A DNA stretch of 64,000 bases from Balanoglossus misakiensis (Eukaryota > Animalia > Hemichordata). The stretch spans positions 3,316,902 through 3,380,901 of the forward strand of contig CM082585.2 in the NCBI GenBank assembly GCA_040954595.2. The letters run 5' to 3'. Below the pieces are notes generated by a model. It saw only the letters and a program-made list of their open reading frames with translations. It had not been told where the DNA came from and did not search any database. The translations under genes were made by a program, and so were the position numbers. Below are positions 1 through 64,000 of the stretch, in pieces; the first letter of the stretch is position 1, and each line of letters opens with the position of its first letter.

Positions 1-451
1 TCATTAAAAGACCTCTACGTGGAAATTGGCTTGGATTTCAACAAGTCGGAAAATCAACAAGAGAAGGAATCCAATGGTGATTTGATAAGCGGTCAGGATG
101 AAGAAGCTGCTAAGAATCGCTGTACAGAACAGTTCAAGAGAAACGCAAGTAAAGTGGTGCATGAAGACAGTCAGGAACTACGGAAAATATGTGAAAAGTC
201 GACAACTGGAATCCATCGAGTGCCAACTTTAAGTCTAGGGTCCCTTGGAATGAAAGTCAACTTTCTCTCGGCTGTAAATCTCTATAGATTTAGGTCCAGC
301 TGTCAGACTGGTAGATTTTGTTCTGCTCTTGAACCGCTGTTGATCAATGATGAAATGAGAATGGAGGTCGCGATAGTGAACATGCCGGTTAAACTAGTAG
401 CCACATATGACCAGAAAAAGTTCAGCGACATTGACCATTTCTTTATCAAAC
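1..451 (+). CDS. NLR gene exon (runs off window start), TRADD-N-like domain
   Basis: Frame open from base 1. [39 protein letters not shown] fits the GS-h..S..L..h....G.h...L...Lh pattern of metazoan TRADD-N-like domains. Donor C|gtaagt at 452, phase 1. Confidence 0.6.
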
Positions 452-3400
452 GTAAGTAAAAGTACGAAGTCGTGAATAACTTGAAACTGCCATGCATTCT
501 ATATCAGATTTTTATCGCTGGTATTATGGCGTCATGCGAATATCTACTGTCTTTTTGTATGCCAGTTAAATGATGTAATTCTACCACTATCATTTACAAG
601 GTAATTAACTGGTGCATGATAAATAGTCAATATATTATCTCAATGCTGTTTGTAAAACAGGAGACGGAGGAGTTCCAAACGAAGCTCAAATCAATGAGGG
701 TCGACAAGATAATTTGAGAGGTGGAGAAACATTCCCATCAGACACATGTGTGAGTATCCATATCAGGCATGGTTTCAATCATCCAAATACCAATTTACTC
801 GCTCAACCTGAATGTTTAAGAATTGTAGTAAAAAGTTTAAGTTTGAAAACCACTGAAAAATCAAACCAGGATCTCGATGTTTTATGACGATACCTTTGCG
901 TTTAAGGCGTATGAAGTTACTGTGAGAGGCACACTTTACTTCTTCAAGAAATGTGGTGGAAAATGACAATTCCCCCTATTTATTATTTTTTTAAAGTGTT
1001 GTCATAGGAATCATATTATAAAATAGCCTTACACATTACATAACTATTTGTAGGACCACACAAATCCATTAAGGATTTTTTAGTTGTAATACATAATATT
1101 CACCACACAAATTAACCCATTTATAGCATTTTGGAGTTCGCATAATATGTGGTATGTTTTATACAATTATATGATGATTGTTATATACGTTTTCTTCTCG
1201 TTAAGGTCGCCGTTGATACTGTCACACTTCAACAAGACAATGAAGATGAGATATCATTGGAAGGTAGGCTACTGTGGATGGTCAATAATCTGCACAGATG
1301 ATCATGAGATTTGGTATCTTTTCACTTCATATTATTCAAAAGTAGTTTTTTTATAATCAAACTGCTTCAAAATGTAAGCTTATTGATATGGTATGGGTAA
1401 CAGATAAGTTTCGTGTCATACTTTAAATTTACGGTACCAAATATTTTGCAACCGGGTTGTGAATCTGGGTTGTCTTGAATGCTTTGCTGAGATAGAAATA
1501 TGCTGATAATGTGCTCAAATGCCAGATGAAACTGTAAGCAGACTCTGAACACTTTACTGTGTTTTGTTTTCTAAAAAATGTATTTTTGTATTCTATCCAG
1601 GTAAGCGGGGGTTATATTTGAAAATTAGCCCCTCACGTCATCAGTTGGCCGTGACACATTTGCCTCAAATTTTCAAAACTGGGCCTTGGATTCAAACTGA
1701 ACAGAGTGGAATACTTCAGACTGAAATCCAGATGACAAACAGGGTACAGAGAATCCTATTCTCAAAACAGGAAATACTTTCATTACTTGGCATTAAAGAA
1801 TTCCTTCTGACTGATACTGACTTTGAAGAGCTGGCTGTTTCAGGTAATTAACATTCTTCTCATTGGTACTGTTGTTATTAGTATTACTTTGCGTTTACTA
1901 TCTGTTGTTAGGTGCCATTGGTATGTACCATGGGACCTTATGAAATCAGTTGCGTCTGTATGTATGTATGTATGGATGGATGTATGTCAGTATGTCCGTC
2001 CACATCAAAAACTTGAAAACCGCTGCACGTATGACCTCGATATTTGGTGTGCAGATGCAGGCAGGGCTGTAGATGGGAGTTTCTTCAAATGAAGTTGTCA
2101 TTGCCAAAAATATGCAAATTAGCTGAGGAAATGTGAAATTGGTCAAAACTCAAAAACTCAACAACCTCTGGTCAGATTGATTTGAAAATTGGTTTGCATG
2201 TATCTTATGTCTACCTCAAACAGTCCTGTATTTTTTGAGCTAATATTATCAATTTTCTATTTTTATGCATTTTTGTATTTTTTCATTTGTATTGGTAAAA
2301 AATCTTCATTTCTGAAAGTGAGAGGCATACTTCTTTGAAATGTAGTACAAAGCTTCCTATAGGTTGTCTGAGTAACCATACTTTTGTTCAAATTGTTGCA
2401 AAATTTGCATATTTATAATTTTGAGCAATTTTTGCCATTTTTGGTCATTTTTCTTCTCTTAAACCACATACCATATTGCTTTGCAATTTGGTAGGCATGT
2501 TCCCAGGGTTAACCTAAGTAAGATGTTGCTAAAAAAATTCTGATATTTGCATAAATGTGTTATTGGGGACATCTTTGCAATTTTTGTCAAAAATTGTTTT
2601 CTCTGAAACCGCATGTCACATTGCATTGAACTTTGGCAGGCATGTTCCTTATAGTGATTGAAGTAAGATATTGTAAAATTTTGGTGATATTTGCATATTT
2701 GTATTTTTGTTACTTTTGAACAAATATTTTCTTTAAAACTGCTTTGAAATTTGTTTTTTCACTGATAGCTGTTTAGGATACAATTTCATAACACATACAT
2801 GTGCAACTTTTATTCAATTCTGATACCAGAAATTCTAAATATTTAGCAAGTTTTTTTGTAAGTTTCTTTGTTTTTGGTTAGCAAATCGAAAGTTACAGTT
2901 TACAAAGAGTTGTTACCCCCAACTTAAACATGTTTACATAACTTTAATAGGCCAGCTGTTACAGAGACCACCGGCTATTAAATTTCTAATTACTAGTGGC
3001 AGGTCAGTGAGCGTCTTTGTCTGTCTGTGTGTCCGTTCCAGGGCTGACTGAAAGAAGTTGCTTGTCATATGTGTTTGCACAGACAATTTTTGGTCAAAAA
3101 TATTTTTTTCTAGCACCACTTGTAAGACTGCCATGACACAGTTTATTGGGCACGTTTCTTGTTATTTTTTTTACATTCCATATTTCTATATGATAAGACC
3201 ATATCTTCTTGCAATATCACCTGTAATTTTTATTCTGGGGTATGCCTATTTCTGCGTAATTCTCAAATGGGACCACAGTGTCCTTGACACTATTTTTCTT
3301 TTCTTCAAGTTTAACTGATAAATAATTACACAACAACACTACATATTTGACGGTAGGCTTTTATGGATGATGAGTCATTTAGACAATGAAAATAAAATTT

Positions 3401-6400
3401 GACCAGGTGACGTTTAATGTTTAACAGATCTGGACATCTTTCCAATGTAATTCTATCACAGCTAGGTCCGCTGATCATGGAATGCCATTCCTATATATTT
3501 CTCATTATACGCTCTTTTGGTTAATGACTCATAGTCTGCAGAAACATAATGTCCTAAATCATTTTCATTTTTAGAAGACAAGGTACTGTCCATGTATCAT
3601 GTCTGAATAAGACAAATCACCATAGAGGTTAATTAATTACAATTATTTTGATTATATCTATCCTCAACAGAAATGGAAGAATATTTTATAAGATTTGGCA
3701 ATGTAGTTCAATCCAAGACAACCTTAAGTAAAACATGCAGTTTACTTCTTAGGAGCTTGATTCCACATGAAGTTGAGTGCTCTAGGCTAGAAATACAAAG
3801 AAGGCAGGATCGTATAGATTTAGAGGGGAAAATGATCAATGAATTGAAGTTTGAGGCAGCACGTCAGCAAGACATAATCACTAAACTTCAGGTAAATCTG
3901 TCAGCAGCAGAAAATCATGTCAAGCAGATACAGAAAGAAGCTGAAGAAAAGTCCTCTGAAAACAAGCAGTTGCAGGATAAGCTAGATAAAGCCATGCAGG
4001 AGAAAAGTTATCTGCAAGATCAGCTTCTGCAAGCAAAAACTAGTCTTAAGCAGTTGCCAGATAAATTAGATAGAGCTTTGCTGGAGAAGAGTACTTTAGC
4101 GAATCAACGAGATGATGCTAAACAGGAAAAAGACACAGTACAGGAATTTTACAAGGACAATCTCATAAAACTGGAAAAGGCAAGTGAAATGATAGTAAAA
4201 CAGAAAGTGAGTATATCAAAATTGGAATCAAAAATTAAGCAAAGTAGTGTGTCTAGAGAAGATAAAACTACCTTTATGCCACTGAGGTCTGAGATGGTTC
4301 AGAAGGAAGACTCAGAAGAACGTCCACTTCAATGGGAGGAGGATGTCATGGGAAAAGATGAACAGTCAGGTAGGAGTAAAAATAATTCATTTAATACACC
4401 GCACAAGGAGCCAGACCTGCAGGCTCATCCATACATGTAGATTGTGAAAAACCCCAAATACATGTATATGGATGGTGGGAGGTTGAAAGACAATAGACAA
4501 GGCCATATACATATGTTTCAGGTCAGGTCAACTACACACTCACACAGCTCTGCGCATAGACTTCAAAAGTCTGGAGTGATGACAACCTGTAGAAATATTT
4601 GTCCCTATTAGAAGCTACAGTGCACTGTGTCAACCATATTACTGCATCACCAGATTTGGGGATATCCTTGGTTGTCCCTAGTATCGCCACATATCACTGC
4701 ACCAGCAAAAGTGGAAACATCTCCACTCGTTCCAGCAATGCCAACATCACAATTAACAGTTTGCACACAATTAAGCTAAATCACCAGATTTTACTATATT
4801 GAGAAATGTTTCACAAATATTTATTAAGGCATGCATGCTTTAGCAGCTAGTATTTGCAGTGTGTGTCTGTGTCTGTGAAAAGCAAGATGGTATATGTCTA
4901 CAGGATTAAACAATTACATTTGAGGAAGCAATTATCCCACTCTGCGATCTGCGAACTTTATATGCTATTTCACCAATGTAGAACAGCTGTTGTGCCGAAT
5001 TCACATTTCTCTGAAAACACGATTGGAACTATTTTGGAATAATATGATTAAATTGAAAACAAAATGAGAAGTATTTGTCACCCATGGGGAGAATATTGTA
5101 ATTTGACCATTATTTAAACAAAAAATATGACAAAAACAGCGGCTACATAGTACGTGTACTACATTGTATACTGAGTATAGAGAATGTCAATTCATCCACA
5201 TGCAATTATCTCAAAATAGTTCCAATCGTGTTTGAATATCTCCCTTATACAGAAGATCACAAACATGAGCATGGACAATCCGAAGCCAAGAGAGAAGACT
5301 ACAAACCGACAGAAGAGGCTATACCTGAACTACCAAAGAGTGGAGCTGTGTCAAAGATTGGGGAATCCGATGATAAGCCAAAATCTATTGGTGACACAGA
5401 GTACATTGGTAGGAAGAGGATATTGGAAGGTGATATAAAAGGTAAGTCGAGTTATAAACACATCATCTATCATTCGAGATGTGTGATGATGATTCTTGGT
5501 GTGTTTAACTTATCTGTCAATTGTTCCATCAAAGCTAGAAGCAAAATCAACAATTTGCACTATTTCATTAATATAGCTGTCGAGCCTGCTGTGTCACCCA
5601 ATTTTTAGGTCCCATTGGTATGTACCATGGGACCTTATGGGATCGGTTGCGTTTGTATGTATGTATGTATGTATATATGTATGTATGTATGTATGTATGT
5701 GTGTATGTATGTATGTATGTATGTATGTATGTCTGTATGTCCGTCCACATCAAAAACTTGAAAACCGCTGCGCGTATGACCTCGATATTTGGTGTGTAGA
5801 TGCAGGCAGGGCTATAGATGGGAGTTTGTTCAAATGAAGTTGTCATTGCCAAAATAATGCAAATTAGCAGGGAAAATGTGAAATTGGTCAAAACTCAAAA
5901 ACTCGACAACCACTGGTCATATTGATTTGAAAATTGGTATGCATGTACCTTATGTCAACCTCATACAGTCCTGTATGTTTTGAGCTAATATTATCGATTT
6001 CCTATTTTTTATGCATTTTTTTGTATTTTTCCATGTTATTGGTAAAAAAGTCTTCATTTCTGAAAGTGATGGGCTTACTTCTTTGAAATCTAGTATGAAG
6101 CTTCCTAATAGTTGTCTGAGTAACCATAGTTTTGTTCAAATTGTTGCACAATTTGCATATTTATAATTTTGAGCAATATTTGCCATTTTTGGTCAAAAAG
6201 TTTTTTCTTTAAAACTGCATGCCAGATTGCTTTGCAATTTGGTAGGCATGTTCGTAGGGGTAACCTAAGTAATATGTTGTGAAAAAAATGTGATATTTGC
6301 ATAAATGTGTTATTGGGGAAACTTTTGCAATTTTTGTCAAAAATTGTTTTCTGAAACGGCTTGACATGTTTTCATAACTTTAATAGGCCAGCTGTTACAG

Positions 6401-9400
6401 AGACCACCAGCTATTAAATTTTTAATTACCAGTGGCAGGTCAGTGTGTGTCTGTCTGTCTGTCTGTGTGTCTGTTCCAGGGCTGACTGAAAGAAGTTGCT
6501 TCTCATATGTGTTTGTACAGACAATTTTTGGTCAAGTTTTTTTTTCTAGCACCTCTTGTCAGACTGCCATGACACATGACAGTTTATTGGGCATGTTCCT
6601 TGTTAATTGTTTTACATTCCATATTTCTATATGGTAAGATCATATCTGCTTGCAATGTCACCTGTAATTTTTATTCTGGTGTGTCACTGTTTCCGCATAA
6701 TCCTCAAATGGGACCACAGTGTCCTTGACGCTATTTTTTGAGAATTGTATTTAATAACGCATGCTGGCTCCACCAGAATTTGCAATGTGCGTCTGCAAAA
6801 GCAAGATGGGAATAGTGTCTACAGGATTAAACATACATTTAAGGAAGCAATTATCCCATTCTGCGATCTGCTTACTGTGATTATCATACAACTTTATATT
6901 CTATTTCACCAATTTAGAACAGCTGTTGTGCCCAATTCACATTTCTCTGAAAACACGATTGGAACTATTTTGGAATAATATGATTAAATTGAAAACACAA
7001 TGAGTGGTATTTGTCACCCATGGGGAGAATATTGTAATTTGACCATTTGTAGTATCCTGAACACTGTTGACCTTTGACCCGAGTTACCCAGAATTCCGCC
7101 TGTTGTTGTTGCTGCCCTTCCATGGCGGACATCTTGTGTTCACCTGAATAAAGTGTTATTAATCTGTTAACATCACGTGTATCATTGGCCATCCACGTGG
7201 ACACTATAACTGGCGACGAGGTGAAACACTCGTAGAAGGTAACCAGAACAGTTTTGATTACAATTTCATGGTGAATACTCGGAAAAATGTCCCAAGGAAA
7301 TAATGCTAACGGGAGCCACATGAAACCTATAGACATCGGAGGTCTGTCAAGTTTCAGTGTGAACGATGACCCGAACACCATTTCTCAGCGATGGAAGAAA
7401 TGGAGGAGAGCATTCGAATTGTATCTGTTAGGAAAGGGAGTAACGGACGAAGCACAGAAACGAGCATTACTGTTGCATACGGCAGGGCTGGAAGTGCAAG
7501 ACATTTATTTCACACTGATCGGTGAAGATGCAGCTGCAACGCAAAACTACAAAGAGACACTGCAAGTATTGAACGATCACTTCATTCCCAAAGCAAACGT
7601 CCCAGTTGAGAGACACATGTTCAGACAAATTATGCAGGCCAGTGATGAAACGGTCGATCAATTTGTGTGCCGACTCAGACAGAGGGCGAGTACATGTGAG
7701 TTTGCTGAGAAAGAGGATGAGCATATAAGAGACCAGCTGATCGATAAATGCTTTTCACCGCACATGCGCAGAAAACTACTTGAGAAACAGAACGCTAGTC
7801 TCAGTGACTTGTTGATGGTAGCGCATGCCCAGGAAGCCGTAGATGCTCAAATGCAGTCGATGGGAGGAAGCACACCCCAGCAACCCCAAGTAAATGCAGT
7901 TATTGGGAGGAAGCAAGGTCAAAAGAGAAATACCCCAAGCGCAGGTAGGAAACGCTTCGGTGGGAACACTTGTCATAGCTGTGGGAGACAAGGACATTTC
8001 GCGAGAGATCCTTCATGTCCAGCTAGAGGACAGAAATGCAGACATTGTGAGGAAACAGGACATTTTGTCAGAAAGTGCCCTAAGAAAATACCCGAAAGTA
8101 CACGCCAGGCAGAAAAACCCAAACGCTATCAAGGTCATGGGAGAAACAGATATGAGAAAAGTGACAATGCCAACTACATTGAAAGCGGACAATGTGAGCA
8201 GAAACCGGCATACGTGTTCACTGTTGATGAAAGTCGTAACCATGACAACGGAGTTACTTCACTGAATATCGGAGGCGTCGATGTGCCAGACGTTCTGATT
8301 GATTCAGGGGCAACCTGTAACCTGATGGGTCAACCTACATGGGAATATCTGAAAACCCAGAGAGTACGTTGTACGTCGCACAAGACCGCACGAGTACTAT
8401 TCGCCTACGGTTGTACGGAACCACTGCCAACGTTAGGTACGTTCACTGCCAATATTGCGTCACCAGATGATTTGAGGTGCACAGCTGACTTTGTCGTCAT
8501 AAAGGGCGGAGGCAGAACATTGTTATGCAGAGAGACTGCAGAACGCCTGCAACTGCTTCGCGTAGGACCCACAGAAATAAACAGCGTCAACAGGAAATCG
8601 GACGAAGACATCCGCGCAGAATACAAAGATATACTACAGGGTGTCGGACTGTTGAAAGGCTACGAACTGAAACTGAACATTGATGAATCAGTAAAACCTA
8701 TCGCGCAGCCAGTTCGCAGAATTCCATATGGGCTACGAGCAAAGGTCGATGCCAAATTGGATGAACTATTGTCAATGGGAATCATTGAAGAGATACTTGA
8801 AGGACCGACAGGTTGGGTGTCACCATTAGTCGTCGTGCCGAAGGCAGACAATGATGTCAGAATATGCGTTGACATGAGACGCGCAAATGAAGCCATAGTC
8901 CGCGAACGTCAACCGATTCCAACGGTAGATGAGCTACTGCAAGACATGCACGGCAGTACAGTTTTCAGTCATCTTGACTTGAAATGGGGCTTTCACCAGA
9001 TTCAGCTCAGTGAAGACAGCCGCCATATCACTACTTTTGCTACGCACAGAGGACTATACAGATACACACGACTGATGTTCGGTGTAAACTCTGTGCCAGA
9101 AAAGTACCAACAGATAATACGAGATGTATTTCGCGACTGCGATGGAGTCGAAAGTATTGCCGACGACGTGATAGTACACGGTAAAGATGACCATGATCAC
9201 GATGAGAAATTGTTCGCCGCTCTAAACCGCGTGAGAGAAGTTGGACTGACTCTGAACGCCGAGAAATGTAAGTTCAGAATGGCGAAGTTGACATTCTTCG
9301 GACAAGTACTGACACAGAGAGGTGTAAGTCCGAGCGAAGAGAAAGTAGATGCGATCCGAGGCGCAGAACCGCCGAAGAACGCGAGTGAGACCAGATCGTT

Positions 9401-12292
9401 CATGGGTCTTGTACAGTTCCTATCGAAATTCATTCCTGATTTGTCGTCGATAGCGGAACCAATACAGAGACTGACACGCAAAAACGTCACGTTCGAGTGG
9501 AAGACTGAACAACAGAATGCGTTCGAAAAACTGAAAGAGTTGATTACACGAGCAGAGACACTAGCATATTTTCGCATGGATTGTAACACGAGAATAGTTG
9601 CAGACGCGTCACCATACGGGTTAGGTGCGATCCTACTACAGCTACAAGATGGTGAATGGAGAGTCATATCATACGCGTCGAGGAGTCTCACAGACGTAGA
9701 ATGCCGATATAGCCCAACGGAGAAGGAAGCATTAGCGTTGGTATGGTCATGTGAGCGCTTTAACATGTACATCTTCGAGAGAGAATTTGAGCTTGAAACG
9801 GACCATAAGCCATTGGAGTGTATATTCTCCAAAAGCTCAAAACCGTCTGCCCGAATTGAAAGGTGGGTGCTGCGACTACAGGCCTACAACTTCAGAGTCG
9901 TTTATCGTCCCGGAAAAACAAACATCGCAGATGCACTGTCTAGGCTGAACACTAGAAACTACCGCGACGAGGGAGAAAGATACGACTCCGCTCGTACAGT
10001 TGTCGAAAGTAGTGTACCAATTGCTTTGACAGCGAGAGAGATTGAGCGAGAATCCGCTGCTGATCCAGAACTAAACTGTGTGAAAAACTGTGTAAAGACA
10101 GGTGACTGGAGAAACTGTAACCTGCAAGCCTATACACACGTGAAAGACGAGCTATGCACGGTGGGAGAGATACTTCTACGTGACAGCCGAATCGTCATTC
10201 CACGATCGATGCGAGATCGCGTATTGGAATTAGCACACGAAGGGCACCAGGGAATCACCAAGATGAAAACCAGATTACGCACAAAGGTGTGGTGGCCCAA
10301 GATAGACAGAGATGCTGAACGAGTTTGCAAAACTTGTCATGGATGCCAGGTGGTCGGACAGTACTCGGTACCAGAACCTATGTCCCGTGTCATACCGCCA
10401 AGTGGGCCATGGCAGGATTGTGGTGCTGACTTACTAGGACCATTACCCTCAGGAGAACACATACTAGTCATCGTAGACTACTACAGCAGATATTACGAGG
10501 TCATGATACTACGGTCGATAACGAGCGCCAAAATTATCGATGCGTTGACCCCGATATTTGTGAGATTTGGAGTGCCATATTCGCTACGCACTGACAACGT
10601 ATCCCAGTTGATATCCGACGAGTTCGAATCCTATCTGAGAGAGAACAGTATCGAACACAGAACAACGACACCATTATGGCCGCAAGCCAATGGGGAGGTC
10701 GAACGGCAGAATAGAACACTCATGAAAGCAATTCGCATTGCTCAGGTAGAATCCAAAGACTGGCAAAGAGAGCTGCAGAAGTTCTTGACAGCGTACAGGT
10801 CTACGCCACAGTCGACTACAGGAGCTACACCGTTCTATATGATGTTCAACCGCGAGATGAAATCAAAGTTACCGGAATTGCGCCGCGAACCAACGGTAAT
10901 TGATGAGGAGATCCGCGACCGTGATTGGTCTAGAAAGATAGCAGGCAAAGCTTACGCAGACACAAAACGCCATGCAACGACCAATCCAGTATCAGTTGGA
11001 GATAAAGTTTTGCTGAAGAACAACAAAAGCAACAAAATGTCGCCCAACTTCATCCCAAGCCCATACAGAGTTGTTAGCAAACAAGGAGGAGAAGTTACTG
11101 TGAGGGGTGAAGACAGAGCCGAATATAGACGCAACGTTACATTCGTGAAGAAGTACGAGGAACGCAGTACAGAAAACAAACCGGATCTGGATGTGTCACC
11201 AGTCAAGTCTGCTACGGAAAAGTCACCGGATTTGATTGCTACAGAAGTTTCAACACCAGTGAGATCCAGACCCAGTCGCGCTGCTAGAATGCCGAAACGC
11301 TTTGATGATTTTGTGATTGAGAAAGGCTAACCGTGACACTTTGTTAGCTGAATAGTGTTTTTATATGTTTCATTGCATTTTATTGTTCCAGAAAAACACT
11401 CGATAGACTCTGAAATGATTGAAACCGGACTTGAGACACTATATTCTCTATATATTTCTTTGAAAGTTCTGAGTTTGAGCGTTTCGCAACAGTGTTCATA
11501 CGTTGATTGCTATAGATTAGTTCAGTCAGGGACATATCAGTGATCTGAGAAAGGAGGGATGTAGTATCCTGAACACTGTTGACCTTTGACCCGAGTTACC
11601 CAGAATTCCGCCTGTTGTTGTTGCTGCCCTTCCATGGCGGACATCTTGTGTTCACCTGAATAAAGTGTTATTAATCTGTTAACATCACGTGTATCATTGG
11701 CCATCTACGTGGACACTATACCATTATTTAAACAAAAATATGACAAAAACAGCGGCTACATAGTACGTGTACTACATTGTATACTGAGTATAGAGAATGT
11801 CAATTCATCCACATGCAATTATCTCAAAAAAGTTCCAATCATGTTTGAATATCTCCCTTATACAGAAGATCAACAACATGAGCATGGACAATCCGAAGCC
11901 AAGAGAGAAGACTACAAACCGACAGAAGAGGCTATACCTGAACTACCAAAGAGTGGAGCTGTGTCAAAGATTGGGGAATCCGATGATAAGCCAAAATCTA
12001 TTGGTGACACAGAGTACATTGGTAGGAAGAGGATATTGGAAGGTGATATAAAAGGTAAGTCGAGTTATAAACACATCATCTATCGTTCGAGATGTGTGAT
12101 GATGATTCTTGGTGTGTTTAACTTATCTGTCAATTGTTCCATCAAAGCTAGAAGCAAAATCAACAATTTGCACTATTTCATTAATATCGCTGTCGAGCCT
12201 GCTGTGTCACCCGATTTTTAGGTCCCATTGGTATGTACCATGGGACCTTATGGGATCGGTTGCGTCTGTATGTATGTATGTATATATGTATG

Positions 12293-12326
<34 letters not shown>

Positions 12327-15300
12327 TGTATGTCCGTCCACATCAAAAACTTGAAAGCCGCTGCACGTATGACCTCGATATTTGGTGTGTAGATGCAGGC
12401 AGGGCTGTAGATGGGAGTTTGTTCAAATGAAGTTGTCATTGCCAAAATTATGCAAATTAGCAGGGAAAATGTGAAATTGGTCAAAACTCAAAAACTCGAC
12501 AACCACTGGTCATATTGATTTGAAAATTGGTATGCATGTACCTTATGTCAACCTCATACAGTCCTGTATGTTTTGAGCTAATATTATCGATTTCCTTTTT
12601 TTTATACATTTTTTTGTATTTTTCCATGTTATTGGTAAAAAGTCTTCATTTCTGAAAGTGATGGGCTTACTTCTTTGAAATTTAGTATGAAGCTTCCTAA
12701 TAGTTGTCTGAGTAACCATAGTTTTGTTCAAATTGTTGCACAATTTGCATATTTATAATTTTGAGCAATATTTGCCATTTTTGGTCAAAAAGTTTTTTCT
12801 TTAAAACTGCATGCCAGATTGCTTTGCAATTTGGTAGGCATGTTCGTAGGGGTAACCTAAGTAATATGTTGTGAAAAAAATGTGATATTTGCATAAATGT
12901 GTTATTGGGGAAACTTTTGCAATTTTTGTCAAAAATTGTTTTCTGAAATGGCTTGACATGTTTTCATAACTTTAATAGGCCAGCTGTTACAGAGACCACC
13001 AGCTATTAAATTTTTAATTACCAGTGGCAGGTCAGTGTGTGTCTGTCTGTCTGTCTGTGTGTCTGTTCCAGGGCTGACTGAAAGAAGTTGCTTCTCATAT
13101 GTGTTTGTACAGACAATTTTTGGTCAAGTTTTTTTTTCTAGCACCACTTGTCAGACTGCCATGACACATGACAGTTTATTGGGCATGTTCCTTGTTAATT
13201 GTTTTACATTCCATATTTCTATATGGTAAGATCATATCTGCTTGCAATGTCACCTGTAATTTTTATTCTGGTGTGTCACTGTTTCCGCATAATCCTCAAA
13301 TGGGACCACAGTGTCCTTGACGCTATTTTTTGAGAAATGTATTTAATAACGCATGCTGGCTCCACCAGAATTTGCAATGTGCGTCTGCAAAAGCAAGATG
13401 GGAATAGTGTCTACAGGATTAAACATACATTTAAGGAAGCAATTATCCCATTCTGCGATCTGCTTACTGTGATTATCATACAACTTTATATTCTATTTCA
13501 CCAATTTAGAACAGCTGTTGTGCCCAATTCACATTTCTCTGAAAACACGATTGGAACTATTTTGGAATAATATGATTAAATTGAAAACAAAATGAGAAGT
13601 ATTTGTCACCCATGGGGAGAATATTGTAATTTGACCATTATTTAAACAAAAAATATGACAAAAACAGCGGCTACATAGTACGTGTACTACATTGTATACT
13701 GAGTATAGAGAATGTCAATTCATCCACATGCAATTATCTCAAAATAGTTCCAATCATGTTTGAATATCTCCCTTATACAGAAGATCAACAACATGAGCAT
13801 GGACAATCCAAAGCCAAGAGAAAAGACTTTAAACGAACAGAAGAGGCTATACCTGAACTACCAAAGAGTGGAGCTGTGTCAAAGATGGGGGAATCAGATG
13901 ACAAGCCAAAATCTATTGGTGACACAAAGTACATTGGTAGGAAGAGAAAATTGGAAGGTGATATAAAAGGTGAGTTATAGACACATCATCTTTCATTAGA
14001 GATGTGTGATGAATGATTCTTGGTGTGTCTAACTTATCTGTCAATTGTTCCATCAATGCCAGCAGCAAAATCAACAATTTGCACTATTTCAGCAATATAG
14101 CCCTCGAGCCTGCTATGTCACCCGATTTTTTTATAAATGTATTTAATAACACATGCTGGCTCCACCAGAATTTGCAATGTGCGTCTGCAAAAGCAAGATA
14201 AGGAAGCAATTATCCCATTCTGCGATCTGCGAACTTTATATGCTATTTCACCAATGTAGAACAGCTGTTGTGCCGAATTCACATTTCTCTGAAAACACGA
14301 TTGGAACTATTTTGGAATAATATGATTAAATTGAAAACAAAATGAGAAGTATTTGTCATCCATGGGGAGAATATTGTAATTTGACCATTATTTAAACAAA
14401 AAATATGACAAAAACAGCAGCTACGTAGTACGTGTACTACATTGTATACTGAGTATAGAGAATGTCAATTCATCCACATGCAATTATCTCAAAAAAGTTC
14501 CAATCATGTTTGAATATCTCCCTTATACAGAAGATCACAAACATGAGCATGGACAATCCGAAGCCAAGAGAGAAGACTACAAACCGACAGAAGAGGCTAT
14601 ACATGAACTACCAAAGAGTGGAGCTGTGTCAAAGATGGGGGAATCAGATGATAAGCCAAAATCTATTGATGACACAAAGTGCATTGGTAGGAATATAGAT
14701 TTATAAGTAGTTTTAACGTTCTGAATTGGAATATACCGGTACCACTCATAGCCTTAATTTGTAATCCACAAATTTGATATGATGAAAGCTTCAGTGGCAA
14801 AATTAAACTCCAAGTGTAAAATACATGTCATGGGTTAACATTCATTTGTAATTCTACAAACATGTAATTCTAGACTTGACTGGAAGGTATTTCAAAACTT
14901 CTATCAGAGGTCGCGTTAATTTGTAATTTGGATTTAAAATTTGAACCGCTTCTAAAATTTACATATTTTTGCAAATTTTAATCTTAAAGGAACAGAGCTG
15001 ATAGAGGCCCATGAAAGTTACACTCAAAGAAGTAAAGATCGATTTATTAGGTTAATTCTCAGAATAGCAGATGAAATAGGACAGGGTAAGTAGATTAATA
15101 TTATACTTAGACTTTTACATTAAATATCACTGAATGTGGTGTTTTTATACAACCCACACCAATATATTTAAATTTAAATAAACTTCTAATACATGTAATA
15201 TTTGTACGGGATATACTTTTGCAACCATGCAGCTATCAATTTTTTGGGGTAAATGCATGTAGCTGGCACATGAAAATACTGTCAGGTTTCTGATAACCGC

Positions 15301-18300
15301 ATGGTCCAGTATACTGGACAATCCCTCTAGATGTGTAAGTGTACTAAGGTAAACTGATAGCTAATTTAGTAAGCAAAAAACTGCGTTCTGTGTCGGTCCT
15401 CCAGTATATATAAAGTTTGGTGCGTGGTGCAATGCTGTTTTCAGTGTAATTGTTATACATCTACTGATGTAGCCTCTTTGGTTACATTATACACTGAGAT
15501 TTGATTTCTGTGCGCGTTGTGCAACAGCAATAAGGGAAAAGAATCCTAACTGACACATTTATTATAATTACAGATGAACTTAACTCCATGAAATTCCTGT
15601 GCAGCAACATGGAATCAACAGGAATACCAAAAGGAGAAATTGAAGGAATTCAACATGCTACAGATCTGCTTCAAAGGTTACTTGACAAAAATATCATCGG
15701 TGAAGACAGAACAGATTTGCTGACAGACTTACTTCTTAGAATTGGGAGATATGATCTGGTTGAACTGATCCATCCCAATCAGCCAGAAAATGTATCAGGT
15801 AACCAAAATATAATGTAACTGAGAATAGAGACATTTTACAAGGACACATTGCCATTGAGTGAAAAATTCAGCCAAGTACCAATGTTGTGCAACCTCCAAC
15901 CTCAGTTGCAATTGCCGCTTGCCAGGGTACGACTGCATTACTGTATTGATTCTCAAAATCCTGACTTGATTACACTATTTTTTGTAATCCCTCATGAATC
16001 GATCTTGCATGAAGTGTGAATACTGTCATGTCATTCATCACTTTAATGCTTCTTTTTTATTCACAATTATGGTTTCAGGAAGCATACAACAACCCTCATT
16101 TCTGCCACAGCAACACCAATCTTCAGACAGCTTGGCAATTCATCAACGTGGGATACCTCAGTCAGCGTCAGAGGCACGGCATCTGCAGGCCCCATCTTCA
16201 ATACCACAACAGTTACACCAGCCAGGGATATCTAGAGTAACTGATGGTCAACAACGCTCATTTCTGCCACAGCAACACCAATCTTCAGACAGATGGGCAA
16301 TGCAACATGGGATACATCAGACAATGTCACAACAACACCAGTCTTGTGGCAACAATACAAGGCAACAGAGGATCCAACAATCCTCCCCTGCACAACAAGG
16401 CCACTTTTCAGGGGGGCAGGCAGCAGATCACAGGTCACACCATCTAATAACACAGGCAATGCAGCATCAGGTTGCATCTTCTTTGGCACAACCGCTTTTT
16501 CAGCCAGGGACATCTGAAGTGAAGGTTATACAGAATATCAGTCAGCCAGCTCACATGCTCCAGCAACACCAGCATAGTGTGTCACAAACATATATGGCTC
16601 GCACACCTGAACATCAAGGCTATCCAGGATCAGCAATGCCAATACAGACCTTCCAACCACAACCATTGTCATTCCAACAACCTTACTCACAACTGCCACC
16701 AGTGAAGCAACCGCAACAAATGGACCAGTCTTCCAGCATTTATTCATCTGAACAAAGTGAAGCATCAGTGAGGCCATCTACATCACCAGAGTCACAGTCA
16801 GAACAAATACAACCTAAAAGAATAAAGTATGAGCAGATTGCTGTACCAGACAAAATACCAACAACTGCAACAAAAAGATATACACCAGGTAAATATTGAG
16901 AGATGATGCACAAAAGATATGTTAGTGCAATGATAACCAGTTGCCATATTGCTTGTGTAGTTTGTCCAATGTTTTGTAACCAGTACTATTAATTGTTTAT
17001 GTAGCATGAAATGTTTATGTAGTTTTGTATGCACATGAAATTTGCCAAACTGGGCTGGCCTTGGTCCAGAGCTTACACTGTTGTGGTATTAATCTCCAAA
17101 TTGTCCATGGTGGGCAGCATTTATAGTGGAACCAAGTTATTTTATGTGTGACTGTTTAATGATGATGATGATGATGATGATGATTCAGATACCAAGTGTA
17201 TAGGAAGCATGCACTGGTACATAGCGAAACAACTTATTATTCAAGAGTGTAGTTCAAACGAATCGAGCAAAATTTTGGGAGGAAGAATAACAAAAATGAC
17301 AATTTAATTTATTAGTTATTTTTGAAGTAAAAGACAACGCTGAACCTGTAAAAACAGTGAATGTCACACAATACACATACAATAACTTTTAGTACAAGTC
17401 TATAATTACATTCATGATTCCACCTATGGTTCCATCAAAAGTTGTTTGTCATGTAAATTTGTAAACTAAACATTTTCACAGAAGTGGTACACAAAAAGAA
17501 GTCATAGCTTCAAAACTTATATTTTGAACCTATAAATTTCAAGAGCATAATTCTTAATTTCTATGTATAAAAATTGTCACTCAATACAAGACTGATCACG
17601 TTTATATTGAATTAAAAGTGAAAAGAAAAAATGACTTCAAACGCTCTTACTACAACATATGATGGAATAAAAAGGTGAATCGTTGTAAATGTGTACATTT
17701 CTACACATTTCAATCTTAAAGGGGAACAGCTGCAGCTGATACAGGGTGGCAGCGATGCATGGATACCCCATTACACTCAAGGAAGGCAATATGATTTTCA
17801 TGGATTACTTCTCAGAATAGCAAATGAATTAAGACAGGGTAAGTGGAATAATAGTATTAGAGGACACTGGACTTTCACAATTATTGTGATGGTAGTATCA
17901 CATATGTATTTACTAATAGGTAAACTGTTGAAAATGTTTGATATGCCCAATTGCAACAAGCCATCATGCAGTTTGTTGGGGGGGGGGGGTAAATTACACA
18001 TCTTTGTGGCTGGTGCAGTAAATCACTCGGAATAATGAACTGTTCACTACACTGTGTAGGGATTTTTGTTATTGTGTTGGTATCATTGATACATCAATAT
18101 TGCTTTAACCTCTATAACTTCTATCAAACATTGAGTTTCTGCAGACATCGGGCAATACTATGTAAATGACAATGCGAAGTCCAATTATAGAGTATGACTG
18201 ATTTCAAGTGCATGTTCAGTCATGTAGTGAGAAATTTAGTGTAAAATGACATAAAATTACCATAAAAGGATACAAAAGATCAATTGTGCAAAATGATGGG

Positions 18301-21300
18301 GTTTAACACTAAATAGAGCCGGAAATGTTAAAAGAAAACTTGGTAGCTTTATTACAACTGCCAGTGGCTTACTATGATTTCTACAGCTTCTGTTTATTGT
18401 TAAAAAAAATTGTGTATAACTATCATTACAGATGACATTGAATCCATGAAATTCCTATGCAGAGACATGAAGTCAGTAGGGATACCAAAAGGAGAAATTG
18501 AAGGAATTAAACATGCTAGAGACTTGTTTGAAAAGTTACTTGTCAAAAATCTCATTAGAGAAGACAAAACAGATTTGCTGACAGTCTTGCTTCGTAGAAT
18601 TGGGAGAAATGATCTGGTTGAACTGATCCATCCCAATCAGCCAGGAAATGTATCAGGTAACCAAAATGCAATTTTTCTGAGATTATAGACATTTTACATT
18701 GCCATTGTTTGAAAGATTCAGCCATGTACTGGTATTGTGCAACCTCCGACCTCAGTTGCAATCGCAGCATGCCAGAGTACTGTTCATTGTAGTATATTCA
18801 CTGCATTACTGTATTGATACTCAAAATCCTGACTTGATTACATTATTTTTTGTAATCCCTCATGAATCGATCTTGCATGAAGTGTACTGAATACTGTGCT
18901 GTCATGATTTATCATTTTCATACTTTATATTGTGGTTTCAGAAAGCATACATTCGTTGATTGAATATTTACAACAAAAGTATACAAGACACTTCAACGAT
19001 TTCAGACCAATTCCATGGAACGAAAGTGTATCTCTAAGTCTCACTGAAGTCTACACGAAACTGAGAGTTATCAAAACTGACAGAAGACAACTTTTTGAAG
19101 AAGGGAGCGTTCTCACAAGTGAGCATGACATTTTTAAAGACACAGATCCGCAGCTTATTTGCAGTCGAATCAGGATTGAAGGGGCTCCGGCAATGGGAAA
19201 GTCAACATTCTGTAGGAAGCTAGCATATGATTGGGCCCAAGGCAAACTACCCCAATTCAAACTCTTGTTTCTCTTGGAAATGAGACATGTTTCTGACAAA
19301 AAGAGATTAGATGACATCATCTTCCATCAGTTACTTCCTAGGGATGCCAAAATCAAGAAAGGGGATCTTTATGGTTACATTGAACAAAATCAAAATTTAG
19401 TACTGTGTTTATTTGATGGGTTAGATGAAATTACATCATTATCTAGAGAGAAATCAGATATACTTCCCATTATCTCAGAGAAAATGTTGTCATGGTGTAC
19501 AGTTGTCACAACAACACGACCTCATGAATGTGATGAAGCTCTAAAATGTCATGCACACTTCAGAATTGATGGATTTTCAACAACAGATGCAATTGAGTAT
19601 ATACGCAAGTATTTTAGTCAGAGAGTAAACCAAGCGAAGAGTCTTGTTTCAGAGTTAAACCTTGATGTTGTTAAAGAGTCTGACGGTAAGCCATGGTATC
19701 ATGATGATGATGATGATGATGATGATGTACACACTGCAGACTACATCAAGCGAGATCTGCTATGTAATCCCTTACATCTAGCATTTGTTTGTCTGCTTTG
19801 GGAAGAGACGAAAAAGATCCCCAAGAATAATTTGACGGACATTTATTCTGAAATTTTGGACTGTATTTTGAGGAGATTCTGTTGCATGAAAAACAGGGAA
19901 CTGACTGATAGCATACCGAATGATTTAAATGATGAAGTGGCTGCATTAGCTAGTGTTGCATATGATATGTGTTCACAAGGGTCTATGATGATAGATGAAA
20001 AGTCTGTCAGCAAAACAATTCTGTCACTTGGCTTACTAGTGAGAGATACTGGAATTTCTAGAATCAAGTTGCAGACTGGTTGCTTTTTCTACCATAAAAC
20101 CTGGCTTGAATATTTCACTGCATTGCATATCAGCAACATTGTTGGTAGTGTTGGATCAGAGTCTGCCATTGAAAGTATTTTAACAGAACATTGGGTTTGC
20201 CTATTTGTTGCAGGCATCTTAAAACATAAAGCAGACCCATTTCTGAAAATTCTGATTGAGAAGACAATGCAAAATAGGTATGGTCAGGGTGATTTTGACA
20301 TCACTGATCAATTTGCATTCATTTGCAAGTGTTTGTCTGAAGCCAATATCAGAATTGGATACTTAGCACCATTCATGTCAGATCATTTGGTATTAGGTGA
20401 TGGTGATGGTGGGCATGGTACTTATGACCAATATGAATTTTATGATATGTTAAATCATGATGCAAGCAACTCCAGTGAGCTTAGCCAGTATGGTCAATGT
20501 GCACTTCGACAGGAAACGATGGGGCAGGTAGCTAGTTTGTTGAATAGTATGGCCCAGAAGAATGACAGTGTTCAAGGCATCAAACATTTATATACACTAA
20601 ATTGGGACAGGTCACTTTTCATCGGGCAGATAATTAAGGAAATAACTGAACTTTGCATTAGTTTGACATCAATGATGCTGTATTATTGCACTATAGATTC
20701 TATTCAGCAAGTAGCAAATGCATTGAACAGAGGATGGCATTTGAATACCTTGAGTGGAATGTTGTCATTAGATGAAGATGAACTGGTGAACACAGAAACA
20801 TGTGCCCAGGCTGTCACCCATTTATTCCAAAGTGTTAGTTCCAACAAACATTTGCAGAATTTTCAGTGGGGTGTACAGAGTCAGTGCAATGAAGTCCCAT
20901 TACCACTTGACAAACTTATAGAAAGGAGTCCAGATTGTGTGTCTCTAGTATTTGACATTGATGTGATTCATGCACACATTGATTCAATTGCTCAGTTTAT
21001 CCAACATTGTAAACAAACAAGGAAGTTCATGCTGCATCTCCTTCAGGGAGTCTCGTTTTTGAAAGTCTGGCACAGATCTGTGCCAGACTTTCAAAAACGG
21101 TTGCTATCTGCTGTGAACTCTTCCAGCCCCGTGTTAAATTCTATTTGTATCAAGGGGTGTGGGCTCATAGATACGTCTGATGACACTGAGAATGTTGTGG
21201 AGGCATTGAATACATGTCAAGGTGTGACGGAATTTGAAACCGATGTCATTGCTAAAAACTTACCAAATTCATTGAATCTCACCAGGCAGGTTAGATATGT

Positions 21301-21679
21301 AGAATACTTGTCTATGGAGCTGTGTGACTGCAACGTTTCTGATTTGACCATTCTGATACCAAACCAACAGTGGTCTAGAAGTGTGAAACATTTCACACTG
21401 AAGGTCTTCTGTACTGAGCGATCATTGTGTGGTGATATCCTGGCATTTATCAGCAGGCTCCTTGAGAAGGCTAAGACCATCAGCCTTCATTCCTTTACAA
21501 TAGTAATTTTATCAGAGATTGGTTCTGGAATAAATGTCAGGATTATGTCTGAGATGTCAACGCTGTTGAAATCAAGGTATTTGGTCATCTCGGAACAGGT
21601 TCAATTCACAGGCCTTCCACCCAAACCAGTCTGTGTATCGAGAATTGCAATTAACTTTTTGGAACATAACAAAAGTTAA
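1..21679 (+). CDS. Multi-exon NLR-like NACHT NTPase gene, 5'-incomplete (TRADD-N-like - coiled coil - 4x charged repeat - DED - Q-rich - DED - NACHT - degenerate LRR-like)
   Basis: Manual splice model with GT-AG introns and matching phases: <1-451, 661-749, 1206-1263, 1601-1843, 3671-4369, 5253-5441, 11866-12054, 13781-13969, 14531-14686, 14990-15085, 15574-15798, 16079-16888, 17722-17838, 18432-18656, 18942-21679. Total 6474 nt (2158 codons incl. stop), open throughout. Joining of the 5' exons to the NACHT part is inferred from phase compatibility only. Confidence 0.72.
661..749 (+). CDS. NLR gene linker exon
   Basis: Acceptor aaacag|, donor TGT|gtgagt. Phase 1 in, phase 0 out; encodes [29 protein letters not shown]. 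Confidence 0.55.
1206..1263 (+). CDS. NLR gene linker exon
   Basis: Acceptor ttttcttctcgttaag|, donor G|gtaggc. Phase 0 in, phase 1 out; [19 protein letters not shown] bridges the neighbouring phases exactly. Confidence 0.55.
1601..1843 (+). CDS. NLR gene exon, unassigned ~80-aa globular-looking domain
   Basis: Acceptor ttctatccag|, donor G|gtaatt, phase 1-1; lies inside ORF 1564..1851. Confidence 0.6.
1908..3297 (+). mobile_element. Helentron-associated (HINE/DINE-1/Pearl-like) element, copy 1
   Basis: 5' GGT(G/C)CCATTG..CATGGGACC inverted pair, (TATG)n microsatellite, ~145-bp diverged central tandem repeats, 3' ATGGGACC plus AGTGTC-CTT-GACACT hairpin and T run. Confidence 0.75.
3671..4369 (+). 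CDS. NLR gene exon, coiled-coil region
   Basis: ORF 3673..4440 rich in E/K/Q/L with heptad character and an internal repeat ([15 protein letters not shown] / [15 protein letters not shown]). Acceptor tcctcaacag|, donor G|gtagga, phase 1-1. Confidence 0.75.
5253..5441 (+). CDS. NLR gene tandem charged exon, copy 1 (189 nt)
   Basis: Acceptor ccttatacag|, donor G|gtaagt, phase 1-1; [35 protein letters not shown]... Confidence 0.7.
5602..6739 (+). mobile_element. HINE-like element, copy 2
   Basis: Same termini and microsatellite. Absent from duplication unit 3, where the empty site is a T run at 14126-14132. Confidence 0.8.
7048..7208 (+). repeat. 5' LTR
   Basis: TGTAGT...ACTATA; AATAAA at 7147-7152. 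Confidence 0.95.
7211..7221 (+). promoter_or_regulatory. Primer-binding site, complementary to the tRNA-Ser(GCU) 3' end
   Basis: TGGCGACGAGG lies 2 nt after the 5' LTR and is the reverse complement of CCTCGTCG-CCA, the 3' end of metazoan tRNA-Ser(GCU) as recalled. Confidence 0.8.
7287..11330 (+). CDS. Gag-Pol polyprotein (2x CCHC Gag, aspartic protease, RT, RNase H, integrase)
   Basis: 1347-aa ORF. Zinc knuckles [16 protein letters not shown] and [14 protein letters not shown], protease [15 protein letters not shown]...IADD, RNase H ADAS, integrase H-H-C-C and D,D,E in Gypsy order. Confidence 0.96.
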   Translation: MSQGNNANGSHMKPIDIGGLSSFSVNDDPNTISQRWKKWRRAFELYLLGKGVTDEAQKRALLLHTAGLEVQDIYFTLIGEDAAATQNYKETLQVLNDHFIPKANVPVERHMFRQIMQASDETVDQFVCRLRQRASTCEFAEKEDEHIRDQLIDKCFSPHMRRKLLEKQNASLSDLLMVAHAQEAVDAQMQSMGGSTPQQPQVNAVIGRKQGQKRNTPSAGRKRFGGNTCHSCGRQGHFARDPSCPARGQKCRHCEETGHFVRKCPKKIPESTRQAEKPKRYQGHGRNRYEKSDNANYIESGQCEQKPAYVFTVDESRNHDNGVTSLNIGGVDVPDVLIDSGATCNLMGQPTWEYLKTQRVRCTSHKTARVLFAYGCTEPLPTLGTFTANIASPDDLRCTADFVVIKGGGRTLLCRETAERLQLLRVGPTEINSVNRKSDEDIRAEYKDILQGVGLLKGYELKLNIDESVKPIAQPVRRIPYGLRAKVDAKLDELLSMGIIEEILEGPTGWVSPLVVVPKADNDVRICVDMRRANEAIVRERQPIPTVDELLQDMHGSTVFSHLDLKWGFHQIQLSEDSRHITTFATHRGLYRYTRLMFGVNSVPEKYQQIIRDVFRDCDGVESIADDVIVHGKDDHDHDEKLFAALNRVREVGLTLNAEKCKFRMAKLTFFGQVLTQRGVSPSEEKVDAIRGAEPPKNASETRSFMGLVQFLSKFIPDLSSIAEPIQRLTRKNVTFEWKTEQQNAFEKLKELITRAETLAYFRMDCNTRIVADASPYGLGAILLQLQDGEWRVISYASRSLTDVECRYSPTEKEALALVWSCERFNMYIFEREFELETDHKPLECIFSKSSKPSARIERWVLRLQAYNFRVVYRPGKTNIADALSRLNTRNYRDEGERYDSARTVVESSVPIALTAREIERESAADPELNCVKNCVKTGDWRNCNLQAYTHVKDELCTVGEILLRDSRIVIPRSMRDRVLELAHEGHQGITKMKTRLRTKVWWPKIDRDAERVCKTCHGCQVVGQYSVPEPMSRVIPPSGPWQDCGADLLGPLPSGEHILVIVDYYSRYYEVMILRSITSAKIIDALTPIFVRFGVPYSLRTDNVSQLISDEFESYLRENSIEHRTTTPLWPQANGEVERQNRTLMKAIRIAQVESKDWQRELQKFLTAYRSTPQSTTGATPFYMMFNREMKSKLPELRREPTVIDEEIRDRDWSRKIAGKAYADTKRHATTNPVSVGDKVLLKNNKSNKMSPNFIPSPYRVVSKQGGEVTVRGEDRAEYRRNVTFVKKYEERSTENKPDLDVSPVKSATEKSPDLIATEVSTPVRSRPSRAARMPKRFDDFVIEKG
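11560..11720 (+). repeat. 3' LTR
   Basis: Identical to the 5' LTR except one C/T; directly preceded by the PPT. Confidence 0.95.
11866..12054 (+). CDS. NLR gene tandem charged exon, copy 2 (189 nt)
   Basis: Near-identical to copy 1 with the same splice sites; phase 1-1. Confidence 0.7.
12215..13331 (+). mobile_element. HINE-like element, copy 3 (segmental duplicate of copy 2)
   Basis: Near-identical to 5602-6739 with the same flanks. Confidence 0.8.
13781..13969 (+). CDS. NLR gene tandem charged exon, copy 3 (189 nt)
   Basis: Same acceptor, donor G|gtgagt; phase 1-1. Confidence 0.7.
14531..14686 (+). CDS. NLR gene tandem charged exon, copy 4 (156 nt, short form)
   Basis: Same acceptor; homology ends just after ATT G|gtagga, which serves as a phase-1 donor. 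Confidence 0.65.
14990..15798 (+). CDS. Death effector domain 1, split over exons 14990-15085 and 15574-15798
   Basis: Spliced product [14 protein letters not shown]|[10 protein letters not shown]...[45 protein letters not shown] has the DED hallmarks (KFL hydrophobic patch, RxDL motif). All junctions are phase 1. Confidence 0.85.
16079..16888 (+). CDS. NLR gene exon, Q/H/S/P-rich low-complexity linker
   Basis: ORF 15994..16899; acceptor ggtttcag|, donor CCA G|gtaaat; 810 nt, phase 1-1. Confidence 0.75.
17722..18656 (+). CDS. Death effector domain 2, split over exons 17722-17838 and 18432-18656
   Basis: [14 protein letters not shown]|[10 protein letters not shown]...[32 protein letters not shown]. 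Paralog of DED1 with the same exon layout (second exon 225 nt in both). Confidence 0.85.
18942..21679 (+). CDS. Terminal exon: NACHT NTPase (NBD, HD1, WHD, HD2) plus degenerate LRR-like C-terminus
   Basis: 915-aa ORF. Walker [10 protein letters not shown], Walker [10 protein letters not shown], sensor-1 [19 protein letters not shown] (PhhCW-like), winged-helix [12 protein letters not shown], followed by periodic LxxLxL-like strands. Confidence 0.93.
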
Positions 21680-24600
21680 ACAGCCACTGTAAAATTTGAG
21701 CAGCTGTTACTTTATGAGAAATGCGCAAATGAATGGTATAATTAACTCGAACTTTCAGACAAAAAGTGAGTTCAAGATTGCATTTGCGATAAAGCTATAC
21801 CCTATGTTGAACGAAAATAGACTCTCAGTCAACTAACACTGATTTCATCGTTTTGTTAGTATCCTTCCTAAAGTAAACAACTTTACCAGTACATATTACT
21901 TTTGACATTGTGTATTCCATATACTATGTATACTATGTATGGTCATTTCTTTGCAGTCAATAATGTCAGTTCCTCACTAAGGGTTGTGAGTCAGTCCTTG
22001 ACATCATACATTGGAAATATGTACAAAAGTTATGTTTTTATGCCATAGAAAACAGGGTATCTGAATAGAGATTGAATTGTATCTTTTGTAACATTATACT
22101 GTAAATATTTACCTTAAGTGAAATAGGAACGTTTACTTGTAAATAAAGTACATGTATATACTTTCTGGCAATGACTTCTCAGTAATGCCAATATGTAGAT
22201 CGCATTCGAAAAGTCATATCTTACAGAATTTGTCGTGGATTAAACACTTGATTAGTTTAGTCATTCCAAGATTCTATGCAATGGATCTGTTAGTATATAC
22301 TGTGTTCTTTTTTCTAATCCACATTTCTGTTTTGTAATGTTTATTCTCCGAGACGTCTTTTTGTCAGCTGTTTAACTCAAGACATATACCAGTTTGTTTT
22401 TATTGATGACACCACAATTCTTGGACACTTTTCCAGTGACTATTGTGACAGAGAATGTTCCATAAAAATCCAATTACATAAATGATATTTAATTGCATGT
22501 CATCCCCATTCTTTATACAGATCACATGATTGGCTTTTTTTTAAATTCGTGAATATGTTTATGTACACTATACTCAGGATGAACTTTTACTTTAAGTGGA
22601 ATGCCTATATTAATGACGTCACTCGTATCTTGAATTGACGCACTGTTGTCATGGACTATTTGAATTGATTGACTGACACTGTATTGGTTTAGTATAGCCT
22701 TTGTCATGTTTTCTATTTAACTGAAGTCATCTGTCAAGTTTGTTTATTCACGATATACATCTCCGATGTATTACATTTAAAAATGACTTAGGTTTAAAAA
22801 ATTGTCACACTAGTGTACTTTAGACAAGATTTGTTTATTGTATGTAGATGTTATCATTCTATGTGCTGTGTCACATGATGATAATTTCCAATCAAGAACT
22901 GTCTTGTTTCATTTGTATTATTTGCAGATTACATGTAAACAGGCAGAACGTACTCAAATACTTGTTATAGACAAGTTTTAAAAGTGTAATTTTGCAATTT
23001 TGGTCATGGTGTATATAAACTAGCATTTACCTTGCCATGTGTTTTGAAATGCTGCTGCAGTTGTAATAAATATTTAACGTTTTAGGAAAGAGTAAGTGCT
23101 TATTTGATTTATTTGAATAGTTTTACTGTTCATACTACCAGACATTTTTTAATCGGGGGGGGGGGGGGGGGGGCTTTCATCTTATATAAAGTGTTTAGTG
23201 AATCAATGGTAATAGTATACAAATGTAATTGTTTCATGGCAATAGAGCGCCATCAACGACTGGCTTAAAAGTTTATACTAAGAAAACGTGACTAGGATTT
23301 TTAATCAAAATTGTTAAAAATTAGCGATGGTGTTCTTTTCCTTCCTCATATGAATAAACTTTAAAGAGAAGAAAGGGCAAATAATGAGAATTTTTCAGTG
23401 GCCGTTGTGATGTGTATCAACAACCAGTATCTATTTCTACTTCCTACAGAATGCAAAAACATGAATTTGCAAAATTAGCTGTAAATAATAATAATTAATA
23501 AGACGTCAAAATAACGTTATTAAAGGGTAATGCATGTTATATTTCCCTAGGCGATATTTCTCATCCAAGCCAACGTAGAAACAGTAAAAAATAAAAAATC
23601 GGCAAAAATTGCCATTTTAGATGTATTGCCCTTAATCCTGTTTTATGAAGTAATTTATCACTGTTTTATATTTTAGTGTCACTTTTAGTTTGTTTCGGCC
23701 GTCTTGTCATGTGCTCGATGGGGGCTCTTTATCCCGTAACGCTCGTGACGTGTACATCCCCGTCGTTACAGTAAAAAGGTGTTACACAGCATTGCAGAAA
23801 ACACAGTGATGTTTGATGATTATGTCTTTTTCATATTTGTGACCAGATTTTACGTACATTTTAGGCGCCAACTGTTAGTTTATCAGATGTTACCCGGATG
23901 GCGCACGAATTATTGGCACATAAAATTGTTGCTGTTCTCTAAGCCTGGACTCGTACAGTTACACAAATATTTAAATGTCATAGAAAAAGAGTTCCAAATC
24001 CAACCTTGCTCTAGAAATTCCAAACAGTTAAATACATACCCTGGTGACGGATAAATTTGTAGGTTTACGTTTGTTGGTAATAGAAAGAGCTACCAGATAT
24101 GTACACACAGAGTCGGTTGCTTTTGTGAAACGTGCCGCTATAATGGTTTGTTTGCCGGCCTTGGTAACACCCATTTTATCGAAAGATGACGTAGCTATAA
24201 GTAAAAATAGGAATTCGTGAAGTATTTCTCTGGATAAAGTCTACCAATACCGTTTGTTTACAATAATATACAGTGTAATACAATTTAACAACCACATTGT
24301 TTGCAATAATGTACAGTGTACTACAAATTATACAACAATACTGTTTTCGGTGATGTACATTGTAGCAGTTTGCATCTACTTTTACTTCATGGCAACTTTG
24401 TTGTATGGGACCTATACCCACAGCCGCAGACGGGACGAAACTCACCCTTTAATTTAAGTCTCAGAGTCAATTAGTCACACTATGTTAAATTTTGCACCCG
24501 CCTTGCACAGGCGACAGCGCAGCTGGCATTTTGGCATTTGACTATTTTATTAAAAACTTTTTATATGCCCTAGTTCCCTGTAGAACGGTCCAGCTTTTTT

Positions 24601-24839
24601 AGGAAAACGATGGATTTTGACCGAACTGTAGTGGTCAAATAGGTTAAACAGGTTGCTGTACCCTCACTACTTCACACATAAACTCGTTCTGTCAGTTAAT
24701 ATAAATCGACTGTTGACTCTATCGCCTCTCCTTAATTGTTAATACACACGGGTAAGAAGAGAATGGTTGTTATACGTCCCCAACTCCCCCTCTCTGTTTT
24801 GTCAGTAGGCAAAACAAAGCCAGTAAGCCACATCATCAG

Positions 24840-26862
24840 TTGCACGAAGTTATTACTAAAAAGAAAACTTCTTTAACATGTATCTGCACAAATGCCCAAA
24901 GCATAATGAACAAACGGGATGAACTCGCTTCGTTAATCACGGTTGGGTACTATGATGTTATTGCCATCACAGAAGCATGGACATATGCTGATATCGGATC
25001 TGCTGAACTATGTTTTAACGGTTACCATGCTCCATTTAGGCAAGATAGAACTGGCACACGTAACGGCCGAGGGGGTGGAGTACTCTTGTATGTGAAGGAA
25101 GATTACACAGCAGTGGAAGTAACAAAGTTTCAAGCCCACAACTTCACAATCTCCGTCTGGTGCGAGATTTCCTTGGATGGAACTCCTCCTGTTTTATTTG
25201 GTGTTGTGTACCGTTCGCCAAATAGCTCTGGGGAAAGCAACACAAATCTGTATAAAGTACTTTCCCATGCAGCAGCTAACCATACTGTAATATGTGGGGA
25301 TTTCATTTTCCCTAGTATCAGTTGGTCATCACTCGTCTCTGACAATCAAAATGAAGAGTTCCTGTGTTGCATTCAAGATAATTTTTAACTCAACATGTTG
25401 ACTTTCCCGGGAGATGTAGAAATTGCCTGGACCTTGTCCTATCCAGCGAACCGGGAATGATAAAGTGAGACTACTGCAGTCGGCCATCTGGGAAATAGTG
25501 ACCATGTGTTAATTGAATTTGAGGTGCAAGTTTTGACAGTGACTTCGTCACCAACTGGATATGTTCCTGATCTACGTAAGGCAGATTTCACCAAATTGTC
25601 CTTAGCACTGGCTGAAATTGACTGGAAAAAGAATTTGGCCGGGAAATCAGCACACAATATGCAACTCATCAAGGACACTGTAAATGAAATCTCTTCCCAA
25701 TGTATACCCCTGAAGCCACGAAAAAAGAGATCCAGGGCCCAGTGGATGAGGTTCTAAGTTCAGTGAGGAAGAAAAGGAAACTGTGGCGTATTTACACTCA
25801 AAGCAGAAGCTCACACGATTATCAATTTTACGGACAGCAGCAGAGTTATGTTATAGAAGAAGTCAGACGGGCAAAAAGACTTTATGAAAATAACCTGGCT
25901 GACCACATCAAGGACAATCCTAAAGCGTTTTTTGCCTACGCCCGCTCCAAACAAAAAACAAAGGACACAATAGGTCCCTTAATTGGTAGCAATGGATTGC
26001 TTTGCGGCAACGACAGTGATATGGCAGACATTCTCAACCACTTCTTTGTCTCCGTGTTCACGAAGGAGGACATGCTGAGCATACCTAGACTAGACAAAAG
26101 AGGCAATCTACCAAAGGAGGATGAGTTACACCATCTCCTGATAAATCAAGATATTGTTACAAAGAAACTGGGCAGTTTATGCTCCTTTAAAGCTCCGGGC
26201 CCGGACAGGATTCTAACATGTGTTTTGAAAAACTGTGCTGAGCAGCTTGCAATTCCCCTGACAATGCTTTTCAACCATTCCCTGGATACAGGAGCTGTCC
26301 CAGACGACTGGAAGAAAGCTAACGTTACTCCAATCTTTAAAAAGGGTGCAAAATCTGATCCGGGTAATTATCGTCCAGTCAGCTTAACCAGCGTTTGCGG
26401 CAAGATTTTGGAGTCCATCATCAGGGACCAGATTGTTAGCCATTTAAACAAGCACAACTTGATCACTAACTCACAACACGGTTTTTGCCATGGAAAGTCT
26501 TGTATGACTAATTTGTTGGAGTTCCTAGACGAGATAACTCAGTTCATGGACGAGGACGACCCAGTGGATGTAGTGTTTTTGGATTTTGCTAAAGCTTTAG
26601 ACAAAGTTCCTCACGGTAGACTCTGTACTAAATTAATCAGTCGTGGAATCAGAGGCCAAATTGCCAAGTGGATAGAGGCTTGGTTAACTGACAGAGAGCA
26701 GCGTGTGGTGCTAAATGGAGTTTCATCTATGTGGCAGTCCGTTTCTAGTGGTGTTCCACAGGGCTCAGTCCTCGGCCCAGTGCTATTTTTGATTTATATC
26801 AATGACATCGATGTGGGAATAAAATCAGCAATCAAGAAATTTGCGGACGATACCAAACTATA
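24840..26862 (+). pseudogene. CR1-clade LINE ORF2 relic (APE endonuclease + partial RT)
   Basis: EN motifs NAQSIMNK, IAITEAW, RGGGVLLYV, YRSP, GDF, LDL, SDH; RT motifs NYRPVSLTS, QHGF, DFAKA, GVPQGSVLGP, FADDTKL. In-frame stops (e.g. 25386) and frameshifts; cut right after FADD. Confidence 0.93.
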
Positions 26863-26976
26863 TAACCTAGTTGGCATGTTTTCGGAATTTCTCTTTAATT
26901 TTCACGCTTGCATTTGGCTTGTAAGAATTGTAAGTAGATAGAAGTATGTGAAAAATAAAATCAAAATCAAACCTAC

Positions 26977-27654
26977 CCATTTTTTGATATTATGTCATTA
27001 AATTTAAATTAGGTAAAAAAGTTGACCATGCATCATGCATCTTAATATGTCATTCGAAACTAGAGTACACGTGCAAAAAAACGGTAATTTTGTTTTGCGT
27101 TGCATGAAAATTTGTGATTTTTGACAAATTTTACTTTTTTACATACATCGGTAGGCATAATACTGGCCCACATCCTGACTAATACGTCTTGGCGGAAATA
27201 GTGCATAATCACCCCAAAATAGCACTTTTCTGAATGAGTTCACAGCTTAACAAATAGGTGTCAACAATGCAAATGGCCGTTTTTCTCAGTTTGCATTTTC
27301 GCTGCTCTTGACAACTTCAGACGAAAATAGCTTCGCTCTGCGTTGGCCGAATTTGCTCAAATTTTAACTGGGGATTGTGTATGACCCATCCAACTAAACG
27401 GTATTTTTGTTAGTCGATAAAGTGTCCCTGGCGGGAATAAACTCTGATTCAATACAACTCACCGTGAATTTGATCAAATTTTACTAAAAATCTAACTTTC
27501 AAACGCTGTTACTCCTCAATGGAAGCAGATAACGCAAAACAAAATTACCGTTTTTTTGCACGTGTACTCTAGTTTCGAATGACATATTAAGATACATGAT
27601 GCATGGTCAACTTTTTTACCTAATTTAAATTTAATGACATAATATCAAAAATGG
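26977..27654. repeat. ~125-bp near-perfect inverted repeat pair (26977-27101 / 27531-27654)
   Basis: tgatattatgtcattaaatttaaattagg...cggtaattttgttttgcgtt is mirrored by aacgcaaaacaaaattaccg...ttaatgacataatatca. Confidence 0.85.
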
Positions 27655-30025
27655 TTTTTTTCACCCAAAATCGCCACCATTTCCGGGGATCAATAATATT
27701 TGCAACTCAAACAAAAGTTCAAAAACTCAGCTTCCAGAATATATATGGTTTATGGGGGTTTTAACGTTGTCTTTGATGAGAAATAGGCCTCTGAAAAAGT
27801 CTCGACGGTTTCATGCAATGCCACCAGCTGCAAAATCACAGTGGAGATTTGATTCGTGGCCGATTCTGTGGAAAATGTACAATGCAATTTTTGGAGTATG
27901 ACCAATTGAGTTTGTTTCTCATTCTGGACACTAAATCAAAATTTCTTCCCTATATGCACGGGAAAGATGTAACAAAGTTTTCAATGACAACAAAGACCAA
28001 TGTTTGTGGAAACAGGCGACCTGGCGGTCGAAACTGCTCTGTTGTGATACTTTACATAATAAACAAGATAACTGCTTCAGAATTAAAGGGACAGTGCCTC
28101 TCTCGCAGCTCTTATTTCCATTATGTTTGATAAAAGACCACTGGGCAAAATGATTGATATACGACAATATACGTAAAACTACTAAGTTTGTACATTTGAC
28201 ATATACGTTTCATATACGTGCATTTACGTAACAAATGCAAGCTGTTAGATATGTGTACAAATACGTGAAGTATACATCACGTACACGTTCTCTTACATAT
28301 ACGTTCCGCAGATCTACGTATTTGTAGTTATTTTCTACCGAATAGTGTGCTTACAGTATACGTCCATGTATATGTACGTATATTCATGCTAATTATTAGG
28401 ATTATTTGGACCACCCGTTTTTAAAAGCAAACGCTTTCATAAGTGTGATGAAAGATCTGGGTCGCACTTCTGCGGCCACTTTATGTCGCAAAACGCTGGT
28501 TGTTTTACGACGTCCACCTCCGGTACATAGAAACACCAGCACCGCTGGCAGTCACAGAACGCCGTCAACCGTGTGCATAAGTTTGTTTCAACACCAGACA
28601 AAGCAAAAGAAGAGTTGTCACAGAAACTTGATAGTCTGGACAGAAGTCTTTGAGGGAAAATCGACATGCGGCGGTGATAATCTATGCACCAACAAAGGAA
28701 GAACGGATCGTATGATTTTTGTAAGTTTAAACATACATCGTGTTTTGGTCTTGTCCATATCCACCCCACCCATGTGCCTGCGTTTGACACTATTTCTACC
28801 CGTTGTTAGTCCGAGTCCTTTTTTATTTCTGCCGTTTGCATTAGTGCATCAAGCATGTCTATGTAGAACTAGAAACAGGTTTTGATTGACAATTTGACAT
28901 TTCCACCAAGCATTTGTATTGTTATCTCAAATGTCCCTTGTTTTACTTTGCAGCGGCAGGTAAAGCACTCAGCTTTATGTAACCATAGAAGATTCATCTG
29001 ATACAACCAACGAGTAAGTATATCTCTTTTATTCTTAGACTTTTCATTCAATTTGGTGTAGTATGATTTATAACATTGAGCCACAGACATTGACTGTGAT
29101 TGAGCATAACCCGTAGAGAAAAAAGACAAAAGACGCGGAACATCGGCCAAGATCAAAGGCCTTGAGGATTAGCTAGAACAAAAGGTAAACAAACTGGGTG
29201 GATTTCCACGGGTGTTTCATGGTGGACTACAAACAAAAGATGCATATATGCGCGGGATTGCTGGATTGCCAGAATAGCTGACGTTCAGATATTTTAGCAG
29301 CTACTGAGCTTGGATACTTGGTAGCTATAACCATGCTCTTACGCGTGATAGTGAGCAACTATTCAGCTATAACTATTTGACCTTGGTTGCGATAACAGCA
29401 CACTGAATCTGTATGCTTTATGCACCTTGTCAACATGGCAGATAACAAAGTATACATTTGGAAGGTGTGAAGACATTTCCAATGGCCCGATTTGTTGAAT
29501 GCAAATGAGACATTTTCACCCATAAACTAAAAACAATGGGGGACGTTTATTATAAACTTAAACAGTGCACTGTCATGTTGGCGACAAAGGTAAAAACCAT
29601 GGTAAAAACAGAACGGACTGACGTGTCACTGTGTTCCAGGTGAAGGTGTTTACAGCCCACTCTATATAAACTGCCAGTGGTTCAAACTTCCCAAAAGTTG
29701 CAGCTCATAGACACCGCAGTCAAAGATAAGTGCTTAAGATGACCAAACTAAATACTCTTTTTCTTTTTCTTTTACAGCTTCTACAGAGTCATGGCAAGAT
29801 GGTGGATTTTGAAGACAAATCTTAATAGGATAACATGGTGCAAGCAGGCGATCTGATGATGTCAGATGAAGCAAAGTTTTCATGGTGTTTTGGAGTTACT
29901 GAATGAAGCTAGACTTTGAGGATTATTTTTCAGACTTTAGGTTTGCATTTAAAAACAAAACACTTTGTTCTTTGTCCATGTAATGTCTTTAATCATTTTA
30001 TGTTTTAAATAAAATTACCTTTTAA

Positions 30026-31678
30026 GGTAGAGATGTAGGTTTTTTGCATTTTTTTTGATGATTTTTACTTTTTTCAATATTTCAAACCATTAGAATTTGC
30101 ATTATTTTTTAATTAAAACAGTTTTACCGGGTCACATTCGTAAACATGTGTAAATTTATCAAAAGTAATATATTTTAAGAATTGTGTGTACAGTTATAAA
30201 CATTCCGGATTAACTGTTACCAGATTAGTGTTGGAGTTTGCTAACCAATTCACAGGAGCCCAGATATGCAAATCCGACTTTTCGAAAGTTAGGCTAGTTA
30301 ACAGGAAGTTTGACAGGCGTGCTTCGTCTAGTGACTTCCAGCATGATGGTCAGCTATGGCTTCCATCATGCTCCATGGCACAGACTTATTGACCGGGCAA
30401 TGAAACACCCGCAAATGTACAATTACTAATTACATGTTTTTCTACGATTTTCCACTAATTTATGAACTTTCTGGAAATGCTCCATGACAGAACGTTTAGT
30501 TGTGACCAGTGTTGTTTGTCTCATCTTGTCAAGAAAGCTGTAGCTGGTGCAGCTTACAATGTCACAACCCTCGATAAACTGAACAACTAATCTATTGCAT
30601 GAAATAGGTGGATGTGTCAAGCGATGCCGATGCATAAATTTTCATTTTGAAACAGGAAGTTTGACAGGCGTGCTTTGTCTAGCGACTTCCAGAATGATGG
30701 TAAAGTATGGCTTCCATCAGGGCTCGATCGTCATGTTCCGTGGCATAGACTAAATTACCGGGCACAGAGCAATGAAACGCCCGCAAATGTACAATTACTA
30801 ATTACATGTTATGGTAGGAGTGAGAAAATAAGATTAAAATGGGTTTTCAGAAGTGTATACTTAACAGGCTGTAGTGTCGTTTGGAGAAGTTATCAGTGGC
30901 AGGGATTAACAGCCCCTTGTTTGCTGAATAAACAAACCAACCTCATTATTGTACTCTGTTCGTAATGGTGTCGTTTTTTCCACGATTTTCCACTAATTTA
31001 TGAACTTGCAAAAGGTTCTAGATGAAAATGACTTGGTCTAAAGTCTCTAGTATTATGCTACTTCATTAAAACATAACAAAGCAGTGAGTAAGTACTATAT
31101 ATGTTCGTTTTTTTTTCCAACTGAAAGTGCCGTTCACACAAATTGTCGTTTTTCTCTGTTCGGTTTTGGGCTCTGGAGTGCAACTTCAAAAGAGTGTAAC
31201 TTAGCAACGCGTGCACAGATTGTTCTATTTTTTGGCCTGAGGAAGGGAACAATACCTGTCTCCAAACTCGTGGAGCGGATTTCCAATAAAGTTGATAGAA
31301 CAAAAGAAATCACCACACAAGTGAACAAAAGTCGATAATTTATGCAAAAATCGACAGTCGACACTTTAAAGGCTCATTGTTCGAAAACAAAAGTGAATAT
31401 CAAAATTTACCACTATACCCAGCTGTCGATTGCCGGTAACAGATCACCTGGAGGCATTGTCTTTTTTTATTGTTACTCCAGCTTTGAGTAAAAAAACTTA
31501 AAATCGTGTATTTTTTAGCAAAACGAGAAAGAGAACAGAAATTTTGGAAAATAAACCAGATTTTCATAAACTACAAGTATAGAGCTAACAGAATATATAT
31601 AATGTGTTGGTGGGAAACATGAAAAATAAGGAGAAAAAATCGATTAAAAACAAGTGTCATAAAAGGTGCATCTCAACC
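30026..31678. mobile_element. Kolobok-like non-autonomous element nested in the CACTA-like element
   Basis: TTAA|GGTAGAGATG ... CATCTCAACC|TTAA termini; internal direct duplication about 350 bp apart (30300 and 30650). Confidence 0.65.
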
Positions 31679-32221
31679 TTAAGTGAATTTTATTATGTGA
31701 GCAGTTTTTTGTTGATGCATGTAAGTGCATCGGCTTGAAATATGCTTTTACCGATTTGTTGCTATTGATCTGCTTTGAAATGCAGTTGCATCTCAAAGCA
31801 GATAATTTAGTAACAAATTTACAGCAAAGGTGAATAAGAAGGAAAGGTCAAATCCTGATCATGAAGGATGACCCCAGAATTGTGACCTTTGGGGTAATTT
31901 AAATATCACCCCAAAATTATTTGCCAACAATGATGACATAATGTATGGTAATTTCTGGAAGGGTCTGTGTTAAATATACGTAAAAATACCAGAAACGTGA
32001 ACTCAACTATGCAAATGTAAATGTCTGTGATGATGATGTAACGTATGCTAATAACACAGTCATGCAAATAGCAAGGAAGATATGCACTGAGAATGTGTAC
32101 AAATACGTTGGAATGTTTATGGTTTACACTTGATCTGCATTGGTCTGCGTAGTGCACACCCGTGATCTTCATAGATATACGTGCACGTATACTAACACAT
32201 TGGTATGTTCCATATACGTGA

Positions 32222-32662
32222 TTATAATATACCTCATGCTAATACTGTGCCGTGATTCGCCAGAATCCGTCACGTGATAGGAAAATAGAATCGACTATGA
32301 ACCGCTAGGGAAATAGCAGAAAAAATATAAACCGGTCACGTGACCAAAGTGGTCACGTCAATCAGCGTCGCGTCGTCTGACACAATGGCCACCTCTGAAG
32401 ATGTCGTCTGGCAACCTCAAGAGAAAATTGCAAGATTTTCCCAGCTGTTAGCATGAGGTTTATTATAAAACACCTATAGCCTGGCCTATATTCAGGCCAT
32501 AGCAGCCGTTTTTACCCCCTCGTGACTGTGAGTTACCAGAATCATATGCTATTTCCCTCGGCCTGCGGCCTCGGGAAATAGCATATGATTTTGGTAACTC
32601 ACAGCCCCTCGGGTGTAATAAACGGCCGCTATGGCCCTCATGGCCAGGCAATAGGTGTTCAA
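32222..32662. repeat. Double-hairpin interspersed repeat family B (other copies 44945-45268 and 49075-49529, reverse)
   Basis: TATAATATACCTCATGCTAA / TTAGCATGAGGTTTATTATA pair, then a ~190-bp hairpin centred on CTCGGCCTGCGGCCTCGG; three copies in the window. Confidence 0.85.
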
Positions 32663-33327
32663 TATACGACACATATACGTGTTGCAAATTGTAGATGTAC
32701 AACTGTGCAGACTATTGTATACTTTAGTCTACTTGTGCATATTCCTGATCTACGTGTCCATATACGTAAAAATACTGAATGTATATCAATCTTTTTGCCC
32801 AGTGGACACCGTTTGTGTTATTTATATGTAGATTTATAGTGAATCAAAGTTCGACCACACACAACTTCCATCCCGTTTGTAAACACGAGGGCAACAAACT
32901 GAATAAATGAATAATCGTTCTTTACCGTTTATTCGAGCGTGAGCGTCAAATGTATGCATGCGCAAGTATGTGTTGCCGTCTGGTGCTGGTTAACGTGAAT
33001 GTGGTCACCCACAACCCAGGCCCACAACTCACCGAGCCTGGAAAACTGCAGGTCAGGTAAAACATTTTCTCGGAAATTCAACGTTGTTATGAAATCAAAC
33101 ACTCCTTGGCGTTGGAAACCCACGATCGGGTCGCGCGAAGAGGTCATGAAGCTCTGTCATATTGTCTATAGGCATTGTGAATTGTCAGTGAGTTTGGGGA
33201 GACGTGATACTTCGTGTGCTGGTGCCAACCCATTCACTTTTATATGCGTTCTGGCGACCAAATTCCGTGAACCTTTCCAACGCTGCTGGCGCTATACAGG
33301 TGAAAGGGATCGGCAACAGGATATTTA

Positions 33328-34386
33328 GGGAGCATTCGTTTTTTACAGGGAGGGGGGGCCGGTGGAATTTGAGTCGCCGACTAAATGTAAAAGGCAACCC
33401 CCCCTGGAAATTACTTTTCTAAAATGTGACCCCCCCCAAAAAAAAAAAAAAAAAAAAAAGTTTATCCACCGGATTAAACTTATCAAACTTTGTCAGATAT
33501 TGGTGTATGTTCGACATACCACATAATCAACCATGAAACCTAGTTCCTTGATTTCCAAGTAGTGCATTGTCTGCCTGATCTTGTTACGTGAAAGAGTTCA
33601 TTTTCAATGTCGCCGCTATCACTTTCTGAGTCACTTTCCGCTGAATCACCTAGTTCACCTATCACTACATGTTCATCTTCTGGTTCACTGTCCTCGTCCA
33701 AGTCATCCTCTTCATCCTCCTGCTCATCCTCCTCTTTGTCCCTCTCATGGTTTACTCTGAGAGTTGTTTGACACAGTTTCCGGCCAATGTGCGCTTCAAC
33801 TATTTTCAGTTTGTCTTTTTTCAGCATCTTTTTCTCTGTTGTCAATTTATGTCTGTCCATGTACATGTCTACTGAACATTGTTTTTATTTTTTAAGTATT
33901 TGTATTCTGAGTTGGGAGACATTGTAAACCGAGAATTGAAGGGGTGGGTTTGGGAGGGGGTGTCCCCCTCCCACGTAAGAAAATTTTATAAAATACAGAG
34001 CTCAAAGCTGCATTTTAATGAACCCAGCAAAAGCAAATTAACGTCGCCGCTCAAAGTTATCATGGGGTGGGGGCAAGTCCCCTGACCTGGGACACTAGAT
34101 AAACCAGTCAATGATTGAAAGGTGTTGATGAATGGAGGGGGTGGGTGTGGGAGGTGTCCCCCTCCCACATTAGAAAATTTTGTAAAATAAAGGACGCGAA
34201 ACTGCATTTTTGTGGACTCAAAATAAATATTTAGCCGTCAAAGTTTTCAAGTCCCCCCTTTCAGTCCCTATATAATAATCCCTTGATTATAAAATTTGTC
34301 CCCCCCTAAAAACTGCTTTGTAAAAGTAAACCCCCCCCTGATTTCCACCGGCCCCCCCCCCCTCCCTGTAAAAAACGAATGCTCCC
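33328..34386. mobile_element. Zator- or PIF/Harbinger-like non-autonomous DNA transposon
   Basis: ~40-bp TIR GGGAGCATTCGTTTTTTACAGGGAGGG..CCGGTGGAA with 3-bp TTA TSD. Carries an acidic ORF remnant ending TRSGR (33540..33866, minus). Confidence 0.75.
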
Positions 34387-37300
34387 TTAATGCATGGCTG
34401 TGATTGAGTGTGCTTCTTAGTTGGTAAATAAAGTTTCACGGGACTTGAGCGGCATTTACATTGACATTTCTCCATAAAATCGTTTACTTTGTGTTCATTG
34501 TCAACAGATGCTGTTCGCAGTTTCGGTAAATTTGACTTTCTGCGACACCCATTTAACAGTGACCGATTATATGCCGATTCTCCTCAATGCTGTTTTTTTC
34601 AAACATTTGTTTTGCTCCCCTCACGTAGCACGTGTCGTTGTGTTTATCCTTACTAGTGTTTTAGCAGCTATGACGGTGTCAACGATGTTGGTATATTACC
34701 TCTATACTGACTGCCCGCCATTTTGGTTAATATCCTTACAAATCTAGCGACCCATACCTGACCCCCTACGGCGAGACTAAGTTGACTGGCGCGAGTAGCC
34801 TTTTACAAACCGTGCAATCGTGGTGATTTTTTCTATTTTAATATGCCTTCATGTATATGTCATAAATTGCGAGATTTAGCCATAGCCACCTGCACCAACC
34901 ATGTGGCACTGAAGGTAATCTATCTTATATCCATCCTACAATCTATCCAACACCAATTCATACATCCGTCCATACATTTATCCACGTGCAACCAACCATC
35001 CAATCCAACCACCCACATGTCCATTCATGAAATGCCACCTTAATGATATTAATGAGTCACCTGACAAAGATGGCTTGATAATAATGATCACATCACAAGC
35101 AAGATGACTATCCCCATGTCTGCACACAGGCATGTCTAAGTCAGGCGTGTTATGTATAGGTTATCGTAACACTTTTGGTCATCAGTTTGTAAAATTCACT
35201 TCCATCCCACTTGTAGACACGAGAGTGAAAAACTTGCCAAAATGAATAATCAGTCTCTACCATTTATTCATTTTGGGTGAGTTTTTACTCTCATATCCTA
35301 CAAACAGGATGGAAACTGTGTGTGGTCGAACGTTGATTCACTATTTATCACATAATAACATAAACAGTGTCTTGTATCAAACATAAAGAATTGGAAAAGG
35401 GCAGCGAGAAAGAGGCTTTGTCCCTTTAACCTCCATGGTGAATACATTAACACTACACAATTACATTTTAAAACGGGCCTTGATATTTAATACCCACATG
35501 TAATTTCAAGAACAATATTGCACACCATAAATTACATATGAAGACAATTTTCCATCAATAAATAGTGCATAATACATGTCTGCAATATTTACAAAGTAGA
35601 TAAATTCTCTTACATGGAAATGCATAAAATTTGACCCTCTGTATATACAAGTGACAAGACAAAGAATCTTCAAAAGTCATTACAAATTACATAAAACCTT
35701 GTTACCATTGAACAGTCATAGAAAAATATTTTACTGCATTAAAAGACAATTGTTTAGAGCTACTGACTAGATTTCTAGACCATGGCATTACCCATTATAA
35801 ATTTTCTGGATACGAAAAGCCTGGAAAAGGTTATTTTGAATTATGCAGTTTGCATTGTCTTACCTCTCTTCTGAAAATACTTTCACCGTATTCTATATAT
35901 TCTAAAGTGTACTCAATCATGCACAAATCTGCAGGGAACTGGTCTACTTAGTGGACACAACTTTGCCCGCTGGGCGATAGTATTATTTGACCCTTTTCAC
36001 GCTCACCCCTAACCCCCTGAAAATAATGGTATCACTCAGGGGCAAAGTCGTGTCCACCAAGTAAACCAGATCCCAAATCTGTCATGCCTTCCATTAAAAT
36101 GAATCAAAATATCTTTTAAAAGTTACCCAAAGTTAAAATAAACTTAACAAATTCCACGATAAATAAATATCATATACAAGAGAACAGATGATTGTGATTT
36201 AATAGCAAATTAAAAAAAATGAATTATGAGAAAAAATGATGGCAGATGGTAAGCATTGTGCCTTTTTCAAAAAAACAACCACACTCAACAGGCTTCTATG
36301 TTTGAACATAAAAATCACAATGTATATTTTTCAATCAGTACATGTGAATTCAAATTTTACTTCACAATTGTACAATGAAACAACTTTGTAAAGATTATAC
36401 CGCTAATCATTTCTCCAGCTATAACCCTTATCATACCAGTATACATGATATATGGTGCTTGGACAGTGTTTGTGCCGACAATGGTATCTAAGACTTCAAT
36501 AAAGTTTTGTCTCACACTCCTAACCGCTGGGAGTGTGGGATCGAGAGTGTGGGATAAATCGATCCCACACTCTTGCAGGATCGAAAGCTCTATATGACGC
36601 GAGCGCGATTGGATGACAAAATGTTTGGTAATAACACTCTCTTAATGTTACCCAATGGCAAGCGTAATATATGGACAGAAACTACAACGTACGAGACAAC
36701 ATTTACAGTTAATTATTCAATGTATTTAATGGCTATTTTTTGTCGTGTGAGAAATAGAATCTCACACACCTTGCAAGGACCTGGGGTCGTCTTTCTCACA
36801 CTCGTTGAGAAATACAATCCCAGGTCCTTGGGAGATTGAGATTCTATTAGACTCTATAAACAACCCAACCACTCATTGCTGCATGTGCAGAAAAATATAT
36901 GATTCAACAGAGGTGCGAACGATACTCAGAAATAATCACAGCAACATAACAGTCAATCAAAGCGGCCAGCCTGACAGACAACACAATGACCAACCCTAGT
37001 ATGAAACAAATTCCAGAAGTTTTTGCATCATAAAAATCAATCTAGGTTTTTTTTTTTTTAAATCCAAGACCCGCTTTGTATGATGGTTATTACAGCTTGC
37101 ATTCACACAAATTTGAGCTGGATACCTCAAAGCATAAAAACACAAAACGTCAAGAAAACTGGAATAGTTTTACAACCATTACACATTTGGAATGCCACAA
37201 TGTCAGAACCAAAATAGCGTGGCAGTGTTCCATCCAAGATGGCATCAACGGGAGGTGGGGTATGTCTCCCCCACCCCTTTCCTTAATATTTGGGGTTGGG

Positions 37301-38418
37301 ATTCCACTCTGGCAAGGGGGGACTGTAATATCTTCAATGTGTGAGGGACATAATTTTAGGGGCACTGGTCCCCCTGACAAATTTCTAGGGGGTGCCAACA
37401 TGTCAACATGGGTGATCCCCCCCCCCATACCGCCCTACCTAGATGAAACACTGACTATATGCTAGTAATGTCAATAATAGTGATTTCTCCCATCGTTAAA
37501 AGGAGGAACAGTGACTAGATAAATCAGCATAATTGTTCATTTGTATCAATTGAAAAAAGCAAATATGTTGTTGTATCCACGATGATTTCTTCTGGTTTCA
37601 CAGTTATGCTTGACCTTCAACAAGCACGGTTTGCCACTTTTTCAGAATATATTTTTAAACAATTAGGAATTTTCTTAAATTACAATTTAGGTGCATGGTA
37701 AGCAATAACATGAAAGTAACATCTGGCAAATCCCCTTCTTTCCTGTTTCTCCTGATGATTTGACAAAAATTGTTCAAACACTTGTGATGTTTGCATGATC
37801 TGAGTATTTCGTTAAATATTATGTTAAACTACACTTTTCATAAAAAGTATTCCCTTTTCACTATTATAATAAAAGGTGACAATCTGTCAACAATGAAAAG
37901 AAGCCGAAAGCCAGTGACATAGGAGTGCATGGCAACTTCCTGTCATAAATTAGCATTTCCTCAATTTTTTCAATCTGATACATTTCTTTATCTTCGAAAT
38001 AGTACAGGTAACTCATAATAACAAATCATCAAAAATCCACCCGTCATAGAATTATAATTATTGCAATCTAAACAAAATAGCATTACTTGCATTGTCATCA
38101 GTTTGTCAACTCTTGGTGACACATACTATGATAGCTGCATACTGTTTGCATGGAGGCTGATAAAATGGGTGTGGCACCCGTTTAATATACAGAATTGTAA
38201 CAATCTGGTGTTGATCAGATGTTCATGTATATATCAGTAAGCTTATTTAGATGGACCAATTTAAGTTGGAAAATAAAATTATGAAAATAATGCAAAAAGA
38301 GGCAGCTCTAGGGGCTTTATACACAAACTCTTCAACTGGTGCAACTTTTGATGACACTGGAATAAAGGTCATAGACCTTTCCACTGTGTATACATAGCTC
38401 TGGATGAGAACTTTGTGA

Positions 38419-38766
38419 TTAAAGGGGCAAAGTCTCTCTCTCTGCCCTTTTTCCATTAATTATGTTTGATACAAGACACCTTTTATGTTATTTTACATGT
38501 GGATATATAGTGAATCAATGTTAAACCACACACACCTTCCATCCAGCTTGTAGACACGAGAGTGAAAAATGAATGAATAATCAGTCTTTACCATTTATTC
38601 ATTTTGGGCGAATTTTTACTCTCATATCATACAAGCCGGATGGAAGTTGTGAGTGGTTGAACGTTCATTCACTACATATACACATGCACATTAACATAAA
38701 CAGTGTCTTGTATCAAACATAATTGGAAAAAGGGTAGCAATTAAGAGAGAGACTTTGTCCCTATAA
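38419..38766. mobile_element. TTAA-flanked palindromic MITE family A (Kolobok-like termini); other copies 28083/32808-32935, 35198-35429, 46704-47062, 53990-54375, 56262-57359, 57925-58270
   Basis: TTAA|AGGGACAAAGTCTCTCTCTCGCTGCC ... GGCAGCGAGAGAGACTTTGTCCCT|TTAA; ~340 bp, largely self-complementary. Confidence 0.85.
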
Positions 38767-38847
38767 TTAATTTATAAATTAAGTTTTTTTCACAAACCTG
38801 ACACGCTACTTAAAGAGGCAACATAAATTAGTTGTTATGAATAAAAC

Positions 38848-38995
38848 CTAGACAGTTTTAGGTTTAAGCGATGCAACCAGTGGCTCCATTGGGTCCGATG
38901 TATAATCAACTGTGGTGATTTCATAGATGGCTTGCACAGACGGGCGTGGTTTGCTGATACTTGACAGGTCGACAGATAGTTTGAGTTTCTCAGCA
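38848..38995 (-). CDS. Terminal cytoplasmic exon (DNER-like tail)
   Basis: ttttattcacag| acceptor in phase 2, then 48 codons and TAG. Not in the ORF track. Confidence 0.8.
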
Positions 38996-41900
38996 CTGTG
39001 AATAAAACATAGTTTATGTTAAATTAATTAAACCCCCAACTCCCGTTTAAAAGGGCGAGACTTTGCGAGACTTCTCATAATGGTGGGAGATTCAAACTCA
39101 CTAACAACAGAACGGACGTTGTCCATAATAGCCAGTAAATTTAGGTCTACCGATGATTTTTTTTGTCTCTAAATTCATAAAGGAGTGCATGAGTTTATTT
39201 AGCACGACATCCGCGGTTTCTGGTGCAATACAATTTGAAAATACTTTCGAAAACTGAAGATGAAATCATTTTGTCCCCGAGATATGACCGGTATATCGGT
39301 ACGATTTTCAGTTTGAATTTGCGTGATTGACGTATTATGCAAATCAAAATTGGGCACCATTGATACATTGTGGCGTTGATTGCAAAGTGTGCGTGACCTG
39401 AAAATAGGGATATGATCATACCAAATTTATCACACATGAACATGCACACGTCCATAAATTCGGTAGTTCTCTTCTTGGAAATTGTGTTGGTCCTGAAAAG
39501 GACCGTTTGTATTTGTGTACCAACCGTACAAAGTGAAGAGGGGAAAGCCTCATCAGTGCCATATTCATGCCCAACGTAAGAAACACCGGGTAAATTCGGG
39601 TAGAGACCACGGACTAGCCAAGACTGCCTATGTGTGGTAACACATTGCGAACAAAAACAAAATTCACAGGAGTTGACCGAATCTCCGGAAGCCGATGTGC
39701 TCATGGACACGGTGTTTACTTCGACGGCTGCTGCATCCGATAGACCGGCAGTGTCCCCCGCATCAAACTCGCCGGTAGCCGATACCACGCACGGTACTAA
39801 CCCCCGCGGTCGTAGCAGGTGAACTTATGTGCCCCCGCCGGTCGATGACCGAAAGCTCGGCAGAGAAAATTGCCAGTGCTTTCTCCTGCTCTTCAGTGAC
39901 CGCTATCTTGATAATTCGTGTCGACACGATAGATTCAGCTGACAACACGTTCCGCGGGTACGTAAGAACTAGCTGGATCGGTGTTTGCTTTTGGCGGGCG
40001 CGGGATGCCCATTTGAGGTCAATTGTTGTAACAATATATAGTGGCGTCAGAGCTTTAGCCACGCCCACATTTTATTGATTTTGCTCGGTAGGGCCCTACC
40101 GAGCGTTCCGCCTTTAACAGCATTTTGTGTCACGAACTGCATTATAATTGGCCCGGGTATCAATGCAACACTTCGGGACGTTACTTGAAACCACACTGTA
40201 TGCTGTCAACAAATGACACCAGTTTGAATTTCCAGAGATTCTTACAGCCATGTGCCCATATGTGGGGAAAGAAGTAAACTCTTGCATTGGGCAGCAAAAT
40301 AAATGGGTGCAGTACCCATTTATAATTTATCCTGTTCATTATTACATGAATGAGCCACTGATCAGAGGCTGGTAACAGGTTTGTGTATAGCTATCAGTCA
40401 GTCCAATGAAATAGGCCATTCTAAGTTTGAAAATAAAATCATGCAAATAATGCAAAAACAGGCTACTATTGGTGCTTTAAAGGTGTAGCTCGTCTCACAC
40501 GCATGTTCCAACTGTAGCCGCTGGTTACAGACGTTTAGCGAACAGTCAATCCCATAAGGCAGTGCTCACACAAGATGGCAGAGACCATGATCTGTGTCCG
40601 AGATCGGGAAAAGACAAGTTGGCTTGGGTGAAAAGGAGGGACAAAACCAGAATCTACTTATATCTAGCGCATGAAATATGGAAGGAAGCGAAGGCAGTCC
40701 ACTATTTGAATGCATCAAACGGAAAATTTGCTGGGAAGTTACGCGCATGCGTGTGAGACGAGCTACGCGCTTTAAGATATGATGTATGAGTCATGTTCCT
40801 TATGTTATTTGGATAAATATAAAACCACATAGTTAATGTTGGGGGTCAAAGTCAAGAAAACTGTCACCCATTATTTGAGTGAAAGGATATATCGTATTGA
40901 ATAGAGCATCCATATATACCACAGAAGTATTCAAGTACATCTACATGATGAGAAAGTAATTTGTGTACCATATATGGTGCATGACAGCAGAATAAAAATA
41001 GGAGGGGATTTAATTGCTTTATCTGTTATGGATGGTTTGTGTTTTAAAACTTGTAAAATTAATGTCTCAATAGTTTTAACTTACTTATTACTGTTCTTGT
41101 TGTCTCTCGGCTTGATTGGCATTGACATATCTGTGTAGTAGTCATAGGAACCAGGGCCAGGTCCTTGCAATCGACAAACACACACTACCATGGTGATAAT
41201 GACAATGATAAAAGCTGTTCCTAAGCAACCACTGACAATATACAACGTCTTGATGTGTTGATTGTGGTGAGGTGGCATTTCTGTCATATCAGGTCCATCA
41301 TCAAATAATTTCTCTGTTGAATAATACAATATCAAATATTTATTACAAATATACCATGCCCCCTGCTGTGTGTTAACAGAGTGAGATACTTTCATTGCAA
41401 TATGGGACTAACTATTAACATACAACATATGGGTTATTTCCATCTTGCATTTAGTTTAGATGCCTGGGACAAATTATACCGTTGCATACTGCAGTGAAAT
41501 GAACTATGTTTACATTACTAACTAGGGATTACTTTGTTTATAAAATGTCTCCCAACATTGTTGCAAAGATGTTGCCATCTGCCTATGTCTAAGCATGCAT
41601 TAATTTATTTATTAAATTTGATGTTTTTGTCTTAAGCAGATAATGGTGTTTTCAACACGTACATATTTGACTTTTGCTCTGTCGGTTGATGACAATTTAA
41701 TTTATTTGACGGTTGTCTTTTCGTAAAGCTAAATAGTAGAATTTCAATCATGTTAGTTTGGAATGTACACTCTAATTCTGGATCGAAGCCTTTCTCATTG
41801 CAAAATCGAAATAACAAAAATAAAGAAATAAAGCATGCAAAAAAATAGAGAAATCCATAAAAAAGTAAGAAAGAAATAAAGAAAATCAAATATATATAGA

Positions 41901-44900
41901 GAAAAATGAAGCCAACAAGGAACAAAACAGACTAGATATAAATATTTATTATTATTACCTTCACAAGTAGCTCCTGTGTATTGGGACGTACAGTAGCATT
42001 TATAACCATTGACCAAGTCTCTACAGATGCCACCATTATGACAAGGATTGGGTGAACAGTCATTCATATTGATTTCACACCTTACACCTGCAATCAATGA
42101 CCATATTTTGTAGGTTTTAGAAAATAAAGTGGTAACTCTTATGTTACCGTGGTTGCTCGGGTAAGAGCCCCGGGTGCTGCGTCCCCAAATTAACAAAAAA
42201 AAACAGGGGGGGGGGGGGGGGGATTTGCCAGGACACCACCTCGACTTTTATGCAAATGAGGGGCCTAGGGACATGAGGAAGGGGTGAATAATGATGCAAT
42301 AACATGGCAAAACATTTCATGGTCAAAAAATGTACTTTATTAAATAATAAAAAGTTTTTTTCCCATAAATCAAATACAGAAAACATATTACAGTCGCCGC
42401 CGTTTAATCGGGACACCATGGGCGCAGACAAAACATCCCGTTTAAACCGGAACATTGGTAAATGGTCGATCCCACCCATGCATGTTCACCTTACATGCTA
42501 TTGTTTACTTAGACGTCGACGCACGCACATAAATACATTTATCTTTATGTGTAGTTTTCTGAACAAAATGATTCATCGGCATCATGGAAATCATGCCTTT
42601 CTCTACCAGAATTTTTGAGTGGATCTTCCAATTTTGGGTGTTTCGCGTCGAGGACGGACTGAAGAGGATCCATGCGGCCGCTTTGGAAAGCTCCCCGGTG
42701 ACCTCATACGCGGCAGCGCGTCCATCTAAGTGATCGTTGAATTCGAGGCACGGTCCCGAGGGACCTGTCTGAGGTCATGTTTTCTAGAGCGGCTATAACT
42801 CAGCGTGGTCAGTCGGCCGTCGTGGGTACGATAATCAGCACAAAAGTCAATCATCATATGGAAATTGTTTGCCGTCACAGACGTTTTTTTTTTATTCTCA
42901 CATTTAGTGACTTTGGGGATGAAAATCCGCCTTTTTGCATTGCTCTTTATTACATTTCCAAGAATTTAATGGGTATTTGGCCGAGGGAGGGGGGGGGGGG
43001 GGGGGGGGCTACCGGATATAACCTCAAAATTCAAATGGGCCCTAACAGTCAGATCGCACGGCATTCATTAACATATGCAAATGAAGAAAGTACTTCAAAC
43101 CATGTAGCCGTTAGAGTGGGCCCCGCTGAAGGGTCGCGAAATAGGCCATTTTTTTACTCGATATTATAGAGCTGTTTTCAGGCGATGTGGATTATTTTAA
43201 GACAAAACCGTGGATTCACTTGAAGGTAGGTATACTGGATTGTTACTGAATGATTTTTTGGCAACTTCTGTCGAGTAGTTTCTTTGTAATCACGAAATTT
43301 CTGACGACTGTGAAAAAACACATAGCGTTGACATCCTCTCGATTATTTTTAAGCTGACCGTTACACATGGATTTTACCACGAAATTTCAAACTTTTATCA
43401 AAATATAGACATCAAACTCCCTCTCTTTGAGTTTTCATTCACTTCCAAGCTTTGATAGTGACGATATGACCAGTTCAATTTTGTTTACCTTTCAACCTGT
43501 GAGCGCCATTTTGTTTACTTTTCAACCCGTGAGCGCCACTTCTTCTGCAAAATGGCGGGAGAAGACAGCATGCATGTGTACGTATATACGCTGGCGCAGG
43601 CTTGATCCTGGGTTGTACCAGCTGCGTAGTTTTCCCTCCTCTCTCGTGCGAAGAAATTTTGATTGCTGATATGTAATCCCGAGTTTTACTAAACCCTAAC
43701 AATTATTTTATGAAGGTTTGCCCGTCAAGGAAACTCACTTTTTTTAATTTTATTGTTCTTTCAGATTGATGAAGACTGATTTTTGTGGTGGTGGTGGTGG
43801 TGTTGCAGTTGACTGTTTTATTTTAGCTGTCTGAGTTGACAATTTATTCTGTATTTTGTTGTATTTTTAACTCTTTATCCTGTATTTTGTAGTAGTATTT
43901 TGAACACTGTTTAATAAATAAATTACTATTATTATTATTATTTATCGACCCAATGCAATGATGACAAATCGCTCGCCTTCAGACACAAATGTTGTATTTA
44001 TTGCATATATCATCGGCGAATAAAGGGAAGTGGTTTCGAAGTTACACTTGGCATTTTCGAAAAGTCTACTTATATCCCACGATGCGGAGAAAAAAATATA
44101 TACAAAATACGTCAGCTGAGCTCCTCACGAACGGTAAACCTGGCATTCTGTGCATGGGTAATCAAATATTTGTTTGTAGCCCAATGTAGGCGAACGGTGT
44201 GGAGCACCCGGGCGCGGCACTCGTGCGATTGATCGATGTTGTGTCGAAATCAGGCCAGTAATTAAGTTAAAACTTGGCTGATATGTTACCTTAGAGTGTT
44301 ATACACTATCCAGTAACTTTTACTTGACAAGTGTCTTTTAGAAACTTTTCCCCACGATAAACGTGTCGTTTCACGAGCAACGCAACACTTCCGTATTTAC
44401 AAGCCTAACATGGAGAGGTCAACGTAGGGCCTATACTTCCGGGTCATATCGTCGAACTACATCGATTATTTTTAAGCTGACCGTTACACAAGCATTTCGA
44501 GTTAATTTCTTTTCACGGATGTTGGTACCGATATTAGACCTATCTGTCACGAAAACTTGGTTAACTTCCGAGGTCGTCTTCAAATGATTTTTGGCACGTT
44601 TGTGGACGTCTCTTCCGAGGTCACCAACATACCACCGAAAACACGCTAAAAACTACTACTATTACCGACAGATTCTCATAAAATTTACGTCTGCAGTGCA
44701 AAATAGGAATCACTTTCGAAATTTATCGAGCTAGCATGGTATTTTATTGTACCACAGAGTGTAAAAATCAAGTTGAAAATCACCTTGAAAACTGGCCTAT
44801 TGCCGTCTGTTTGAAAATTAACGGTCGCTGGCTTGACGAACTTTCATATGCAAATGAGCACCGTGCGATCTGACTGCTAAAACCATGGGGGGCGTTTGTC

Positions 44901-47900
44901 CGCACAGGGGCTCTTACCCGAGCAACTACGGTAAGTAATAAAACTGAACACCTATTGCCTGGCCATGAGGGCCATAGCAGCTGTTTATTACCCCTTAGGG
45001 GCTGTGAGTTACCAGAATGTCATGCTCTTTCCCGAGGCCGTAGGCCGAGGGAAATAGCATATGATTCTGGTAACTCAGTCATGAGGCCCTAGGTGTTTTA
45101 TAATAAACCTCATGCTAACACGCAACTCTGATTGACGTGACCTGAGTCTGTGAACCGGTTTATATTTTTTCTGCTATATCCTGCGGGATTCATAGTCGAT
45201 TCTATTTACCTATCACGCGACGAATTCTGGTGAATCACGACACAGTATTAGCATGAGGTATATTATAAATATAAATACTGTTCTACTGTTCATTTTCCGA
45301 CTCGATCTTCAATGTAAATAATACAGAACAGTCCTTGGCAAATAGCATGACTCAGAAACAATCCAAAAGACAAGAGAGCTGTTCTGTGTATATATATACG
45401 TGGTACAACATGAAAGATCTAAAGTACCAACGCATATTATATTACACCAGTATATTGATGGTGTAAATCACGCTATTTGATTGGTCGAGACACGACACGT
45501 GACCGTGATATATTAGCCATATACCACAGTCATATATCATAGTCAAAGAAAATGCCTTTTAAAAATGTTTTATGCAAAGTTTCAATATACTGGCATAATA
45601 TAATAGCAATAAAACACCCCCAGCCATGGTATACCACTCGATTTTGACCAGTTCAACTCCATATACGCACTCGCTATCGCTCGTGCGTATATGTCGTGAA
45701 CTGGTCAAAATCTCGTGGTATACCATGGCTGGGGGTGTTTTATTGCTTAAATATTAACTGCTGTAGTTAACAAACACACCGATCTCACCTGTATAACCTG
45801 CCTTACAAACACACGCATACATATGTCCTAAATCTTTACAATGAGTGGCTTCATGACATGGATTGTGGTCGCACAGGTCTACTTTATTCTGGCAGTGATC
45901 ACCAGAAAATCCCAACGGACACTGACATCTGTAATCATTCACCAAGTTTTCGCAGAAGCCATCATTGAGACAAGGGTTGGACAAACACTCATCGTATTCT
46001 TGTTCACAGTGTTTCCCACTGTAGCCTGTAATGCAAAAATCAAGTGATACTGAGATATGAACGGAATGTCCTCATGTGGATATGCAGGTTTTTTCTGGGA
46101 CACCAAAGTATCAACCAGTTAGGTATCAATCCCCATGAAAAGACTATTATATAATCAATCAATCACTCATCAATAATCAATCAATCAAACAAACATAATT
46201 TATGAAGCGCCCGAATCCAAGAAGAAAAAAAAACTGTTCAATGGAAATTAGTAGAATTGGCCCACACAGTAAGCTAGTCTAAAAATATAAGTCTTCAGTT
46301 TGTTTTTTAATGTTTCCAGACTTGGTGATTGACGAATTTCTTTCTTATCATTTCCCACCGTTTGAATGTTAATTGACCTCTTTAAGGGGAGGGATTATTT
46401 AAGGAGGAATAACACTATATGGCTCATTACATGTTTGGATATCAGAATGGTGATTACATCTACAGTGATGCATAGCTCCAGTAAGCATGTAATTTCTGAA
46501 GTTATTTGTAACACACACTGAAATATCTTTGTTTTACTTGACCATGAGTGTTTAAGGAGTAGATTCCTGTGATTTATATTGCATGGAACAAGCAAAAGGC
46601 AAGAACATAAACCATAGAGGCAGTTTTGTACAAATTTGTTCTTTGATCCAACGTCCAGCCATGGGTTTCAAAAATATGCCTTTAAGCAGCAAGTTTTCCA
46701 AAGTTAAAGGGACAAAGTCTCTCTCTCGCTGCCCTTTTTCTATTAATTATGTTTGATTCAAGACACCGTTTATGTTAATGTACCGGTACATGTGTATATG
46801 TAGTGAATTAAAGTTCAACCACACACAACTTCCATCCCGTTTATAGGATATGAGAGTAAAAAATCTCGCCAAGATGAATAAATGGTAGAGACTGATTAAT
46901 CATTTTGGTGAGTTTTTCACTGTCGTGTCTACAAGCGGGATGAAAGTTGTGTGTGATCGAACGTTGATTCACTATATATCCACATGTAGAATAACATAAA
47001 CAGTGTCATGTATCAAACATAATTAATTGAAAAAGGGCAGCGAGAGAGACTTTATCCCCTTAGTGCACTTACAAGCAGTAAGTTGTTGAAGTGCAAAAAT
47101 GTGCCACATAAGCCTTACCAGGTAAACAATAGCACTGGTAGCCACTGACTTGATCCACACAAATCCCATTGATACAAGGATTGCTGACACACTCATTGAT
47201 GTTGACTTCACAGTGATAACCTGTATACCCATCTGGACATACACATGCAAAGTGGTCACCCGAATAGCCTTGCTTGACATCAACACAAGTGGAGCCATTA
47301 GCACAGGTGTGGTCAAAACAGCCATCGATCTCGTCACAGTAAGCATTTGTGAATCCCAAACAGCATTCACAACGATATGAAGCCTGTAAAACATGATTTG
47401 GTGAGAATTAAAATTATCTAATGAACCGTTAAATAAGTCTCTTGCAATTCTCTTAATACTACACAGTCTGTCTTCAATCAAAGGTATAAACCATTATATT
47501 ACATGATCGAAATTAAATTGAAGTTTATCAATGTCAACCTTAATCTGCTTATTTTTGTTAAGGATGTACGCACAGAACATAAACTTGAACACTGTGTGCA
47601 TTCATCTTTTTCCATAGGATTACATTGATAATTGCTAGAAAACTCATTTCTACTATTGTCATTTTCATGAAATTTTACACATAGCTCAAATAAAAATAAA
47701 TTCCTTGGTCAAATAAAATCGTATGGTCACCATGCTCATTTTTGAGATAAACTTCACTAAATATTTTGCACATAGACAAAGTATTGGTGAAAAATGCTGA
47801 CCCAGCAGTTTTCTTCAATTATCACTTAATTGGCGGCCTTGTATTTCGAAAACAAGCACGGTGACACCTATATTTTATTAGATTTTTATTATGCTTTAAG

Positions 47901-50900
47901 AAAGGAAAAACCAAAAGAAATGACAAAACTTTCAATTTTAATGAACATACCGTAGATTCTTAAATCATGCAGATTTTTTGGAATGACAGAAATATGTCAG
48001 TGAAGTTCATGCATGCATACACTATATAAAAGGATATGTTATATTTGAAACTTCAAGGCAACAATAGTGTACATTTGTCAGTAACATATTAGTAGACCAA
48101 TGACAGCTAGAGTATGTCATGGCCCAAGCACAAAAAGTCACGAAAGGGTACTCATGGTATGACATTTGATTATCTTCAGATCATAGTAGGCAATGGTTCA
48201 TATGAAACCAATGGAAATCCATGTTTTTCGATTTTTAAGTGCATTATGCCCAAAAATGTTTGTAGGTTCATGCCATTCAATTAAGACCCACTCCCTGTGA
48301 CCAATGACTTCCTTTGTAAGTAGTTATAAAGAGCTGTATTCTCAAATTCCCTTGCCTGTCAATAAACAGTTTTATTGGTAAAACATATTGGCATCCTCAA
48401 GCAGCAGGGACCAGAGTTGAAGTTTGCAATAATGTGCATAGGTCAATAAAGGTCAATTACAAATGTAAGTCCTCTATTCATTGAGAATGCAATCTTGCAA
48501 CATAATAAAAGCTTATCACTAAACGGCAAATAGTAAGGATATTGTACGTCATCCGCACAATACGATTTCTCCTTGTTATTAAAGTGATGAAATGTGCCGG
48601 TCTATTGAAATCTGTAGTATTGGTCAGGGAAACTTAAAATCTGGGCACAGTCAAAATTTATCAGTGGGAAGTATTATACAGCGGAACATACATCCAAAGA
48701 AAATAGGTCCTACCTACTATATATGTCAGTTCCTTTCTATAGTTTCATTCAAGATTTATTAAATTTTATTCAAGTTTATAAAGTGTGTGAGAAATCACAC
48801 GCTACTCATGACTTTAGAATGGAAAATGGTCAGACTGGATTATTTATTCACAAATATTAAACAAACAAAATGATTTGCACACACTGCTTCTGCATATGTT
48901 GTACTGGTCAAAAGAGGAACGACCACATCTAAATCTGTCTATGCTCTCACACACCGGTAATCTATGGTTTGTGAATGCAACACTAAGGTTCTTCAAACAT
49001 ACAGTAAAACCTGTCTAAACCAAACACCAAAGGTACTAAAGAAATTGTTCAGTTTGCAGGTGTCTGGTTTATAGTGAATACCTATTGCCTGGCCATGAGG
49101 GCCATAGCGGCCGTTTATTACCCACGAGGGGCTGTGAGTTACCAGAATCACATTCTATTTCCCGAGGCCGCAGGCCGAGGGAAATAGCATGTGATTCTGG
49201 TAACTCACAGTCACGAGGGGGTAAAAACGGCTGCTATGGCCCGAATATAGGCCAGGCTATAGGTGTTTTATAATAAACCTCATGCTAACAGCTGGGAAAA
49301 TCTTGCAATTTTCTCTTGAGGTTGGCAGACGACATCTTCCGCGGTGGCCATTGTGTCAAATGAAGCGACACTGATTGACGTGACCGAGTCTGCGCACTCA
49401 CGCTGGTCATGTGACGGGTTTATATTTTTTCTGCTATTTCCCTAGCGGTTCATAGTCGATTCTATTTTCCTATCACGTGACGGATTCTGGCGAATCACGG
49501 CACAGTATTAGCATGAGGTATATTATAATGGTTCTTATAACATGTACGTGATTTTATTGGGGACTGTAAAATGTGTACGGTATAGACAGGTTTCCAGATT
49601 AGACAGGGTTCAGTTAAGACAGGTTTTACTGTACTTGAAAGGATATTGCTTTTGATACTAATACAATGCAGCCAACCTTATAATTTCTAAATGACTTCAA
49701 CTAATATCCTGAGAAACATATTGGTAATTATATCAACATAAAACAAAGAGTAAATTTACCTGTGTTCTGTGAGAAACGCAGTGTCCATGGTCCATACACA
49801 TCATGCCATCAGGTGCATGTGGATATTGGCAATCATGAGGTTTTACTGTAACATTCAGTCTCAAACCAAACCTACACTGAAATAATTTACTTTCTGAAAC
49901 AGCTGCAAGACAATAAGATATTGACAAAATTATAGTTATACACCCTTATAATAATGTTCTTTAGATTTATATAACATAATATGATATGTTTGTTGTAAAG
50001 CGCCTTGATCACGAAACATTGTGGATATGTGCACTATATAAGAACGCACTATTATTACTCACTAGTATAATAGAGCTGATGCTTCTATATAATTCAATAA
50101 AAAGGGTCCACAACTATGCATGTTTTTGTGATGGTTGCAAACTTTAATTTAATGTGTCACCAAAATGTGACTCTCTGGAAACATACATATACCGGTAGGC
50201 TGACAATAGTCTCAAGGTGAAAACTGATCACATAAGCTAGCTATAAACTACATGTATTCAGTCTGTAGTAGCTAAACATTATTGAAGCATTTTTAATGTA
50301 TTGTCCACAGATATGGAAATGTTTACCTGGGAGATAATGGCATATACATTTGGTTTAGTGGTTTTATGTTAACAGCTAGTGTACACAGTACAATGCAATA
50401 TGCAAATAGAATACTTAATTTTAGTAAAACACCCCAAACAGACACTTGCAATGTTTCAATAAAAAATCCTAATAGCATACAAGAGAATGTTGCACCCATC
50501 ATCATTCTGTCAAATTTAAAAAAAGTAGATTCTACTGTTTTCAAATAACAACTGTCAACGGCTAATATGGCACATGGTGACAGAGTGATCACAGTAGTCC
50601 TTTGGGCCGTTTGTAAAGAAATGACAATACTTTCAATTTTACTGAACGTACATCCTTAATCTAGTAGATGACTACAACAAATATGCAGGACTGAAGCTGA
50701 ATGAAGATAAAGGGCATGAAATTAGGATTCTGGAAGCATGCAACAAATTATGGGTGTATTTCGTGGCCTAATAAACCTATAAAGGCATTTAATAGGTATC
50801 TATTTCGGGCATGATTAACAAAGAGCTGTAGAAGCTGAATTGCAAAAGGAAGCTAAAAATATTCCAACAATGTTGGAATCTTGGGGAAGGCCTCTATCAT

Positions 50901-53900
50901 AGTTTGGGAAATTGTTTCTGGTGCGTTGATGATAGAAATGTATCTTACAGAAAACAGCTAAGGTTTTCTTTGATTTTAAGACAGGTTTTCTTTGATTTTA
51001 AATAGGACAGAAAACAGGGAAAAGTTAATAGTCTATAATAAATAATCTAGAGAGGTGTTCAGATGATAGACACTGAGTCTACGATAAGGCTCTCAAAAGT
51101 TGATGGGCCCTAGAATTGTCAAAACTGGAGTTGAAATTTGGAGGGCTAGTCAATTGACATTATGTCATGACTCTGGAGTCTACTCTAATGGACAGACAGC
51201 TGTCACACGAAGGATCTAAGGTACTTCATGGCAAAGGAGACTATCCCCTGACACATAAATAACATCTTTGCTAGAATTACAAAAGACAGTCTAGCCCTGA
51301 CTGGCAATGCCATGCAGAGCAAGCTGTTTCCGTTTTTTCTATATTCTTCAAAAGTAGTGAGAGTTCAACAAAATCATTTGGTAAAACTGTTTTCAAATGC
51401 ATTGGTCCTGGAACACAGTCACTACCTTTTATTCCAAAATTTTGCTTTCAAACATGTAAATACCTGGAAAAACTTACAGTAAGAGAGTGTTCATGATCAC
51501 CATTTTGAAATCTCACAGAATTTGGGGAAAATCCCAAAAATTGCAGGTGGACTACTCCATAATTGTTGCTTATATAGCTAACCTAGTGCCCGGCTAAATT
51601 ATCGAGATTTCGCTGCTTGACAGCCTTTCTTTCTATCTAGAAGATATAGATTCTGCGCTTTGTTAATAATATTTCTTACCTAGGCCTGCATGAAGTTTAT
51701 ATTATTTGAACATTCACATTTCACACCCATTAAATAATAATTGTCTGTGCAATATCTTGTTTCATTTTACATGAAAAAAATACTGAACGTGTAAGAAAAT
51801 ACCCAAGATAAAAAAAAATCATATTAAGTGTAGGCAAGGCTTGTATATACCGTCTCAAATTCTATATGGAGATTGAATTATACATGTATTATCAATTAAA
51901 AATATGCTAAAATGTTACATGTATTGGTGTTATAAAGCTACATTGCCACGGCGCTTTTATTAATGAGAGTTTCAAAACTCAAAAACTCTCACAAAATTTT
52001 CTTAAATATATTCATATTCTTTAATGAATTATGTCTACAAATTGATTAAAGGGACATTAGCTGTAACTTTCAGCTTTATTTTCAGTATTTTTGTTCTCAG
52101 TTCCAATTTTGATTTCTTATTCTAGTCCCAACAGCATGCTAATATACCCAAAAACTTATCAACATATACCGGTATGTGTAACTGCCATTGTTTTTGTTGA
52201 CAAATGAATTCTCTGGACTAGCAAATAATTTTTGCACAATATACAGTGTGGAATACAGGCCTCGAAAATTTTTTTCATAACCCACTTGCCATCGGGCAAG
52301 CAAATTTTCAATTTCACTTGCCCCCCAAGAAAAGTGACTTGCCCCAACCTTTCACCATGAAAGACAACATTTACGCACTAATAAGTTTACATGCATGCAT
52401 GCATACATACATACATGTCATATTTTATTCAAACACATTACAATAAAGTTTTTCTGTTTACACATTCATGCAGTTTCATGCCTAACAGTTATTTCTGGAT
52501 CTCTGAAGTACCAGCACTAGCTGAACTATGAAGGCCATGTCCACGTACATGTTTGGTACCCCCACTACTAAGCCAATGTTCTATGGCTGGATCAGCATCA
52601 AAATTTGCAACAGACGAGTTTGGGTCCCGGTTTTTGACGGGAGGACAAATTCTCGATGGTCAGATCGACCGACTCCAAACCCCGTTTGATCGCACCATAA
52701 ACACCCAGAGCGTGCGAGTGTTCAGGTGCTTCAATGCTCACCATCACTGTCTTAGGTAGTCCGCCAGATACGTATCGCACAAACACGTTCTCTTGCTCAA
52801 TGATGCTTACGTCAGCGCTCCCATCAGCAAGTATAGAAACAAAGTTAGCCCGATGTATGTCTTCGATATGATTTCGTTTGATTACGGCAGCAATACTTCC
52901 AATAAACACGGCCGCGGCTTTATCATTATGGTAATTATTTCCGATTTCTGCTCCAATTTTGGTCAGTAACTCGCACTGGATATACATGTCCGACATCGGT
53001 TTTCCGTGTTTCGCCAGCATGAACGCGCATCCGCACTATCTCGTCGATAACGGGCTAAACATTCCAGATGCGGACGACCACTATCATGCGACTTCATTGA
53101 TTCCACGCGGAATATGTCGCAGCCATCGAAGAACGCATTCCGCTTTCCCATGGATTTTGCGATCGTCGGATACTTTAGGCAAACTTTACAGAACATTTTG
53201 TTTTCGCTGTAGGTAAGCCATGGCCACTGTTCCTCCCATTTCGGAAGGTAGTTTCTTTGGCGTTTGTCTGCATCGTAACGCTGATGCTTTGACCGTGCGT
53301 CACTTTCAGAAGCGCCCTCAGATTCAGAGAGGTCACGTCGTTTCTTTGAGTCAGTTGACCCAGATGCGTTCGATGAAAAATAACGCAAGAGACTCATGGC
53401 TGTTTTTCAAATCTCTGCCACCGTCGGCTTACGAGAGTCGTAACTGAATTTATTTTGAACCATTCTAATTTGAATTTGACTAGTTAGATCGACCATTTCA
53501 TTGGTTTTTCCAATAAAAATAGCAACTGCATCTAGCAATACGATTACGCGTAATTTGACAATGCAACAAAATCTGACAGTCGCCCATCACAATATTGCTA
53601 CACTGTATCATGACTTTATTGAAAAGAACTTTGAAAAAAATCAGTGGGCTCGTGTTTTGCATTCAAGCCGATTGCCAGCTGTGATAGCGGTAAACTCAAA
53701 GAAAGTTGACATTTCTGATAGCTGGGCATTAGCCACAACATGACCACGGTCTCCCTATCGCCGTGACACTTGCCCGTCGGGCGGCAGGAATTTTGATTTT
53801 ACTTGCCCGGACGTAAATTTCACTTGCCACGGGGGTCGGGCGGCGGGAATTTTCGAGCCCTGGGAATATACTTAAAGGTTGTGTCAATAAGTTGCATACT

Positions 53901-56209
53901 GGGCATTTTATCATGTTTCAGGGATTTGAACAAGAAACTGCAGTTAGATACACAAAACAAATGTACTGAAAACATAGCAAAAGTTATAGTTAGAAGGACA
54001 AAATCTCTCTTGCGGGCCTTTTTCTATTAATTATGTTTGATACAAGACACCGTTCATGTTATTCTACATGTACCTCAACATTCAACAACACACAACTTTC
54101 ATCCCCTTTTGTAGGATATCATTTGAGAGTAAAAATTCTGCTAAAATAAATACATGTAAATGGTAAACGTCAACACCGACTATTCATTTTGCCGAGATTT
54201 CACTATTGTGTCTACAACTTACAAGTTGGATGGAAGTTGTGTGTGGTCGAACGTTGATCACTATATATATCCACATGTATCCCCCCCCCCCCCCCCCCGG
54301 TAGACTAAAGGGTGTCTTGTATCAAATATAATTAATGGAAAAAGGGGCAGCGAGAGAGAGACTTTGTCCCTTTAATGGAGCTTTAAATGATCACTGACCT
54401 ATGAAGTAATTGGATCCCACAGCAAGGAACTGGTCATCTACAAGCACAGATTCTGAAGTGTACTCGGGGTTAATCGAAGAACCAAGATCAGCTTGACATA
54501 AATCAAAGCCTTCCACAGAGACTTTGTAATACTGGACACTAAAGGATACTCCCATATGGCCAGGAACAAACCTAGAAGAGAACAGAATTGTGAGATTCTG
54601 TATTTGTCTACATTGGAAAGATTACCCTTAAAGCCTCTATAGCTGCCAAATTTCACATTTATTTTCCTCAATAAAATACTTCAAAACTATTCCCTGTCTT
54701 TTAAAATCCTCACCATAAGGCATATTACTTGTATTTGCATCTGTTTGTCATCTCTTTGCGCCGCATAATACGATAGCTGCGTACTGTTAGTATGGAGGCT
54801 GATTAAATGGGTGTGGCACCCATTTAATATAAAGCGTGTTCAAATTGCAACATACACCCACAATCAGGCGCCGATAAGATGTTCATGTATACCTATCAGT
54901 AAGCTTATTTCGATATACCAATCTAAGTTGGAAACTAAAATCATAAAAATAATGCAAAAGTGGCAGCTCCATAGGCTTTAATACCAAAGCTACAGATCTG
55001 CTGAGAGCTGCAGATCCGATTCAGATCTATGTCAGCCAATCCACAGCGTACATGTATGCATGGTTGATCTCAGCTGTCCTTTGTTGGCTGCAGATCAAAT
55101 CGTCTCTCAGGGAATTTTTTCAAATGAGAAACAGTGATGACATTTCATAAGACCGCCAACAGCGCAGTCTGGGGTTGCAGAGTACCAGTAAAATACAGAT
55201 TGGGGGTGGGGTGGCAGACTATTGACTTCTGACCCCCTCACATAGGCTTCTTCTCCAGTATTTTTGGCTTCATTGGTATCGGTACATGCATTCTATTGAG
55301 TCGAGAGCTGACCAGATACTGACAGAAGAAGTGCAAAGATGCGATGCTGAATCGATTGTTTCGTATCAGACTGCCACAAAAGTAGAAGGAATAAATTATT
55401 ATTATTTGATTTATACATCATATGAAATATTTACCTCAACTTAACACCTTGTTGGATCTCTACTGGAGTCAGTTGGACATCAATTAAAACATCATCCGTT
55501 CCATTCACGCCAAAACAGCTTGTTTCCGAATTACAATTTTCCTGTGAGCATAATGTACAGTTAGAGATATATCATTATTTTAAATAAATTTTATTCTTGC
55601 AATTTATGGTTGATAGTTTAAAATATGATAAGTTTTTTTCTTGATCCCATGATGATGTATGGGATAAGATACAGGAATTGAATGTTATCATGCCATCGCT
55701 ATATCACAGAACACACACATACACACACATGTATGCACATCACTAACACCTAATACATCCTTACTAAAATTCATCACATAATAAACTTTATACATGCAGA
55801 GAATACTGTGCATACATTCATACCAGGAGAAGTAGAGGAAAACATAATGTAAAAAGTATATTATAATTGATGCATCGATCAAGTGTACCTTGAATACATG
55901 TACCGGTATAACTTTCAAATATCCAAGGATTCTTCTACATGGTAAATTATGAATGCTACATTACACGTAGTAGCATTATTTTTTAATCATTTACAATTTT
56001 CTCTCTCTCTCTAGCCAGAGTATCCCCTGCAAGGGTAGGTATTATCTTCAAACCCAGAACTAATTATACAGACTGAGAGATTCAATATAATTGATGAAAT
56101 GTTGCTGTTATCCTACCTTTCCATAACCCCATTCCACAGGTAAAATTGATCCAGTGAGATTGCTCATCCATAAAACTGCTCCTTCAGACAATTCTTGTTC
56201 ACAAAGTGG
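38848..56209 (-). CDS. DNER: EGF-repeat type I membrane protein: EYS-like N-terminal domain + 6 EGF + TM + DNER-like tail (5' exon(s) not identified)
   Basis: Exons in minus order: 56209-56117, 55541-55435, 54571-54399, 49902-49760, 47383-47119, 46025-45789, 42087-41959, 41313-41085, 38995-38848. All GT-AG, phases match, 1524 nt = 508 codons. Tail RPSVQAIYEITTVDYTSDPMEPLVASLKPKTV* resembles the vertebrate DNER tail. The symbol is a best-match label, not proven orthology. Confidence 0.75.
39570..40117 (-). pseudogene. Kolobok KolX-like (P2X7-ballast-like Cys-rich) gene remnant with TTAA-AGG end
   Basis: CEFCFCSQCVT..RQSWL joined directly to VRGLYPNLPGVSYVGH. Terminus CCGCCT|TTAA at 40117; opposite end not found. 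Confidence 0.4.
40481..40771. mobile_element. Kolobok-like MITE
   Basis: TTAA TSDs; ~25-bp TIR AG(G/C)..GTAGCTCGTCTCACACGCATG; internal peptide RRDKTRIYLYLAHEIWKEAK. Confidence 0.75.
41085..41313 (-). CDS. Transmembrane exon
   Basis: LYIVSGCLGTAFIIVIITMVVCVC hydrophobic helix; ttcaacag| acceptor, AA|gtaagt donor (phase 2). Confidence 0.85.
41959..42087 (-). CDS. EGF-repeat exon
   Basis: [43 protein letters not shown]; phase 1-1. Confidence 0.9.
42147..44931. mobile_element. Tc1/mariner(pogo)-like non-autonomous element with nested insertions
   Basis: 25-bp TIR CCGT(G/A)GTTGCTCGGGTAAGAGCCCC; TA TSD. Confidence 0.8.
43046..44876. mobile_element. Non-autonomous DNA transposon with 4-bp TSD (Academ-like?)
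   Basis: Perfect 16-bp TIR CAGTCAGATCGCACGG; TSD CTAA at 43042-43045 and 44877-44880. Superfamily guessed only from YR termini and TSD length. Confidence 0.7.
45605..45747. repeat. Long hairpin repeat
   Basis: gcaataaaacacccccagccatggtatacc... mirrored around the CGCTATCGCT centre. Confidence 0.8.
45789..46025 (-). CDS. EGF-repeat exon
   Basis: [25 protein letters not shown]...CKAGYT; phase 1-1. Confidence 0.9.
47119..47383 (-). CDS. EGF-repeat exon
   Basis: ASYRCECCLGFTNAYCDEIDGC...[28 protein letters not shown]; phase 0-1. Confidence 0.9.
49002..49631. mobile_element. Tigger/pogo-like MITE containing a family B insertion
   Basis: TA|CAGTAAAACCTGTCT ... AGACAGGTTTTACTG|TA. Confidence 0.75.
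49760..49902 (-). CDS. EYS/DNER-like gene exon (…CRFGLRLNVTVKPHDC…CMDHGHCVSHRTQ)
   Basis: tcttgcag| acceptor, CAG|gtaaat donor; phase 1-0. Confidence 0.8.
52256..53862 (-). mobile_element. hAT transposon relic with ZNF862-type transposase pseudogene
   Basis: 15-bp TIR CAGG(C/G)CTCGAAAATT; flanks share GGAATA (imperfect TSD). Minus ORFs 53397-52963 (TTF-type zinc finger WPWL..MFCKVC..H..H) and 53020-52598 (FVSILADGSAD..EQE..FVRY) are frameshifted and internally deleted. Inserted in a TTAA-AGGGACATTAG MITE starting at 52046 (sister copy 58424). Confidence 0.88.
54399..54571 (-). CDS. EYS/DNER-like gene exon (…YKVSVEGFDLC…LAVGSNYFI)
   Basis: ttctcttctag| acceptor, G|gtcagt donor; phase 2-1 bridges both neighbours exactly. 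Confidence 0.75.
54628..54981. mobile_element. Kolobok-like TTAA MITE (relatives near 38130-38320 and 40290-40480)
   Basis: TTAA|AGCCTCTATAGCTGCC ... GGCAGCTCCATAGGCT|TTAA. Confidence 0.65.
55435..55541 (-). CDS. EYS/DNER-like gene exon (ENCNSETSCFGVNGTDD...)
   Basis: cacag| acceptor, AG|gtaaat donor; phase 0-2. Confidence 0.7.
56117..56209 (-). CDS. EYS/DNER-like gene exon (PLCEQELSEGAVLW...VEWGYGK)
   Basis: Long pyrimidine tract, acceptor ttccatag|, donor AAG|gtagga; phase 0-0. Confidence 0.7.
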
Positions 56210-56570
56210 CTATGGAAAGAAGAAGAAGAGAATGATCAAAAACTAGCATTAGTTCTCCAAATTAAAGGGACAAAGTCTCTCTCTCGCTGCCTTTTTTCCA
56301 TTAATTATGTTTGACACAAGACACCATTTATGTTAATGTTCAACCACACACACCTTCCATCCCACTTGTAGACACGAGATTGAAAAACTCGCCAAAATGA
56401 ATAATTGGTGTTTACCATTTATTTATTTTGGCGAGATTTTTACTCTCATATCCTGTAATCAGGATGGAAGTTGTGTGTGGTTGAACGTTGATTCACTATA
56501 TAACCACATGTAGAATAACATTAACGGTGTCTTGTATCAAACATAATTAATGGGAAAGGGGCAGTCAGAG

Positions 56571-57154
56571 AAATCGCGTCAAGGACACGGTGGTCCCATT
56601 GAGGGATTACACAAGAAAAAGTCTACACCGGAGTACATGGCCATATACAGACAGACACACACATACACACATAGAGAGAGATCAATGGGCAAACACTGAC
56701 TGACCCATAAGCTGCCAATGGCATATGTACTGTACCAGTAAACTGAATAGAACAGCTGGCCTAAAAAGTTATGTAATCATGCAGGAATTTGCTGCGTATA
56801 TAAATCACAGGAGGGGGTTCCTGCCTAATTAAAACAACTCAATAAAGTAAAAACACACCACTTTGCAAAGCAATCTGACCAGTAGTTCTTTCAAGTTACT
56901 GAGTTTTGACAAAATTCACATTTTTCCAGCTAATTTCCATATTTTTGGCAATGACAACTTCATTTGAACAAACTCCCATCTACAGCCCAGCCTGCATCTG
57001 CACACCAAATATCAAGGTGATACACGCAGCGGTTTTCAAGTTTTTGATGTGGATGGACATACAGACATACATCCATCCATACATACATCCATACAGACGC
57101 AACTGATCCCATAAGGTGCCATGGTATAAATGCCTATACCAATGGGACCTAAAA
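56571..57154 (-). mobile_element. HINE-like element, copy 4 (short, reverse orientation)
   Basis: Reverse complement of both termini (gcgtcaaggacacggtggtcccatt ... ccaatgggacctaaaa) and a (CATA/CATC)n tract. Confidence 0.75.
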
Positions 57155-60100
57155 TTCGCCAAAATGAATAATCGGTGTTTACCATTTATTCATTTGGGTG
57201 AGATAATGTTTTCTCTCATATCTTATAAACGGGTTGAAAGTTGTGTGTGGTCGATATTGATTCACTATATATCCGCATTTAGAATAACATAAACGGTGTC
57301 TTGTATCCAAACATAATTAATGGAAAAGGGATGACAAGAGAGAGACTGTGTCCCTTTAAAAAGTTTTGATTTTCATTCAACCAAAATTTGTTTACTAGGG
57401 TAGTTCTGCGTGTAGCCCAGATCACTGAAAAGCCATAAAATTCCTGTACATGATACATGTATTTACTTAAAAGGAAAATGGTCTATCCATAAGTACTGGA
57501 CCAGTGATGGGAAAGTACCTATCAGTGTAATGTTTCGTCTTGAATGTATTTCGAGATATAAAATTGAGAAAGAATTGTGCAAAAGTAGGGACAGTGTACA
57601 TGTAGAAGCTTTTGCAAAGATTGCAGAGTATTGATAAATTCTTTAATTGCTATAGAGAGTATTTGTCCTGAAGATTTAGTGATATGAAACCTCCTGATAT
57701 TTTTTTAAATAAAAGAAAAAAAAGAGAAAGATGATTTTATCCCGTCTCCCAATGATGAGAAGATAATAGTAATGGCCTGGGAGTATTCATAGTATTTATT
57801 AAGTAGAGTTTGCACAGATAAGTTTTTGTCCAGGCAGGTAACTTTTTAATGGTACCAGCCCTGATGACTGTTTGCTATTTTCCACAAATTACAAATACCA
57901 TGGTAGATATAATCATCCTCATTTTTAAAGAGACAAAGTCTCTCTCTCGCTGCCCTTTTCCGTTAATTATGTTTGATACAAGACACCGTTTATGTTATTC
58001 TACATGTGGATATATAAGTGAATCAACGTTCGACATTCACACACACCTTCCATCCCACTTGTAGACACGAGAGTGAAAAACTCGCCAAAATGAATAATGG
58101 GTCTCTACCATTAATTCATTTTGGCATATCCTACAAATGAGATGGAAGTTGTGTGTGGTCGAACGTTGATTCACTATTTATCCACATGTAGAATAACATA
58201 AATGGTGTCTTATATCAAAGTATATAATTAATGGAAAAAGGGCAGCGAGAGAGAGACTTTGTCCCTTTAATCATAGGAGAAAATAAGCCTAGATGCTATG
58301 AATGAATAATTATACTATGGATGTAGTTTACAGATCCAAAATACTGCCACAGATTTGTAATCTATGTTTGAACAGAAGTATTGTATATTTTCAAGGTAAC
58401 TTTTAGCTTCCTTGCCACTGAAGTTAAAGGGACATTAGCCCGAACTTTTGGTTTTATTTTCTGTATTTTTGTTCTGTGTATCAAATAAAATTTCTTGGTC
58501 TACTCCAAACAGCATTCTAAGTTACCCAGTACAACATAGCCTGTGTAAAGGCCATTGTTATTGTTGACAAATTAATTCCAGTCCAGACTTGAATTCGAAT
58601 TTTGCACAATAATATTGCTGAACTATACACACATAGGTTGTGTCGATAAGCTGAATGCTCCAGGCATTTCATCGTGTTTCAGGAACAAGAAACTGCAGTA
58701 CATAGACAAAACAAAAATACTGAAAACACAGTTAAGTTTTTAGTAGAAATTACAATTTGTCTGTATTGGGTAAATTTAGTGAAAACATTTTTCTGTTTTC
58801 AGCAATCCAAATGAATATACAGTAGATAGTATTATAAGGTTGACAAATGTGTTTTTATATTTCTGATTGTCATAAATACCGGTATGATATCCAAATTTTT
58901 GTTCATATCCTGTTAAAATAATTTCATTCTAGAAGACAGCTCCTTATTTCACTGTCTATGACACATTTGTGAAAAAAAGGATGAGAAAATAGGGCTGCCC
59001 ATGTAACAGAATACTAGTATTAAAACAAATTGATGGTATCAAAAGATGCTTGAACATTCATCAAATGCAGCCATTAACCCCTCCAGACTCAATCTGTGCT
59101 GGACATCACCAGAAGTTTGCATGTATGGAGCTCCAAACGAGTGGAAATATAACACACATAGAGAGATCAAAACTTCCTTTTCTATTTAATACAAAAAGTT
59201 GACATATCCTGGATTGTTTTTATAATAGAAACATGAAACCAAAACTGACAATGAATGCAAACTGTTCTTCTTATCAGTGGATTTATCAGCGCCCTTTGAT
59301 ATAATATATCACACACAAAAACAGCCACTCGCGTACTAGTGCATGCATTGCATGGTTGACAGATCCTTTGACAGCCTTTCTATTTATTTTATGTTCAATA
59401 TGGAAAATGTCAGGTAGGTGAATGCATACATGGGTGTGTTGATGAAGCAATATTTACCTGTGACACGGATAGTGCCTTCCCATTTTTTCAGCCGAAATTT
59501 AACTAACATTGAGATCATGACACATTGACATTCAGATTGCTTTTGCTAAACACATTCAATGCAATCACTAAAATGCACCACTCAGCTTTCATCTTGCATC
59601 TTCACAGCAAAACATACACTCACTAACGATGAACGCAATTACCATAAATGTCCTCCATTGCGAGGTGCAGATGATTTGATCACATACGTTTACCGTATGA
59701 CGTACGTCATCAACAATCATGCAGTTGTCCAGACGTGAAATCTGATGTCAACAAATATGTTCAGAATATGCTTTCAAGATGACTTGTAAATTGCCCTAGA
59801 CATGATACAGCATAAAAAATACTTTATTTCTTCATAAGACAATATTTAGACTGCCAGGGTCACACAAAGCGGCAATTTTCAACAGTACTATTTATCAAAG
59901 GTACCAATAGTGGGATTTGAATACAGCCAGTGTAAGCTTATAATAGTTATAAGTTATACAAATGTCATGCATCACTTATAATTTTCACCTGTTTTTTTGT
60001 TTTTCAAATTCTACAAAACAAAAGGATAAAAAATTACTAGTTTCATTATGCAACACTAAATTTTCATAAATAGGCAAATTAAGATTCAATCGTGTAATGG

Positions 60101-60336
60101 AATAAATTTTAAAGATAATTAGACTGGATATTTTCCTGCCTTTCTGAACACTGGATGTGAGAGGCACGTTTTCTACTTTGTGTCCCATTATTCATTGAAC
60201 ACAAACATATTTATCAAATCCAATCACGTCTCACTCAGAAGCACGCATGACGAAAGAATTGAACCAGAAAACATCCTACAAGTTACAGCATCGACATCCA
60301 ATCTAGATTAAAATAATTTAGGACACCTATAGTTAA

Positions 60337-60723
60337 GGGGAGGGTCACCCAGGTTGATTTTTGCATAGATGTCTTCTGGGAAGTTGGTTAGCCATTACAA
60401 GTCATTTTCACCAAATACAATTCGCCCAGATTTGCTCAAATCAAAGAGAAAAAACATGAATTTACAGGGCTTCAAAATTGGGCATTCTGGGGGAAAAGCC
60501 CATGTCTGACTCAATGGTCAAGACAAAGATCATGCTGTACAATTCAATCACACTCGATGCTTTGGCACCCACAAGGCAATATTTCGAAGGTCTACAAATT
60601 CAGTTTCTATTCTTCGATTTTAGCAAAAACGGCCAACTTGTGGGTTGTGAAAACGACTTCTATAGTCTACCCAAATTCCCAGAAGACATAATATGCAAAA
60701 ATCACCCTTGGTGTCCCCTTCCT
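60337..60723. mobile_element. Kolobok-like TTAA MITE
   Basis: TTAA TSDs; ~45-bp imperfect TIR GGGGAGGGTCACCCAGGTTGATTTTTGCATA..TGTCTTCTGGGAA. Confidence 0.7.
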
Positions 60724-62093
60724 TTAAAGATTGAGAGATGTAGAAATAAGTCAAATGGAATGCGATCGGTTGAATGGGTTTTATCAGCAGCAATCGTGGT
60801 GATACCAAACTTGAGTGATTTGGGGAAAAAGATGAAAGGCAACAGCAGAAACCCCTTTTTTCAAGAAAAAAAACTTATTCATAGGCTGGTCACGTTCTCT
60901 TTTGTTAATTTACCTGAGGTAGTTTGATATTACTGTGATGTTTCTCCGGGGGATAGAATACTCAAATGCATGAGTGCGTGGCTTTGCATTGATTGATGTT
61001 CTCTACTATGAAGGCCGAAATTCCCAACACACTCCAAGCAGAACAGTCTCCTTCTATGTAGCACTTAACAAACAGGAAACTCAAAATCACCTGTCTGAAG
61101 ATTGATGAAAGATTTACGCATGAAATGTTTGCTGGGCGCTGTAGCTCTGATGCATGTCTCCATCCAGCGTAGTTCAACAAAACATTTCTTGGATGATCTA
61201 TGGCAAAGTTCCCCTGAAACTGCTTTGTTTATATAAATACTAAACCTGCTGTTGCTGGGCCAGGACTGATGCCCTATCATCAGGAGGAGTTGTTGGTTAG
61301 GGCGATGCATGTGTCAATTGGACAATAGGGAATGGCGAGGCTACTCTCTCAAGAATAGCTGTGGCAGTGTGAATAGAATTCTGACAGCCTCTAATGGCCT
61401 GGCCAATTTCAGAGTTCATGATGCCAGTGGCTCTGCTTTTCATCATTTTCTACAGATTGGGTTACTAATACTATGAAATAATGAATTGAAAAAAAATCTG
61501 CAACATAATTTAATGATCAGGGAATCTGTTACTGATGGTAAACCAACCAAATGTGTAAAAAAAAAGCAAGTAAAACGAAATAATTAATTCAACTCAAAGG
61601 ATGAAAAACTTGTATAATGAGAACACAAGATTATTTGATGAAATAACGAATTAAAAAAGTTGTTTCAAGAACACTCTGTTGCAATATGATTGACATCACT
61701 TTAATAAATTAACAGTTTGACTCAACCACTTTCTTAAAAATTAAGTCTTTGACAAAATGACAGAAATGTCTCCCCATATCGATTTTTTATCCGCACTGTT
61801 GACATAACATAATGACATCCTGTTCTACAAACCAAACTTTAAAGAAAACTGATGGTGGTTTCTGAAACATTGATTATTTAGTAAATAACAAAAATTGCCC
61901 CCAAAATACAATACTGCCATTTTAAACTTGTTTGGCACTCCCCACACACACGCACACCCACATAAAATTGTAAGCTACGACTGGAGTCAATACATACATG
62001 TATGATATCCAAATGCAAGCTCATAATATAAAACAGCTGGCCTCTAGAAGTAAACTGTAAACGTGTAAGACATCTGCTGTACACAATTGTCAG

Positions 62094-62539
62094 ACAAGCG
62101 TGAAGTTGACCTCATCCTCATCCTCAGCTTCGCCAGCCTCATCCTCATCCTCATCCTCATCCTCATCCTCAGCTTCGTGACCCAGCCTCAGCTTCGTGAC
62201 CCTTCGTGACCCCAGCCTCAGCTTCGTGACCCCAGCCTCAGCTTCGTGACCCCAGGAAGTAAACATGAAAATTATCCAAACGATCGGTAAAAAGAACAAA
62301 TGGAGTCAAAAGAAGAAATTCAATCAATTATTTAGACTATCCCATGTAAATTATTTTACCTATATCGCTTTCGCTTCTTTTAGATCACATCAGACATACG
62401 AAATTCACGATAATTTTGAAATCTTCCTGAGGTCACGAAGCTGAGTCTGAGGTCACGAAGCTGAGGATGAGGATGAGGATGAGGATGAGGCTGGCGAAGA
62501 TGAGGATGAGGATGAGGATGAGGCCAACTTCACGCTCGT
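62094..62539. mobile_element. Foldback/Mutator-like element with 9-bp TSD and tandem-repeat arms
   Basis: TSD AATTGTCAG (62085-62093, 62540-62548); TIR AC(A/G)AGCGTGAAGTTG; arms built of (CTCATC)n and CCTCAGCTTCGTGACC units. Confidence 0.85.
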
Positions 62540-63538
62540 AATTGTCAGTTATTCTCTTTCGAAGTTGGTATGTATCTTTTGGAGATAAAACGTTTTGAGG
62601 AAATACAAAATAGCAAGTAAAAAAAATCAAATTGCATCATGATAATGATATAAATCTAACAGAGAACACCCCATCAATTAACTCAATTAACTTGCAACAC
62701 AGAATTTCAAGTAAATATGCCATACAGTTGTGGAGACATGAAAACGATTCACCCAAAAATGCAAGTTTTAGCTTTTCAAAAATAATTTCAACACATCATG
62801 ATAACAACTCCCCTAGAGCCCTGCAAACCAAATTGTGAAGCAATCAAACAAACCGTTATAGGGAAATGGATCTTTTACCAAAAACATTACCTGAATTCTG
62901 CCCTCAACAAAAACAATGATTCACACTAGAACATTCTAATGAAGCCAGATTGCATAATTTAATTAATTATCATGCCTAATTTGAAGAAGATAACTGACAC
63001 TGAAGGCCAAAGCACAATAAATTCATCACTGGTGTTCTTCAATGAACTCACAGAAGAATTATGTGGGCGAGCTAGATTAGATGCACTGCAGCTTAAAAAT
63101 AAAGAATTCAGGGAAACCAATGAGCATCCAATCACTTGCATAAGGGAGAGTTTGAATCAATACATGTAGATGTGAATACCTACAAATGCAGTTACACAGA
63201 ATTCCTGAATGTACAGGTAGAGACTCAACAAGTTTGCTAAAATAAATAGACCCATGTATCAAGGAAATTGACAGTGTCGGATTTCTGGAAATTTGTAATG
63301 AGCAAATGCTCCATTAGTATGCTATCAACAAAGTAAGAGCCTAAAGAATCGAAAGGATAAACCATAGATTACGAGCGCTATAAAAAGGGAGCAAAGCCCT
63401 GCATAGACTATGGTACTACGGCCAAAATAAAAAAAATATGTGCTGTTCTGATTACCCGACCTACCGTAATTTAAACCCGCGGACCCTAAACTTTTTAGAG
63501 CTTCATAAACCCGGGAGTAAAAATAACGATTTCAATTA

Positions 63539-63720
63539 CCGTTAAAGTCATTTTATAAGTCGCAACGGTATTATAAGTTGCACCCCTTCTTTGAAAGACT
63601 TGTTTGGGAGGAGATTTTAAGGAAATGAATACAACAGAACATTGGTATTATAAGTCGCACCCCCTTTTCGGCACACACTGTCACTCAAAAAAGGTGCGTC
63701 TTATAAAATGACTTTAACGG
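63539..63720. mobile_element. Tc1/mariner-like MITE nested in a GGCC-ended element (~63417-63918)
   Basis: TA|CCGTTAAAGTCATTTTATAAG ... CTTATAAAATGACTTTAACGG|TA. Confidence 0.8.
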
Positions 63721-64000
63721 TATTCGAATCTACAAAATTCATGAAAATTTCGCGAACACGCGAGAAATGATGAAATCACGCGCATCAAGCAAGAACTATG
63801 ACGTCATTCTTCTACACTACGGCGGCCAAAGATATAAATTTCCCTACCTGCCTACGCCCTACCCTATTTTTGAAAACCATGTTAGTAATCGGAAAAGTGC
63901 ATATTTGGGGGGCCTTACGAAAGTTCAAAAAAATCATTTCAATGAGAAACTTCTAGCATACAAAACTATAGAAAGCAGTATTATGATAATTTACTTAAAT

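Follow-up and report, generated by a model that had tools for sequence, protein, structure and literature searches.

A hemichordate DNER orthologue carries an N-terminal domain, shared with EYS, that is predicted to form a copper-less cupredoxin/ephrin-like sandwich

A gene on the reverse strand of the window, the 64,000-nucleotide stretch of Balanoglossus misakiensis DNA analysed here (assembly GCA_040954595.2, contig CM082585.2, positions 3,316,902 to 3,380,901), encodes an orthologue of DNER. The reading preferred here, at a probability of roughly 0.6, is that this orthologue carries a predicted copper-less cupredoxin/ephrin-fold domain at its tip, which is likely to bind protein outside the canonical Notch and Eph interfaces. 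The gene is an ordinary DNER orthologue and no missing link; two invertebrate orthologues are already labelled DNER at NCBI. The N-terminal domain, of 145 residues, matched no Pfam family and is shared with EYS (eyes shut).

The gene model comprises ten exons (Table 1). Exons 2-5, four small exons that a preliminary description of the window had proposed to splice in phase, each have an AG acceptor and a GT donor with end phases of 0, 2, 1 and 0; the phases match, the frame is open, and it continues through five more exons down to the stop at 38848. To find exon 1, positions 56210-64000 were scanned for exons that begin with ATG, encode a hydrophobic stretch and end at a phase-0 donor; a single candidate emerged (63255-63184). 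The boundaries of exon 4 recur in 12 of 14 short database fragments, which share its start and end residues, although these fragments were picked for matching exon 4. Joined, the ten exons give 531 residues with no internal stop, and the product contains a signal peptide, the domain (residues ~26-169), six EGF repeats, one membrane helix (~435-453) and a short tail of 78 residues. Every peptide fragment quoted in the preliminary description is present in it. The ten-exon gene is real and intact and not a chance arrangement, with splice joins predicted from sequence and from orthologues.

Table 1. Exons of the DNER orthologue and other features of the window
Feature	Position	Strand	Evidence or remark
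Exon 1 (candidate): start codon and signal peptide, residues 1-24	63184..63255	-	phase-0 GT donor; 29% to Glandiceps N-terminus; least certain exon
Exon 2: start of cupredoxin/ephrin-fold domain (predicted), residues 25-55	56117..56209	-	AG/GT, phase 0-0; 61% to Glandiceps protein
Exon 3: domain residues 56-91, two-cysteine loop and invariant proline	55435..55541	-	72% to Glandiceps protein
Exon 4: domain core, residues 91-149, first cupredoxin-type cysteine and YFI strand	54399..54571	-	AG/GT
Exon 5: last domain strand (to residue 169) and first half of EGF1	49760..49902	-	73% to Glandiceps protein
Exon 6: end of EGF1 (extra cysteine), EGF2, EGF3	47119..47383	-	Pfam EGF 41.8 bits
Exon 7: EGF4 and EGF5	45789..46025	-	Pfam EGF 56.5 bits
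Exon 8: EGF6	41959..42087	-	Pfam EGF 33.5 bits
Exon 9: stalk, transmembrane helix (~residues 435-453), tail start with YxxPhi-like motif	41085..41313	-	hydropathy; Pfam DNER_C 20.5 bits
Exon 10: remainder of 78-residue tail, ending in KxKxx pattern, stop codon	38848..38995	-	92% to Ptychodera DNER
Transposon-like remnant, intron between exons 4 and 5	52598-53406	-	
MITE-like repeat copies	38414-38783, 46701-47065, 53985-54392, 56259-56574, 57151-57376, 57921-58287		
Inverted tandem blocks, intron 1	62094-62539		
Ty3/gypsy-like LTR retrotransposon	7275-11330	+	
NACHT frame	18908-21679	+	
Possible exons of NACHT gene	3652-4440, 5102-5608, 11664-12221, 13630-13980, 15988-16899		
Split LINE-like element	24756-26941	+	

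The introns and surroundings of the gene contain several repeats. A MITE-like repeat of ~300 bases with long terminal inverted repeats is present in about six copies in or near the gene, and intron 1 holds two inverted blocks of short tandem units flanking ~270 bases. Two overlapping open frames between exons 4 and 5 look like the broken remnant of a DNA transposon; one matches a C17orf113-type zinc finger (29.4 bits), and the other is without a Pfam match and is presumably hAT-like. Elsewhere, a frame of 1351 aa encodes a zinc knuckle, reverse transcriptase, RNase H and integrase, and the split LINE-like element has a reverse transcriptase match in its second frame. A single frame of 923 aa with a NACHT match (92 bits) is likely to be an NLR-type immune gene, and five further frames upstream of it, three of them near copies of each other, may be its exons.

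Orthology with DNER is indicated by several lines of evidence. Exon 4 alone retrieved a 530-aa protein of Glandiceps that is colinear with the whole product (60-83% identity over exons 2-10, 29% over the signal exon), and the N-terminal part of this protein, used as a query, picked out seven proteins among 141 candidates. These include Ptychodera and Lineus proteins named DNER at NCBI and one protein each from Antedon and Lingula. In the Lingula protein, which carries a mucin-5AC-like label, a Thr/Ser-rich stretch precedes the domain and EGF repeats are lacking; this gene model may be truncated. Ptychodera DNER is 78% identical to the window product over 529 residues, and a tblastn search with it matched, in order, all nine exons originally described. 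The N-terminal exons, said from the outset to be joined to the transmembrane exon, are in frame with it to the stop in the predicted transcript and colinear with the Glandiceps and Ptychodera proteins. The DNER-like membrane architecture that had been recognised is likewise upheld by the orthologues, by this identity and by the tree described below. The Pfam DNER_C family gave 20.5 bits, below its cut-off of 27, for both exon 9 and the Glandiceps protein, in which model positions 6-103 of 105 are covered.

Vertebrate DNER resembles the window product in being a single-pass EGF protein with the domain directly ahead of an EGF run and a tail that ends in KxKxx, and both fall on one supported branch of the tree. 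The tail has the same length as in five vertebrate DNERs. Its KxKxx pattern, which we take to resemble a COPI retrieval signal, is found in 68 of 69 vertebrate DNERs; among 22 invertebrate membrane proteins nine have it, the window product being one of them. Direct similarity of the cytosolic tail to vertebrate DNER is weak, at 6.8 bits against a 95th percentile of 1.6 and a maximum of 8.1 in 300 shuffles; with the membrane helix kept, 35 of 300 shuffles score as high, and on its own the tail is thus a weak link to vertebrate DNER. The proteins differ in the number of EGF repeats after the domain (six in the window product, eight in vertebrate DNER) and before it, where Nematostella and Hydra have three, most of the vertebrate DNERs checked have two, and the window product and seven bilaterian invertebrate orthologues have none. 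The window domain, with five cysteines, is also much less diverged than the vertebrate copy.

The N-terminal domain had been recognised as homologous to the N-terminus of EYS, and profile searching confirms this. A profile built from seven sequences, searched against 1.84 billion representatives, matched 118 proteins at E<=0.001, and among the 30 whose names were looked up were EYS of a cichlid (3025 aa, residues 30-170, E 1.6e-12), of Nematostella (E 1.1e-18) and, as a partial sequence, of a colugo. Nematostella and Actinia proteins named EYS each contain three laminin-G domains; other named matches were a Nematostella protein named DNER and membrane proteins of Hydra, annelids and molluscs, and cnidarians have both the laminin-G type and the membrane type of domain-bearing protein. 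A Xenopus versican match (E 6e-4) lay in a repeat region and was taken as false. In the 42 of 118 matches scanned with Pfam (best five families per protein), no family covered the domain; EGF, laminin-G, lectin and tail families were found elsewhere in these proteins. Direct alignment of the window domain gave 29% identity to cichlid EYS over 136 columns and 37% to Nematostella EYS over 124 columns, within a range of 29-37% over 124-136 columns for three EYS proteins. EYS shares with the window product a signal peptide followed by the domain and then EGF repeats; it differs in having laminin-G domains and no membrane helix, whereas no laminin-G match was found by Pfam in the window exons or orthologues and the window product ends, after its membrane helix, at residue 531. 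A third family with the domain, represented in Saccoglossus, Glandiceps and one unnamed protein, has about two EGF repeats and a further unannotated segment in its ectodomain, and its membrane helix leads into a tail of 150-170 residues; its two hemichordate members are unnamed in NCBI. Overall, the domain is present in cnidarians, spiralians, ambulacrarians and vertebrates, across three protein families.

The preliminary description had assumed that vertebrate DNER lacks this domain, a premise which is wrong because vertebrate DNER carries it. The search returned three weak matches (E 7e-6 to 1e-5), blind to protein names, to turtle DNER and to frog and shark fragments, the latter with a cluster mate named DNER, and the turtle stretch, used as a query, brought up 69 longer proteins, almost every one of which bears the name DNER. 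In 64 of 70 full-length sequences (these 69 and shark DNER) an invertebrate domain profile scored above 25 bits, with a range of 16-49.5 and reversed copies at or below about zero, and a broader, EYS-rich profile did so in 39 of the same 70. Profile-profile comparison of the invertebrate and vertebrate domains with HHalign gave 97.5% over 129 columns, and the window domain is 28% identical to shark DNER over 145 columns. In mouse DNER the domain occupies residues ~177-303, within a gap of ~175 residues between EGF2, which ends at 132, and EGF3, which starts at 307. Profile similarity places a diverged copy of the domain between the second and third EGF repeats of vertebrate DNER. This copy is fast-evolving, and the second conserved core cysteine is lost in 15 of 42 vertebrate rows; with the poor mouse model described below, this loss suggests that the copy may be degenerate.

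An unrooted tree of 59 selected rows (the domain and the next 85 residues, 244 columns) gave a branch with 98/90 support, on one side of which the window product stood together with bilaterian membrane proteins and eight vertebrate DNERs. The four rows named EYS, from both cnidarians and vertebrates, all lay on one side of a 99/93 branch, together with one unnamed membrane protein. The placement of cnidarian membrane proteins and the third family had support of just 91/43. On this tree, DNER-type and EYS-type proteins are best described as old paralogues that share a domain-plus-EGF unit. The earlier proposal of an ancestral receptor linking EYS to DNER therefore does not hold, as the gene groups with bilaterian DNERs and cnidarians are already represented on the EYS side. 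An evolutionary intermediate between EYS and DNER now has very little credence and is largely refuted, even though the window product has the N-terminal order of EYS and a domain better preserved than the vertebrate DNER copy. Not only does vertebrate DNER have the domain, but the laminin-G and membrane types were both already present in cnidarians, and an approximately unbiased (AU) test rejected the forcing of the window's five ambulacrarian-type rows with the 27 EYS-side rows (p-AU 0.012, for a group named after the tree was seen).

The cupredoxin/ephrin-like beta fold suggested at the outset is supported by structure prediction. AlphaFold2, run with 60 aligned rows on the domain as it occurs in Ptychodera rather than in the joined window product, returned a model with pLDDT 92 and pTM 0.85. 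Foldseek ranked ephrins at the top for this model (E 7.6e-5), with phytocyanins next, and VIA-align of the Foldseek candidates gave Z 11.1 for ephrin-A5 (rmsd 2.5, 111 aligned) and Z 9.2 for mavicyanin (rmsd 2.8, 96 of 103 aligned). Searches of solved structures by sequence, with the seven-sequence profile and with one short member, gave nothing useful, and two ESM Atlas searches yielded only leads below 0.8, including a weak ephrin cluster at 0.76. The domain profile also matched a choanoflagellate protein (E 4e-6) that is clearly plastocyanin-like at 44.8 bits and aligns to mavicyanin, and this protein is an independent sequence bridge from the domain to the phytocyanins. Mapped through it and mavicyanin, the type-1 copper ligands His, Cys and His are each kept in none of the 60 rows. 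The domain is thus predicted to be a copper-less, cupredoxin/ephrin-like sandwich. A copper-binding cupredoxin at the cell surface would agree with the fold and the phytocyanin bridge, but given the loss of all three positions scarcely any weight can be attached to it. A mouse domain model from 42 vertebrate rows alone was of low confidence (pLDDT 55.7) and had no Foldseek match at E<=0.001; ephrins ranked 1-3 of 48,161 chains against it, but with Z of only 5.6-5.9. These mouse results fit the predicted fold without proving it.

Comparison with the receptor-binding domains of ephrin-A5, A2, A1 and B2 (Z 9-11) points to a shared cell-surface module, a cupredoxin sandwich of about equal size that lacks copper; the window-type domain differs in being 14-20% identical, in a segment at the G-H loop that looks shorter and in being followed by EGF repeats. 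With the phytocyanins mavicyanin, umecyanin and plantacyanin it shares the core fold (Z 8.3-9.2), a cysteine pair and the spacing of the last strands, whereas the DNER/EYS domain has no copper ligands and is extended at its N-terminus by ~50 residues that include three further cysteines. In fish EYS a sixth cysteine lies within the domain itself; in DNER-type proteins the additional cysteine is found in the EGF that follows. Among 53 rows (six others, without a detectable EGF, were dropped), the extra EGF cysteine is present in 18 and the intradomain cysteine in 31; both occur in none and neither in four. That these positions exclude each other suggests that they are alternative partners for the N-terminal cysteine, although the pattern may reflect a single change in one lineage. 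The simpler view that the spare N-terminal cysteine always pairs with the extra EGF cysteine was rejected, as only those 18 rows have the latter.

Ephrins turned the cupredoxin fold into a binding module. In the reading preferred here, the six EGF repeats would hold the domain away from the membrane, and the domain would be the binding end, with a protein as its partner, as in ephrins. The tail, with its tyrosine and C-terminal lysine motifs, would govern sorting and recycling, not enzymatic signalling. The same domain-plus-EGF unit is carried on a secreted laminin-G scaffold in EYS and on the membrane in DNER. The suggestion of an unrecognised Notch- or Eph-type signalling molecule finds little support, as Pfam matched neither DSL nor MNNL in the exons or the seven orthologues, the N-terminal domain is predicted to fold differently from the C2/MNNL domain of Delta and Jagged, and the segment at the ephrin G-H loop looks too short. 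This loop is crucial for Eph binding and conserved in length, and 45 residues lie between C80 and Y126 of ephrin-A1 by residue numbers (both from PMC6485061). Across 59 rows, 21-35 residues (29 in the case of Ptychodera) separate the conserved cysteine from the YFI strand, 10-24 fewer than in ephrin-A1 if, as we infer, the segments are equivalent. The G-H loop is therefore probably missing from the DNER/EYS domain. An unrecognised ephrin-like ligand for Eph receptors, for which the ephrin structural matches and the ESM Atlas lead might speak, is accordingly improbable; Pfam Ephrin was also unmatched in the seven orthologues (E<=0.1), in 12 short members (E<=10) and in the 42 profile matches scanned, and the plastocyanin-like family matched one member weakly (18.2 bits).

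Action through the EGF repeats, as a non-canonical Notch ligand or modulator to which the ephrin-fold domain is accessory, is rather unlikely. The six repeats do carry O-glucose and O-fucose consensus sites, but in the window gene the domain is preceded by no EGF, and the first two EGFs of DNER are presumably the part tied to Notch binding; the missing DSL and MNNL matches weigh in the same direction. Published views diverge: DNER has been reported to affect Notch output and to act through Notch (PMC10298686), whereas direct tests on mammalian DNER found no Notch1 binding or activation, and its partner was called unknown (PMC5021350). Distinctly unlikely is a folding, spacing or glycan-display module without a specific protein partner. 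Such a role would suit the N-glycosylation sequons, three of the four in the window ectodomain lying within the domain and one on the last strand recurring in 30 of 60 rows, and it would suit the fast-evolving vertebrate copy with its lost cysteine. Against it, the domain is retained in all the animal groups and families named above, and it is outermost in the window product, in its bilaterian invertebrate orthologues and in EYS.

No description of a cupredoxin/ephrin-like domain in DNER or EYS was found in the open literature, to which the search extended; an automatic cupredoxin label may already exist in InterPro or in AlphaFold-derived domain catalogues, which, like subscription journals, lay outside it. 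The main text of PMC6485061, as far as available, makes no mention of DNER or eyes shut, and its supplements may list such proteins. The tyrosinase-linked cupredoxin treated in PMC9395347 is unrelated. EYS, a major recessive retinitis pigmentosa gene, is described as consisting of a signal peptide, EGF and laminin-G domains only (PMC8127272). The main anti-Tr autoantibody epitope has been mapped to the EGF2-EGF3 region of mammalian DNER (PMC4573944), and the mouse domain lies inside that region.

It is tempting, if at rather less than even odds, to see in the DNER and EYS domain an unnamed family of animal binding domains, the second after the ephrins to use a cupredoxin fold without copper, and one that would predate the split of cnidarians and bilaterians. 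The domain might then be where DNER truly binds its ligand, what anti-Tr antibodies recognise in folded form, and the end by which EYS binds functionally in photoreceptors, its family of receptors being yet to be found. The gene itself is ordinary, and the lasting value of the finding lies in the domain, which bears on the partner of DNER, the anti-Tr epitope and the N-terminus of EYS. As a folded domain common to both proteins, it would offer those who study DNER or EYS a well-delimited unit for expression, deletion and screening, and the hemichordate-type domain, because it is kept in a form that models well, would be a good structural stand-in.
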